Shown: piece after piece, positions 1 to 33,145 of the stretch | Layout of the letters: each line of letters opens with the position of its first letter | Numbering within the stretch: position 1 is the first letter of the stretch | IMG/VR virus record: IMGVR_UViG_2879742664_000006 | Reading direction: 5' to 3' (one strand) | DNA length: 33,145 nucleotides | Origin: a virus | Taxonomy: Duplodnaviria; Heunggongvirae; Uroviricota; Caudoviricetes | Translations under genes and position numbers: made by a program | Notes under the pieces: model-generated | What the model was told of the DNA's origin: nothing | Seen by the model: only the letters and a program-made list of their open reading frames with translations | Database searches by the model: none

Positions 1-55
1 GTGAACCGCCCCGGGAATCCTGGAGACTAAACTCCCTGAGAAAGAGGTAAACAGG

Positions 56-382
56 ATGACTAAAAATACTCGTTTTTCCCCCGAAGTCCGTCAGAGGGCG
101 ATTCGTATGGTTCTGGAAAGTCAGGGCGAATATGACTCACAGTGGGCGGCAATTTGTTCCATTGCCCCAAAGATTGGCTGTACACCGGAGACTCTGCGTG
201 TCTGGGTACGCCAGCATGAGCGGGATACCGGAGGCGGTGATGGCGGGCTCACCACCGCTGAACGTCAGCGTCTGAAAGAGCTGGAACGTGAAAATCGTGA
301 ACTGCGCCGCAGTAACGATATCCTTCGCCAGGCTTCCGCTTATTTTGCGAAGGCGGAGTTCGACCGCCTCTGGAAAAAGTGA
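56..382 (+). CDS. IS3-family transposase OrfA (HTH DNA-binding subunit)
   Basis: 108-aa [29 protein letters not shown]... with leucine-zipper-like C-terminus ([18 protein letters not shown]), typical of IS3-family OrfA. Confidence 0.9.
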
Positions 383-1269
383 TGCCACTGCTGGATAAGC
401 TGCGTAAGCTGTACGGGGTCGGACCGGTATGCAGTGAACTACATATTGCCCCGTCAACGTATTACCACTGTCAGCAACAGCGACATCATCCTGATAAACG
501 CAGTGCCCGTGCGCAGCGCGATGACTGGCTGAAGAAAGAGATACTGCGCGTATACGATGGGAATCATCAGGTATACGGTGTGCGTAAAGTCTGGCGTCAG
601 TTGTTACGGGAAGGTATCAGAGTGGCCAGATGCACTGTGGCACGTCTCATGGCGGTTATGGGACTTGCCGGTGTTCTCCGGGGTAAAAAGGTCCGTACGA
701 CCATCAGCCGGAAAGCCGTTGCCGCAGGCGACCGCGTAAACCGTCAGTTCGTGGCAGAACGACCTGACCAGCTGTGGGTGGCTGATTTTACTTACGTCAG
801 CACATGGCAGGGCTTCGTCTATGTGGCGTTCATTATTGATGTGTTTGCCGGATACATCGTGGGGTGGCGGGTCTCATCGTCCATGGAAACGACATTCGTG
901 CTGGATGCTCTGGAGCAGGCGTTATGGGCCCGTCGACCGTCCGGCACGGTCCATCACAGTGATAAAGGTTCTCAGTATGTATCGCTGGCCTACACACAGC
1001 GGCTTAAGGAAGCCGGATTACTGGCATCAACAGGAAGTACAGGCGACTCGTATGACAACGCGATGGCGGAGAGCATCAATGGTCTTTACAAAGCGGAGGT
1101 AATACACCGTAAGAGCTGGAAAAACCGTGCAGAAGTGGAACTGGCCACACTCACGTGGGTGGACTGGTATAATAATCGACGATTGCTGGAAAGGCTGGGC
1201 CACATCCCTCCGGCAGAAGCAGAAAAAGCTTATTATGCTTCCATCGGAAACGATGATCTGGCAGCCTGA
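379..1269 (+). CDS. IS3-family transposase OrfB (DDE catalytic domain), normally made as an OrfAB fusion by -1 frameshifting
   Basis: 296-aa ORF overlapping the orfA stop in the -1 frame; integrase-core-like residues (WVADFTY... HSDKGSQY... [15 protein letters not shown]). Confidence 0.9.
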
Positions 1270-1311
1270 GTTCACAGATAAAACACTCTCCAGGAAACCC
1301 GGGGCGGTTCA

Positions 1312-1430
1312 TGCTGAACGTGCGGCCCGTGACTCATTGACCAGAGCAATCCGAAGTCTGTATGACGTGGCTTTTTACGCTGATGATCTGGATGCACTTA
1401 ACGAACTTTCCGAGCTGATCTGTGCCGCAG
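1312..1430 (+). pseudogene. 3' remnant of an unidentified gene trapped between the IS629 end and an IS2 end
   Basis: Open frame ...AERAARDSLTRAIRSLYDVAFYADDLDALNELSELICAAVD runs from the IS629 boundary into the IS2 terminal repeat; no start codon of its own. Confidence 0.3.
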
Positions 1431-1695
1431 TGGATTTGCCCCTATATTTCCAGACATCTGTTATCACTTAACCCATTACAAGCCCGCTGCCGCAGATATT
1501 CCCGTGGCGAGTGATAACCCAGCGCACTATGCGGATGCCATTCGTTATAATGCTCGAACGCCTCTGCAAGGTTCTTTGCTGCCGTTAACCCGTCTGGTTT
1601 GGGCATGATACTGATGTAGTCACGCTTTATCGTTTTCACGAAGCTCTCTGCTATTCCGTTACTCTCCGGACTCCGCACCGCCGTGTTCTTCGGTT
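1431..1695 (-). mobile_element. IS2 right-end fragment (terminal repeat plus 3' end of insD), truncated by IS911
   Basis: Near-identical (1 mismatch seen) to the right end of the complete IS2 at 31416-31680; minus-strand ORF 1442..1768 encodes the InsD C-terminus ([25 protein letters not shown]...). Homology stops abruptly at 1695/1696 where the IS911 repeat begins. Confidence 0.8.
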
Positions 1696-1767
1696 TGAAG
1701 TGGCACACTGAATTTGGCCACCTGAACAGAGGTGATATGCTCACCTCAGAACAACACAGGTGCTCCA

Positions 1768-2936
<1,169 letters not shown>

Positions 2937-2944
2937 CCACTTCA

Positions 2945-3550
2945 AACCGCAAAAAAGCGAACGTCATGCGCCCGGTGGAGTACCAGAACGGCGAAGCATT
3001 CACTATCCGTAACGTACAGGTTATGCCTGAATCCATTCCGGCTGGCTTTAAGGCACTGGCTGACATGAGTCCGTTTGAATCCCTGCTGATTGTGGATTTG
3101 GGCGGAACCACGCTGGATGTGGCAAAGGTTCAGGGGCAACTGGCAGGTATCAGCCAGGTGTTTTGCGATCCACACGTGGGCGTTTCTCTGATGGCCGATG
3201 CCGTACTGTCGGTGATGGCCACTAACGGTATGCGCACCAGTCACCACATCGCCAATACCATTATCGAACATCGCCATGATGAAGCCTGGCTGCGCCAGCA
3301 CATCCACAATGACGCGCATTACGCCAGCCTGATGGCGGTAATTCGTGAAAAGGAAGAAACACTGAAACAACGCGTGATCCGCGCGCTGGCGGTTTTTTCG
3401 GGTTACGGGCGGGTGATGGTTGTCGGTGGAGGGGCGGAGATTGTGGCACCCGCTATCCGCGAAGCCTGCGGAGTTAATGCGACTTTCATCGCGGACGGGG
3501 TGCCACAGTTTGCTCTGGTTAATGGGCTGTACGCAATGGACAAGGAGTAA
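2945..3550 (+). pseudogene. ParM/StbA-like actin-type plasmid segregation ATPase, 5'-truncated by IS911 (C-terminal ~200 aa remain)
   Basis: Contains the actin-fold phosphate-2 motif LIVDLGGTTLDVAKV, preceded by VMPESIPAG and followed by VMVVGGGAE, as in R1 ParM (from memory). The frame opens exactly at the IS911 boundary. Confidence 0.7.
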
Positions 3551-3554
3551 ACCA

Positions 3555-3866
3555 ATGACGACTCCAACCAGACGGATAAGTTTCTATCTGAAGCCCACCG
3601 CCGTCAAGAACGAAGGAGAAGCATGCGCCTGGCTGGACAGCCTTACACCAGAAGCCCGCAAAAGCGGCCAACGCGTGGCTTTTCTGGCCGGGCTGGCACT
3701 TCTGAAAATGAATCCGGCAGAGGCTTATCGACTGGCTGCATGGGCTGGTGATGAAGCGTTATCAGTGACACAAACCAGGACAGAACGCCCCGCATCACAG
3801 CCAGTATCAACCGCACAGATAACCAGTCAGATGGCCGGAAATATCCGGGCGTTATTTCCTGAATAA
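3555..3866 (+). CDS. ParR/StbB-like small DNA-binding partner protein (putative)
   Basis: 103-aa ORF immediately downstream of the parM-like gene, RBS aaggag at 3542-3547; N-terminal ribbon-helix-helix-like region (RRISFYLKP). Assignment rests on position and size. Confidence 0.45.
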   Translation: MTTPTRRISFYLKPTAVKNEGEACAWLDSLTPEARKSGQRVAFLAGLALLKMNPAEAYRLAAWAGDEALSVTQTRTERPASQPVSTAQITSQMAGNIRALFPE

Positions 3867-3929
3867 CACAACATCAGGGCGAGTTCGCCCTGCTCTCCAC
3901 CTCAGAACATAAACAAGGAGAACGACTTA

Positions 3930-4520
3930 ATGAGCGAAATCAACTATCAGGCATTACGTGAACGTTATTCACCTGTGCCAGTACCGAAATGCCCTATTTG
4001 CGGCGAGGAAATGTCAATTCAGCGAATATCTGGAGCACAGGTTGTTTATGCCTGCTCCGGTTATGGTGATGATGGAGATTTCAAAATTGGCCGAACTCTT
4101 GCTGACAAACATTATGAAAAATCACGCGTAACAGTGTTGGATGTCGGGGATCCTGAAGTATTGGCGCTACTTGATTGGCTGGAAACCAAAGACAACCGAA
4201 TCGCTGAACTGGAAAAAATCGCCACTGACTATGCACTTAAATTCCAGAAAGCACAGGACGCATTAAAGCATGCCGCTTTGCTGCATAGCAGGACGGCGCA
4301 ACAAACAAATAATTTTGCAGTATCGCTTCCGGACATAAGCGAATATTTCATTAATGACGTATTTCAGCCCTTGCGATACGAGCGGGATGTTGAAAGAGCC
4401 ATCATAAAGGCTGGCGGAAAAGCATTGTGGCAGGAGAAACACGAGGACAGAACGCATCAGTCATGCGATGTAAATTGTGGATGGTTTAGCCCACTGACGA
4501 CAGATAAAAATAACACCTGA
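3930..4520 (+). CDS. Hypothetical protein with N-terminal CxxC...C zinc-ribbon-like motif
   Basis: 196-aa ORF; CPICGEEMSIQRISGAQVVYACSGYGDD; central coiled-coil-like stretch. No recognisable family. Confidence 0.6.
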   Translation: MSEINYQALRERYSPVPVPKCPICGEEMSIQRISGAQVVYACSGYGDDGDFKIGRTLADKHYEKSRVTVLDVGDPEVLALLDWLETKDNRIAELEKIATDYALKFQKAQDALKHAALLHSRTAQQTNNFAVSLPDISEYFINDVFQPLRYERDVERAIIKAGGKALWQEKHEDRTHQSCDVNCGWFSPLTTDKNNT

Positions 4521-4947
4521 TCCCCCTCAAACCAGGGCGATAATCGCACATCGCCCTGCTGCACATTTGCACAATTTTTTTGAACGAATTTTTGCCCTTC
4601 CAGCCCGCGTGGCGGCTGGATCCGTCAAGGATCCGTGCGTGCACAAAAAAACGCGCTTTTTCTGCGCGCAGGTGACGGGGGAACAGCCCGCGTTTCAGGG
4701 GGTAAATAGCGTTCCCTTAACGATGTCGCAGCGACACGACAGAATGGCCGTATTTCTCACGCTGAGCGTGAAAAATACGTGAGGGATTCTGATTTGATGG
4801 GGTGAAAGGTAAGGCCGTCAAAATCGCACTGAGGCGGCGAGAACATGCAGTCAACGCGGTGGGATTGCGTAAGAGTCTGACCGTCGATGGTGGCGATAAA
4901 CTGGAAGGCGTCGTGAAATTATCTGACTGATACAGGAGCTGGAGAGT

Positions 4948-4972
4948 CGGGGCATAAATTTTTTATGCCCCG
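4948..4972. terminator. Stem-loop between convergent genes (putative bidirectional terminator)
   Basis: cggggcataaa / tttatgccccg perfect inverted repeat with a T-rich loop, just 3' of the portal gene stop. Confidence 0.35.
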
Positions 4973-4998
4973 GCGAAGCAGCAGACAAGCGAAGCGCG

Positions 4999-6041
4999 TC
5001 AGGATGTGGGCTGGATGTCTAACAGTGCGTAAGGGTTAAAGCGGATCACCTCTTCGCCAAGCCAGTCATTGATGTGCTTCATGGCCTCCATGACGGGCAT
5101 CAGCTCGTTAATTGCGTAAACCCGCGCGGCCTTCTCCACATCACCAAACGCACTTTTTTCACCCGGCATCGCCCCCATCAGTTGCGGCGGAACGCGGTGC
5201 GCAGCCAGCACATCATCACGGGATGCCGCCTTAACATTCATGAACTCATCCTTTGCGGTGATCTGCTGGAACGGCAAAATTTGCACCCCCTCTTTGCCCC
5301 CGTTGGGCGCATGAATGAGCACGTTTTTAAACGCACCACCACCACGCGCACCCTGTAGCGTTTCTTTCAGGGAGTCCATGCTTTCGCGGTTTACCTGCGC
5401 GGCACCGATGTAGATGATGCACCCGGCGTGGGATCCGTTGTCGTAATACAGTTTTCTGAACATGTCCGCCGAATGAGACAGGCTGGCCGAGAGTAATGCG
5501 CCGAGATATTCCGGCATGCCGTAGATTTCCTGGTTAATGTCAGGATTCATCAGGTGACACACTTTGCCTGGGCGAAACTGAAACGCATCCTTGCCATCCT
5601 GCACATACCTCCATGATTCAAGATCGCTTCCGCGTCGCATGTATTTCGCCAGGGCGTGCCGTAATTTAAGCGGTTCGCCGAGCATATTGCTTCGAAGCTC
5701 AAGGAATGCGTTACCGAACACAAACCAGTCCAGCGCCAGCGCCAGCGCCGAGAAATCCTGCCGGGAAAGCAGCGGGTGCGGGATGTAGCAACCGAGCAAT
5801 ACATTGCGCTTAAAATAAAGCGCAGACTGATGCCAGGACGTTTGCCGGGCAGCTCTTGCCAGACCGTACCAGTCCACCGGGGTTTCATACCACCGCCCGT
5901 TATCAGCACAGTACATATTGTCCAGCAGGTCAGGCGATAAGGACCATCAAATGTGAATGCACTGAGCGATGATTCTTTCCTGAGCGCATCAGCGAGATCA
6001 ATGCGTGAACTCATGCGCACTTTTTTATTTTTTCTGCTCAT
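4999..6041 (-). pseudogene. Q: P2 gpQ-like portal protein, interrupted by a 1-bp frameshift near 5917-5946 as sequenced
   Basis: N-terminus MSRKNKKVRMSSRIDLADALRKESSLSAFTFDGP in one frame (track ORF 5550..6041), remainder MYCADNGRWYETPVDWYGL...RFNPYALLDIQPTS in another (4999..5916). Combined length 1043 nt is one short of a multiple of 3. Start overlaps the terminase stop (ATGA). Confidence 0.8.
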
Positions 6042-7792
6042 CAGAACTCCATAACCGTGAAACGCTCGTTTTCTCCTTCGCCGCCAATCGGTTCGTTAAT
6101 GACAGCAAGCATGGTTGCCCACGCAAGGTCGCCGTGGCTGATCCCCCTCGCTCGGTCCGTTTCGTAAGTGATAAAGCCGCCCGGTGTTTTCACCTTACGC
6201 ACGGCGTTAAAGGCCGCGACCAGCTCGCGTTCGGCGCGATCGTATTCCCACCGCCCGGCACGCATTATTTGCAGCATTTTCAGTACCAGCGACCGTTTTG
6301 ATGACAGCGTGAAGGTGTACGGAATAGCGGCAGGGAAAAACCGTTTCACTATCTGATAAACAGCCTCCCCGTTCCCGCCCGTCACATCAATGCCGATGTG
6401 TTCCACGTTGTAGCGACACGTGAACTCTTCAATGACTCTGGCCTGTTCTTCAAACTCCAGCCCCTGAACGCGTCGCGTCTCCACCGTTCGAAAACGGCCA
6501 CCAGGAACAGACGGAGGAACCACCACGGACACAGCGCCGCTGTCGCCGTTGCCACTGCTGCCGTTTGCGTCATACCCAATCCATACCGGACGATTCCCCA
6601 TCGGGCGGGGAGCAAAAGGTTTCCAGTCTTTCCAGTCGTCGTATCCGTCAACGCCGCAGCCAATCAGGATATTCAGGTTAAATGCCGATTCCCCTTCGCG
6701 GACAAACTCACACATATAGAGATTGAGGAACTCGTCTTCGGTGTTTTCATCACGAATTTCGTCGATATCGGTGTGTTTCCAGCCGTGATTAACCACATCT
6801 TCCAGCGTGACAATTTGCCGCCACGTCCGGTCAGGGCAGATAAGCCCGTTATGCAGCGTTTTCCAGTCCACAGAAAAACGCTGGCGTTTATGCGAGGCCT
6901 TTTTCTCGTTCCAGCGGTCGCCGTTCCAGTAGGCGTATGCCTCGTGCGTTTCGGTGGATGGCGTGGAGAAGTAGGTGCGCCGCAGTCCGCTGAGGGTTGC
7001 CATAGCGCCAGCCACCTTGCGCAGTTCAGCAAAGCGACTGACCCAGAAAAATTCATCAAAATAAAAATTGCCCGTATAGGACTGTGCCGACGCAGCAGAA
7101 GTGCCGAGAAAATGCAGCTCTGCGCCGTTGGAGAGGATGATTTTATCGCCCCCTTTCAGCTCCACATCAACTTCAGCCGCGGCCTTCTGAATAATGCTTT
7201 TAAACTGGAACGCCTGACGACGCGACGCAGACAAAAAAATCTGGTTACGCTGGTAAGGTTGCGCCACATCGTCACGCAGCGCCATCAGCAGTGCTTCCTG
7301 TGCAAAATACCAGGTCGCCCCAATCTGTCGGGATTTCAGGATCATCCTGTTACGTATCCCGGCTTCCCTGCAAAGGGTCAGGGAGTCAAACCAGCCCCGC
7401 TGATGCCACTCCAGCCTGCTGATGATTTTTTCCCGCAGTGCGGCAATCTGTTCCGGCGTGAAATGATTTTTGAGTTTTTTCGCCCGGCCTTTCTTTCCTG
7501 CGGCCATCACATCCGGCTGGCCATCATGCAGCTTTTTAAGCTGCCGGGTCAGCAGGTCTATTTCCTTAAAGTCACCGCCTGTTTTATTCTGTTTTTCAGT
7601 AAGCTGGATGAGGCGCGCATCGATGGACTGCGTGACACGCTGCCCGGGTGGCGTTTCATCCCACTGGTCACGTTTTTTCCACGCATAAATCGTGTTCGGG
7701 TTTATTCCCATCAGACGTGATATTTCTGCGGGCGGATAACCCTGCCAGTAAAGTTGCCGCGCACGCTGGCGCACAAAAGCGTCCTGAATCAT
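6041..7792 (-). CDS. P: P2 gpP-like terminase large (ATPase) subunit
   Basis: 583-aa intact ORF upstream of the portal gene and divergent from the scaffold gene, the P2 P-Q arrangement. Confidence 0.95.
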   Translation of the reverse strand: MIQDAFVRQRARQLYWQGYPPAEISRLMGINPNTIYAWKKRDQWDETPPGQRVTQSIDARLIQLTEKQNKTGGDFKEIDLLTRQLKKLHDGQPDVMAAGKKGRAKKLKNHFTPEQIAALREKIISRLEWHQRGWFDSLTLCREAGIRNRMILKSRQIGATWYFAQEALLMALRDDVAQPYQRNQIFLSASRRQAFQFKSIIQKAAAEVDVELKGGDKIILSNGAELHFLGTSAASAQSYTGNFYFDEFFWVSRFAELRKVAGAMATLSGLRRTYFSTPSTETHEAYAYWNGDRWNEKKASHKRQRFSVDWKTLHNGLICPDRTWRQIVTLEDVVNHGWKHTDIDEIRDENTEDEFLNLYMCEFVREGESAFNLNILIGCGVDGYDDWKDWKPFAPRPMGNRPVWIGYDANGSSGNGDSGAVSVVVPPSVPGGRFRTVETRRVQGLEFEEQARVIEEFTCRYNVEHIGIDVTGGNGEAVYQIVKRFFPAAIPYTFTLSSKRSLVLKMLQIMRAGRWEYDRAERELVAAFNAVRKVKTPGGFITYETDRARGISHGDLAWATMLAVINEPIGGEGENERFTVMEF

Positions 7793-7946
7793 TGCTCCCC
7801 CTGAGTAATTACAGGAAGATTACCCGCGCGCGAAACTGTTCTCCTTAACCCTCTGTTCTGGCCGTTTTCTTACAACAAAAGCCCTTTGTATCAGCCTGTT
7901 ACGCTTTGCCATCATGACTGAAGAACCAGTCAGAGGGGCAAAAACT
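7793..7946. promoter_or_regulatory. Divergent intergenic region between terminase P (-) and scaffold O (+); expected site of late promoters
   Basis: 154-bp non-coding gap between divergent operons; RBS gagggg 8 nt before the O start. No activator-binding site could be confirmed by eye. Confidence 0.3.
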
Positions 7947-8783
7947 ATGGCTAATGAAAAAAAGACATCCCGCAAAAAGTTTCGCGTGGCTGTCTCCGGA
8001 TCAACTGTTGATGGCCGTGAAATCAGTCCGGTGCATCTGCGTGAAGCCGCCGAGAACTTCAACCCGGATGTTTACGCTGCCCGCGTGAACGTTGAGCACT
8101 ATCTCTCGCCATGCCCGTCAAGCGAATTTTCCGCAATGGGCGATGTCACCGCACTGAGTACGGAAGACATTACGGAAGGTCCGCTGGCCGGACGTACTGC
8201 GCTGTATGCAGAAATCGAACCGACCGAGCGCATGAAGCAGCTTGTTGCGGACGGCAAGAAAATCTATTCCAGTATCGAACTGCACCCGCAGTTCTCCGTT
8301 AACGGGCGCGCCTATCTGGTCGGGCTGGCGATGACCGACACCCCGGCAAGCCTGGGCACTGAGCGCCTGAAATTCACGGCACAGCAACGTCAGGCGGTGA
8401 TGACGTTTAACAGTATCCAGGGTGAAGCGCCGCTTATCTCCGAAGCCATCGAGTCTGAAATCATCGAAATGGCAGAACAACGCCAGGAAGAAGGCACCCA
8501 GTGGTTTAACCGCGTAATGGGGATTATTGGCCGTGGCCGCAAAGCGGATGACGCCAGTTTTTCCCGTATTCAGGAAGCGGTGGAAGGCGTCGCAACGTCA
8601 CAGGCCGACATTATCGACCGTTTTAATGTGCTGGAAACCCGCCATCAGCAGGACCGCCAGAAAATTACGTCACTGACCACAGAGCTGGCAGCACTGAAGG
8701 AAAAACTGCGCACGCAGGACGGCGATCCGCAGAACCGCTTCACCGCAACGGGCGCAGCCTCCGACCAGCTGGCCGACTTCTGA
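7947..8783 (+). CDS. O: P2 gpO-like capsid scaffolding protein
   Basis: MANEKKTSRKKFRVAVSGSTVDGREISPVHLREAAENFNPDVY...; acidic C-terminus; position between P and N. Start taken at the internal ATG 7947 with an RBS. Confidence 0.9.
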   Translation: MANEKKTSRKKFRVAVSGSTVDGREISPVHLREAAENFNPDVYAARVNVEHYLSPCPSSEFSAMGDVTALSTEDITEGPLAGRTALYAEIEPTERMKQLVADGKKIYSSIELHPQFSVNGRAYLVGLAMTDTPASLGTERLKFTAQQRQAVMTFNSIQGEAPLISEAIESEIIEMAEQRQEEGTQWFNRVMGIIGRGRKADDASFSRIQEAVEGVATSQADIIDRFNVLETRHQQDRQKITSLTTELAALKEKLRTQDGDPQNRFTATGAASDQLADF

Positions 8784-8806
8784 TTAGACAAAGGAGCAAA
8801 TTTTTT

Positions 8807-9858
8807 ATGAATCTGGTGATGTCAGATATTACCCGCAACAAGCTGGGTTGCTATATGGCGCAGCAGGTGTCGCTTAATAATATCCCGGTATCTGCACTGG
8901 TGTCGCGATTTACCGTGGAACCCGCGGTGCAGCAGCGTTTTGAAAACGCCTCAAAGGAAAGTACCGAATTTACGAAAAAAATAACGTGATCGGCGTGACC
9001 GACCAGAAAGGCGAAAAAATCCTCCTGGATACCACAGGACCGATTGCGCGCACGAATACCAGTTATGACGGCACAAAACGCCGTAACCCGAATAACGTGG
9101 TTGATCTGAAAAACCGCAAATATCAGTGTGAACAGGTGAACTACGACACGTTTATTTCGTATCCGCAGCTTGATGCCTGGTCGGCACACCCTGATTTTCA
9201 GTCCCGCATCAGCGCACAGATTGCCCGACAGGTGGCGCTTGACCGCATCATGATCGGTTTCAACGGCACGTCTCACGCGGATGAGTCCAACTTCAGCACC
9301 AACAAGCTGCTTCAGGACGTTAACGTGGGCTGGCTGGAGCACATCAGAACCGACGCCAGCGAACGCGTTATGAATGACGTGACGCTGACCTCCCGCAACA
9401 TGGACAACACCGTGGCGCACGCGGGTAAGTATGCGAACGCTGATGCACTGGTACAGGACGCGCGTTCATCCCTGCTAGATGAATGGCACAAGGAAGCTGA
9501 CGACCTCGTGGTGATTATGGGGCGCAACCTGTTTAACTCGCTGCGTCTGCCCGTGCTGAACAGCATCAGCGGCCAGAATCCCAATGCGGAATTACTCGCC
9601 GGGCAGCTCATCCTGTCATCGCGCACCATTGGCGGGCTGGGCGTGTTCCTTGCGCCGTTCTTCCCGGATGCAACGATGCTGATCACCTCGTTCAACAACC
9701 TGTCGATTTACTGGCAGAAAGGTTCAATGCGTCGCCTGATGAAAGACGAGCCGGAATACAACCGCATCGCCACCTACCAGTCCATCAATGACGCTTATGT
9801 CGTTGAAGACTATGGCAAGTGCGCGATGGTTACTGGCCTGAAGTTCGCCGACAGCTAA
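8807..9858 (+). pseudogene. N: P2 gpN-like major capsid protein, frameshifted in an A-run at about 8975-8986 as sequenced
   Basis: Track ORFs 8807..8989 (ends ...ESTEFTKKIT*) and 8986..9858 (...VIGVTDQKGEKILLDTTGPIA...) are both capsid-like and adjacent frames; adding one base in acgaaaaaaataacg gives continuous ...TEFTKKINVIGVTDQ.... Confidence 0.85.
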
Positions 9859-9903
9859 TCAACTCACGGCGGGCATCATGCCCGCCTGTAACGGAGAGCA
9901 AAA

Positions 9904-10650
9904 ATGATTACTCCTGCACAACAACACTGGCAGAACGTGATGGCACAGCGCGCAGGCCGGGCGAATGAAGGCGTGGACCACGCCGCGCGTACCGCGCATG
10001 AAGAGGTGCTGTATCGTCTGCGTCTGGCACAGGCCCGGCTTAAGGGCGTACAGGCCAGAAGCGCGAAAGCCGCCATCAAAAAAGAGTTGTTGCCGGATTT
10101 TTCCGGCTGGATTGAGGGAACGCTGGAGGCTGACGGCGGGCAGCAGGATGAAGTGATTGCCACGCTGATGGTGTGGGCGATTGACTGTGGCGATCTTCCG
10201 CTTGCGCTGCGTATCGGCGCGTATGTAGTCCGTCACAACCTCATCATGCCGGATAACTTTGGCCGTACTGCTGCCACGGTACTGACCGAAGAAATCTGTA
10301 ATCCGGTACTGACGCAGGCCGGGACGGATGCCGACGCGGATTTGTCCGCCTTTATCGAACCACTGGACACCCTCCGGGAGATTGTCACCGACCAGGACAT
10401 GCCGGACGAAGTGCGCGCCAAATTATGCAAAGCGTGCGCCTTTGCCCGCCGTGGCCTGAGTGATGCGGACAGCATGGCCCTGTCACTGAAGCTGCTGCGC
10501 GAAGCAATGCACCTGAACCCGAACGCAGGTGTGAAACGCGAGATTGCAACCCTTTCCCGCGCCCTGAAAAAAGCCGATTCCGCAGCCGAACCAGAAGACG
10601 CCAGCGCACAGCAGGCGCAGGACGAAAGCAGCAAAAAGCAGCAAAAGTAA
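9904..10650 (+). CDS. M: P2 gpM-like terminase small (endonuclease) subunit
   Basis: 248-aa ORF following the capsid gene, as in P2. Confidence 0.9.
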   Translation: MITPAQQHWQNVMAQRAGRANEGVDHAARTAHEEVLYRLRLAQARLKGVQARSAKAAIKKELLPDFSGWIEGTLEADGGQQDEVIATLMVWAIDCGDLPLALRIGAYVVRHNLIMPDNFGRTAATVLTEEICNPVLTQAGTDADADLSAFIEPLDTLREIVTDQDMPDEVRAKLCKACAFARRGLSDADSMALSLKLLREAMHLNPNAGVKREIATLSRALKKADSAAEPEDASAQQAQDESSKKQQK

Positions 10651-10817
10651 AAAGACAACGCGGAAGCCTGCAACACGAAAAACCACCGCGACGCAGAAGG
10701 CGAAGCGCGGTTAACGACTGACCCCGTCAGCGGGCGGCGTGCGCGGTGTTCCAGTTTGACTCCGTGACCGTTTACACCGCGCACCCACCGCCCGATTTTT
10801 TTTCAGGAGTGAACCCC

Positions 10818-11312
10818 ATGACTATAGTTGCCAGAACTGAACCCGGACCCGCAGAGGACGACATCACCGATACCGATGATGGCGATACCCGCATTTCAGC
10901 GGGTGCATTCTGGCCGGATATTGTGCTGCGCGAGCTGCGTCTGGCGGTACGACTGCCGGGGCGCGTGACCACCTCCCGCCTGCTGCATACTGCCACCGGG
11001 GCTGTGGCACACGTTACCCGCGAGCTGGAAGCATGGCAGCAGGAACAGCAGGCAGCTGGCCATCAGACGCTGGCCGATGTTCCGGCACCCGTAATTAACG
11101 GAGAAAGCGTCAATCTCTGGCACTGGCGCAATGCTGTTTATACCGCCACGCGCGCCCTGATTCTGGAGCGTTATCGTGATGCAGACACTACGGACAAGGG
11201 CGACCGCCGGGCAGACGCTCTGGATATACAGACATCGGATTTGTGGCGTGATGTGAGCTGGGCCATCTCTGACATTCTGTGCCGCCCGCGAATCTTTGCG
11301 GAGTTGTGCTGA
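10818..11312 (+). CDS. L: P2 gpL-like head completion protein
   Basis: MTIVARTEPGPAEDD...; RBS caggag before ATG 10818; stop overlaps the next start (TGATG). Confidence 0.85.
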   Translation: MTIVARTEPGPAEDDITDTDDGDTRISAGAFWPDIVLRELRLAVRLPGRVTTSRLLHTATGAVAHVTRELEAWQQEQQAAGHQTLADVPAPVINGESVNLWHWRNAVYTATRALILERYRDADTTDKGDRRADALDIQTSDLWRDVSWAISDILCRPRIFAELC

Positions 11313-11512
11313 TGAAAGTGAAGGCACTGGAAGGCGACACCGTGGATTCGCTCTGTTTCCGGTACTACGGCACGACGCAGGGCGTCACCGAAAAGGTGCT
11401 GGATGCCAACCCCGGACTCTGTCAGCAGGTATTTCTGGACGCCGGGCAGGAAGTGGAGATGCCGGAGCCGGAGAAGAAGAAACGAGAAATGATTCAGTTG
11501 TGGGGGGAGTAG
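11312..11512 (+). CDS. X: P2 gpX-like small tail protein
   Basis: 66-aa MKVKALEGDTVDSLCFRYYGTTQGVTEKVLDANPGL...; position after L. Confidence 0.8.
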   Translation: MKVKALEGDTVDSLCFRYYGTTQGVTEKVLDANPGLCQQVFLDAGQEVEMPEPEKKKREMIQLWGE

Positions 11513-11514
11513 CA

Positions 11515-11838
11515 GTGAGCACCATTCAAACAGGGATCACAGAGCAGGTTATTGCGTGGCTCTTTGACCACCTGCCAACGGTGTATGCAGTAGGCGCGGC
11601 GGTCAGCATTTCCGCGCTGATGAGCCTTTATGACGGACGAACACTGGTTCAGACCGTAACGGGATCGCTGGCGTGCGGCGTTCTTGCCATGGCCGTGGCC
11701 GGGTCGTTGCGCTTCTTCGGGTTTCCTGAAGATGCCGTGACGTTTATCGGCGCATCAATCGGTTTTATGGGTGCAGAGAAAGCACGCGACAAGGTTATTG
11801 CGGCCTTTAATCGCAGGGTGAAGGAGAAGGACGAATGA
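11515..11838 (+). CDS. Putative holin
   Basis: 107-aa GTG-initiated ORF with RBS gggggag; hydrophobic helices (WLFDHLPTVYAVGAAVSISALMSL; LACGVLAMAVAGSL) and charged C-terminus; directly upstream of the endolysin. Confidence 0.6.
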   Translation: MSTIQTGITEQVIAWLFDHLPTVYAVGAAVSISALMSLYDGRTLVQTVTGSLACGVLAMAVAGSLRFFGFPEDAVTFIGASIGFMGAEKARDKVIAAFNRRVKEKDE

Positions 11839-12227
11839 GCAACACATTTAAATTCAGCAGCCGGAGCGAAAAGAATTTGCAGGGTGTAAATCCTGATCTG
11901 GTGAAAGTGACCCGACGGGCACTGGAAATCTCGGAAGTGGATTTTGGTATCACCGAAGGGTTGCGCAGCCGTTACCGCCAGAAGCAACTGGTGGCCACGG
12001 GTAAGAGCCAGACCATGAACAGCCGCCACCTTACGGGGCATGCCGTGGATGTTGTGGCTTATATCGGCAGCCAGATGTCATGGGAATGGCCGCTGTACGA
12101 AAAAATCGCAGCAGCATTCAGACAGGCCAGCCGGGAACTGAATATTCCGGTGGAATGGGGCGGCGACTGGAAGACCCTGAAAGACGGACCGCATTTTCAG
12201 TTACCACACGGAGCCTATCCGGCATGA
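11835..12227 (+). CDS. Endolysin, peptidase M15 (VanY/L-Ala-D-Glu peptidase-like)
   Basis: 130 aa; zinc-binding signature SRHLTGHAVD (SxHxxGxAxD) and downstream DGPHFQL; overlaps the holin stop (ATGA). Confidence 0.8.
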   Translation: MSNTFKFSSRSEKNLQGVNPDLVKVTRRALEISEVDFGITEGLRSRYRQKQLVATGKSQTMNSRHLTGHAVDVVAYIGSQMSWEWPLYEKIAAAFRQASRELNIPVEWGGDWKTLKDGPHFQLPHGAYPA

Positions 12228-12631
12228 AGCTCTGGCCCACGCTTGGCGTCGCTTTCCTTCTGACTGCCGGATGGGGAACATCCATGCGTCTGTCGTGGTC
12301 GCTGGGCCGGGAGAACGCCAGAAACGAAGCGCAGGCCAGCACCCTGAAAAGTACCGCCGACACCCTGAATATCATCAGCGCCGGGGTACAGGATATGCAG
12401 CAGGTGCTGGCGCAACTCCGCGTGGAAAATCAGCAACGCAATCAGGACGGAGAGGTAAGACGTGAACAGCTACGCAACGATATTGCAAAAGATGAATGCG
12501 CCCACGCTTTGCCTGACGCTCGTTTTACTGACAGGCTGCGCAGGCACGCAGAACGCGCCACTGCCAGCGCCGTCAGTCCGGCTTATACCGCAGACGCTGA
12601 CCATACCGGTAACGCCTCCCCCCTTCCCTGA
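12224..12631 (+). CDS. i-spanin (Rz/LysB-like inner-membrane spanin)
   Basis: MKLWPTLGVAFLLTAGWG N-terminal membrane anchor then coiled-coil-like region; start overlaps the endolysin stop; contains the nested o-spanin in another frame. Confidence 0.6.
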   Translation: MKLWPTLGVAFLLTAGWGTSMRLSWSLGRENARNEAQASTLKSTADTLNIISAGVQDMQQVLAQLRVENQQRNQDGEVRREQLRNDIAKDECAHALPDARFTDRLRRHAERATASAVSPAYTADADHTGNASPLP

Positions 12632-12782
12632 CACTCCCACATGGGGAAATCTCGGTATATGGGGCGACCGCCTTCTGGATGCACTGGAAACCTGTAACGC
12701 GGATAAACGGGCCATTGAATTACTGGAACAGCGCAGGCTGCAACGACTGAACAACGAGGATAACAACCATGCTGAAAACTGA
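12492..12782 (+). CDS. o-spanin (Rz1/LysC-like outer-membrane lipoprotein), overlapping the i-spanin
   Basis: MNAPTLCLTLVLLTGCAG lipoprotein signal with lipobox LTGC, proline-rich mature part; +1 frame overlap with the i-spanin and extends past it. Confidence 0.6.
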   Translation: MNAPTLCLTLVLLTGCAGTQNAPLPAPSVRLIPQTLTIPVTPPPFPDTPTWGNLGIWGDRLLDALETCNADKRAIELLEQRRLQRLNNEDNNHAEN

Positions 12783-13236
12783 TTCCCTGCGTGAAGCCAT
12801 GACCCGTTCATGCCGATGGTGTCAGGCTAACCCGGAAAAATTCACCATTTTCGTGGAGAGCGGCAACATTGAAACGACCGGAGAAACCCCATCGTTTGTT
12901 TACCGCTATCAGATGGTGATGTTTGTCATGGATTACGCCGGGGAGCTGGACGACCTCACGCTGCCGCTGCTGGCGTGGTTATCCGAAAATCAGCCACAGT
13001 TGTTGCTCAACCCTGAGCGTAATCAGGACATCAAATTTTCCGCCGTTATCAATGACGATGACAGCGCCGATCTCCTGTTTACGCTCCCCCTGCGGGAACG
13101 CGTTCGCATCACGCGCAGCAGTCAGGGCACACCGCAGGCAGAACACCTGCTGGAGCCAAAACCCCGCCTGCCATCTTCCGAAGGCGACTGGTCGCATGTA
13201 TTCCAGGATGTGACGTGGGGTGAAAGCGATGGATAA
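12769..13236 (+). CDS. R: P2 gpR-like tail completion protein
   Basis: 155-aa MLKTDSLREAMTRSCRWCQANPEKFTIFVESGN...; position after lysis genes. Confidence 0.8.
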   Translation: MLKTDSLREAMTRSCRWCQANPEKFTIFVESGNIETTGETPSFVYRYQMVMFVMDYAGELDDLTLPLLAWLSENQPQLLLNPERNQDIKFSAVINDDDSADLLFTLPLRERVRITRSSQGTPQAEHLLEPKPRLPSSEGDWSHVFQDVTWGESDG

Positions 13237-13864
13237 GGCATTCACTCGCGTGGATGAAACCTTTGAGGCCATCCGCGACAGCCTGAATCAGCAGGCCATC
13301 AATAACATCGCCAGAAAGCTGGCACAGGATTTACGCCGCGCCCAGCAGGCACGTATCCGGCCACAGAAAGCGCCGGACGGGACCGCATGGACACCACGCA
13401 GACGCCACGTAACCCGGATACAGGAGCGCATTCGCTTTATCTGGAATAACGAAGCACGCACGCTGAAAAACTGGCATCACGACACGGGGAAATACGGGCG
13501 AACCATCACCGGGTGGGATGAGGATAAAAACAGCATCCGCACGTTTTACCGGGATGACATCGACCGCTTTCTGGAAATACGCACCCGGCGCATCAACCAG
13601 GACAGCACAAAGCGCGTCCCCATGTTCGTAAAACTGCGCACCGCCCGCTACCTGAAAGCCCGTGCAGATGCTTCCGGTGTGACGGTGGGTTACAGCGGCG
13701 TGGCCGCACGTATTGCACGCGTTCATCAGTTCGGTGAGCGCGATCAGGTTGCGCCGGGCATTTTCACCGATTACCCGGTACGTGAGCTGCTGGGTATCAG
13801 CCAGGCAGATGAGCGCCTGATTTATAACACGGTGCTGGGCCGGATTGCGGAGGCTGTACGGTGA
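13229..13864 (+). CDS. S: P2 gpS-like tail completion protein
   Basis: ...ARIARVHQFGERDQVAPGIFTDYPVRELLGISQADERLIYNTV... resembles the gpS C-terminus; start could be GTG 13220 or ATG 13229. Confidence 0.75.
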   Translation: MDKAFTRVDETFEAIRDSLNQQAINNIARKLAQDLRRAQQARIRPQKAPDGTAWTPRRRHVTRIQERIRFIWNNEARTLKNWHHDTGKYGRTITGWDEDKNSIRTFYRDDIDRFLEIRTRRINQDSTKRVPMFVKLRTARYLKARADASGVTVGYSGVAARIARVHQFGERDQVAPGIFTDYPVRELLGISQADERLIYNTVLGRIAEAVR

Positions 13865-14442
13865 GCGCAGAACTCATGCGGCTACTGAGCAATATCATCC
13901 GCACCGGGATCATCTCTGAAGTTGATGAGAAGTCCTGGCGCGTGCGCGTTCGCAGCGGCGAACTGGAAACAGGTTGGCTGCGCTGGAACACCTCTCGCGC
14001 GGGAGCCTTCAATGTGTGGCTGCCGCCATCACCAGGCGAACAGGTGGTAATTGCCTGCATTGGCGGCAACCCGGAAACCGCCATGATAATTGGCAGCCTG
14101 TGGAGTGATGCCATTCCGGCCCCCGGCAAAAGCCTGAAAGAAATCGTGGTCAGCGCGCCGGATGGCGCGGTGTTCCGCTACGACGCGGACGCAGGCGCAC
14201 TGAGCGCCAGCGGCATGAAAACAGCCACCCTGCAGGCATCCGTCAGCGTGACACTGGATACGCCCGTCGTGGAATGCACAGACCTTCTGAGAACGGCGAC
14301 GCTTGACGTCACAAAAGGGGGAAAGATGAGCGGCAATATCACGCACAGCGGCGGTAATTTCACCTCAAACGGCATCACAGTGCATACGCATAAACACGGT
14401 GGCGTTAAAGGTGGCAGCGATTCGACAGGAGGCCCGCAGTGA
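13861..14442 (+). CDS. V: P2 gpV-like baseplate spike/hub protein
   Basis: GTG start overlapping S stop; ...VVIACIGGNPETAMIIGSLWSD... and C-terminal ...NGITVHTHKHGGVKGGSDSTGGP. Confidence 0.85.
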   Translation: MSAELMRLLSNIIRTGIISEVDEKSWRVRVRSGELETGWLRWNTSRAGAFNVWLPPSPGEQVVIACIGGNPETAMIIGSLWSDAIPAPGKSLKEIVVSAPDGAVFRYDADAGALSASGMKTATLQASVSVTLDTPVVECTDLLRTATLDVTKGGKMSGNITHSGGNFTSNGITVHTHKHGGVKGGSDSTGGPQ

Positions 14443-14789
14443 CAACCCGCTACACAGGAATGAACCCGGACGGAACGGGAAACCTGAACGATATGGAGCA
14501 CCTGAAACAGTCAGTCAGGGACATCCTGACCACCCCGCTGGCAAGCCGGGTTATGCGACGGGAATATGGCAGCCTTGTGCCTGATTTGATTGACGAACCC
14601 ATGAATAACACCACGCGTCTGCAATGCATGAGTGCTGCCGTGATTGCGCTGACACGATGGGAACCCCGCATTGCCCTGGACGCTATCGACGTTGTCTGGA
14701 AGGCAGGAGGCCGCGCCGGGGTGACGCTGTCGGGCACTGTCATGCAGACCATGCAGAATGTTGAATTAACCATCACGCTGAGGGAGTAA
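14439..14789 (+). CDS. W: P2 gpW-like baseplate wedge protein (gp25-like)
   Basis: 116-aa ORF, GTG start overlapping the V stop; position between V and J. Confidence 0.85.
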   Translation: MTTRYTGMNPDGTGNLNDMEHLKQSVRDILTTPLASRVMRREYGSLVPDLIDEPMNNTTRLQCMSAAVIALTRWEPRIALDAIDVVWKAGGRAGVTLSGTVMQTMQNVELTITLRE

Positions 14790-14792
14790 ATC

Positions 14793-15689
14793 ATGCCTGC
14801 CGTTGACCTTTCACAGTTACCGGAACCCGCCATCATCGCGGAGCCTGACTTTGAGGCAATTCTGGCTGACACAAAGGCCATGATGATTGCGTCCTATCCC
14901 GCCGAACAGCGTGAAGCCGTTTCCGCCGCGCTGGAGCTGGAATCGGAACCCCTTAACGTTATCGCTCAAACCATGTCGTTTCGTGAAATGCTGTTACGCC
15001 AGCGGGTCAATGAGGGTGCACGCGCCTGCATGCTAAGCCACAGCGCCGGGACAGACCTGGACAACCTCGCGGGCAATATGAACACAAAGCGCCTGGTTAT
15101 CACTCCGGCAACGGATACCACCGATGCAGTGATGGAAAGTGACACCTCGCTGAGACTACGGGCGCAACGGGCATATGACGGTCTGAGTGTTGCTGGCCCG
15201 TCAGGTGCATACGAGTATTTTGCACGCAGCGCCAGCGGTCTGGTACGCGATGCGCGGGCCATCAGCCCGTCTCCGGCCAACGTGACGGTTTCCATCCTGT
15301 CCACTGAGGGCGACGGCACAGCAACGGAGGCGTTGCTTAATACCGTTCGCGCCGTTCTGAATGCAGAGGATACCCGCCCGGTGGCCGACCGCCTGACCGT
15401 ACAGAGTGCCAGAATCGTGACATGGCGGCTGAATGCAAAACTGTACTTTTACCCCGGCCCGGAATCCGAACCTATTCTGGCCGCGGCTGAATCGTCGTTC
15501 AGGAAGTGGCTGGCTGAGCAGGGGCTTATCGGTCAGGACGTGGCGTTGTCCGCCATTGCTGCCGCACTGCATGTGCACGGTGTGCAACGCGTGGAGATAA
15601 TCGAACCCACACAGAATATGGCCATCAGCGACATACAGGCGGCGCGCTGTGCGTCATTCACCATCAGCGAAGGTGGACGCAATGAGTAA
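14793..15689 (+). CDS. J: P2 gpJ-like baseplate assembly protein
   Basis: 298-aa ORF in the V-W-J-I order. Confidence 0.9.
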   Translation: MPAVDLSQLPEPAIIAEPDFEAILADTKAMMIASYPAEQREAVSAALELESEPLNVIAQTMSFREMLLRQRVNEGARACMLSHSAGTDLDNLAGNMNTKRLVITPATDTTDAVMESDTSLRLRAQRAYDGLSVAGPSGAYEYFARSASGLVRDARAISPSPANVTVSILSTEGDGTATEALLNTVRAVLNAEDTRPVADRLTVQSARIVTWRLNAKLYFYPGPESEPILAAAESSFRKWLAEQGLIGQDVALSAIAAALHVHGVQRVEIIEPTQNMAISDIQAARCASFTISEGGRNE

Positions 15690-16212
15690 TTCGTTGTTAC
15701 CACCATCAGCCAGCAATTTCATGCGTTGTGCCGAAGCCGTCGGAACACGCATTACAGACATTCCGGTAGACCTCAACACGCTGTGGTCGCCGGACACCTG
15801 CCCGGTGCATCTGCTGCCTTATCTCGCCTGGGCGTTTTCCGTTGACCGCTGGGATCGCAACTGGCCGGAAGAGACAAAGCGACAGGTTATTCGTGATGCA
15901 TGGCTGATACACCGACACAAAGGGACCATCAGCGCACTGCGCCGGGCCATTGAGCCGCTGGGATACCTCATTCGCGTGTCTGAGTGGTGGGAGTTCGGCG
16001 GAGAACCGGGAACATTTACCGTTGAAGTCGGCACGCTGGACAGTGGCGTGACGGAGGAAATGTATCTGGAAATGGAGCGGTTGATTGCTGATGCCCGCCC
16101 GGTCAGCCGCCACATGACAGGGCTGAATATCATTCAGGAAATTCCGGGGGATATTTTCGCAGCGGCGGCAACTTATGACGGTGAAGTTATTACCATTTAT
16201 CCAGGCGATTAA
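15682..16212 (+). CDS. I: P2 gpI-like baseplate/tail protein
   Basis: MSNSLLPPSASNFMRCAEAVGTRITDIPVDL...; start ATG 15682 overlaps the J stop. Confidence 0.85.
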   Translation: MSNSLLPPSASNFMRCAEAVGTRITDIPVDLNTLWSPDTCPVHLLPYLAWAFSVDRWDRNWPEETKRQVIRDAWLIHRHKGTISALRRAIEPLGYLIRVSEWWEFGGEPGTFTVEVGTLDSGVTEEMYLEMERLIADARPVSRHMTGLNIIQEIPGDIFAAAATYDGEVITIYPGD

Positions 16213-16214
16213 GC

Positions 16215-18200
16215 ATGAGTACCACAACACGAAAATTTAAAACCATTATCACCGATACGGGTGCAAAAAAATTAGCTCAGGTAGCCGCGCCAGATGGTAA
16301 GCCTGTCCGCCTGACTCATATGGCCGTGGGCGACGGTGGCGGCACGTTGCCCACACCAGACAGTAAGCAGACCCGTCTGGTGCATGAGGTGTGGCGACAT
16401 ACTGTTAATCGCGTCATCCTGGACGCAACACATCAGAACCGCATTATTGCGGAGCTGGTTATTCCTCCTGAAACGGGCGGATTCTGGATCCGGGAAATTG
16501 GTGTATTTGATGAGCACGGCGATTTAATCGCGGTGGGAAATACTGCCGAAAGTTACAAGCCAGCCGTTGCCGAAGGGTCCGGTCGTGCACAAACATTTCG
16601 CACCATTCTGACCGTATCCAGCACTGCCACCGTGGCGCTTACCGTGGACAACACCATGGTGATGGCCACAGTGGATTACGTGGATGACAAACTGAAAGAG
16701 CATGAACAGTCACGACGTCACCCGGACGCCTCGCTGACCGCAAAAGGCTTTGTTCAACTCAGTAGCGCCACTAACAGCGTGTCTGAAACGCAGGCTGCAA
16801 CGCCGAAAGCAGTAAAGGCCGCGTATGATCTTGCTAACGGTAAATATACTGCGCAGGATGCCAGCACGACGCGAAAAGGCCTTGTCCAGCTCAGTAGCGC
16901 CACCAACAGCACGTCTGAAACGCAGGCTGCAACGCCGAAAGCAGTAAAGGCCGCGTATGACCTTGCTAACGCAAAATATACCGCTCAGGACGCCACGACG
17001 GCACAAAAAGGGATAGTCCAGCTCAGTAGTGCCACCAACAGCACGTCTGAAACACTGGCCGCGACATCGAAAGCGGTTAAGGCGGTAATGGATGAAACGA
17101 ACAAGAAAGCGCCCTTAAACAGTCCTGCGCTGACCGGAACGCCAACAACGCCAGCTGCGCGACAGGGAACGAATAATACCCAAATCGCAAGCACGGCTTT
17201 CGTTATGGCTGCGATTGCCGCCCTTGTAGATTCGTCACCTGACGCACTGAATACGCTGAACGAGTTAGCGGCGGCGCTGGGAAACGCCCCGAATTTTGCG
17301 ACCACCATGACTAACGCGCTTGCGGGTAAGCAACCGAAAGATGCCACCCTGACGGCGCTGGCCGGGCTTGCTACTGCGGCAGACAGGTTTCCGTATTTTA
17401 CGGGGAATGATGTCGCCAGCCTGGCAACCCTGACAAAAGTCGGGCGGGATATTCTTGCGAAATCGACCGTTGCTGCCGTTATCGAATACCTCGGTTTACG
17501 AGAACTCGGCACAAGCGGGGAGAAAATACCGTTACTCAGTACAGCGAATACCTGGACCAATCGACAAACATTCAGCGGTGGCCTTTCTGGGGAACTGTCC
17601 GGCAATGCCGCTACTGCAACAAAGCTGAAAACAGCACGAAAAATTGCTGGAGTTGGTTTTGATGGTTCTAGCGATATTTCAATTAGTGCCAAAAATGTCA
17701 ATGCATTTGCACTCCGACAAACAGGTAATACTGTTAATGGTGATACATCCGTTGGATGGAATTGGGATAGTGGTGCATATAACGCCCTGATTGGTGGTGC
17801 ATCTGCATTAATTCTTCACTTTAATATAAATGCTGGTAGCTGTCCTGCCGTACAATTCCGTGTGAATTATAAAAATGGTGGCATTTCCTACAGGTCGGCT
17901 CGTGATGGTTATGGGGTTGAATTAGGTTGGTCAGATTTCTATACCACGACACGAAAACCTTCAGCGGGAGATGTTGGTGCATATACGCGGGCAGAATGTA
18001 ACTCAAGGTTTATTACAGGTATTCGCCTTGGCGGTCTGTCATCTGTTCAGACATGGAATGGTCCCGGCTGGTCTGACAGGTCAGGTTATGTCGTTACGGG
18101 TTCAGTTAACGGAAACCGTGATGAATTAATTGATACAACACAGGCAAGGCCAATTCAGTATTGCATTAATGGGACGTGGTATAACGCGGGGAGTATTTAA
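16215..18200 (+). CDS. H: Tail fibre protein (P2 gpH-like), current fusion of constant N-terminal part with variable C-terminal segment Sv
   Basis: 661 aa; three tandem 44-aa collar repeats (KGxVQLSSATNSxSETQAATPKAVKAAYDLANxKYTAQDA); conserved crossover motif ...IEYLGLRE... at the gix-like site; followed by an assembly chaperone gene. Confidence 0.9.
   Translation: MSTTTRKFKTIITDTGAKKLAQVAAPDGKPVRLTHMAVGDGGGTLPTPDSKQTRLVHEVWRHTVNRVILDATHQNRIIAELVIPPETGGFWIREIGVFDEHGDLIAVGNTAESYKPAVAEGSGRAQTFRTILTVSSTATVALTVDNTMVMATVDYVDDKLKEHEQSRRHPDASLTAKGFVQLSSATNSVSETQAATPKAVKAAYDLANGKYTAQDASTTRKGLVQLSSATNSTSETQAATPKAVKAAYDLANAKYTAQDATTAQKGIVQLSSATNSTSETLAATSKAVKAVMDETNKKAPLNSPALTGTPTTPAARQGTNNTQIASTAFVMAAIAALVDSSPDALNTLNELAAALGNAPNFATTMTNALAGKQPKDATLTALAGLATAADRFPYFTGNDVASLATLTKVGRDILAKSTVAAVIEYLGLRELGTSGEKIPLLSTANTWTNRQTFSGGLSGELSGNAATATKLKTARKIAGVGFDGSSDISISAKNVNAFALRQTGNTVNGDTSVGWNWDSGAYNALIGGASALILHFNINAGSCPAVQFRVNYKNGGISYRSARDGYGVELGWSDFYTTTRKPSAGDVGAYTRAECNSRFITGIRLGGLSSVQTWNGPGWSDRSGYVVTGSVNGNRDELIDTTQARPIQYCINGTWYNAGSI
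16743..17100. repeat. Tandem 132-bp repeats (about 2.7 copies) inside the tail fibre gene
   Basis: Near-identical DNA units beginning aaaggc(t/c)ttgt(t/c)ca(a/g)ctcagtagcgcc at 16743 and 16875, partial third from 17007. Confidence 0.7.
17479..17504. other. Left gix/cix-like crossover site of the invertible fibre segment (inside H)
   Basis: ttatcgaatacctcggtttacgagaa is the imperfect inverted complement of the site at 20158-20183 (shared core cctcggtttac); lies at the EYLGL codons. Confidence 0.7.
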
Positions 18201-18202
18201 CG

Positions 18203-18736
18203 ATGATGCACTTAAAAAACATTACTGCTGGCAACCCTAAAACAAAAGAGCAATACCAGCTAACAAAGCAATTTAACATCAAATGGCTTTATTCAGATGA
18301 TGGGAAAAACTGGTATGAGGAACAAAAGAATTTCCAGCCAGACACTTTGAAAATGGTCTATTACCATAACGGCGTTATTATTTGTATTGAAAAGGATGTT
18401 TCAGCAATTAATCCGGAAGGCGCAAGCGTCGTTGAATTACCTGATATTACAGCAAATCGCCGGGCTGATATTTCGGGGAAATGGTTGTTCAAAGATGGCG
18501 TAGTGATAAAGCGAACTTATACCGAGGAAGAGCAGAGGCAACAAGCGGAAAATGAAAAGCAAAGCCTGTTGCAACTTGTCAGGGATAAAACCCAGCTATG
18601 GGACTCACAGCTACGGCTGGGCATCATTTCCGACGAGAATAAACAAAAATTAACCGAGTGGATGCTCTATGCGCAGAAAGTCGAATCTACAGACACCTCC
18701 AGCCTGCCAGTAACGTTTCCCGAACAACCAGAATGA
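18203..18736 (+). CDS. Tail fibre assembly chaperone (Tfa; P2 gpG / Mu U-like)
   Basis: 177-aa [40 protein letters not shown]...; directly after the fibre gene; paralogous to the minus-strand copy at 18765-19293. Confidence 0.85.
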   Translation: MMHLKNITAGNPKTKEQYQLTKQFNIKWLYSDDGKNWYEEQKNFQPDTLKMVYYHNGVIICIEKDVSAINPEGASVVELPDITANRRADISGKWLFKDGVVIKRTYTEEEQRQQAENEKQSLLQLVRDKTQLWDSQLRLGIISDENKQKLTEWMLYAQKVESTDTSSLPVTFPEQPE

Positions 18737-18739
18737 GAG

Positions 18740-18766
18740 AAGGCCCGATATTGGGCCTTAATTTTT
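18740..18766. terminator. Bidirectional terminator hairpin between the two convergent chaperone genes
   Basis: aaggccc-gatatt-gggcctt perfect hairpin followed by aattttt. Confidence 0.5.
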
Positions 18767-19293
18767 ACTCAGGCTTTTGTGGCCATTCGGGATTTGCTGT
18801 ATCCACACGGCTGACCAGAACGCTGTAGCGTTCCCATGACTCCAGTCGTGTGCGTTCCTCATCCATCGCCATATTCAGCCTGACAGCGCGTTCCAGTGGC
18901 TGAATAACGCTTTCAGCTTCAGAAAGCAACGCGACCTTTTGTGATTCGGCCTGTTGTTGCTGTTCGTCTGCTGTATAAATCCGCTTAACCACAGTTCCGT
19001 CCTTAAACATCCACTTCCCTGAATCATCGGCACGACGATTGGCTGTTATATCTGGAATCTCAACGACACTAAAGCCTTCGGGATTAAGCGTTGGGGCATC
19101 TTTGGTTATGGCAACAATAATATTATTTTCGTCGTATACAATCTTTATGGTGTCGTCCTGAAAGTTATTTACTTCCTCATACCAGTTTTTACCGTCTTCG
19201 GACCATAACCAGATAACATCAAAATTCTTTGTTAGCTGATATTGTTCTTTTGTTTTTGGATTTCCGGACTTAATATTTTTTAATATGCTGCAT
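18765..19293 (-). pseudogene. Alternate tail fibre assembly chaperone (Tfa', Mu U'-like), frameshifted at codons 5-6 as sequenced
   Basis: ATG at 19293 gives MQHIKKY* then stop; the body ([37 protein letters not shown]...) is in the +1 frame; removing one A from the A6 run (plus-strand T6 at 19276-19281) gives [17 protein letters not shown]..., colinear with Tfa. Confidence 0.7.
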
Positions 19294-19296
19294 AAT

Positions 19297-20157
19297 TTAC
19301 ACCTGTGCGACGTTATACCATGTGCCATTGATGTATTTTTGTATTGGTCTGAAGATGGCTTCATCATCGCCATCTACTTCACCAATGATTCTTAATCCGG
19401 TAATTGCGTGTCCGGCTTTTTCATAACGACCACCACGCGCCATCAATTGAACAACACGCGTACCCAGGCGAACATCTTTTACATAGCGTGAATCAAAATT
19501 CCCCCAGTTGCTGGGCTGTATCTGACCGTTAACAGAAAATATTACCGAGTTATCTGTATTTCGCTGGCTATAGAAATGCCATCCTGCCTCATTGCCTAAC
19601 TCTGCAACTACTGGACGGGTTGAAGCACCCCATAAATTAAACGTTGCATTCTTTGTGGAGTTGTTGGAGCTGGATAGCGTGAATTTTTTACCATCCCCGG
19701 CCTGAATATTTTTAAAAGCAATAGCCACTCCATTCTGAAAGCGGAATACACGCTGACTATTAGCATAAACATCCAGAATACCGTCTCCATTCTGTTTAAA
19801 TCCGGTGTCATTATCACCAAGAACAATAGAGCTACCACCTAACGCATTCGTCGAACCAACTCCAAGACTGCCATTAATGACAGCATTAACAAGAATATTT
19901 AGTGCATCCCATTTCAGCGTCATCAGGTCTTTTGTTGTGGTGCTCTGGCGGCTTCTCCATTTGAAATATTCATTGCCGTTGTCGCCTGTTTCAAACCACA
20001 TGTATGAATCAGTGTCACCATCGGCATCATTTTTAAATCCAATCTTCGCCCAGTCAGTATTTCGAATCCAGGCAAGGATTGAGTCATTTTCAAAAGTAAG
20101 CCCACCGGACAAGGTATCGCCATTTTTTTGCACGGCGTTACCAGCCCTGTTTACCGT
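19297..20157 (-). CDS. Alternate tail fibre C-terminal segment (Sv'), no start of its own; expressed only after inversion
   Basis: Minus-strand frame open from the right gix site (...[23 protein letters not shown]...) to a stop at 19297; C-terminus ...[17 protein letters not shown] parallels the current H C-terminus ...RPIQYCINGTWYNAGSI. Confidence 0.75.
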
Positions 20158-20183
20158 TTCCTGTAAACCGAGGTTTTAAATAA
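20158..20183. other. Right gix/cix-like crossover site of the invertible segment
   Basis: ttcctgtaaaccgaggttttaaataa closely resembles the Mu gix consensus as I remember it; inverted relative to 17479-17504; 54 bp upstream of the invertase gene. Confidence 0.75.
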
Positions 20184-20237
20184 TGGCCGTTTCTGGCCTG
20201 CATGGCATGATTTGCGCTTTTGGACGGGAGATTCAGT

Positions 20238-20837
20238 GTGCTGATTGGCTATGTAAGGGTATCAACAAATGACCAGAATACAGACCTGCAACGAAACGCT
20301 CTTGTTTGTGCAGGATGTGAACAAATATTTGAAGATAAATTAAGCGGGACAAAGACAGACCGACCGGGATTAAAACGCGCTTTAAAGCGCCTTCAAAAAG
20401 GTGACACGCTGGTTGTCTGGAAACTGGATCGCCTCGGGCGAAGCATGAAACATCTGATTTCTCTCGTCGGGGAACTACGGGAGCGAGGGATTAATTTTCG
20501 CAGTCTGACCGACAGCATAGACACATCTTCTCCAATGGGGCGTTTTTTCTTCCACGTGATGGGTGCCCTGGCTGAAATGGAACGTGAATTAATTGTTGAA
20601 CGTACACTGGCCGGGCTGGCGGCAGCGCGCGCAAGGGGGCGCACAGGCGGACGTCGACCGAAGCTGACAAAAGAACAGCATGAGCAAATAGCAAGGCTAA
20701 TCAAAAACGGGCACGACAGAAAACAACTGGCAATAATTTACGGCATTGGCACATCGACGATTTATCGTTATCACCCTGTAGGCGATATACAGACTGAAGA
20801 AACAACCGGGCAGACTCAGGAAAATGAAAACCGCTAA
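20238..20837 (+). CDS. Serine DNA invertase of the Pin/Gin/Cin/Hin family
   Basis: MLIGYVRVSTNDQNTDLQRNALVCAGCEQIFEDKLSGTKTDRPGLKRALKRL... (catalytic Ser in VRVSTNDQ), C-terminal HTH; GTG start inferred at 20238 inside track ORF 20220..20837. Confidence 0.9.
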   Translation: MLIGYVRVSTNDQNTDLQRNALVCAGCEQIFEDKLSGTKTDRPGLKRALKRLQKGDTLVVWKLDRLGRSMKHLISLVGELRERGINFRSLTDSIDTSSPMGRFFFHVMGALAEMERELIVERTLAGLAAARARGRTGGRRPKLTKEQHEQIARLIKNGHDRKQLAIIYGIGTSTIYRYHPVGDIQTEETTGQTQENENR

Positions 20838-20858
20838 TCTGACCATTAGCGGTTTTTG
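20827..20858. terminator. Rho-independent terminator hairpin shared by invertase (+) and gpU (-)
   Basis: aaaaccgctaat-ctgacc-attagcggttttt; includes the invertase stop codon. Confidence 0.55.
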
Positions 20859-20865
20859 TGTTAAA

Positions 20866-21360
20866 TCAGAACAGCCCTTTAACTGAACTGGCCGCGCTGT
20901 TAAGAGATGATGTCACCTTATCTTTGAAGCCGGACAGCATATCACTGAACGATGAGGATTGCAGGCGCTCCCGCAAATCCTCATCACAGCGTTCAAGAGT
21001 CAGTGAAAATTCTATCTTTTTCGCCTTACCGTAGCGATCAAACTCGGAGCGGGTCGTATTCGTTTCAGTCAGGACATACATGCCGTAAATCTGCCCGACG
21101 CCATCAATCAAAGGCCAGGGTCGTCCTGTATACGCCTGCGTAGTCAGCAGCGACAGCGACACTTCGCCACCTGTAATTTCAGGATAAAGCACACCAGAAA
21201 GAACGATGCGATCATCACCTGCACCGATATACTGCCAGCTTGCTGAACGGTTAACGCGTTCATTTTTCACATGCCGCCAGCTTTTGTTTTGCTGTAACTG
21301 CTGATGCGGCAGCGTGCGCAGCTCAAAAACAAACATGCCGTAGATCATCATCATGGCCAT
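20866..21360 (-). CDS. U: P2 gpU-like tail protein
   Basis: 164-aa MAMMMIYGMFVFELRTLPHQQLQQNKSWRH...; immediately downstream of the tape measure gene on the minus strand. Confidence 0.85.
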   Translation of the reverse strand: MAMMMIYGMFVFELRTLPHQQLQQNKSWRHVKNERVNRSASWQYIGAGDDRIVLSGVLYPEITGGEVSLSLLTTQAYTGRPWPLIDGVGQIYGMYVLTETNTTRSEFDRYGKAKKIEFSLTLERCDEDLRERLQSSSFSDMLSGFKDKVTSSLNSAASSVKGLF

Positions 21361-21366
21361 GACTCC

Positions 21367-24174
21367 TCAATCTTTATCGTAAAAACAGCCACGCCCGGCA
21401 CGGGCGCGCCGTTCCATTTCTGCCCTGACCATTTCACCGACCAGTTTCGCCAGTTCGCGGGGATTCTGCGTAACAACGTTATGCAGATGAACATGAATTT
21501 CACCACCAAATCCGAAGGCAACAGGCTCCCGGTTACGGGAAGTTACAGGAACTGATGCCACTGGAGATCGTATAGCCTCCGCCACCGGGCGGGAGCTGGC
21601 CGCAACAACAGGGACCAGCGCCGGAGGCAGCGGAGCCGGAACCACGGGTGTGATATTAATTGCGGGGGCAGGCTTACTGACCTGCGCAATCTTCCGCTCC
21701 TGCCACTCCCCACGAACAGCAAGTGCTCGGGGCAGGTTTTTAAAGACAATATCGCCGGGGCCAATGCGTTTTTTCGTCTCCTCAACCAGCTTACCTGTGT
21801 TATCAGCAATTTTGCTGAGTCTGCGCAGCGTACCGGTATTGCTGTCTGTGAGCGGTTTATTGTCTTTGGGGTTATCACCTCCGGTGCCATTGCCATTTTC
21901 CACAGGCTTCGGCGGATTGATTTTCGCCAGATCCCCCTGAAGCAAGGCAACCTTGTCCTGAAGAATGGCCGCACGCTGTGCGTCTTCGATTTTCTTGCGC
22001 GCCCTTTCCGCTTCATCCGGAAGCACACCAAGCTTTTCAAGTATCCACGCCAGCGTATCCAGCAACATTTTTGCAGGTGTCAGAACAAGTTGTAACGCAC
22101 CGCCAAGAACGTTACCGAATATCTCGCCAGCACTGGTACATTTATCCAGAGTTTCCTTGCTGGACTCCATCGGTGACAGCAGCGATTTAAACCAGTTAAA
22201 CACCTGGCTGATCCCACTCCCGATTGCGTCAAAAACAGGACCAAACCGTTCAAAGGTTTCGCGCAACGGGGTCAGCCTTTCCATAATCCCGCTGAACACC
22301 CCGGCAAAAAATGCCCTGATGGGATCCCAGTATTTCCAGATAAGAACGGCAGCTCCGGCAAGCGCAGCCACGATAAGACCAACCGGACTGAACAACGCCC
22401 CGATAGCGCCTCCCAGTAAAGAAACGGAACCCGTCACCATTCCCCATAGTGCTGGCAGAACCCTGACAGCATTCATTGATCCGGTCAGGAGGGAAAAACC
22501 AAGACGCAGTTTTGCCAGCGGGCCAGCAAGCACACCAATAGCCAGCGACAACGAGCCAACCGTTGCAGTCATTGCCAGCAATGCACCGCCTGCAATCAGT
22601 AGCTGGCGCGTCAGTGCGGGATGGGCCTGCGCCAGCGCCGTCACCTTTGATACCACACGCGTGAGCCACTGCGTGACAGAACGCAGCGGACCGTCAATCA
22701 GATCTGCAATGCGGATGCGCAACCCTTCCCATGCACTGCTGAGTGATTTCAGATCGCCGTCAAGGTTGTTGGCCATAACCTTTGCCGTGCGTTCAGCCTC
22801 ACCGCGCGCGCCTTCAAGTTCTTTTCTCAGTTTGGGTAAGGAGCCGTCACCTGCCGCATCAACGAGGGCCATAAATGATGTGAAAGCCTCTTCTCCGGCA
22901 ATGTCCTTAAAGAACGATACCCGGTCAACTTCCCCGTATTTGCGGGTAGCTTTATAAAGGTCAGCCAGCACATCCTCCATCGGGCGCATTTTGCCCCCGG
23001 CATCCGAGACAGACACGCCAAGCTCTTTCAGCGCCTCTGCTGCCGCCTTTGGCGGTGATGCCAGACGAGCCAGGCTGGCACGCATTGCCGTACCAGCATC
23101 ACTCCCCCTGATACCCATATTCGCCAGCACGCCCGCCATCGCTGCGGCCTGCTCCAGAGATATTCCCAGCTTACCCGCCACCGGACCTGCATATTTCATG
23201 GTTTCACCCAGTGCGCGAAGGTCAGTGTTGGTACGGGTAAACGCTGCGGTGAGTGTGTCGCCGACCCGGTCCATCTGGTCAGCAGAAAGACCGAACTGCG
23301 TCAGAATATTTGAGCCAATATCCGCCGTCTCACCGAGGTCCATACCGCCAGCCGTTGCCATGCTCAGTACGCCAGGGAGCGCAGCCTGAATGGCCTGTGG
23401 TGTAAAGCCAGCCATTGCAAGAAATGCCTGTCCACTGGCGGCATCGCCTGCGGTGAACTGCGTTTCAGAGCCAAGTTTTAACGCCTGCTCACGCAGCGCC
23501 TTAAACTGCGGGCTGTTCTGGTCGATTCGCGTCAGTGCCTGAACGCGGGACATCTCTTTGCCGAACCCGATCGCAGGCTGCAAAAAACGCCCGGCAGCAT
23601 AGCCGCCCGCCGCTGCCGCACCAATTGCCAGCGCACCACCTGTTTTCAGTTTTCCCGCTGTTTCCTGCGCGCGCGAATACCGCTCACGCGCCCGTGTTAC
23701 ACGCGCAAGCGCCTGCCGTTCGCGTTCAAGCTGGTTGTTGTACTGTTCGGTGCGTCTGATGGCCTGCTGGATGGTGTTATCGCTGCCTGTCAGGGAAATG
23801 CCGTGGCGTTTCAGCTCTCCGCCAAGCTCCCGCATTTTCTGAATTTCCCGTGTGCGCGATTCATTCAGGCGTTCAAGCCGGGTGCTTAACTGCTGCATCA
23901 GCTTTTGTTGTTTTTCGCTGAGCACTGTACCCGTGCGTTGTAACTGATTAAGGGCGTTAAGCTGGCGTCGTGCTTTCACGATGCCAGCATCCGCTTTACT
24001 GACAGCGTCACGGGCGCGCTCAAATGATCGCGCCTGACGCTCGAGATTTTTGATCGCCCCCTGCGTTCGCTGGATGGAGTCACCAAACTGCCCCATCAGG
24101 CGGCGGGCGTTTTCGGCAGGCCGGGTCAGCCTGTCAACGGCGCTGAAAGCGACCCGGATATCAAGAGTCTTCAT
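21367..24174 (-). CDS. T: Tail tape measure protein (P2 gpT-like)
   Basis: ~935-aa ORF, coiled-coil N-terminal third, Gly/Ala-rich hydrophobic middle; start placed at the Met of MKTLDIRV (RBS ggga); track ORF extends to 24210. Confidence 0.9.
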   Translation of the reverse strand: MKTLDIRVAFSAVDRLTRPAENARRLMGQFGDSIQRTQGAIKNLERQARSFERARDAVSKADAGIVKARRQLNALNQLQRTGTVLSEKQQKLMQQLSTRLERLNESRTREIQKMRELGGELKRHGISLTGSDNTIQQAIRRTEQYNNQLERERQALARVTRARERYSRAQETAGKLKTGGALAIGAAAAGGYAAGRFLQPAIGFGKEMSRVQALTRIDQNSPQFKALREQALKLGSETQFTAGDAASGQAFLAMAGFTPQAIQAALPGVLSMATAGGMDLGETADIGSNILTQFGLSADQMDRVGDTLTAAFTRTNTDLRALGETMKYAGPVAGKLGISLEQAAAMAGVLANMGIRGSDAGTAMRASLARLASPPKAAAEALKELGVSVSDAGGKMRPMEDVLADLYKATRKYGEVDRVSFFKDIAGEEAFTSFMALVDAAGDGSLPKLRKELEGARGEAERTAKVMANNLDGDLKSLSSAWEGLRIRIADLIDGPLRSVTQWLTRVVSKVTALAQAHPALTRQLLIAGGALLAMTATVGSLSLAIGVLAGPLAKLRLGFSLLTGSMNAVRVLPALWGMVTGSVSLLGGAIGALFSPVGLIVAALAGAAVLIWKYWDPIRAFFAGVFSGIMERLTPLRETFERFGPVFDAIGSGISQVFNWFKSLLSPMESSKETLDKCTSAGEIFGNVLGGALQLVLTPAKMLLDTLAWILEKLGVLPDEAERARKKIEDAQRAAILQDKVALLQGDLAKINPPKPVENGNGTGGDNPKDNKPLTDSNTGTLRRLSKIADNTGKLVEETKKRIGPGDIVFKNLPRALAVRGEWQERKIAQVSKPAPAINITPVVPAPLPPALVPVVAASSRPVAEAIRSPVASVPVTSRNREPVAFGFGGEIHVHLHNVVTQNPRELAKLVGEMVRAEMERRARAGRGCFYDKD

Positions 24175-24211
24175 TGTCTGCATTCCCGCTACGAAGTGCC
24201 GCCCGCTCACG

Positions 24212-24699
24212 TCAGCTAACCACTTCGCCGGGCGTCATCATGAAGATTTCGGCGGGCGACCAGTTAAAAATGGCGGCAATATCCGCCACCAGATCTTCGA
24301 TGTGCTCAAAGCACACCAGGGTGATTACGCTGCCGTCTCCTGCACGCTCTTCGCGCCAGAGTCTGGCTCGCTCATAAAATTTACAGCCACAGCGCACAAC
24401 TGAATAAAATCGCGTGACGACATTTTTTTAATCATCACTTCATCCAGTCGTGGCGAGGTCACGCGAGGCAACAGCGTGAACATGGTATCCGCTTTCAGAT
24501 TCAGCACATCAGACAGCGACAGACCACGCAGGGATCCAGCCTGCTCAATAGCCCCGGTGATCTCCACATACGTGATTTTTTCGCCACCACGCTCAATTGG
24601 TCGGGTCAGTTTTACGCCACGTTCGACAGCCATATCCTCAACTGCCGTCACATTATCCGCCACGGTGTTATTCCGGGTTTCAGTATCGATGTCTTTCAT
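24212..24699 (-). CDS. gpE+E'-like frameshift product (programmed -1 frameshift, putative)
   Basis: A -1 frame (...KFYERARLWREERAGDGSVITL...PGEVVS*) is open from a slippery-like heptamer A_AAT_TTT (plus-strand 24375-24381) in E through to a stop at 24212, 2 nt before the T start, the conserved chaperone arrangement. Confidence 0.55.
24325..24699 (-). CDS. E: Tail assembly chaperone gpE-like
   Basis: 124-aa ORF with strong RBS aaggaga 7 nt before ATG 24699; lies between tail tube and tape measure genes. Confidence 0.75.
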   Translation of the reverse strand: MKDIDTETRNNTVADNVTAVEDMAVERGVKLTRPIERGGEKITYVEITGAIEQAGSLRGLSLSDVLNLKADTMFTLLPRVTSPRLDEVMIKKMSSRDFIQLCAVAVNFMSEPDSGAKSVQETAA

Positions 24700-24754
24700 C
24701 TGTTGTCTCCTTTTCAGTCAGAGGCGACGCACTGCGCCGCCAGCATATTACTTA

Positions 24755-25265
24755 TCAGCCAAGCCCAAGCGCGGAACGGATGCGATCGGGCACAATGTCC
24801 TTGCCGTCCTTCCGGTAAATGAAGTTCAGCAGGTCAATCTCCCACAACGGGCGATCGTTAACACTCAGCTTGTAGTAGGTGTTTTAATGGCGTAAGTGTG
24901 TGATGTGGCTTCGCCCTGTTTGGCTTCCCCCATATCAATTTCCGTCACACGTCCGCGCATTTCGACTTCATACAGGTCGCTTTCTGCATCGGTGTAGTAT
25001 TCACCCGCAAAACGCAGCAGCGTGCCGTCAATCGTGCCGCCATACTTAAGGAACAGCTCACGAACTGCGCCCCCATGACAAAGCTCGCATCAAGCGCGGA
25101 GTCGTCCAGACCGAGATCAATACTTACCGCACCCATCATGCCACCACCCCGGTAGCTGTCGGTTTTGCGCGTCAGCTTAGGCAGAGTGACGGACGTCACA
25201 TTACCCACTTCGTTTTCACCATCCACAAACAGCGTAAAAAAGCGAAGATGTTTTGGCACAGCCAT
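24755..25265 (-). pseudogene. FII: P2 gpFII-like tail tube protein with two 1-bp frameshifts as sequenced
   Basis: N-terminal part in track ORF 24945..25265 (MAVPKHLRFFTLFVDGENEVGNVTSVTLPKLTRKTDSYRGGG...); tube-like sequence continues in two other frames (...GGAVRELFLKYGGTIDGTLLRFAGEYY..., then ...YYKLSVNDRPLWEIDLLNFIYRKDGKDIVPDRIRSALGLG*). Frame changes at a C5 run (25070-25074) and a T4 run (24883-24886). Confidence 0.8.
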
Positions 25266-26449
25266 CAGGCACCTCCCAGCACCGCAAATGCGGGTTCAAA
25301 GTATTCATCAGTAAACGTCTGGTAAAGCTCCATGTCTTCCAGTGGCGGAACGGGCGTATATTTGTAGCGAATACGCACACGTCCCTGACGTAAATCCGTG
25401 GTGCTGTTATCCACCACGTCATACCAGCACTCCGCGCCAATCAGTTTCCCGGCAGTCACCAGTGAATCCAGTTTTGCCCTGATGGCACTGATAACATCCT
25501 TCACATTCGCAGGCGTCAGTGGACTGTCGATGGTTTCAAACTGCGCTTCCGCAATTGAATCAGCCAGCACCTGTGCGGTTCGGGTATACACCTCAAAGAT
25601 GTAGGCGTTCGTTTCCGGTGTGCGGTTACCCCAGAAGCGGAACCCGTTGCGACGAATAATGGTCGTGATTTCTTTGTTGTTGAGGCTGTTGGCATCGCTG
25701 TCTTCGGCCTGCAACGACCAGAACACATGCCTCGACATCCCCAGCACATTTTTAACCGGAACGTTGGACAGCGATTTGTGCCATCCCTGTTCATGGTCAA
25801 TGTACGCACGAAGGCCGCACGCATAGGCAGGCGCGGGGAACGTTTCGTTTTTGCCATTTTTCGGGTTGTAGGCGATGAAGTCCGGCCATAAGAGCATCAC
25901 CTCACGTTCGTTGAATTTCTGGCGGTAGGTAATTGCCTCGGCCATCGTGTTACAGCCATGACATGAGGCATACACAAACGCGCGCAGTTTATCTGCAATC
26001 ACGCACAGGGATTTTGTTACCGCCTCCGTGTCCAGCTCCGGCGCGGCCAGAATACGCGGACGGTATCCGATGCTTTCATCCTGCTCTGCAACAAGCAGCG
26101 CATACATCCCCGTATAGCTGCCGTCATCCTCAGAACCACCGATAACCAGTTGATCCTGCGTCTTTCCGTCTTCTTCTTTGTGTTCAGCCACGCGAACGAC
26201 GATCACCTTTGTGCTCACCTGGTCTGCGATGGCCTTAAGCGCACGATAAAGCGTCCCCGTTGTCCCGCATTTTCCCAGCACGTCATTGACGCGGGTCAGC
26301 AGTGTGGGCTTGTTCAGCGGGAACAGCTTCGCGTCCGCATCATCCGCCGTTGCCACGATACCGATAACGCTGGAATCAACATCGTTAATCGCTGTTACCA
26401 GGTCGGTATTCTCCGTAACACGGGCACCATGAAAACGAGTTTCACTCAT
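25265..26449 (-). CDS. FI: P2 gpFI-like tail sheath protein
   Basis: 394-aa intact ORF; stop overlaps the tail tube start. Confidence 0.9.
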   Translation of the reverse strand: MSETRFHGARVTENTDLVTAINDVDSSVIGIVATADDADAKLFPLNKPTLLTRVNDVLGKCGTTGTLYRALKAIADQVSTKVIVVRVAEHKEEDGKTQDQLVIGGSEDDGSYTGMYALLVAEQDESIGYRPRILAAPELDTEAVTKSLCVIADKLRAFVYASCHGCNTMAEAITYRQKFNEREVMLLWPDFIAYNPKNGKNETFPAPAYACGLRAYIDHEQGWHKSLSNVPVKNVLGMSRHVFWSLQAEDSDANSLNNKEITTIIRRNGFRFWGNRTPETNAYIFEVYTRTAQVLADSIAEAQFETIDSPLTPANVKDVISAIRAKLDSLVTAGKLIGAECWYDVVDNSTTDLRQGRVRIRYKYTPVPPLEDMELYQTFTDEYFEPAFAVLGGA

Positions 26450-26606
26450 AGCTTCAGCCCCTTGTATCCGTTAAATGATTCAGCAACAATCATCACCCAC
26501 CACGCGCGTAATCTCACCCCTGCGCCGTTCTCCCGCCACGGCGACAACAAAAAGCAGTAACCCCCTCCGCACGCACATGCGACCATGCCGCACAGGGAGG
26601 GAGCAG

Positions 26607-27716
26607 ATGACCGACACCACCATGCAATTGCTCAGTCAGGGCACGGCCCCCGTGAAAATGCCGGATTTTGATATTCTCTCGGAGGGTAAAACGCTGTCAG
26701 GCGTGGCGGAGCGCCTGATGAGCCTGTAACTGACCGACAACCGGGGATTTGAGGCGGACCAGCTCACCATCACGCTGGATGATGCGGATGGTCAGTTGCA
26801 GCTACCGCCACGGGGCGCGCGTCTGACGGTTCTCATTGGCTGGAAAGGGGAACCGCTGACAGAAAAAGGCACTTACATTGTTGATGAAATCGCTCACGAA
26901 GGACCGCCGGACAGGCTGACTGTTTCAGCCAGAAGCGCAGATTTTCGGGATGAATTTAACGTTAAACGTGAGGTGTCCTGGCATGATGTGACCGTTGAGC
27001 GTGTGGTATCCGCCATCACTCATCGGTACGGTCTGAAACCGCAAATCAGCGAAATGCTGATGGATATCGAAATCGACCACGCCGACCAGACCGAAGAAAG
27101 CGACATGTCCTTTCTTACGCGCATGGCGGAAATGCTGGGAGCAATCGCCACGGTAAAAAGCGGCAATCTGTTATTCATCATGCCAGGTGGTGGCGTGAAC
27201 GCACAGGGGCAGCCGTTGCCCTCGTTCGCCATTACACGCAGCAGCGGCGATCGCCATCAGTTCCGCATTGCTGACCGCGAGGCGTATACGGGGGTACGCG
27301 CCTACTGGCTTGATCTTAATTACGGGAAAAAGAAAAAAGTCAGCGTGAAACGCCGCAAACCGCCAAAACCCAAAAAGGAGAAAAGCAGCAGTCGGGAAGG
27401 CGACTATATGGAAGGTGCGGAAGGCAACGTGTTTGTGTTACGCAAGACTTATCAGAACGAGCAGGCAGCAAGACGCGCAGCGGCGGCAAAGTGGCAGCAG
27501 CTACAACGCGGAGCCGCATCATTCTCCATCACGCTGGCGCGTGGTCGTGCAGAACTCTATCCCGAAATGCATGGCACAGTGACAGGCTTTAAAAGCGAGA
27601 TTGATTATCAGGACTGGACTATTGCAAAAGCCGAGCACACCATTGATAACAGCGGCTTTACCACGCAGCTTGAACTTGAAGCAAAAATCCCGGAATGGAT
27701 AGCAGAAACAGAATAA
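26607..27716 (+). pseudogene. D: P2 gpD-like tail protein with an in-frame TAA stop at codon 41 (26727-26729)
   Basis: ATG 26607 with RBS agggaggg; track ORFs 26475..26729 and 26796..27716 are in the same frame, separated only by TAA; D-like sequence reads continuously across it (...GVAERLMSL*LTDNRGFEADQLTITLDDADGQLQLPPRGARLTVLIGWKGEPL...). Confidence 0.8.
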
Positions 27717-27964
27717 ATCTCTTAAAAATATTATTTTTGAGATGTGCTTCTACACTGACAGTAAGAACAAAAGATAATGTATCAGCCCACTAGATGTCAG
27801 AGGTTGGGGCATCAACCAGATGCTAACAATAATACGGATGTTTTTCCCACATGACAGAGGAAGTCAAGTATAATCTTCACAGTCCATCCCGTCCAAGGGA
27901 ATATGACTCAATAGTAAAAGTTCCAGTTTAGTTAGTAGACCCACACTTTATAGAAGAGTAATTC

Positions 27965-30900
27965 ATGATTGGACAATTTTTAAGTGCAACAGAGATTTTA
28001 GCAAAGAACTATGTTCGTAATAAAATGGTTAAAAATCCATTTTATTCGAATTTAAAATGGAATTTTATTGAAAAAAACATCATAAGATTAACATCCTCAC
28101 CGGTTAAATCAGTACTTTGCATATCAGCTTTTTCATTTGTACTACTTTATGTTGGATATTTAAACGAATTATTTATAAAAAATAATCTTTTACATTATTT
28201 CCCGTTTAGGCATTCATTAACCGAATGGCAAACAACCATTTTAAGTGGCCAATTGACAATTATTGGTATTGTATACCCCCTTGTTATAGGTTTAGTAAGT
28301 GTCTTATTCCAAAAAAAGGCAGATAGAAAAATAGCCCAAACTGCTTATCAGCGTTACTCAGGATTCATGCTTGCTGGACTCAGCGGGCTTTTCTTATCAG
28401 GATTTATACTTCTCAGTGTACTAATTAAAACTGTCTTTGGAAGTTATCTTTATGGTATAGCTTGTCTAATCAGCATATTATGGCTTTTGATAAACATAGT
28501 TCTTTCTATTTGGTTCTTTATCGTGAGTCTTGAAATTCTTGATGATGTAAAACGGCAAATAATTATAAAGCGATACATTGCCTTCGAAATAGTAATGCCC
28601 CATATTTGTAACAAAATATCAGCCAAGCTTAGGTTATACCCTATCTATCAAAAACATAACTATTCAAATTTAGAAATCACGCAAGCCGATTACAAAGGAG
28701 AATACATATCTGTGGCTAGCAGTTATTCTAAGGAAGATGAGTTAAGTTTATATCACCGTCCTTTTCAACTTACTCTTAATCTTATTAATTACCAACTAAA
28801 AAAGAAGAATCATTTTGCGTCATTTGTCATTGGTGATAATCGTACAAAAGAAACAGAATCCACGGGTAAGATACTTTTTAGCGTTAAAAATATCAAACCA
28901 GACAGCTTATTAATAAAAATACTTAAGCAATGTTTTTATAGGGCTCCGATTAAAGGAGGAGATTTTTCCGTAAGTCTTACAATGCAGGCTATAACAGCAG
29001 ATACGTATATGTATCTGCGGGATTCTGATCTCATTAGTTTTGACAATGCTATCTCTGCATTAATTAATAACTTTAATAATCTCTGCGATTTGTATTTTTT
29101 TCAAGATGATAATACCAACAATAACTTCTTACTGATCACTACAGAATTATTTGAACGGAGTTTTCAATATGAGTTTTCAGATGAAGTTTATAAAATATCA
29201 AATAATTCCATGGATAAAATTAATCTTTCTGAAAGATTTTTTGAATTATGTCTTTGGAGCGGAGTGCGTATTATCAATAATAGAAAACATCTTATCAGCA
29301 ATGAACTTTGTATCTATATGGGAATTACTCGTTCACAATGGTCAATATTAACAGAATGGTTCCGAAACAACCAATCACTCTTAAATGCCTCGCTTCGTTC
29401 ACGTTATAATCGTATATTAAGAACCTATATCACTGTTTGGGAGCAATATCAAGAAAGCATAAACTTTCGTTTCTGCAATACAGAGAATTCAGATTTATTT
29501 GAATTATTTTGCAAAACGCAACTACAAGAACTTCCATCGATGATTATTGATGCAACACAGACTCGCGATCCTTCTACTATTGATACAGCCGTCGATCTTA
29601 TTAACCGATGGCAGCACTCAATGAATATTGACAGCCATTCGGTAGAAAAATACAGTTACAAAGGCCAGCTTTTTAACCCGGGTTTTTTCATATCCAAAAA
29701 ACTAAACTTCAATTCAGACAGAGAGTGGTTCAATATTGCCATCATAAATGCGTTGACTGACATGCGTATATGCACATGTCTTTATCTGACATCAAGAATC
29801 AATACTTCTGACAAACTAATGACACATTACATTAAACTTATTTTAGAGGGTAAACTTATTGACCAAACCGGTGGATATGAAACTCCCACTGAAGAAATTG
29901 ATAATGCAAGCCAACTAATCAAGATATTAATTAGAATCTGCCTGTGGACATGGTCTGAAAATATGGAGCACAATGGGTGGATGAATAGTTTAGCAAGGCG
30001 TTTACGTGACTATGATAAAACAGACATGGTGATGGGCAGAGTTTACAGTAATGTTTTTGACTGTGGATTTATTGATATGGAACAATCATGGGTTCAGCTA
30101 TTATTAATTTTTTCTAACAAGAACGATAGCGTATCAAAAGAAATAAAAGAAGCAATAGAAAACAACTATATAACATATCGTGAGAAGCAACGACTCATTG
30201 GAGTATTATCAAAAATTTGTAACTCCATCGAATACACTAAAATCAAGCTGACTTTAACATTGGACGATCTCCAAACAAAAAAAGAAAACTTAAGAAAGTT
30301 GCTTCAAGAGCATATTAACATGCTAAAGAAAGATCTTGATATGAGACTTCAGGATGCTGCCATAGATGTACATCGACTAGATAGCACTGCACGTAAAACA
30401 TCAGAACATCTTCGTAAACGCATCAAGAAAACGCTCCCTCTTTCACTTTTCAAATCTATTGATTTTAAGCAGGCTAGCGATTGTTTCACAAAACATAAGA
30501 TATCTATTAAGATAGATAAAGAACCGTATGCCGAAGGAATAGAATCCATCCCTTATATCAATGAAGGTGATATTCAAGCAGACTTAATTCTCAAGGACAT
30601 CCAGAGAATAATACTTTCAAATTTATTTAGCACTGGCTGTTCGCAACATACCGTAATAGAAGATTTCAATATGTTGATTGATCACATAAAATCATCTGCT
30701 GACTTGGCTGGCAAACTGGTTCTTGTGATGAGTAAAGAGATCTTTCAGCAATATAATCGTATGCTTTTCGATAATCCCAACCTCAGAGAACTAATGAGAA
30801 AAAATGATGATGGCTCTATGAACATAACTACTGAATCCGGTACCCGTAAGGTTTACTTCTTACCATTTGTTAATCAACCATTTTCTCTTGTGGTAAAGGA

Positions 30901-31084
30901 TAACTACTTCACTAAATTAATTATTAGAGAATATGATAATAATAAGTTAGTAAATGTCACTTCAGAGAATATCAAAAGTGACTCAGATAAATTCAAGCTA
31001 ACTCTTAACTATGAGTTGAATATAGTATTTGAAGGAAACGCTGATTTAAAAATAGCTCACTCGCAAAGAGTGACATCAGAATAA
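27965..31084 (+). CDS. Large membrane-anchored protein of unknown function (1039 aa), AT-rich cargo gene
   Basis: Single uninterrupted ORF, visibly AT-rich (about 17 G+C in the first 60 nt) against GC-rich phage genes; N-terminal hydrophobic helices (residues ~50-190), then ~850 aa with no recognisable motif; possible -10 box TATAAT at 27869-27874. Confidence 0.8.
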   Translation: MIGQFLSATEILAKNYVRNKMVKNPFYSNLKWNFIEKNIIRLTSSPVKSVLCISAFSFVLLYVGYLNELFIKNNLLHYFPFRHSLTEWQTTILSGQLTIIGIVYPLVIGLVSVLFQKKADRKIAQTAYQRYSGFMLAGLSGLFLSGFILLSVLIKTVFGSYLYGIACLISILWLLINIVLSIWFFIVSLEILDDVKRQIIIKRYIAFEIVMPHICNKISAKLRLYPIYQKHNYSNLEITQADYKGEYISVASSYSKEDELSLYHRPFQLTLNLINYQLKKKNHFASFVIGDNRTKETESTGKILFSVKNIKPDSLLIKILKQCFYRAPIKGGDFSVSLTMQAITADTYMYLRDSDLISFDNAISALINNFNNLCDLYFFQDDNTNNNFLLITTELFERSFQYEFSDEVYKISNNSMDKINLSERFFELCLWSGVRIINNRKHLISNELCIYMGITRSQWSILTEWFRNNQSLLNASLRSRYNRILRTYITVWEQYQESINFRFCNTENSDLFELFCKTQLQELPSMIIDATQTRDPSTIDTAVDLINRWQHSMNIDSHSVEKYSYKGQLFNPGFFISKKLNFNSDREWFNIAIINALTDMRICTCLYLTSRINTSDKLMTHYIKLILEGKLIDQTGGYETPTEEIDNASQLIKILIRICLWTWSENMEHNGWMNSLARRLRDYDKTDMVMGRVYSNVFDCGFIDMEQSWVQLLLIFSNKNDSVSKEIKEAIENNYITYREKQRLIGVLSKICNSIEYTKIKLTLTLDDLQTKKENLRKLLQEHINMLKKDLDMRLQDAAIDVHRLDSTARKTSEHLRKRIKKTLPLSLFKSIDFKQASDCFTKHKISIKIDKEPYAEGIESIPYINEGDIQADLILKDIQRIILSNLFSTGCSQHTVIEDFNMLIDHIKSSADLAGKLVLVMSKEIFQQYNRMLFDNPNLRELMRKNDDGSMNITTESGTRKVYFLPFVNQPFSLVVKDNYFTKLIIREYDNNKLVNVTSENIKSDSDKFKLTLNYELNIVFEGNADLKIAHSQRVTSE

Positions 31085-31219
31085 TATCTTTGACGGCGCT
31101 CCTTAGAGTGCCGTTCGTTTATTAACTAATGCTAAAAATCATTATATAGAGAAAGTCATGTTTAAATCTTAGAGAATACAACCTAGAATAGTGTAAGCAC
31201 TACAATAAGAGAGGTCGCT

Positions 31220-31415
31220 ATGTTCCGTTGTCCGCTTTGTGGCGCATCTGCCCGTATCCGCACCAGTCGTCCGGAAAATGATTCAAACACCGTGAGACAA
31301 AAGTATTATCAGTGTAACAATCTAGAATGCGGCGTATGTTTCTCAACACTGGAAGCCTTCCACAAATTCACTTCAAAGCACGCCTCCCCCATTCACTCAT
31401 CAGAGGGCATCCCGT
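31220..31415 (+). pseudogene. ogr: ogr-like zinc-finger late-gene activator, 3' end split off by IS2 (remaining codons at 32746-32823)
   Basis: MFRCPLCGASARIRTSRPENDSNTVRQKYYQCNNLECGVCF... (CxxC...CxxxxC); the IS2 terminal repeat begins at 31416 inside the frame, which resumes after the IS2 left end as ...PWHELPTSHRGNNQMSLPLPQN*. Confidence 0.8.
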
Positions 31416-31426
31416 TGGATTTGCCC

Positions 31427-32331
31427 CTATATTTCCAGACATCTGTTATCACTTAACCCATTACAAGCCCGCTGCCGCAGATATTCCCGTGGCGAGCGAT
31501 AACCCAGCGCACTATGCGGATGCCATTCGTTATAATGCTCGAACGCCTCTGCAAGGTTCTTTGCTGCCGTTAACCCGTCTGGTTTGGGCATGATACTGAT
31601 GTAGTCACGCTTTATCGTTTTCACGAAGCTCTCTGCTATTCCGTTACTCTCCGGACTCCGCACCGCCGTGTTCTTCGGTTCAAGTCCCAACATCCGGGCG
31701 AACTGGCGTGTTTCATTAGCCCGGTAGCATGAACCATTATCCGTCAGCCACTCCACTGGAGACGACGGAAGATCGTTGCCGAAGCGGCGTTCCACCGCTC
31801 CCAGCATGACGTCCTGTACTGTTTCACTGTTGAAGCCGCCGGTAGTCACCGCCCAGTGCAGTGCCTCACGATCACAGCAGTCCAGCGCGAACGTGACACG
31901 CAGTCTCTCTCCGTTATCACAGCAGAACTCGAACCCGTCAGAGCACCATCGCTGATTGCTTTCTTTCACGGCCACTCTGCCTGTATGTGCCCGTTTCGAT
32001 GGCGGTACAGCAGGTTTTCGTCAAGCAACAGCGCATTCTGGCGCATGATCCGGTAAACACGTTTGGCATTGATCGCAGGCATACCATCAAGTTCTGCCTG
32101 TCTGCGAAGCAGCGCCCATACCCGACGATAACCATACGTGGGCAGCTCTCCGATAACATGGTGTATACGGAGAAGCACATCCGTATCATCAGTGTGACGA
32201 CTGCGGCGGCCATCCATCCAGTCATCGGTTCGTCTGAGAATGACGTGCAACTGCGCACGCGACACCCGGAGACAACGGCTGACTAAGCTTACTCCCCATC
32301 CCCGGGCAATAAGGGCGCGTGCGCTATCCAC
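31427..32331 (-). pseudogene. insD: IS2 transposase OrfB (InsD) with an internal 1-bp frameshift near 32019-32025
   Basis: Split into track ORFs 31966..32331 ([12 protein letters not shown]...[28 protein letters not shown]) and 31427..31975 ([17 protein letters not shown]...); the shifted frame reads [24 protein letters not shown], so one base is missing around cttga(a)cgaaaacc. Confidence 0.8.
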
Positions 32332-32654
32332 TTTTTTGCCCGTCCATATTCAACGGCTTCTTTGAGGAGTTCATTTTCCATCGTTTTCTTGCCGAGCAGG
32401 CGCTGGAGTTCTTTAATCTGCTTCATGGCGGCAGCAAGTTCAGAGGCAGGAACAACCTGTTCTCCGGCGGCCACAGCAGTAAGACTTCCTTCCTGGTATT
32501 GCTTACGCCAGAGAAATAACTGGCTGGCTGCTACACCATGTTGCCGGGCAACGAGGGAGACCGTCATCCCCGGTTCAAAGCTCTGCTGAACAATTGCGAT
32601 CTTTTCCTGTGTGGTACGCCGTCTGCGTTTCTCCGGCCCTAAGACATCAATCAT
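32289..32654 (-). CDS. insC: IS2 transposase OrfA (InsC)
   Basis: [56 protein letters not shown]...; track ORF starts 15 codons upstream at 32699. Confidence 0.85.
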
Positions 32655-33004
32655 CTGTACTCCAATGACTAGTCTAAAAACTAGTATTAAGACTATCACT
32701 TATTTAAGTGATACTGGTTGTCTGGAGATTCAGGGGGCCAGTCTACCGTGGCATGAACTGCCAACTTCACACAGAGGAAACAATCAGATGAGTTTGCCCT
32801 TACCTCAGAATTAACGAGCAGAATTGCCGGAGTAACAAAAAAGCGATAGATTACGCGCGGGTGCCTTTCGGCTGATGGTCGGAGGGAATACCTGAAGGCC
32901 AGATGTGGAAAGGCCCCGGAAAACATTTTTGTTTAACCGAGGCCCTAACCGTCTACCCTAAGCAAGTGATAGGTTAGCGCCTCCCCGAAAAAGGAGCAAG
33001 CGCT

Positions 33005-33145
33005 ATGTCGCAAAAATCGCTTACGGCCATCACGTTCTGCGTGACGGCAATCCTCATCATCTGGATGCTGCACGGTTCGCTGTGCGAAATACGGATGAGC
33101 TTCTGGGGAGCGGAGTTTGCGGCGTTCTTACAGTGTAAGCAGTAA
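33005..33145 (+). CDS. Hok/Gef/PndA-family type I toxin (small membrane peptide), putative
   Basis: 46-aa ORF MSQKSLTAITFCVTAILIIWMLHGSLCEIRMSFWGAEFAAFLQCKQ: one TM helix then SLCEIR and E(F)AAF motifs as in Hok/PndA (from memory); RBS aaggag 8 nt upstream. Too short for the ORF track. Confidence 0.5.
   Translation: MSQKSLTAITFCVTAILIIWMLHGSLCEIRMSFWGAEFAAFLQCKQ

Follow-up and report, generated by a model that had tools for sequence, protein, structure and literature searches.

How should an in-frame ochre codon in the tail gene D of a prophage be understood: as an error of sequencing or assembly, as a stop that is overcome by restart or read-through, or as a true nonsense mutation? The window analysed here, a stretch of DNA 33,145 nt in length, raises this question with a TAA at codon 41 of D. 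A reading made from the letters alone (the sequence-only reading) had noticed the stop and offered two outcomes, a genuine nonsense mutation with a defective tail or re-initiation downstream giving an N-terminally shortened D. Given the stop itself, the ancestral state of the codon, the independent assemblies that carry the stop, the lesions that occur with it and the later damage to D, it is very probable that D is an ordinary inherited nonsense pseudogene of the Shigella boydii / S. flexneri serotype 6 lineage, residing in a decaying P88-like prophage.

Gene D is a P2/P88-type tail gene with one internal stop

The frame of D opens with an ATG at 26607 and comprises 40 sense codons, the TAA, 328 further sense codons and the natural TAA stop at 27714-27716. 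The features of the locus are:

26607..27716, plus strand: pseudogene of D, a 369-codon baseplate-hub gene of P2/P88 type (Phage_GPD) with a stop at codon 41, assigned by ETEC4088 identity, PF05954 and phrog_52
26595..26603, plus strand: native Shine-Dalgarno sequence GGGAGGGAG, upstream of the ATG at 26607, predicted to form a duplex with the 16S 3' end
26607..26729, plus strand: 40-residue N-terminal peptide followed by the ochre stop, the sole expected product of D; the same 40 residues are called in many public assemblies
26727..26729, plus strand: ochre codon TAA (codon 41), mutated base 26728, C to A; ancestral codon TCA, Ser41
26730..27716, plus strand: remainder of D, codons 42-369, an open frame past the TAA that is probably now untranslated
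26796, plus strand: TTG, codon 64, the first canonical in-frame start after the TAA
26916, plus strand: CTG, codon 104, the start chosen by NCBI PGAP for a 266-aa model

None of the 328 codons downstream of the TAA is a second internal stop. Mononucleotide shuffles of the same 1107 nt contained on average 16 stops and at minimum 4 (P of one stop or fewer = 0 in 20,000 shuffles); as the shuffled sequences never had fewer than four stops, the D frame is a real gene with exactly one internal stop. That the frame is D-like on both sides of this single TAA, as claimed from the sequence alone, is confirmed by its relatives. The whole 1110 nt of D are 99.64% identical to the intact 369-codon D of E. 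coli ETEC4088 (four substitutions, no gaps), and the part after the stop matches Pfam PF05954 (Phage_GPD) with 59.4 bits at a cut-off of 30.1. The intact ETEC4088 allele in turn matches phrog_52, 'tail protein', at E = 1e-164. The 1.5 kb around the stop match 1395 E. coli records (95-99% identity) along with 13 records of P88-group phages (Xuanwuvirus, Peduoviridae). Gene order, with sheath, tube, E, T and U, a divergent D, the cargo position, ogr and hok, is as in P88 and confirms the position of D in a P2-family tail cluster.

In phages P88 and P88_4B11, D has 96% DNA identity to the window D, occupies the same position and is intact with TCA at codon 41, whereas the window D is cut at codon 41 and lies in a non-viable prophage. 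P88 itself, a myovirus whose tail is contractile, can be induced and forms plaques (PMC5285337). The D of Peduovirus P2 shares about 48% protein identity with the D studied here. The sole solved relative found by sequence, the R2 pyocin hub (PDB 6u5h chain C), aligns with D residues 18-356 (E = 8.6e-41), which puts the surroundings of codon 41 within the conserved fold; it comes from a tailocin and not a phage, and this distant match serves only to show that the N-terminus is structural. A decayed P2-type D beside ogr is also present in E. coli K-12, where yegZ/ogrK is the remnant of a P2-family prophage. However, yegZ is a C-terminal fragment left by deletion, while the window D is of full length with a point mutation. 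The D described here is a pseudogene of the Phage_GPD / P2 gpD family and not a functional member: in place of an uninterrupted ORF of about 345-390 residues that includes the conserved N-terminal motif, it has a stop at codon 41, a column that is read through in 62/62 homologues.

The native Shine-Dalgarno sequence is strong (-11.6 kcal/mol against a background of -2.9 +/- 2.8). A scan for promoters and terminators around D gave generic consensus matches only, with no terminator 3' of D on the plus strand, and an exact look-up of the 84-aa ORF at 26475-26729 gave no match.

The stop codon replaced a serine codon

Codon 41 is TCA (Ser) in ETEC4088 and GDSC2BY4G as well as in the two P88-type phages, and the C of ETEC4088 against the A of the window at 26728 is one of the four differences between their D genes. 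When 61 nt with the stop at their centre were used as a query, matches came from 1031 complete E. coli genomes, none at 100% and the best with one mismatch; the TAA allele is missing from this E. coli collection because the collection contains no Shigella. Among 62 full-length D proteins aligned, with identity down to about 70%, column 41 is occupied by S (42), E (12), T (6) or G (2) and in none of the 62 by a stop. TCA is the ancestral codon, and TAA arose from it by a single C-to-A transversion. An alignment of homologues had been proposed as the way to find the ancestral codon, and TCA, one base from TAA, was among the codons guessed, correctly as it proves.

Lesions are scattered over the prophage

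Gene-by-gene comparison of the window with ETEC4088 revealed the following lesions outside D:

24755..25265, minus strand: tail tube gene (FII), 1-bp deletions at 24885 and 25074, stop at codon 107 of 170
24161..24316, minus strand: E' (GpE-family) ORF of 51 codons, in which codon 35 has changed from TGG to TGA at base 24212 (nonsense substitution)
4999..6041, minus strand: portal gene (Q), 10-bp deletion (~5932) and 6-bp duplication (5744), stop at codon 164 of 348
8807..9858, plus strand: major capsid gene (N), 1-bp deletion at 8978, stop at codon 61 of 350
9904..10714, plus strand: small terminase gene (M), 10-bp tandem duplication at 10637, C-terminus altered from about codon 245
19284: 1-bp insertion in a tail-fibre assembly gene
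31220..31415, plus strand: ogr, the activator of late genes, interrupted by an IS behind codon 65 of 86
31416..32745, minus strand: IS3-family element of 1.33 kb, Pfam HTH_Tnp_1 and rve, absent from ETEC4088

From its length and terminal sequence, the element at 31416..32745 is presumably IS2-like. The genes for replication, a Dam methylase and an AAA ATPase are absent, and IS copies stand in their place. The sequence-only reading had described the D lesion as a substitution, unlike the other lesions. The first half of this description holds, as the change at 26728 is C to A; the second half must be amended, as the E' change at 24212 is a substitution as well.

The window differs from ETEC4088 in other respects. 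Positions 1-4565 are without counterpart in ETEC4088, and this left end carries IS3-family transposase genes (~56-2936), ParM/StbA-like and StbB-like partition genes (2930-3866) and an Ead/Ea22-like gene (3930-4520). The end of the IS that interrupts ogr recurs as a 265-bp copy at 1431-1695, and only a 45-residue integrase remnant is called in CP026811.1 just outside the left end of the window. The invertible tail-fibre segment (17475-20187), next to an invertase gene (20238-20837), has the orientation opposite to that in ETEC4088, Sb227 and several other Shigella copies.

The stop is real and was inherited within a Shigella lineage

Several homopolymer-length lesions in the window could suggest a noisy assembly in which the true codon 41 is TCA, and nothing specific otherwise speaks for such an error. 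The same TAA, however, is present in independent records, among them Sb227 (CP000036.1), other complete chromosomes and contigs derived from SRA data. Over the parts compared, 1-15916 and 21965-33145, the window has 100% identity to CP026811.1, the record of S. flexneri serotype 6 strain 64-5500 (PMC9455713). Of the Shigella-derived loci fetched, 24/24 have TAA at codon 41, including those of S. boydii serotype 4 Sb227, S. boydii ATCC 8700 (CP026731.1), S. boydii 600657 (CP049281) and S. flexneri 6 FDAARGOS_714 (CP055124.1), as well as contigs from SRA assemblies (SRR32548190). In a public assembly collection, an exact look-up of the 40-aa product hit 927 blocks, 41 of them with contigs larger than 1 Mb, and that of a 306-aa fragment starting at the TTG hit 749 blocks. 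An origin of the window as a defective P2-like prophage of E. coli B was considered and dropped, there being no exact E. coli match, a literature search giving no support and the window being identical to S. flexneri 6. In the GTDB taxonomy Shigella is merged with E. coli, so that the representative genome of the species is unlikely to have the TAA.

The homopolymer lesions themselves, which had been viewed as possible artefacts, do not favour an error either. Wherever a TAA-bearing locus still has the tube region, it carries both tube deletions, and as they are common to all such assemblies, the homopolymer changes in the tube gene are genuine. The indels outside the tube gene were compared only with ETEC4088 and CP026811.1; of these, the 10-bp deletion and the 10-bp tandem duplication are not typical sequencing errors. 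Thus, the sequence-only reading was right to judge an artefact less likely, the same TAA being found in every independent Shigella assembly examined, and the chance that the stop is a sequencing or assembly error is practically nil.

The distribution of the allele speaks to its age. Among the matches listed, the TAA-bearing prophage lies beside ihfA-pheT in 10/10. The TAA-bearing loci differ from one another by up to ~0.3% and have distinct later IS1 insertions and deletions, yet all occupy this one chromosomal site. Since diverged copies share the TAA at a single site, the allele is old and inherited and not an error. S. flexneri 6 has been reported as closest to S. boydii, with Sb227 serving as the mapping reference (PMC8767353). 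With TCA in close relatives and TAA in Shigella, the genuine nonsense mutation foreseen by the sequence-only reading is upheld; the two frameshifts in the tube gene break the tail anyway.

Restart or read-through is unlikely to restore D

A nonsense mutation need not abolish a protein if translation restarts downstream and the shortened product still works. For D, the 328-codon frame is still open, annotators call a 306-aa product (TTG, codon 64) or a 266-aa product (CTG, codon 104), and the TTG at codon 64 is preceded by a weak Shine-Dalgarno-like match (-6.3 kcal/mol against -11.6 for the native site). However, this TTG lies 67 nt past the stop and downstream of the invariant TDNRGFEAD motif, and the first ATG is at codon 150. 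A restart product would be without the invariant residues T43, D44, N45, R46, F48, A50, D51 and D59, and without about three strands of the N-terminal domain and the segment (residues 18-62) matched to residues 2-46 of the pyocin hub. An AlphaFold model of the intact protein, of low overall confidence (mean pLDDT 49) but with a better modelled N-terminal domain (~70) that has strands at 19-25, 37-45 and 52-58, places the TAA inside the predicted second strand of the N-terminal beta domain. Homologues that naturally begin downstream of the stop would have counted against the sequence-only reading, yet none of the 62 starts after residue 25. In addition, the fragment has been hit at invariant residues and by IS1 or a frameshift, and with the tube, capsid and portal genes dead there is nothing to assemble. 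Taken together, re-initiation that yields a working, N-terminally shortened D is very unlikely, and this suggestion of the sequence-only reading is not supported.

Read-through, whether programmed or through an ochre suppressor of the host, would instead yield full-length D. The base after the stop is C, and the resulting tetranucleotide, TAAC, is a weaker termination context than TAAT in E. coli. On the other hand, both release factors recognise UAA, which leaks less than the other stops, and wild isolates seldom carry ochre suppressors, which come at a cost. No tRNA genes are found within the 33,145-nt window. The stop is also limited to one Shigella lineage: more than 1000 E. coli prophage copies lack it, as do all phage relatives. 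As it is not conserved among relatives, it is not a conserved recoding site. Even if the whole of D were made, tube, capsid and portal would be missing as partners. Production of full-length D by read-through is therefore extremely unlikely.

It is equally hard to credit that some activity was retained, be it by a restart product (64-369 or 104-369) or the 40-residue peptide, for example against the tail assembly of an incoming P2-family phage, or by low-level read-through giving residual D function. Later hits at invariant residues and IS1 insertions in D count against a retained function, and no observation requires one. Translation of D most likely ends at the TAA, with negligible read-through or restart.

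D continued to decay after the stop

Two further changes in the window D occurred after the nonsense mutation:

27018, plus strand: G to A, A138T; all 62 homologues have the same residue here
27619, plus strand: T to C, I338T, in a column at least 90% conserved; found in the sublineage of the window

A138T is derived in the S. flexneri 6 / Sb227 sublineage, Ala being kept in TAA-bearing S. boydii loci (L020, L022, L023, L028 and L029). The stop preceded both A138T and I338T, as TAA-bearing S. boydii loci keep A138 and I338. Within the TAA group, D has three non-synonymous changes, these two and R46L, the latter at an invariant residue in another TAA-bearing locus (L024), along with three synonymous ones. 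Larger damage has followed in other copies, with IS1 in the 3' end of D in two loci (L006 and L021) and an extra 1-bp deletion in a third (L009). The E' stop is likewise younger than the D stop, because the E' ORF is intact (51 aa) in the S. boydii loci L022 and L029. The D fragment is 100% identical among many strains, and the flanking DNA is equally so at such shallow divergence.

When polarised with an outgroup, dN/dS over all late genes was ~0.4 both on the window branch (21 non-synonymous, including the stop, to 15 synonymous) and on the ETEC4088 branch (8 to 6), the counts being small; equal on the two branches, the ratio is no sign of relaxed constraint by itself. Random substitutions in these genes produce stops in 3.8% of cases, so that ~1.4 would be expected among ~37 derived changes and 2 were observed. 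This number of stops is consistent with unconstrained, neutral decay.

The mutation was probably neutral

A C-to-A transversion at 26728 turned Ser41 (TCA) of D into an ochre stop. Under the scenario we favour, ribosomes would start at the strong native site, make the 40-residue peptide and terminate, leaving the remaining 328 codons essentially untranslated and the cell without a functional hub protein. The mutation likely arose once, in a P88-like (Xuanwuvirus, P2-family) prophage beside ihfA-pheT, in an ancestor of the Shigella lineage that includes S. boydii (Sb227, ATCC 8700 and 600657) and S. flexneri serotype 6. It has been inherited vertically since then, as one of many lesions in a prophage no longer selected for making virions.

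Fixation of the TAA across the whole lineage could also reflect positive selection for the nonsense allele, for instance to disarm the prophage, as mutations that inactivate a prophage can be advantageous. However, loss of D does not block excision, replication or lysis, the costly steps. Eight or more varied lesions scattered over the element form a pattern of neutral decay, the number of stops fits the neutral expectation, and a clonal, bottlenecked pathogen can fix alleles without selection. Positive selection is thus decidedly unlikely, and the mutation was probably neutral.

Neutral loss of D would be in keeping with the widespread gene decay described in Shigella genomes including Sb227 (PMC3218036). 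The Shigella pseudogenes in that study, with nonsense, frameshift and IS lesions inherited within a lineage, show the same pattern as the window; they are chromosomal genes analysed against a K-12 reference, and the word 'prophage' is absent from the main text. A search of the literature for this particular D allele found no paper describing it.

Annotation of D and a cargo ORF beside it

Public gene models of D are shortened even where the gene is intact. In ETEC4088, E2863 and O104:H4 FDAARGOS_349, RefSeq/PGAP starts the intact 369-codon D at a CTG and calls its product a 266-aa 'contractile injection system protein, VgrG/Pvc8 family'. The coordinates of such models, which correspond to window positions 26916-27716, are:

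2017-2817 in locus L001: PGAP 266-aa D model
1519-2319 in loci L032 and L033: PGAP 266-aa D model

With the PGAP model, 103 good codons go unannotated and a spurious partial pseudogene, 'hypothetical protein', is placed on the opposite strand; among the matches listed, 37/40 E. coli genomes have no feature over codon 41. This start looks like a systematic mis-annotation, and the nonsense case in D points to the problem of truncated models of this gene in public annotation.

Between D and ogr lies a cargo ORF (27965-31084) of 1039 residues, with 31-37% GC against 54-58% in the flanking genes. PGAP labels it 'MFS transporter', and its product has three long hydrophobic stretches at the N-terminus. 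Comparison with Pfam, PADLOC, NCBIfam, PHROGs, PDB sequences and phage genomes gave no match. A distant homologue is encoded on large contigs of 120-206 kb, of which at least some are plasmids, next to genes for an AAA_15/AAA_21 ATPase and for RES-domain, DUF3800 and PIN proteins. This ORF is the most interesting item in the window and merits its own evaluation.

Significance for the Shigella lineage

Those frameshifts and stops of the window that could be compared between assemblies proved real, and 'correcting' them would be a mistake. Biologically, the loss of D is minor: it adds one inactivating mutation to a prophage with many defects, in a group of pathogens known to accumulate pseudogenes. 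The TAA in D nevertheless provides a clean marker of single origin common to S. boydii and S. flexneri serotype 6.

What the first reader, a model, noticed from the sequence alone, without database searches (positions are those of the whole stretch)
27717..31219. AT-rich 3.5-kb cargo island between tail gene D and ogr encoding a 1039-aa membrane-anchored protein of unknown function
A single 3.1-kb ORF (27965..31084) with its own AT-rich upstream region sits between the last tail gene D and the late activator ogr, which are adjacent in P2. Its base composition is visibly foreign (by eye ~30% G+C versus GC-rich phage genes). The product has an N-terminal bundle of hydrophobic helices (VLCISAFSFVLLYVGYL, LTIIGIVYPLVIGLVSVLF, FMLAGLSGLFLSGFILLSVLI, GIACLISILWLLINIVLSIWFFIVSL) and an ~850-aa soluble region with no motif I recognise (no Walker A, no obvious nuclease, protease or kinase signature). 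Large single-gene prophage morons of this architecture are frequently abortive-infection or other anti-phage effectors, or host-interaction factors. This is the strongest candidate in the window for an undescribed system.
Basis: partly seen in the sequence, partly recalled or inferred. Interest (0 to 1): 0.85.

Follow-up and report, generated by a model that had tools for sequence, protein, structure and literature searches.

The report
Membrane protein carrying a capsid-fold domain
A foreign, AT-rich gene inserted between two normally adjacent genes of a P2-like prophage encodes a 1039-residue inner-membrane protein from a large, unnamed family whose tail end is folded like a virus capsid protein; its genomic company suggests, without experimental proof, that it is an undescribed anti-phage defence gene.

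Summary
A 3.5-kb island (33% G+C, against 53.5% in the rest of the window) sits between D and ogr, which are 81 bp apart in P2. It carries one intact ORF (27965-31084, 1039 aa).

The protein matches nothing in Pfam, NCBIfam, PADLOC or PDB sequences. The PGAP name 'MFS transporter' is unsupported. It belongs to a fixed-architecture family of about 500 clusters at 50% identity, mostly in Gammaproteobacteria.

TM2-TM4 is the most conserved part (64% identity between clades, 17-24% elsewhere). The capsid-fold domain is the least conserved.

No partner gene is conserved. Homologs sit in four type I R-M operons between hsdS and hsdR, beside CBASS, TIR and OLD-like genes and toxin-antitoxin pairs, and on plasmids, ICEs and P4-like elements.

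Best reading: a single-gene defence protein with a conserved membrane effector and a variable capsid-fold sensor. Defence role about 0.65-0.7; the specific mechanism about 0.3-0.35. Nothing was tested experimentally.

The parts
27717..27964 (+). AT-rich 248-nt upstream intergenic region of the island; presumed own promoter (perfect TATAAT at 27869-27874 with a weak -35; promoter-like site 27749-27778)
   Evidence: Sequence read. The promoter scan gives consensus matches only. The region is 99-100% conserved together with the gene in 9 other copies, while the D end drops to 95%. Promoter activity is inferred, not shown.
27965..31084 (+). Single intact ORF, 1039 aa, founding member (for this report) of an unnamed 4TM / helical-repeat / HK97-fold family
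   Evidence: ORF. Homologs (499 clusters at 50% identity with E<=1e-3, nearly all 1030-1150 aa). No family match. The exact sequence is on 183 contigs, named 'MFS transporter [Shigella]' or 'Uncharacterized protein' A0A6N3QRI7_SHIFL.
27965..28165 (+). Residues 1-67: basic cytoplasmic N-terminus (8 K/R in residues 1-48) and poorly conserved TM1
   Evidence: Hydropathy and charge count, model helices, conservation (TM1 20% identity between clades).
28217..28534 (+). Residues 85-190: TM2-TM4, the most conserved module. Motifs are QxTIxGxVYPLVIG (TM2), YSGFMFAGLSGL (TM3) and WFxxNxxLTxWF (TM4). P105, W173 and N177 are invariant. Proposed membrane effector.
   Evidence: 64% identity between the window protein and the 1069-aa clades, against 17-24% for all other regions. 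Invariant columns. Retained in all divergent members inspected. The effector role is inferred.
28661..28969 (+). Residues 233-335: small alpha/beta domain of unknown affinity, following a long juxtamembrane helix (191-232)
   Evidence: Secondary structure of the model. No fold assignment was obtained.
28970..30406 (+). Residues 336-814: all-alpha helical-repeat (solenoid-like) region with conserved W492/E493, D544/W549, N595/D599, R657 and R692/Y694
30407..31081 (+). Residues 815-1039: HK97-fold (capsid/encapsulin-like) domain, the least conserved part of the protein. Proposed sensor or oligomerisation domain.
31092..31125 (+). Terminator-like hairpin (10-bp stem, 6 G-C pairs) with a T-rich tail, 8 nt after the stop codon
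   Evidence: This is a consensus match only.
31161..31189 (+). Promoter-like site (TTTAAA-17-TAGAAT) 31 nt upstream of ogr, at the position corresponding to the P2 ogr promoter; it marks the right-hand edge of the island
   Evidence: The P2 ogr -10 lies 34 nt before its ATG.
26608..27716 (+). Left flank: tail gene D, inactivated here by a premature TAA at 26727-26729
   Evidence: Alignment with relative L001 (TCA at that codon). ORFs.
31220..31456 (+). Right flank: ogr, whose last ~21 codons are replaced because an IS3-family (IS2-like) element begins at about 31416
   Evidence: Similarity to all relatives ends at window 31415. The transposase ORFs lie at 31427-32699 on the - strand.

Best explanation
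The island carries a self-contained, single-gene anti-phage (or more broadly anti-mobile-element) defence determinant. The protein sits in the inner membrane through four TM helices, with both termini and about 850 residues in the cytoplasm.

The conserved TM2-TM4 bundle, with its invariant Pro, Trp and Asn, is the effector. When activated it makes the membrane leaky or depolarised, which stops the infection at the cost of the cell (abortive infection).

The fast-evolving cytoplasmic part is the sensor. It consists of the helical repeat and the C-terminal HK97-fold domain. The capsid-fold domain recognises, or is recognised by, components of an invading phage's head-assembly pathway (major capsid protein, scaffold, protease, portal or decoration protein). 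It may also template a capsomer-like pentamer or hexamer that brings 20-24 TM helices together.

Shown here: the island, the intact ORF, the family, the 4TM topology prediction, the HK97 fold, the conservation gradient, the absence of a conserved partner gene, and the defence-rich contexts.

Inferred: the defence function, the effector role of the TM module, the sensor role of the capsid fold, oligomerisation, and cell suicide.
For: 1. Mobile hotspot cargo.
- It is inserted where P2 has 81 bp.
- Other P2-like prophages carry other cargo at this site.
- The same island occurs in only 5 of 5426 E. coli genomes and 8 IMG/VR contigs.
- Its G+C is lower than its flanks in most loci examined.

2. 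Guilt by association in independent lineages.
- Four loci have the order hsdM-hsdS-[X]-hsdR: L014, L016 and L021 and L049. This is the position occupied by the abortive-infection gene prrC (PMC3874165).
- On pIP1206 the gene lies next to a CBASS cyclase with its 4TM effector, PDC-S06, VapBC and DUF3800.
- A Serratia island reads DUF3800/PDC-M04A - HNH - [X] - unknown gene - TIR.
- Other neighbours are an OLD/AriA-like ATPase on a P4-like element, RES/Xre, CcdAB, MazE/PIN, HEPN-RES and Mrr.

3. No partner gene is conserved across 23 loci, so the gene is a stand-alone unit.

4. The conservation pattern is that of a conserved effector with a variable sensor. TM2-4 is 64% identical between clades, 17-24% elsewhere, and lowest in the HK97 domain.

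5. The HK97 fold is robust.

6. Copies are often disrupted: 5 to 6 of 18 genome loci are split or truncated. That fits a costly or toxic gene.

7. There are precedents for each step. Lit, PifA and CapRel sense major capsid proteins, and RexB is an ion-channel effector (PMC10884400).
Against: - There is no experimental evidence of any kind.
- No homology to any of 5027 PADLOC models or to Pfam or NCBIfam. The defence assignment therefore rests entirely on context.
- Some homologs are lone insertions between housekeeping genes with no defence neighbour.
- Context was examined in about 30 loci chosen by convenience. It was not scored statistically against a background.
- The TM module was not found fused to other domains, and no alternative effectors replace it. 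The modularity typical of many defence families is therefore absent.
- The HK97 domain shows 5-12% identity to every capsid protein and no preference for any phage lineage. Nothing links it to a particular target.
- The oligomeric state and pore formation are pure inference.
- The AT-rich gene may be H-NS-silenced in its host (established knowledge of enteric AT-rich DNA; not tested).
Confidence: 0.35

Rival explanations
1. Capsomer-templated channel with sensing elsewhere. The HK97-fold domain is only a self-assembly scaffold, forming pentamers or hexamers as capsid proteins do. It holds the 4-TM modules in a ring to form a large pore. The trigger is sensed by the helical-repeat region or by membrane perturbation during phage DNA entry, not by the capsid fold. 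The outcome is still abortive infection or defence.
For: HK97-fold proteins characteristically form pentamers and hexamers (established knowledge; the matched structures are all capsid or encapsulin shells). The N-terminus of HK97-fold proteins faces the shell interior, so one face of a capsomer-like ring could face the membrane (inference). Helical repeats are common sensor domains, and this one carries several near-invariant polar residues. The TM module is highly conserved.
Against: A pure scaffold would be expected to be conserved, yet this is the least conserved domain (17% between clades). No multimer model could be computed here.
Confidence: 0.2
2. Assembly interference without suicide. 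The capsid-fold domain co-assembles with, or caps, the invading phage's capsid protein. This poisons procapsid assembly or tethers it to the membrane, so no infectious progeny form. It would act like the satellite protein Ccm (an HK97-fold capsid-protein homolog that redirects helper capsid assembly) or the prophage protein Tab (which blocks tail assembly).
Against: This reading does not explain why the TM bundle, rather than the capsid-fold domain, is under the strongest constraint. Capsid proteins are made in hundreds of copies per virion, so stoichiometric poisoning is demanding (the argument is made in PMC10884400). There is no detectable sequence similarity to the resident P2-like capsid gene or any other window ORF. 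A prophage carrying such a gene would need self-immunity.
Confidence: 0.12
3. Entry block or superinfection exclusion. The inner-membrane protein interferes with phage genome injection or with conjugative DNA entry at the membrane, as prophage Sie-type proteins do. The cytoplasmic domains bind ejected phage proteins.
For: Predicted inner-membrane location. The gene is carried by prophages and by many conjugative plasmids (218 of 379 plasmid records), where exclusion functions are common. Membrane-bound defences acting at injection are known (title and abstract of PMC13190303, listed).
Against: The periplasmic loops are very short (about 17-29 and 9 residues). Almost all the mass is cytoplasmic, which is unlike typical Sie proteins. 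Embedding in R-M operons is more typical of abortive-infection back-ups.
Confidence: 0.1
4. Not a defence gene. It could be a membrane-associated, capsid-derived structural or transport device serving the host or the mobile element, for example an encapsulin-like assembly docked at the membrane, or a transporter as the PGAP name 'MFS transporter' implies.
For: Family 3 encapsulins with a 4-5-TM extension annotated 'MFS' exist in Mesorhizobium (PMC8346489). Several homologs lie between housekeeping genes.
Against: There are only 4 TM helices and no MFS or other transporter family match at E<=1. No cargo enzyme or biosynthetic cluster is conserved next to it. A sporadic, horizontally moving, often pseudogenised distribution on mobile elements and in R-M operons is not what a housekeeping device shows.
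Confidence: 0.1

Closest known systems
Lambda RexAB, and more generally membrane-acting abortive-infection systems triggered by phage structural proteins (F-plasmid PifA, Lit, CapRel)
   Same: Carried by a prophage or plasmid. A cytoplasmic sensor is coupled to a membrane effector; RexB is described as an ion channel (PMC10884400). Several of these systems are triggered by the major capsid protein (same paper). These are the systems the window protein most plausibly works like.
   Different: No sequence relationship: no Pfam, PADLOC or NCBIfam match. Here sensor and effector are one 1039-aa polypeptide, and the putative sensor itself has a capsid fold. None of these systems is known to me to contain an HK97-fold domain (from memory, plus three literature searches that found nothing).
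PrrC, the abortive-infection anticodon nuclease embedded in the EcoprrI type IC R-M operon
   Same: Four distant homologs occupy an equivalent embedded position between hsdS and hsdR (PMC3874165). This suggests a second-line defence coupled to type I restriction.
   Different: The protein is unrelated: no nuclease or ATPase domain, and it is membrane-embedded. The window copy and most homologs are not in R-M operons.
HK97-fold major capsid proteins and encapsulins, including SaPIbov5 Ccm and the Mesorhizobium Family 3 encapsulins with a TM extension
   Different: Identity is 5-12% and there is no sequence-family match. The domain is the C-terminal fifth of a large membrane protein. The TM helices are N-terminal and separated from it by about 620 residues. 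No portal, protease, scaffold, cargo enzyme or biosynthetic cluster is associated.
Kiwa (KwaA 4-TM protein plus KwaB) and the CBASS/Pycsar 4TM effectors
   Same: These are defence systems that use a four-helix membrane protein (PMC11785009 abstract; PADLOC '4TM' effector models hit the pIP1206 neighbour).
   Different: None of those models hits this protein. There is no partner gene and no cyclase. The TM motifs of this family were not found elsewhere.
Known P2-like prophage hotspots (old/tin, Z/fun, and the third 'tail protein-CI' hotspot)
   Same: A small variable locus between conserved phage genes, carrying exchangeable accessory or defence cargo (PMC9122126; PMC9519451; 10.1101/2024.10.15.618418).
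   Different: The published functional screens concentrated on the gpA-gpQ and Z/fun loci. This cargo gene was not found in the texts read, nor under four RefSeq accessions of family members in the searchable library or the DefensePredictor supplements.

Membership tests
MFS transporter (the name given by PGAP/RefSeq) | Twelve (sometimes 14) TM helices in two six-helix bundles | tested here: not met
   Only four TM helices, all within residues 47-190. The remaining ~850 residues are soluble.
MFS transporter (the name given by PGAP/RefSeq) | Match to an MFS sequence family (e.g. Pfam MFS_1, Sugar_tr) | tested here: not met
   0 Pfam and 0 NCBIfam families at E<=1. Eight divergent members also gave none.
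HK97-fold capsid / encapsulin structural superfamily | HK97 fold by structure comparison | tested here: met
HK97-fold capsid / encapsulin structural superfamily | Sequence-family membership (Phage_capsid, Linocin_M18 and related profiles; similarity to solved capsid chains) | tested here: not met
   No Pfam or PHROG capsid family. PDB sequence profile searches with the whole protein and with the domain found nothing relevant. No similarity to any prophage ORF in the window.
HK97-fold capsid / encapsulin structural superfamily | Genomic association with a head module (portal, protease, scaffold, terminase) or an encapsulin cargo enzyme | tested here: not met
   No neighbour is conserved across 23 loci. 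Contexts are plasmids, ICEs, R-M operons and housekeeping genes.
HK97-fold capsid / encapsulin structural superfamily | Self-assembly into capsomers or closed shells | not testable with these tools
   No multimer prediction or experiment was available.
Known anti-phage defence systems (PADLOC-DB v2.0.0, including Kiwa, CBASS/Pycsar TM effectors, PD-T4/PD-lambda and PDC candidates) | Match to any model of a known or candidate defence protein | tested here: not met
   0 families for the window protein at E<=1 and 0 for three divergent homologs at E<=0.01. The library dates from 2023, so later systems are not covered. The newly named P4 systems read do not fit.
RexAB-type or PifA-type membrane abortive infection | Homology to RexA/RexB or PifA | tested here: not met
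   No Pfam, NCBIfam or PADLOC match of any kind. That these libraries contain Rex and Pif models is from memory.
RexAB-type or PifA-type membrane abortive infection | Phage-triggered loss of membrane potential with death of the infected cell and protection of the population | not testable with these tools
   Requires infection assays at low and high multiplicity and membrane-potential dyes.
R-M-embedded abortive-infection genes (PrrC type) | Gene located inside a type I R-M operon between hsdS and hsdR | tested here: inconclusive
   Met for four distant homologs: L014, L016 and L021 and L049. Not met for the window copy or for most other loci.
R-M-embedded abortive-infection genes (PrrC type) | Anticodon-nuclease or ABC-ATPase-like domains | tested here: not met
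   No such domain by sequence or in the model.
P2-like prophage hotspot cargo | Insertion between two conserved phage genes that are adjacent in the reference phage, with different cargo in different prophages | tested here: met
   D and ogr are 81 bp apart in P2. The site holds a 3.5-kb island here and PIN, DUF3800 or other genes in other E. coli. The hotspot is noted in 10.1101/2024.10.15.618418.

The most novel reading that the evidence does not exclude
A viral capsid protein has been domesticated as an immune receptor. The HK97-fold domain acts as a capsomer mimic: the invading phage's own head-assembly machinery (capsid protein, scaffold, protease or portal) engages it. That engagement gates a capsomer-templated ring of conserved 4-TM modules into a lethal pore. 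This would be a new class of 'capsid-mimicry' defence, widespread on prophages, satellites, plasmids and inside R-M operons of Gammaproteobacteria, and absent from all current defence catalogues.
Probability: 0.25. Interest if true: 0.9.

Novelty: new variant of a known kind. Interest (0 to 1): 0.78.

Why it matters
If the gene defends against phages, it adds a family of about 500 sequence clusters to the bacterial immune repertoire. The family is currently invisible to Pfam, NCBIfam and PADLOC and is mislabelled 'MFS transporter' in RefSeq. It is common on clinically relevant IncF and other plasmids of E. coli, Klebsiella, Enterobacter and Salmonella, and on Shigella prophages, where it could affect phage therapy and plasmid ecology.

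The conceptual interest is the capsid fold. Hosts and mobile elements are known to recruit viral parts, such as encapsulins, gene transfer agents, tailocins and satellite capsid-redirecting proteins. I found no report of a capsid-fold domain fused to a membrane effector in a defence context. It would give a directly testable model for how cells might detect or sabotage capsid assembly, which is the most conserved process of tailed phages.

Even if the defence reading is wrong, a conserved 4-TM module coupled to a capsid fold is a new protein architecture that needs an explanation.

Tried and rejected
- Sequence families. Pfam, NCBIfam, PADLOC and PHROGs on the window protein and on divergent homologs gave nothing. 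The weak hits (phrog_25965, Dynactin, McrBC, FliT, PGG) are all far below their cut-offs and were rejected as noise.
- PDB sequence profiles. Searches with the whole protein and with the C-terminal domain gave nothing relevant.
- Phage records. tblastn against 50,697 phage records found no match.
- 'MFS transporter' annotation. Rejected (see the membership test).
- Conserved partner gene. All-against-all clustering of neighbours over 23 loci found only the type I R-M genes in a subset. The two small divergent genes upstream of the 1069-aa plasmid clade are clade-specific and were not pursued.
- TM module in other architectures. A search with the module alone returned only fragments. It did not even re-list the full-length family, so the negative result is weak. 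Distant relatives whose profile match began near residue 330 were inspected for alternative N-termini, and all but one keep the 4-TM module. The exception, P0263 at 914 aa, shows no N-terminal TM helix and was not examined further.
- Structured RNAs and boundary repeats. There was no Rfam match at E<=0.1 and only short chance repeats.
- Literature. I searched for RefSeq accessions of family members, the DefensePredictor supplements, HK97/capsid-like plus defence terms, and the newly named P4 systems. No description of this family was found. These searches cover only the held library.
- Very distant members. Neighbours of a distant metagenomic member (L053) gave no Pfam hits, and the contig holding P0201 was too short to be informative.
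- Failed calls. A first genome scan with the most divergent alignment failed for lack of conserved peptides.


Full report
**1. The observation**

The window contains a P2-like prophage. Between the stop codon of tail gene D (27716) and the ATG of ogr (31220) lies a 3503-nt stretch holding one long ORF, 27965..31084 on the + strand, 1039 aa. Its G+C is 0.33, with 0.30 at third codon positions, against 0.535 for the rest of the window.

In reference phage P2, D ends at 23954 and ogr starts at 24036. Those 81 bp contain only the ogr promoter, so the insertion is real.

The ORF is followed 8 nt later by a terminator-like hairpin (31092-31115). A promoter-like site (31161-31189) lies where the P2 ogr promoter would be. 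The 248-nt upstream region is AT-rich and has a perfect TATAAT at 27869-27874 but no good -35, so an own promoter is plausible but not shown. No other ORF of 40 aa or more lies in the two intergenic stretches. There is no Rfam match and no meaningful boundary repeat.

**2. State of the prophage**

In this window D carries a premature TAA (26727-26729) where a 99%-identical relative has TCA. An IS3-family (IS2-like) element replaces the last ~21 codons of ogr from about 31416. The cargo ORF, in contrast, is intact.

Its exact sequence occurs on 183 contigs, mostly Shigella, under the names 'MFS transporter' or 'Uncharacterized protein'.

**3. Distribution of the island**

The whole D-[X]-ogr arrangement occurs in only 5 of 5426 complete E. 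coli genomes and in 8 IMG/VR contigs, always at the same site with the same intergenic sequences. It is absent from 50,697 deposited phage genomes.

Other E. coli P2-like prophages carry different genes between D and ogr, such as PIN-domain proteins, DUF3800 or pairs of hypothetical genes. [quoted passage not shown] The well-studied hotspots are gpA-gpQ and Z/fun (PMC9122126; PMC9519451). The site is therefore a known kind of variable locus. What needs explaining is the cargo.

**4. The protein family**

No family in Pfam, NCBIfam or PADLOC matches at E<=1, and PHROGs gives one noise hit. PDB sequence profiles give nothing.

Homologs are nevertheless numerous.
- One clade is 50-71% identical, in Erwinia and Pantoea.
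- A large clade of 1069-aa proteins is 26-28% identical, on Enterobacterales plasmids and islands. It was found in 379 plasmid records, 218 of them conjugative.
- An exhaustive profile search finds 499 clusters at 50% identity with E<=1e-3, nearly all 1030-1150 aa and aligned end to end.

A species-level genome scan finds members in Enterobacterales, Vibrio, Pseudoalteromonas, Shewanella, Psychromonas, Alteromonas, Psychrobacter and a Desulforhopalus. Eight divergent members also lack any Pfam domain. The architecture is fixed: of 22 distant members inspected, all but one (P0263, 914 aa) keep the N-terminal TM helices and the YP(L/I)V(I/V) motif of TM2.

**5. Architecture from structure prediction**

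The AlphaFold2 model built on a 33-sequence alignment has mean pLDDT 81 and pTM 0.66. It shows the following parts.
- A basic N-terminus.
- Four long TM helices (46-66, 85-116, 134-158, 160-190) that agree with the hydropathy scan. The positive-inside rule puts both termini in the cytoplasm.
- A long juxtamembrane helix (191-232).
- A small alpha/beta domain (about 233-335).
- An all-helical region (about 336-814).
- An alpha/beta C-terminus.

The fold assignment is therefore clean. Sequence identity is 5-12% and no sequence method sees the relationship. The domain has no similarity to any ORF of the resident prophage, so it is not a recent copy of the phage's own capsid gene.

**6. Conservation gradient**

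Between the window protein and the 1069-aa clades, TM2-TM4 (residues 85-190) is 64% identical. Every other region is 17-24% identical, and the HK97 domain is lowest at 17%. In the 55-sequence alignment the invariant or near-invariant residues are Q96, P105, G138, S140, W173, N177 and F184 in the membrane, plus a few polar residues in the helical region.

The membrane module is thus the constrained, presumably catalytic or pore-forming, part. It is not a mere anchor. The capsid-fold end evolves fastest. This is the pattern usually seen for a conserved effector joined to a sensor engaged in an arms race (inference).

**7. Genomic company**

All-against-all comparison of neighbours over 23 loci found no generally conserved partner, so the gene is a stand-alone unit.

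The exception is informative. In L014 (Aliikangiella), L016 and L021 (Psychromonas), and in the IMG/VR contig L049, the gene lies between hsdS and hsdR of a type I R-M operon. That is the place occupied by the abortive-infection gene prrC in EcoprrI (PMC3874165).

Elsewhere the neighbours are as follows.
- On pIP1206: a CBASS cyclase with its 4TM effector, PDC-S06, VapBC and DUF3800.
- On ColV/ColBM-type IncF plasmids: RES/Xre and an AAA_15/21 ATPase.
- On other elements: CcdAB.
- In a Serratia chromosomal island between phn and nrdD: DUF3800 (PDC-M04A), HNH and TIR.
- HEPN-RES and Mrr.
- On P4-like elements: an OLD/AriA-like ATPase, FRG, HNH and DUF3800.
- An ICE.

Some marine copies are lone, lower-G+C insertions between housekeeping genes. 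Five or six of 18 genome copies are split or truncated.

**8. Interpretation**

The hotspot location, the mobility, the repeated association with defence and toxin-antitoxin genes in unrelated lineages, the embedding in R-M operons, the frequent decay and the effector/sensor conservation pattern together make an anti-phage or anti-mobile-element role the best-supported reading. I put it at 0.65-0.7.

For mechanism, I favour a single-polypeptide sensor-effector. The cytoplasmic helical repeat and capsid-fold domain would detect a phage component. The obvious candidates are the proteins that naturally bind HK97-fold subunits during head assembly. Detection would switch the conserved 4-TM module into a membrane-permeabilising state. 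That is analogous in logic to RexAB, PifA, Lit and CapRel, several of which respond to major capsid proteins (PMC10884400). This specific chain is inference, at about 0.3-0.35.

The rivals are set out separately with their tests:
- the capsid fold is only a pentamer/hexamer scaffold for a pore;
- the protein poisons or tethers capsid assembly, like Ccm or Tab;
- it blocks DNA entry;
- it has a non-defence role.

**9. Comparison with the known**

The protein is not an MFS transporter: it has 4 TM helices and no family match. It is not a member of any defence family in PADLOC v2.0.0, of Rex, Pif or Kiwa, or of the capsid and encapsulin sequence families. It shares only the fold with the latter.

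The nearest architectural precedent is a set of Mesorhizobium Family 3 encapsulins with a C-terminal 4-5-TM 'MFS' extension (PMC8346489). Those have the opposite domain order, a recognisable Phage_capsid domain and a biosynthetic context.

Three literature searches found no defence protein with an HK97-fold domain. Accession searches found nothing. The newly named P4 hotspot systems do not match. These negatives are limited to the held library and to a 2023 PADLOC release.

**10. Verdict**

I rate the finding as a new variant of a known kind: a mobile-element hotspot cargo with single-gene, membrane-acting defence logic, built from components not previously described together.

There is roughly a one-in-four chance that it represents a genuinely new principle, with a domesticated capsid fold acting as immune sensor or pore template. 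Interest 0.78.

Noticed in passing
window 26608-27716 (stop at 26727-26729): Tail gene D of the prophage has a premature TAA where a 99%-identical relative (L001) has TCA. A 306-aa remnant ORF follows, so the prophage is probably tail-defective.
   Followed up: partly
window ~31416-32750: An IS3-family (IS2-like) element, with orfA at 32289-32699 and orfB at 31427-32331 on the - strand, is inserted in the 3' end of ogr and replaces its last ~21 codons. Similarity to all relatives stops at 31415. Together with the D nonsense codon and the Shigella-only exact matches, this points to a decaying prophage in an IS-rich Shigella genome.
   Followed up: partly
window 17400-21000: A second low-G+C stretch (0.39-0.49) corresponds to tail fibre genes, two tail-fibre assembly genes and a recombinase (invertase). 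This is the ordinary variable tail-fibre segment at the Z/fun position. The recombinase ORF (20220-20837) resembles a gene next to a family member in Pantoea L006, which is probably coincidental.
   Followed up: partly
L003 9383-10516; L028 12139-13272; L031 15408-16208; L035-L037 3716-4486; row H20: A DUF3800 gene (PADLOC candidate PDC-M04A in the Serratia copy) lies within a few kb of family members in at least four unrelated contexts. It is also an alternative cargo at the same D/ogr site in other E. coli. It is not a strict partner, but the recurrence is notable.
   Followed up: no
L002 316-1163; L023-L030 6765-7612; L039 5719-6647: In the 1069-aa clade, two small overlapping genes (about 196-224 aa and 81-85 aa, no Pfam hit) are divergently transcribed just upstream of the gene, both on IncF plasmids and on a Kosakonia ICE. 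They could be a clade-specific regulator or toxin-antitoxin pair.
   Followed up: no
L001 10172-10312: In relatives with an intact prophage end, a hok/gef toxin gene follows ogr before the chromosomal ihfA-pheT junction. In the window this position is occupied by the IS element.
   Followed up: no
L015, L017, L018, L020, L021, L022 (match regions from 8001): Five or six of 18 species-level genome copies of the family are split by frameshifts or stops, or are truncated. The Psychrobacter copy has G+C 0.28 in a 0.52 background between purL and ampD.
   Followed up: partly
L049 11183-14529: In the IMG/VR contig with the R-M-embedded homolog, hsdR is itself split into two ORFs (368 and 754 aa). 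The restriction subunit may be inactive while the embedded gene is intact.
   Followed up: no
RefSeq/GenBank annotation of the family (e.g. WP_264716223.1; cluster): The name 'MFS transporter' has propagated to hundreds of Shigella, E. coli, Pantoea and Erwinia entries with no support from any family model. One plasmid homolog is even called 'chromate transporter' (H26).
   Followed up: yes

Follow-up and report, generated by a model that had tools for sequence, protein, structure and literature searches.

A copy of the insertion sequence IS2 interrupts ogr, a zinc-finger gene of the Ogr/Delta family, once 65 of its 86 codons have been read. We put at about 90% the probability that the insertion is old and ordinary and that the ogr it struck belongs to a decayed P88-like prophage on a Shigella chromosome. 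The window (the whole stretch of DNA analyzed, 33,145 nucleotides) is, by its nucleotide alignments, the remnant of a P88-like (Xuanwuvirus, P2-type) prophage, with collinear segments of 12.9 kb at 97.7% and 7.6 kb at 96.0% identity to phage P88 and protein-by-protein matches as well. Positions 1-14520 (14,520 bp) and 27220-33145 (5,926 bp), both of the stretches compared, are 100% identical to CP026811.1, and the prophage is located on the chromosome between btuC and hok-ihfA. Shigella is the probable carrier, according to the names attached to exact protein matches. The coordinates of the insertion and of the other features discussed are given in Table 1.

Table 1. Features of the interrupted ogr locus and lesions elsewhere in the window
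Feature	Coordinates	Strand	Remarks
IS3-family element	2..1311	+	Truncates the prophage integrase
Second IS2, 265-bp fragment (IRR end)	1431..1695	-	Oriented as the copy in ogr; abuts a DUF4754 early gene fragment
IS911-like IS3-family element	1696..2944	+	Present at the left end
Portal gene Q, frameshifted	4999..6041	-	10-bp deletion at 5932; common to six assemblies
Major capsid gene N, frameshifted	8807..9858	+	1-bp deletion at 8982; common to six assemblies
Tail tube gene FII	24758..25265	-	Two 1-bp deletions, 24881 and 25069, in homopolymer runs; seen in the window sequence
Gene D, nonsense	26607..27716	+	TAA at 26727-26729; TCA (Ser41) in P88; seen in the window sequence
Sigma-70-like promoter signal (TTTAAA-17-TAGAAT)	31161..31189	+	Upstream of ogr, clear of the insertion; a consensus match only, no commoner than in shuffled sequence
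5' ogr	31220..31415	+	Start 31220, in frame to 31415; codons 1-65 and first base of codon 66
Chimeric ORF	31220..31456	+	78 aa: 65 Ogr residues and 13 from the IS2 right inverted repeat, then stop
Left target-site duplication copy, CCCGT	31411..31415		5 bp
IS2 (IS3 family), 1330 bp	31416..32745	-	IRR end 31416, IRL end 32745; transposase genes antisense to ogr
IS2 orfB (insD), disrupted	31427..32331	-	Split: 31966-32331 (121 aa) and 31427-31975 (182 aa)
IS2 orfA (insC), intact, 121 aa	32289..32654	-	A6G frameshift window ~32331-32337
Right target-site duplication copy, CCGT	32746..32749		One C of ancestral CCCGT gone
Displaced 3' ogr	32750..32814	+	Codons 66-86 (WHELPTSHRGNNQMSLPLPQN) and stop at 32812-32814; bears the subfamily-conserved C-terminal motif

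The element is evidently IS2 by descent, full-length and with both ends. From end to end it matches two annotated 1331-bp IS2 copies of E. coli at 99.7% identity, its outer ends (TGGATTTGCCCC from 31416 and ...GGGGGCCAGTCTA ending at 32745) are the same as in reference copies, and the arms of its imperfect terminal inverted repeats lie at 31424-31456 and 32704-32736 (33 nt, 79% complementary). A preliminary description of this DNA had the ogr reading frame entering IS2 at 31416 and resuming at 32746, and both the positions and the identity of the element are borne out. Its wording "complete IS2" is apt for the two ends and the full-length match, but the copy measures 1330 bp rather than 1331 and its orfB is frameshifted. 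IS2 uses a two-step pathway, a programmed frameshift at A6G yields OrfAB, and direct repeats are the signature of its insertion (PMC3299598). The programmed -1 frameshift product expected of IS2 is lacking here, as orfB is broken although orfA and the A6G window are present. The lesion is a 1-bp deletion between 32020 and 32021 (TTTTCG-TCAAG vs TTTTCGCTCAAG), outside any homopolymer, and because this base was lost inside orfB the copy can no longer make its own OrfAB transposase and is non-autonomous.

The ogr::IS2 junctions are identical in 10 independent complete or long Shigella assemblies, and in five of the ten Shigella genomes with the same insertion (L006, L009, L010, L012, L014) a 1331-bp IS2 is flanked on both sides by CCCGT. 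In the window CCGT directly adjoins both IS2 ends (31412-31415 and 32746-32749), as had been described; the original duplication, however, was 5 bp, and the right copy has lost one C. A genuine 4-bp IS2 duplication is ruled out by the five sister genomes with CCCGT on both sides, and the 4-bp repeat is best read as a decayed 5-bp duplication. The orfB deletion is also carried by Shigella copies L011, L013 and L015 and is absent from six other Shigella copies, so the deletion is younger than the insertion. The modest value of the locus is as a dated series: across ten genomes the one event is seen first in its pristine form (5-bp duplication and intact 1331-bp IS2), next without the repeat base, and last with the transposase frame gone as well.

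These shared states also bear on a possible assembly or sequencing artefact behind the interruption itself, the frameshift in orfB or the repeat of 4 bp. Copies of IS elements are classic sites of misassembly, and some of the 1-bp differences fall in homopolymer runs (CCC to CC in the right repeat and two in FII), but an artefact is scarcely credible against junctions that agree in every one of the ten assemblies, a non-homopolymeric orfB deletion common to four genomes, a CCGT right-copy state common to six, and portal, capsid and IS junction lesions common to five or six independent assemblies. Sequencing error as the source of the orfB, portal and capsid lesions and of the IS junctions was rejected because they are common to several assemblies; it may account for the two homopolymer changes in FII.

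Removal in silico of IS2 and one repeat copy restored an 86-aa Ogr with the same sequence as the uninterrupted allele of E. coli VG38-53E1; in that strain the reconstructed 712-bp empty site also has an uninterrupted match, at 99.9%. Together with the CCCGT repeats of the five sister genomes, this empty site upholds the earlier reading of a simple insertion with target duplication. An uninterrupted ogr-hok segment was found in 1158 of 5426 E. coli genomes. In the chimera 21 native Ogr residues are replaced by 13 IS-encoded ones; the replacement had been recognized, with the number of lost residues put at about 22. The 78-aa fusion has an exact match in the NCBI entry [quoted passage not shown], present on 169 contigs; public genomes, many of them Shigella, already carry annotations of the chimeric protein and of the IS2 alike.

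Assignment of the gene to the Ogr/Delta family, which the preliminary description proposed to check by alignment with P2 Ogr, is supported. Reconstructed Ogr shares 38% identity with P2 Ogr (BLASTP, E 9e-15), and Pfam PF04606 matches residues 3-49 of both the reconstructed protein (52.3 bits) and the chimera (52.7 bits), with a cut-off of 26.3. The NCBIfam model PRK09678 (OgrK) matches at 44.6 bits, under its cut-off of 116, so the Ogr found here is not an equivalog of OgrK. The 5' part of ogr holds the complete Ogr_Delta zinc-ribbon domain, residues 3-49 (Cys4, Cys7, Cys32, Cys37), and in an alignment that includes P2 Ogr the zinc-binding Cys4, Cys32 and Cys37 are invariant and Cys7 nearly so. 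In the AlphaFold prediction the folded part stops near residue 48 and pLDDT is 44-58 from residue 51 on; the IS2 cut therefore falls outside the Pfam domain and inside a low-confidence tail predicted to be unstructured. Transfer of the cut site to P2 Ogr depends on the aligner, since BLASTP pairs W66 with W71 and MAFFT pairs P65 with R59. A placement at P2 Ogr residue 70 was dropped because of this disagreement, and the ambiguous tail alignment places the cut just "at or beyond residue 59" of 72. The lost tail bears the motif IP[WRYH]xx[LF]PxSH[RY]GxxQ[LMI]xL, and its conservation across homologues merely 54-69% identical argues for a function of the tail.

As in P2 and P88, ogr follows D and stands last in the late region. 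[quoted passage not shown] No exact P2-type dyad (TGT-N12-ACA) was found in the late intergenic regions; the related dyad GTTCT-N12-ACAAC is present in the P/O and FI/D divergent regions, at 7793-7946 and 26450-26606 respectively, and marks candidate Ogr sites by sequence alone.

On the strength of the P2 requirement for Ogr, the preliminary description expected IS2 to inactivate Ogr and by itself to lock the prophage in a defective state. The insertion strips 21 residues, including the subfamily-conserved motif, and adds a foreign hydrophobic tail, and ogr::IS2 could have been the earliest lesion. Inactivation of Ogr by IS2 is possible because the motif was lost with the tail, but the full claim is rather unlikely: the zinc-ribbon is intact, the cut lies in the probably disordered tail, and in either alignment it is at or beyond residue 59 of the 72 in P2 Ogr. 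Gebhardt et al., writing in J Bacteriol in 1993, reportedly found transactivation by P2 Ogr unaffected by C-terminal truncation, the truncated protein still transactivating. We infer that the chimera is still able to fold and bind DNA, and would put the odds that it still activates transcription at about even. The added hydrophobic 13-residue tail could destabilize the chimeric Ogr. The truncation amounts to a natural experiment that bears on the need for the conserved C-terminal tail in this Ogr subfamily.

The same claim meets a further difficulty in the rest of the prophage, where lesions were called by comparison with P88. The integrase lacks 281 of its 331 residues, a remnant (residues 282-324) lies just left of the window, and the IS3-family element that truncates the gene is, judged by its ends, presumably IS629-like. 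The IS911-like element and the IS2 fragment stand in for P88 2888-9209, including replication gene A, and the remnant has lost C, cox and the early operon including gene A to such elements. Gene D, closed by a nonsense codon in the window, is open in E. coli VG38-53E1. The prophage cannot make particles, since it has lost integrase, C, cox and gene A and its Q, N, FII and D are broken; at least eight lesions besides ogr::IS2 would each be enough to block excision, replication or assembly. Every Shigella copy examined carries all of the lesions that could be checked there. Historically ogr::IS2 could have been the first of them; because so many other disabling lesions share the remnant, whether the insertion alone locked the prophage is moot here and a matter beyond sequence judgement, and loss of Ogr function is no more than possible. 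Overall the earlier observation is confirmed and its interpretation partly supported. Rather than the switch that grounded the prophage, the insertion is one among nine or more lesions of a kind typical for IS-driven Shigella genome decay, and the locus is a textbook case of such decay, of little significance. The FI-to-U genes lie on the minus strand and D on the plus strand; a tail operon inversion splitting D was rejected as their explanation, given that the functional phage P88 is arranged alike, and it is also contradicted by D aligning full length in one frame.

It is very unlikely that the truncated Ogr is a domesticated activator still useful to Shigella, for example by switching on late genes of P2-type phages or P4-type satellites that enter the cell. 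On this account the chimera would be an active late-promoter activator and the lost motif a separate regulatory module of Xuanwuvirus Ogr, so that IPWxxLPxSHRGxxQxxL would be, for example, a control or turnover signal apart from the activation function. The chimera would then be like the functional ogr genes that E. coli K-12 and B keep in their cryptic P2 remnants. This account gains from the identity of the chimeric ORF on all 169 contigs across Shigella species, and from the retention of a promoter-like signal and an intact domain amid decaying neighbor genes. The flanking 5.9 kb, however, is also 99.6-100% identical, and among genomes this close the identity of the chimera is expected without selection; public data also contain numerous other alleles of this ogr with frameshifts or truncations, as neutral decay predicts.

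A preference of IS2 for the 3' end of ogr as a target (a hot spot) is improbable. In E. coli STEC384/379 an independent IS2 in the same orientation lies 9 bp downstream (TGAAC), more IS2 copies are found upstream of ogr (ETEC4068, strain 165) and downstream of hok (CFIAFB20180511, TO6), and IS2 target choice is linked to local DNA curvature (PMC3299598). The sample is biased, however, as the matches came from a query with both IS2 and ogr, and only one of the E. coli events is inside ogr. A rough chance estimate, taking some 5 IS2 sites in each genome and some 1550 genomes that have the ogr-hok segment, predicts an IS2 within 2 kb in about 3 genomes; about 5 independent events were seen, a suggestive excess that chance could still roughly account for.

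In the preferred reading of an old, ordinary insertion, IS2 would have entered by the IS3-family copy-out/paste-in route (minicircle intermediate) into CCCGT at codons 64-66, with duplication of the 5-bp target and with its transposase genes antisense to ogr. This would have been a single event, common to all ten Shigella assemblies examined; later, in the sub-lineage of the window, one C would have been lost from the right repeat and then one base from inside orfB. The predicted outcome is a 78-aa chimeric Ogr that keeps the whole four-cysteine zinc-ribbon, the part of P2 Ogr that recognizes the -55 dyad of late promoters and touches the RNA polymerase alpha subunit, and has its last 21 residues swapped for 13.

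An unannotated, AT-rich cargo gene of 1039 aa lies between D and ogr, at 27965-31084. It had no match in Pfam, PADLOC, NCBIfam, PHROGs or PDB sequences, and is probably the more interesting object of the neighborhood. An Rfam search returned an IS3-family ALIL frameshift pseudoknot at 337-453 as its sole match, and Sok RNA was not found by Rfam.

Among known systems, the element is closest to IS2 of E. coli and Shigella, with which it shares the termini (TGGATTTGCCCC... and ...GGGGGCCAGTCTA), the imperfect inverted repeats, orfA and orfB with the A6G window and, ancestrally, the 5-bp target duplication; it differs in its 1330-bp length, its frameshifted orfB and the base missing from the right duplication. 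P2 Ogr resembles the interrupted gene product in its four-cysteine Ogr_Delta zinc-ribbon, its small size and the place of its gene after D at the prophage right end, but it has 72 aa vs 86 aa here, the identity is the 38% given above, and the C-terminal motif is at best degenerate in P2 Ogr. A functional ogr (ogrK) is retained in E. coli K-12 and B within cryptic P2 remnants, which the window resembles in that ogr survives inside a decayed prophage; unlike P2 ogr and ogrK, the gene described here is split by IS2 and fused to its sequence.

The gene order of the window, with the FI-to-U tail operon in an unusual arrangement on the strand opposite D, is that of Escherichia phage P88 (Xuanwuvirus, Peduoviridae). 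Both also have a tail-fibre segment that is invertible and comes with a DNA invertase, both have a phage-borne hok/gef gene after ogr, and their nucleotide identity is 96-98% over about 20 kb. What sets the window apart from P88 is the absence of int, C, cox, the early operon and gene A, the damage to Q, N, FII and D, the three IS3-family elements, whole or fragmentary, at the left end, the 1039-aa cargo gene and the IS2 in ogr. The ogr::IS2 of E. coli STEC384/STEC379 has the same ogr allele family, chromosomal site by hok-ihfA and IS2 orientation, and its chimera (81 aa) ends in the same IS-encoded tail; unlike the Shigella insertion, from which it arose independently, it lies 9 bp farther downstream, with the duplication TGAAC and an intact 1331-bp IS2, in a prophage that carries hxsABCD where the window has the 1039-aa gene.

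The plus-strand ogr ORF runs from 31220 (MFRCPLCGASARIRTSRPENDSNTVRQKYYQCNNLECGVCFSTLEAFHKFTSKHASPIHSSEGIP) and enters the end of IS2 (TGGATTTGCCCC) at 31416, and the opposite IS2 end (...GGGGGCCAGTCTA) terminates at 32745; inspection of the sequence and its ORFs bears out the junction coordinates of the preliminary description. CCGT lies immediately outside each end (31412-31415 and 32746-32749). When 31220-31415 is joined to the sequence from 32750 on, the result is an 86-aa ORF with the C-terminus ...GIPWHELPTSHRGNNQMSLPLPQN and a stop codon at 32812-32814, while the interrupted gene yields a 78-aa chimera with 13 IS-encoded residues in place of 21 native ones (about 22 had been proposed). 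By sequence comparison this is an Ogr/Delta-family gene: Pfam PF04606 is matched at residues 3-49 by the reconstructed and chimeric proteins alike (52 bits vs a cut-off of 26.3), PHROG 603 (transcriptional regulator) is also matched, and the reconstructed protein aligns with P2 Ogr (from NC_001895) at 38% identity (BLASTP, E 9e-15), with four conserved cysteines. Ogr contacts the RNA polymerase alpha subunit and binds dyads near -55 (PMC3152322). Candidate sites for binding of this Ogr are the copies of the dyad GTTCT-N12-ACAAC, which occurs without mismatch in both divergent late intergenic regions and again within the tape-measure gene; no late intergenic region of the window has the exact P2 consensus TGT-N12-ACA.

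The IS2 in ogr shows 99.7% full-length identity to two 1331-bp copies (RefSeq: 'IS3-like element IS2 family transposase'), with imperfect terminal inverted repeats and an orfA (121 aa) carrying an A6G frameshift window. It measures 1330 bp, one base being absent between 32020 and 32021 (TTTTCG-TCAAG vs TTTTCGCTCAAG) where there is no homopolymer run, and this deletion leaves orfB as two separate ORFs (121 and 182 aa). IS2 transposes through figure-of-eight and minicircle forms, is flanked by direct repeats once inserted, and has as its functional transposase an OrfAB fusion made by programmed -1 frameshifting (PMC3299598). Because OrfAB is needed and orfB is split, the copy cannot supply its own transposase; it had been called complete, which fits its identity and ends but not its coding state.

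The exact chimera is present on 169 contigs in public collections, annotated as 'MULTISPECIES: ogr/Delta-like zinc finger family protein [Shigella]', and the interrupted gene is already annotated in public genomes. Ten complete or long Shigella assemblies carrying it (L006-L015) were compared at the IS2 junctions, and the left junction is identical in all ten. Five (L006, L009, L010, L012, L014) have CCCGT on both sides of a 1331-bp IS2 with intact orfB. The others have CCCGT on the left and CCGT on the right, around an IS2 of 1331 bp (L007), 1319 bp (L008, CP000036.1) or, as in the window, 1330 bp with the orfB deletion (L011, L013, L015). These states argue that IS2 inserted once, making the usual 5-bp duplication, and that decay followed. 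A single ancestral event in Shigella would have duplicated CCCGT, the right copy would then have lost one C, and the orfB base would have gone later, the decay proceeding by slippage or deletion. A simple insertion with target duplication thus stands as first described, but the tetranucleotide is a remnant of the pentanucleotide CCCGT. The reconstructed empty site (712 bp) is matched at 99.9%, in a single piece, in E. coli VG38-53E1, whose ogr translation equals the reconstructed protein exactly, and an uninterrupted ogr-hok segment is found in 1158 of 5426 complete E. coli genomes.

The insertion alone had been expected to inactivate Ogr and lock the prophage in a defective state, and here the interpretation is supported only in part, the junctions, the IS2 and the Ogr-family gene being confirmed. 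PF04606 is whole in the chimera, which would be expected to fold. In an AlphaFold model of an intact homologue that is 95% identical, residues 1-48 (three strands and zinc knuckles) are confident (pLDDT 84-90) and pLDDT falls to 44-58 from residue 51 on, so the cut at 65/66 is in a probably disordered tail. It corresponds to residue 70 (BLASTP) or 59 (MAFFT) of the 72 in P2 Ogr. A 1993 J Bacteriol study by Gebhardt et al. is said to have found transactivation by P2 Ogr unaffected by C-terminal truncation. Against retained activity, the part removed is exactly the motif IP[WRYH]xx[LF]PxSH[RY]GxxQ[LMI]xL, which is kept in homologues just 54-69% identical, and a foreign hydrophobic tail is added. 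We put the probability that the chimera still activates at about 50%. The motif of this subfamily sits in the low-confidence tail of the model; P2 Ogr and some Salmonella homologues are without it.

Many lesions besides the ogr insertion leave the prophage dead. Lesions were called by comparison with Escherichia phage P88 (Table). Just left of the window, residues 282-324 of the 331-residue integrase remain, cut by an IS3-family element that we take to be IS629-like. The comparison finds no C, no cox and no start of the early operon, and P88 coordinates 2888-9209, including replication gene A, are replaced by an IS2 fragment and an IS911-like element. The lesions in the portal and capsid genes and at the IS junctions recur in five or six independent assemblies (those in Q and N in six) and are thus real and old. 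In the E. coli VG38-53E1 relative, where the same cargo gene is present, D is open and ogr intact. The IS2 fragment and the IS2 in ogr lie in direct orientation 30 kb apart.

Table. Coordinates of prophage features (window positions unless stated; L024 is a further record).
Feature	Position	Strand	Remark
Left-end IS3-family pile	1-2944; L024 5943-6071		
IS629-like element (presumed)	2-1311		leaves integrase with last ~43 residues
DUF4754 early gene scrap, 122 bp	1309-1430		
IS2 fragment, 265 bp	1431-1695		
IS911-like element	1696-2944		runs into parM without first 118 codons
Ead/Ea22-like gene, 196 aa	3930-4520	+	between partition genes and portal gene
Portal gene Q	5932		10-bp deletion
Dyad, P/O	7855-7876		
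Capsid gene N	8982		1-bp deletion
Invertible tail-fibre segment	17702-20187		alternative H C-termini, G/G' assembly genes
DNA invertase	20220-20837		
Dyad, tape-measure gene	22089-22110		
Tail tube gene FII	24881 and 25069		two 1-bp deletions, each in a homopolymer run
Dyad, FI/D	26527-26548		
Gene D	26727-26729		TCA>TAA at codon 41
Cargo ORF, 1039 aa	27965-31084	+	between D and ogr
Displaced ogr codons 66-86	32750-32811	+	carries subfamily C-terminal motif
Hok/Gef-family toxin gene, 46 aa	33005-33145	+	just past ogr

An independent IS2 insertion lies in ogr of E. coli STEC384/379 (L002, the STEC384 locus, 6249-7579), 9 bp downstream of the Shigella site and in the same orientation, with a TGAAC duplication (5 bp), an intact 1331-bp IS2 and an 81-aa chimera. 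Related prophages have more IS2 copies upstream of ogr or downstream of hok; that ogr is an IS2 hot spot is not regarded as demonstrated, because of hit selection and a rough expectation. Many further alleles of this ogr gene in public E. coli data carry frameshifts, deletions or IS fusions (proteins P0013, P0017, P0021, P0036-P0038, P0041), which suggests that ogr is often pseudogenised in P88-like prophages, or often struck by sequencing errors. The interrupted ogr represents routine IS-mediated prophage decay in Shigella.

The cargo ORF has a GC content of 32.8% vs ~55% in phage genes, about four N-terminal membrane segments, and no match in Pfam, NCBIfam, PADLOC, PHROGs or PDB sequences; nothing in the analysis supports its NCBI name, 'MFS transporter'. 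It belongs to an Enterobacterales family of 1030-1070-aa proteins, and a 27%-identical paralogue lies on 100-200 kb plasmids beside an AAA_15/AAA_21 ATPase gene and a RES-domain gene. The ORF is a candidate for a function in defence or exclusion. Between D and ogr, E. coli STEC384 and ETEC4068 have hxsABCD instead and P88 has nothing, and from these differing contents the position looks like a slot for variable cargo.

The window as a whole is a P2-type prophage of the P88-like (Xuanwuvirus) group, located between btuC and ihfA and 100% identical to CP026811.1 over 1-14520 and 27220-33145. The Ead/Ea22-like gene stands where P88 has different small ORFs, and this stretch is another variable region of the group. 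The tail-fibre segment is in the orientation opposite to the P88 record, and the adjacent invertase differs from that of P88 past residue 183/195. The toxin gene belongs to the phage genome (P88 gp52) rather than to the host chromosome and matches PF01848 and PHROG 251 ('MokW-like host killing'); Rfam reported no Sok RNA family. An inversion of the tail operon was initially considered and dropped because P88 has the same unusual layout. In both P88 and the window the FI-to-U tail operon and D lie on opposite strands, there is an invertible tail-fibre segment with a DNA invertase, and a phage-borne hok/gef gene follows ogr.

Follow-up and report, generated by a model that had tools for sequence, protein, structure and literature searches.

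A probable hok/sok-type toxin-antitoxin cassette between ogr and attR of P2-like prophages

The toxin gene and its leader

The window, by which we mean the whole 33,145-nucleotide stretch of viral DNA analysed here (IMG/VR record IMGVR_UViG_2879742664_000006), ends on a short toxin gene. Upstream of it lie a leader, in which an antisense RNA gene is predicted, and the last bases of an ogr gene split by an insertion sequence. The features of this end of the window are as follows.

31416-32745, minus strand: IS2 copy in ogr, with CCGT on both flanks; junctions read against the intact ogr of locus L001 (NZ_CP128578.1)
32746-32814, plus strand: 3' fragment of ogr, the P2-like late-gene activator; 69 bases, stop at 32812-32814
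32824-32852, plus strand: predicted hok promoter, read from the sequence; TTGCCG at 32824-32829, 17-nt spacer, TAGATT at 32847-32852
32859-33145, plus strand: part of the hok mRNA within the window, a 146-nt leader and the coding sequence; the 3' UTR lies past the window end
32897-32964, minus strand: predicted sok antitoxin RNA gene of about 60-67 nt; single-stranded 5' tail, hairpin from 32945 to 32912, short U-containing tail
32971-32999, minus strand: predicted sok promoter; TTGCTC from 32999 to 32994, 17-nt spacer, TAACCT from 32976 to 32971
33005-33145, plus strand: hok coding sequence; ATG start, 46 codons, 46 amino acids, its stop being the last three bases of the window

The frame at 33005-33145 encodes the peptide MSQKSLTAITFCVTAILIIWMLHGSLCEIRMSFWGAEFAAFLQCKQ, which has a single hydrophobic stretch (residues 6-22, mean/maximum Kyte-Doolittle value 2.44) and carries SLCEIR at residues 25-30 and AAF at residues 39-41. 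The first-pass annotation of this DNA, made from the letters alone, had taken the ORF for a Hok/Gef-family toxin on account of these motifs and of one transmembrane helix, and had placed it about 180 bp after the ogr stop. Both statements were confirmed: Pfam PF01848 (Hok/Gef) matches residues 7-44 with 29.9 bits against a cut-off of 22 (E 4.1e-7), PHROG 251 ('MokW-like host killing') matches the whole peptide with an E value of 1.3e-22, and the distance between the ogr stop (32812-32814) and the hok ATG is 190 nt. The peptide also aligns with the Hok family as had been anticipated. Its nearest named paralogue is HokA of K-12, with 43% identity, and the values for R1 Hok and HokC are 30% and 26%, respectively. 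All seven residues that are more than 80% conserved according to the logo of a Hok catalogue of 2026 (M1, C16, T18, L30, C31, E32 and E41) are present; they correspond to M1, C12, T14, L26, C27, E28 and E37 of the window peptide and are invariant in its alignment with HokA, HokC and R1 Hok. Homologues of exactly 46 amino acids occur in E. coli, Shigella, Salmonella and Klebsiella, and the dN/dS ratio of the reading frame, computed against 16 relatives, is 0.11-0.37. Judging by its sequence, the ORF is a genuine type I membrane toxin of the Hok/Gef family. An assignment to HokA proper was ruled out, as the HokA equivalog model NCBIfam NF007290 gives the peptide 34 bits, below its cut-off of 89.

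The gene as such is already known, being annotated as 'Hok/Gef family protein' in RefSeq and as 'MokW-like host killing' in phage records. Moreover, the identical peptide is entry 72_1621 of the Hok catalogue of Escalera-Maurer et al. (bioRxiv 10.1101/2025.08.07.668861). In that preprint, the table of toxicity-test constructs includes 72_1621, 42 of the 45 constructs are toxic, and 72_1621 is not among the three named as non-toxic. The peptide is thereby reported, in the preprint only, as toxic in E. coli. With the exact peptide catalogued and tested, and the enrichment of hok genes in prophages published, the value of the present analysis resides mostly in a correct annotation of the locus.

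As for the leader, the Rfam model RF01794 ('sok') matches 32859-33018 on the plus strand over its full length, with 46 bits and an E value of 3.5e-9. The Rfam search proposed in the first-pass annotation thus gave a mixed answer, with a significant full-length match whose score stays below the gathering score of 59; for comparison, relatives of the window locus score 38-42 bits and K-12 hokC 118 bits. The strand of the model was checked on K-12, where it matches the hokC/mokC strand, the annotated sokC lying on the opposite strand inside the match. What the model matches in the window is therefore the leader of the hok mRNA, and 32859 corresponds to position 1 of the model. A TAGATT or TAGAAT motif is found 6 nt upstream of this conserved mRNA 5' end and is kept in most relatives; the predicted hok promoter to which it belongs agrees with the consensus at 8 of 12 positions. 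At the predicted sok promoter, AGGTTAG or AGGATAG is almost invariant in 19 relatives, but the site overlaps the hok Shine-Dalgarno (SD) sequence, and its conservation is therefore no independent evidence for a promoter. Its layout is that of the R1 sok promoter. A consensus promoter scan of both strands listed neither promoter, both being below its threshold, so that the putative hok and sok promoters at 32824-32852 (plus strand) and 32971-32999 (minus strand) were assigned by position and conservation only.

When the position of SokC is transferred through the RF01794 match, the antisense gene falls at about 32903-32960 on the minus strand. Read from the sequence, the predicted Sok RNA would start near 32963 with a single-stranded tail of about 14 nt, and both of its ends are to be taken as approximate predictions. 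Its predicted fold has a free energy of -29.1 kcal/mol (z -3.6), and those of two divergent relatives have z values of -6.2 and -8.1. The region 32824-33004, in which the first-pass annotation expected an antisense RNA and a leader ORF, is thus supported as containing, besides the hok leader and the putative promoter of hok, a predicted antisense gene for Sok, whose RNA folds as a hairpin. The leader ORF, in contrast, is not conserved, as detailed below.

Place of the cassette and state of the prophage

The window is collinear with P2-like phages at 94-98% identity over about 20 kb, with gpD upstream of the cassette. Five complete E. coli chromosomes contain its last 398 bp without a single difference, and among 5426 complete E. 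coli genomes, 1545 have similar sequence. Sequence 3' of the window end was read from NZ_CP128578.1 (locus L001), which is 100% identical over these 398 bp.

This neighbourhood bears directly on two readings of the first-pass annotation, neither of which we retain. The first is that a chromosomal hok gene in the host flank, just beyond the prophage end, marks the outer edge of the prophage. The ORF is indeed the last feature of the window and follows ogr, the final gene in classical P2, and the next annotated gene after hok in NZ_CP128578.1 is the host gene ihfA. However, in NZ_CP128578.1 the element with the identical 398 bp is delimited by direct repeats of 25 bp, AAAGAAAAAAGGCCGCAGAGCGGCC (ihfA terminator), and the right copy of this att core lies about 260 bp past the hok stop (L001 4660-4684, or 33407-33431 in window numbering). 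The corresponding site is empty in K-12, where btuC-ihfA is uninterrupted with neither ogr nor hok in between. Furthermore, the cassette is found with 96-99% identity in the phage records P88, P884B11, Chuche, 500465-2 and PhiR44_2. In the virion-sequenced P2-like phages P88 and Chuche, it lies between ogr and attP, and the gene order in Chuche is D, ogr, hok, com, methyltransferase, integrase, which puts hok between ogr and the gene for the integrase. At three integration sites in Salmonella, by ihfA, by hicAB/pgsA-uvrC and by a two-component system, the genes D, ogr and hok follow one another in this order. A hok gene in the host flank is accordingly very improbable. The same holds for the second reading, that of a plasmid stability module acting by post-segregational killing, in a window derived from a plasmid or a phage-plasmid. 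Hok/sok was first found as a plasmid stabiliser, and plasmids account for 17 of the 1975 places matched in E. coli; the remaining 1958 are chromosomal, however, which together with the 20-kb collinearity and the upstream gpD leaves this reading next to no likelihood.

As read from the identical locus, the hok cassette is inside the prophage. Since it belongs to the prophage, it is unfit as a marker of a prophage boundary or of a plasmid. Lambdoid prophages carry related copies at their ends, and an Stx-type phage also contains one. A scan of IMG/VR returned 80 loci with this hok (L012-L091), all 100% identical at the protein level and hence useless for covariation; 47 of them end exactly at the hok stop, as the window does. 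It is likely that the window ends there as a result of prophage calls being trimmed at gene boundaries, which would also explain why the ORF had been regarded as the prophage edge. Trimming at gene ends cuts the hok mRNA midway and removes its fbi element and terminator.

Several observations concern the distribution of the gene. A search of genome contigs with an alignment as query yielded only seven loci, three of them in implausible hosts, namely a Planococcaceae MAG (L005), a Vagococcus sp. (L006) and Xanthomonas pisi (L009). These carry enterobacterial hok genes (72-98% protein identity) that are most likely assembly contamination. Some Salmonella harbour tandem 46-aa hok cassettes, each with its own leader and 3' UTR (2501-2641 and 2991-3131 in L103, 2501-2641 and 2995-3135 in L104). 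The Rfam family STnc540, an sRNA of the ihfA 3' region, scores 172 bits in Salmonella (L093 2795-2992, minus strand) and only 41 bits in the E. coli lysogen (L001 4616-4760, minus strand), where the match crosses the core of attR, so that the sRNA might be changed by integration.

The prophage of the window bears the marks of insertion sequences. The ogr gene is not intact: the IS2 copy, which includes an InsC-like ORF (32289-32699, minus strand), splits it, and only its last 69 bases adjoin the hok locus. The ogr/Delta zinc-finger gene annotated in NZ_CP128578.1 ends with exactly the sequence of this fragment (32746-32814). Two further IS3-family transposase pairs are located at the left end (56-1269 and about 1732-2936), and homology to P2-like phages starts only at about 1309 or 4560. 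With its ogr interrupted and three or more IS copies in place, this prophage is likely to be defective. No insertion sequence has entered the cassette, IS2 ending 79 bp upstream of the predicted -35 element of hok. Among complete E. coli genomes, the exact IS2-ogr junction of the window gave no one-piece, high-identity match, although the matches do include genes annotated as IS2 transposase. IS2 or another IS3-family element is also found beside the same hok in other E. coli (NZ_CP091029.1, NZ_CP091024.1; loci H58-H63), with junctions that differ from that of the window. The presence of insertion sequences beside a phage-borne hok recalls those that flank the hokA and hokC loci of K-12.

One more gene of this region is listed here.

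27965-31084, plus strand: 1039-aa ORF between gpD (26796-27716) and ogr

Searches of Pfam, PHROGs, PADLOC and NCBIfam gave no match to this protein. In NZ_CP128578.1, the gene in the corresponding place bears the RefSeq label 'MFS transporter'. The ORF represents orphan cargo, located between D and ogr of a P2-like prophage.

Fold of the hok mRNA and the leader reading frame

The elements of the mRNA fold, together with the only candidate leader ORF, are the following.

32859-32869, plus strand: tac element, GGGUGCCUUUC; its partner is fbi in the full-length mRNA and ucb after 3' trimming
32903-32977, plus strand: lineage-specific 24-codon ORF in the hok frame, its TAG 28 nt before the hok ATG
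32908-32917, plus strand: ucb-like box, GAAAGGCCCC, which pairs with CCGAGGCC in the closed fold
32979-32996, plus strand: hok SD hairpin of the minimum free energy (MFE) fold, GCCUCC at 32979-32984 against AGGAG at 32992-32996
33110-33125, plus strand: downstream box in hok, codons 36-41 (AEFAAF), which pairs with the hok start region 33005-33020
L001 4450-4463, past the window end, about 52-65 nt after the hok stop: fbi element, TCGATAAGGCACCC being expected of an intact cassette

The full 410-nt hok mRNA of the identical locus has a predicted fold of -174.7 kcal/mol (z -7.1). For a comparative analysis we used an alignment of 19 complete hok loci whose proteins are 59-100% identical; the sources are P2-like phages and prophages, one Stx phage, and the ends of lambdoid prophages in Salmonella, Klebsiella, Citrobacter and E. 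albertii. Their RNAalifold consensus comprises 84 pairs, with 96.9% of the cells paired, compared with 35-42% after shifting the partners by one to three columns. Double changes at 19 consensus pairs add up to 77 cells, versus 27 in shuffled alignments, and none of 500 shuffles reached 77.

In this consensus, the 5' end of the mRNA, GGGUGCC(UUUC), pairs with a GGCACCC stretch about 50 nt past the hok stop, which corresponds to the tac/fbi interaction. The two tac/fbi helices span columns 24-30/395-401 and 33-36/388-391 of the alignment (A3), and all four pairs of the latter covary. The closing helix as a whole has 11 pairs, with 96-97% of the cells paired and four pairs changed on both sides across the 19 loci. 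The ucb-like box and CCGAGGCC (columns 79-85/108-114) are 100% paired, with seven GC-to-AU changes. The alternative tac/ucb helix (columns 24-34/75-84) has 10 pairs and is 92.6% paired, compared with 28-61% for slid partners; two of its pairs covary in step with the fbi partner, and in folds of 3'-truncated mRNAs it forms in both of two divergent members, one from E. coli and one from Salmonella. The covariation in tac, fbi and ucb splits the Escherichia-type copies from all others, and for that reason it may represent only one or two evolutionary events. Around the translation start, the helix that encloses the SD hairpin (columns 148-152/172-176) is 98.9% paired, and the pairing of the hok start with the downstream box (columns 178-193 with 286-301) has 14 pairs and 99.2% paired cells, with one-sided changes only, of the GC-to-GU type. 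Finally, the GC-rich 3' hairpin and the terminator, both past the window end, covary. As with fbi, these elements lie outside the window and are known only from genomes identical to it over the last 398 bp. Altogether, the 19-locus alignment supports an R1-type model of the hok mRNA fold, with a predicted closed form and a tac/ucb alternative.

In R1, hok can be translated only when mok is translated across the hok SD. The leader ORF foreseen in the first-pass annotation does not hold up in this subfamily. In the window, stop codons are present in all three frames between 32959 and 32977, and there is no ATG, GTG or TTG from there to the hok ATG. No ORF starting with one of these three codons reads into hok in any frame in 15 of the 19 loci, and stops in all frames are found 9-46 nt upstream of the hok ATG in 15 of the 19 members (one frame, 71-113 nt, in three Salmonella members). 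The in-frame TAG at 32975-32977 occupies an almost invariant site. The sole candidate, the 24-codon ORF at 32903-32977, lies almost exactly under the predicted Sok and loses its ATG outside the Escherichia-type copies, the members from Salmonella, Klebsiella and Citrobacter having AAG, AAA or a deletion in place of this codon. Its equivalents have 19 codons in P88, 15 in the Stx phage and 79 in E. albertii. Not being conserved, it was dropped as a substitute for mok. In the E. albertii locus (L008), an ATG equivalent to that at 32903, about 103 nt upstream of hok, opens the 79-codon frame, which runs through hok in the register of R1 mok; it is the sole mok-like ORF among the 19 loci. From these comparisons we conclude that the 46-aa hok subfamily is apparently without a conserved mok. 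A mok frame that uses a non-canonical start codon is formally still conceivable.

How, then, might the hok SD be opened? The segment GAGGC (32939-32943), which occupies the position of the R1 mok SD, pairs with GCCUC (32979-32983) in folds of the truncated RNA; for the Salmonella member it does so in the MFE structure, for the E. coli member in the centroid structure only. The outer part of this helix is 96.7% paired and almost invariant, with a single compensatory change, and the inner part of the GAGGC...GCCUC hairpin is 62% paired, with no support in the alignment. We put forward, as a tentative and rather doubtful proposition, that the prophage-borne 46-aa cluster 72 is a naturally mok-less hok/sok, in which hok translation would be uncoupled from any leader peptide, GAGGC would displace the anti-SD after tac/ucb pairing and Sok would cover GAGGC. 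The apparent mok-less control is the sole mildly new point of this work, a modest and testable one that concerns the control of hok translation.

Proposed working and related systems

In sum, the locus is in our view highly likely to be a type I toxin-antitoxin cassette of the hok/sok type, which P2-like (Xuanwuvirus/P88-type) prophages carry as their last cassette, between ogr and attR. In the working that we propose, a long and stable mRNA of about 410 nt, transcribed from near 32859, would encode the 46-aa inner-membrane Hok. The new mRNA would be closed, with tac (32859-32869) paired to fbi, some 50 nt beyond the stop codon of hok, the SD held in its local hairpin and the start codon paired with codons 36-41. 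Slow trimming of the 3' end would remove fbi, whereupon tac would pair with ucb (32908-32917) and release the strand CCGAGGCC. The GAGGC thus freed (32939-32943) might compete for the anti-SD GCCUC (32979-32983) and free the hok SD directly, without mok. The short and unstable Sok, which would be made from the opposite strand (about 32964 down to about 32897), would bind the released region, thereby blocking activation and triggering decay. If Sok transcription were turned off, by loss of the prophage or by shut-off during induction or infection, Hok would be made and the membrane damaged. In this scheme, we infer the 3' processing, the SD-competition step and the biological role of the cassette. 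Its anatomy is compatible with prophage stabilisation by post-segregational killing, with help in lysis on induction and with the exclusion of other phages.

Two other views of the cassette have to be considered. It might be a decayed, non-functional relic in a defective, IS-ridden prophage, comparable to hokA, hokC and hokE of K-12. The three IS copies and the split ogr point in that direction, as do the insertion sequences that flank K-12 hok loci, the missing mok frame and a 3' regulatory part that lies outside the window. However, five prophages that look intact carry copies with not one base different in the ORF, the leader or either predicted promoter, the absence of mok is common to the whole subfamily, including phages sequenced from virions, and both the dN/dS values (0.11-0.37) and the preserved RNA helices argue against decay. 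The peptide is also reported as toxic. Decay of this kind is therefore unlikely. A possible variant, somewhat less likely than not, is that the cassette is the same and that its main role is lysis and phage release on induction, or abortive infection, rather than stabilisation of the prophage. In phage Sp5, sokW RNA is reported to be lost after mitomycin C treatment, with HokW being made, and phage release to be halved without the hokW-sokW locus; exclusion of T4 by R1 hok/sok is also cited. On the other hand, Sp5 HokW is a different, 51-aa paralogue, unlike the toxin of the 46-aa P2-type cassette, and the Hok catalogue reports hok genes as not enriched near defence systems (bioRxiv 10.1101/2025.08.07.668861).

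Among the known systems closest to the cassette is R1 hok/sok. The two share a small Hok with one transmembrane helix and an L-C-E core, a long leader matched by the RF01794 model, a tac/fbi closing helix with a tac/ucb alternative, a GC-rich 3' hairpin and a terminator, and a predicted antisense gene embedded in the leader, whose product folds as a tail plus a hairpin. They differ in that the proteins are only 30% identical and have 46 versus 52 residues, no mok reads into hok, the cassette is carried by a phage and not by a plasmid, and the Rfam score is below gathering. With K-12 HokA, the peptide has 43% identity and shares WM..SLCE and AAFL.CK; the two differ in that hokA of K-12 forms a chromosomal locus, which IS150 interrupts.

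A literature search for hok together with P2-like phages and ogr yielded nothing specific. The catalogue treats cluster 72 at the level of the coding sequence only and gives no analysis of mok, Sok or mRNA structure, nor a placement in P2-like phages (bioRxiv 10.1101/2025.08.07.668861). As for the hokW-sokW locus of Stx2 phages (Sp5/933W), the PHROG family matched by the 46-aa peptide is named after MokW. Unlike the 46-aa Hok, however, HokW has 51 residues, starts with MKQQKAM, is a different paralogue and is encoded at another place in the phage. A copy of the 46-aa type is also present in an Stx-type phage, Lyz12581Vzw, with 83.7% DNA identity. In the catalogue, this Stx-phage variant is entry 72_1589, and both 72_1621 and 72_1589 were cloned for the toxicity assay (bioRxiv 10.1101/2025.08.07.668861).
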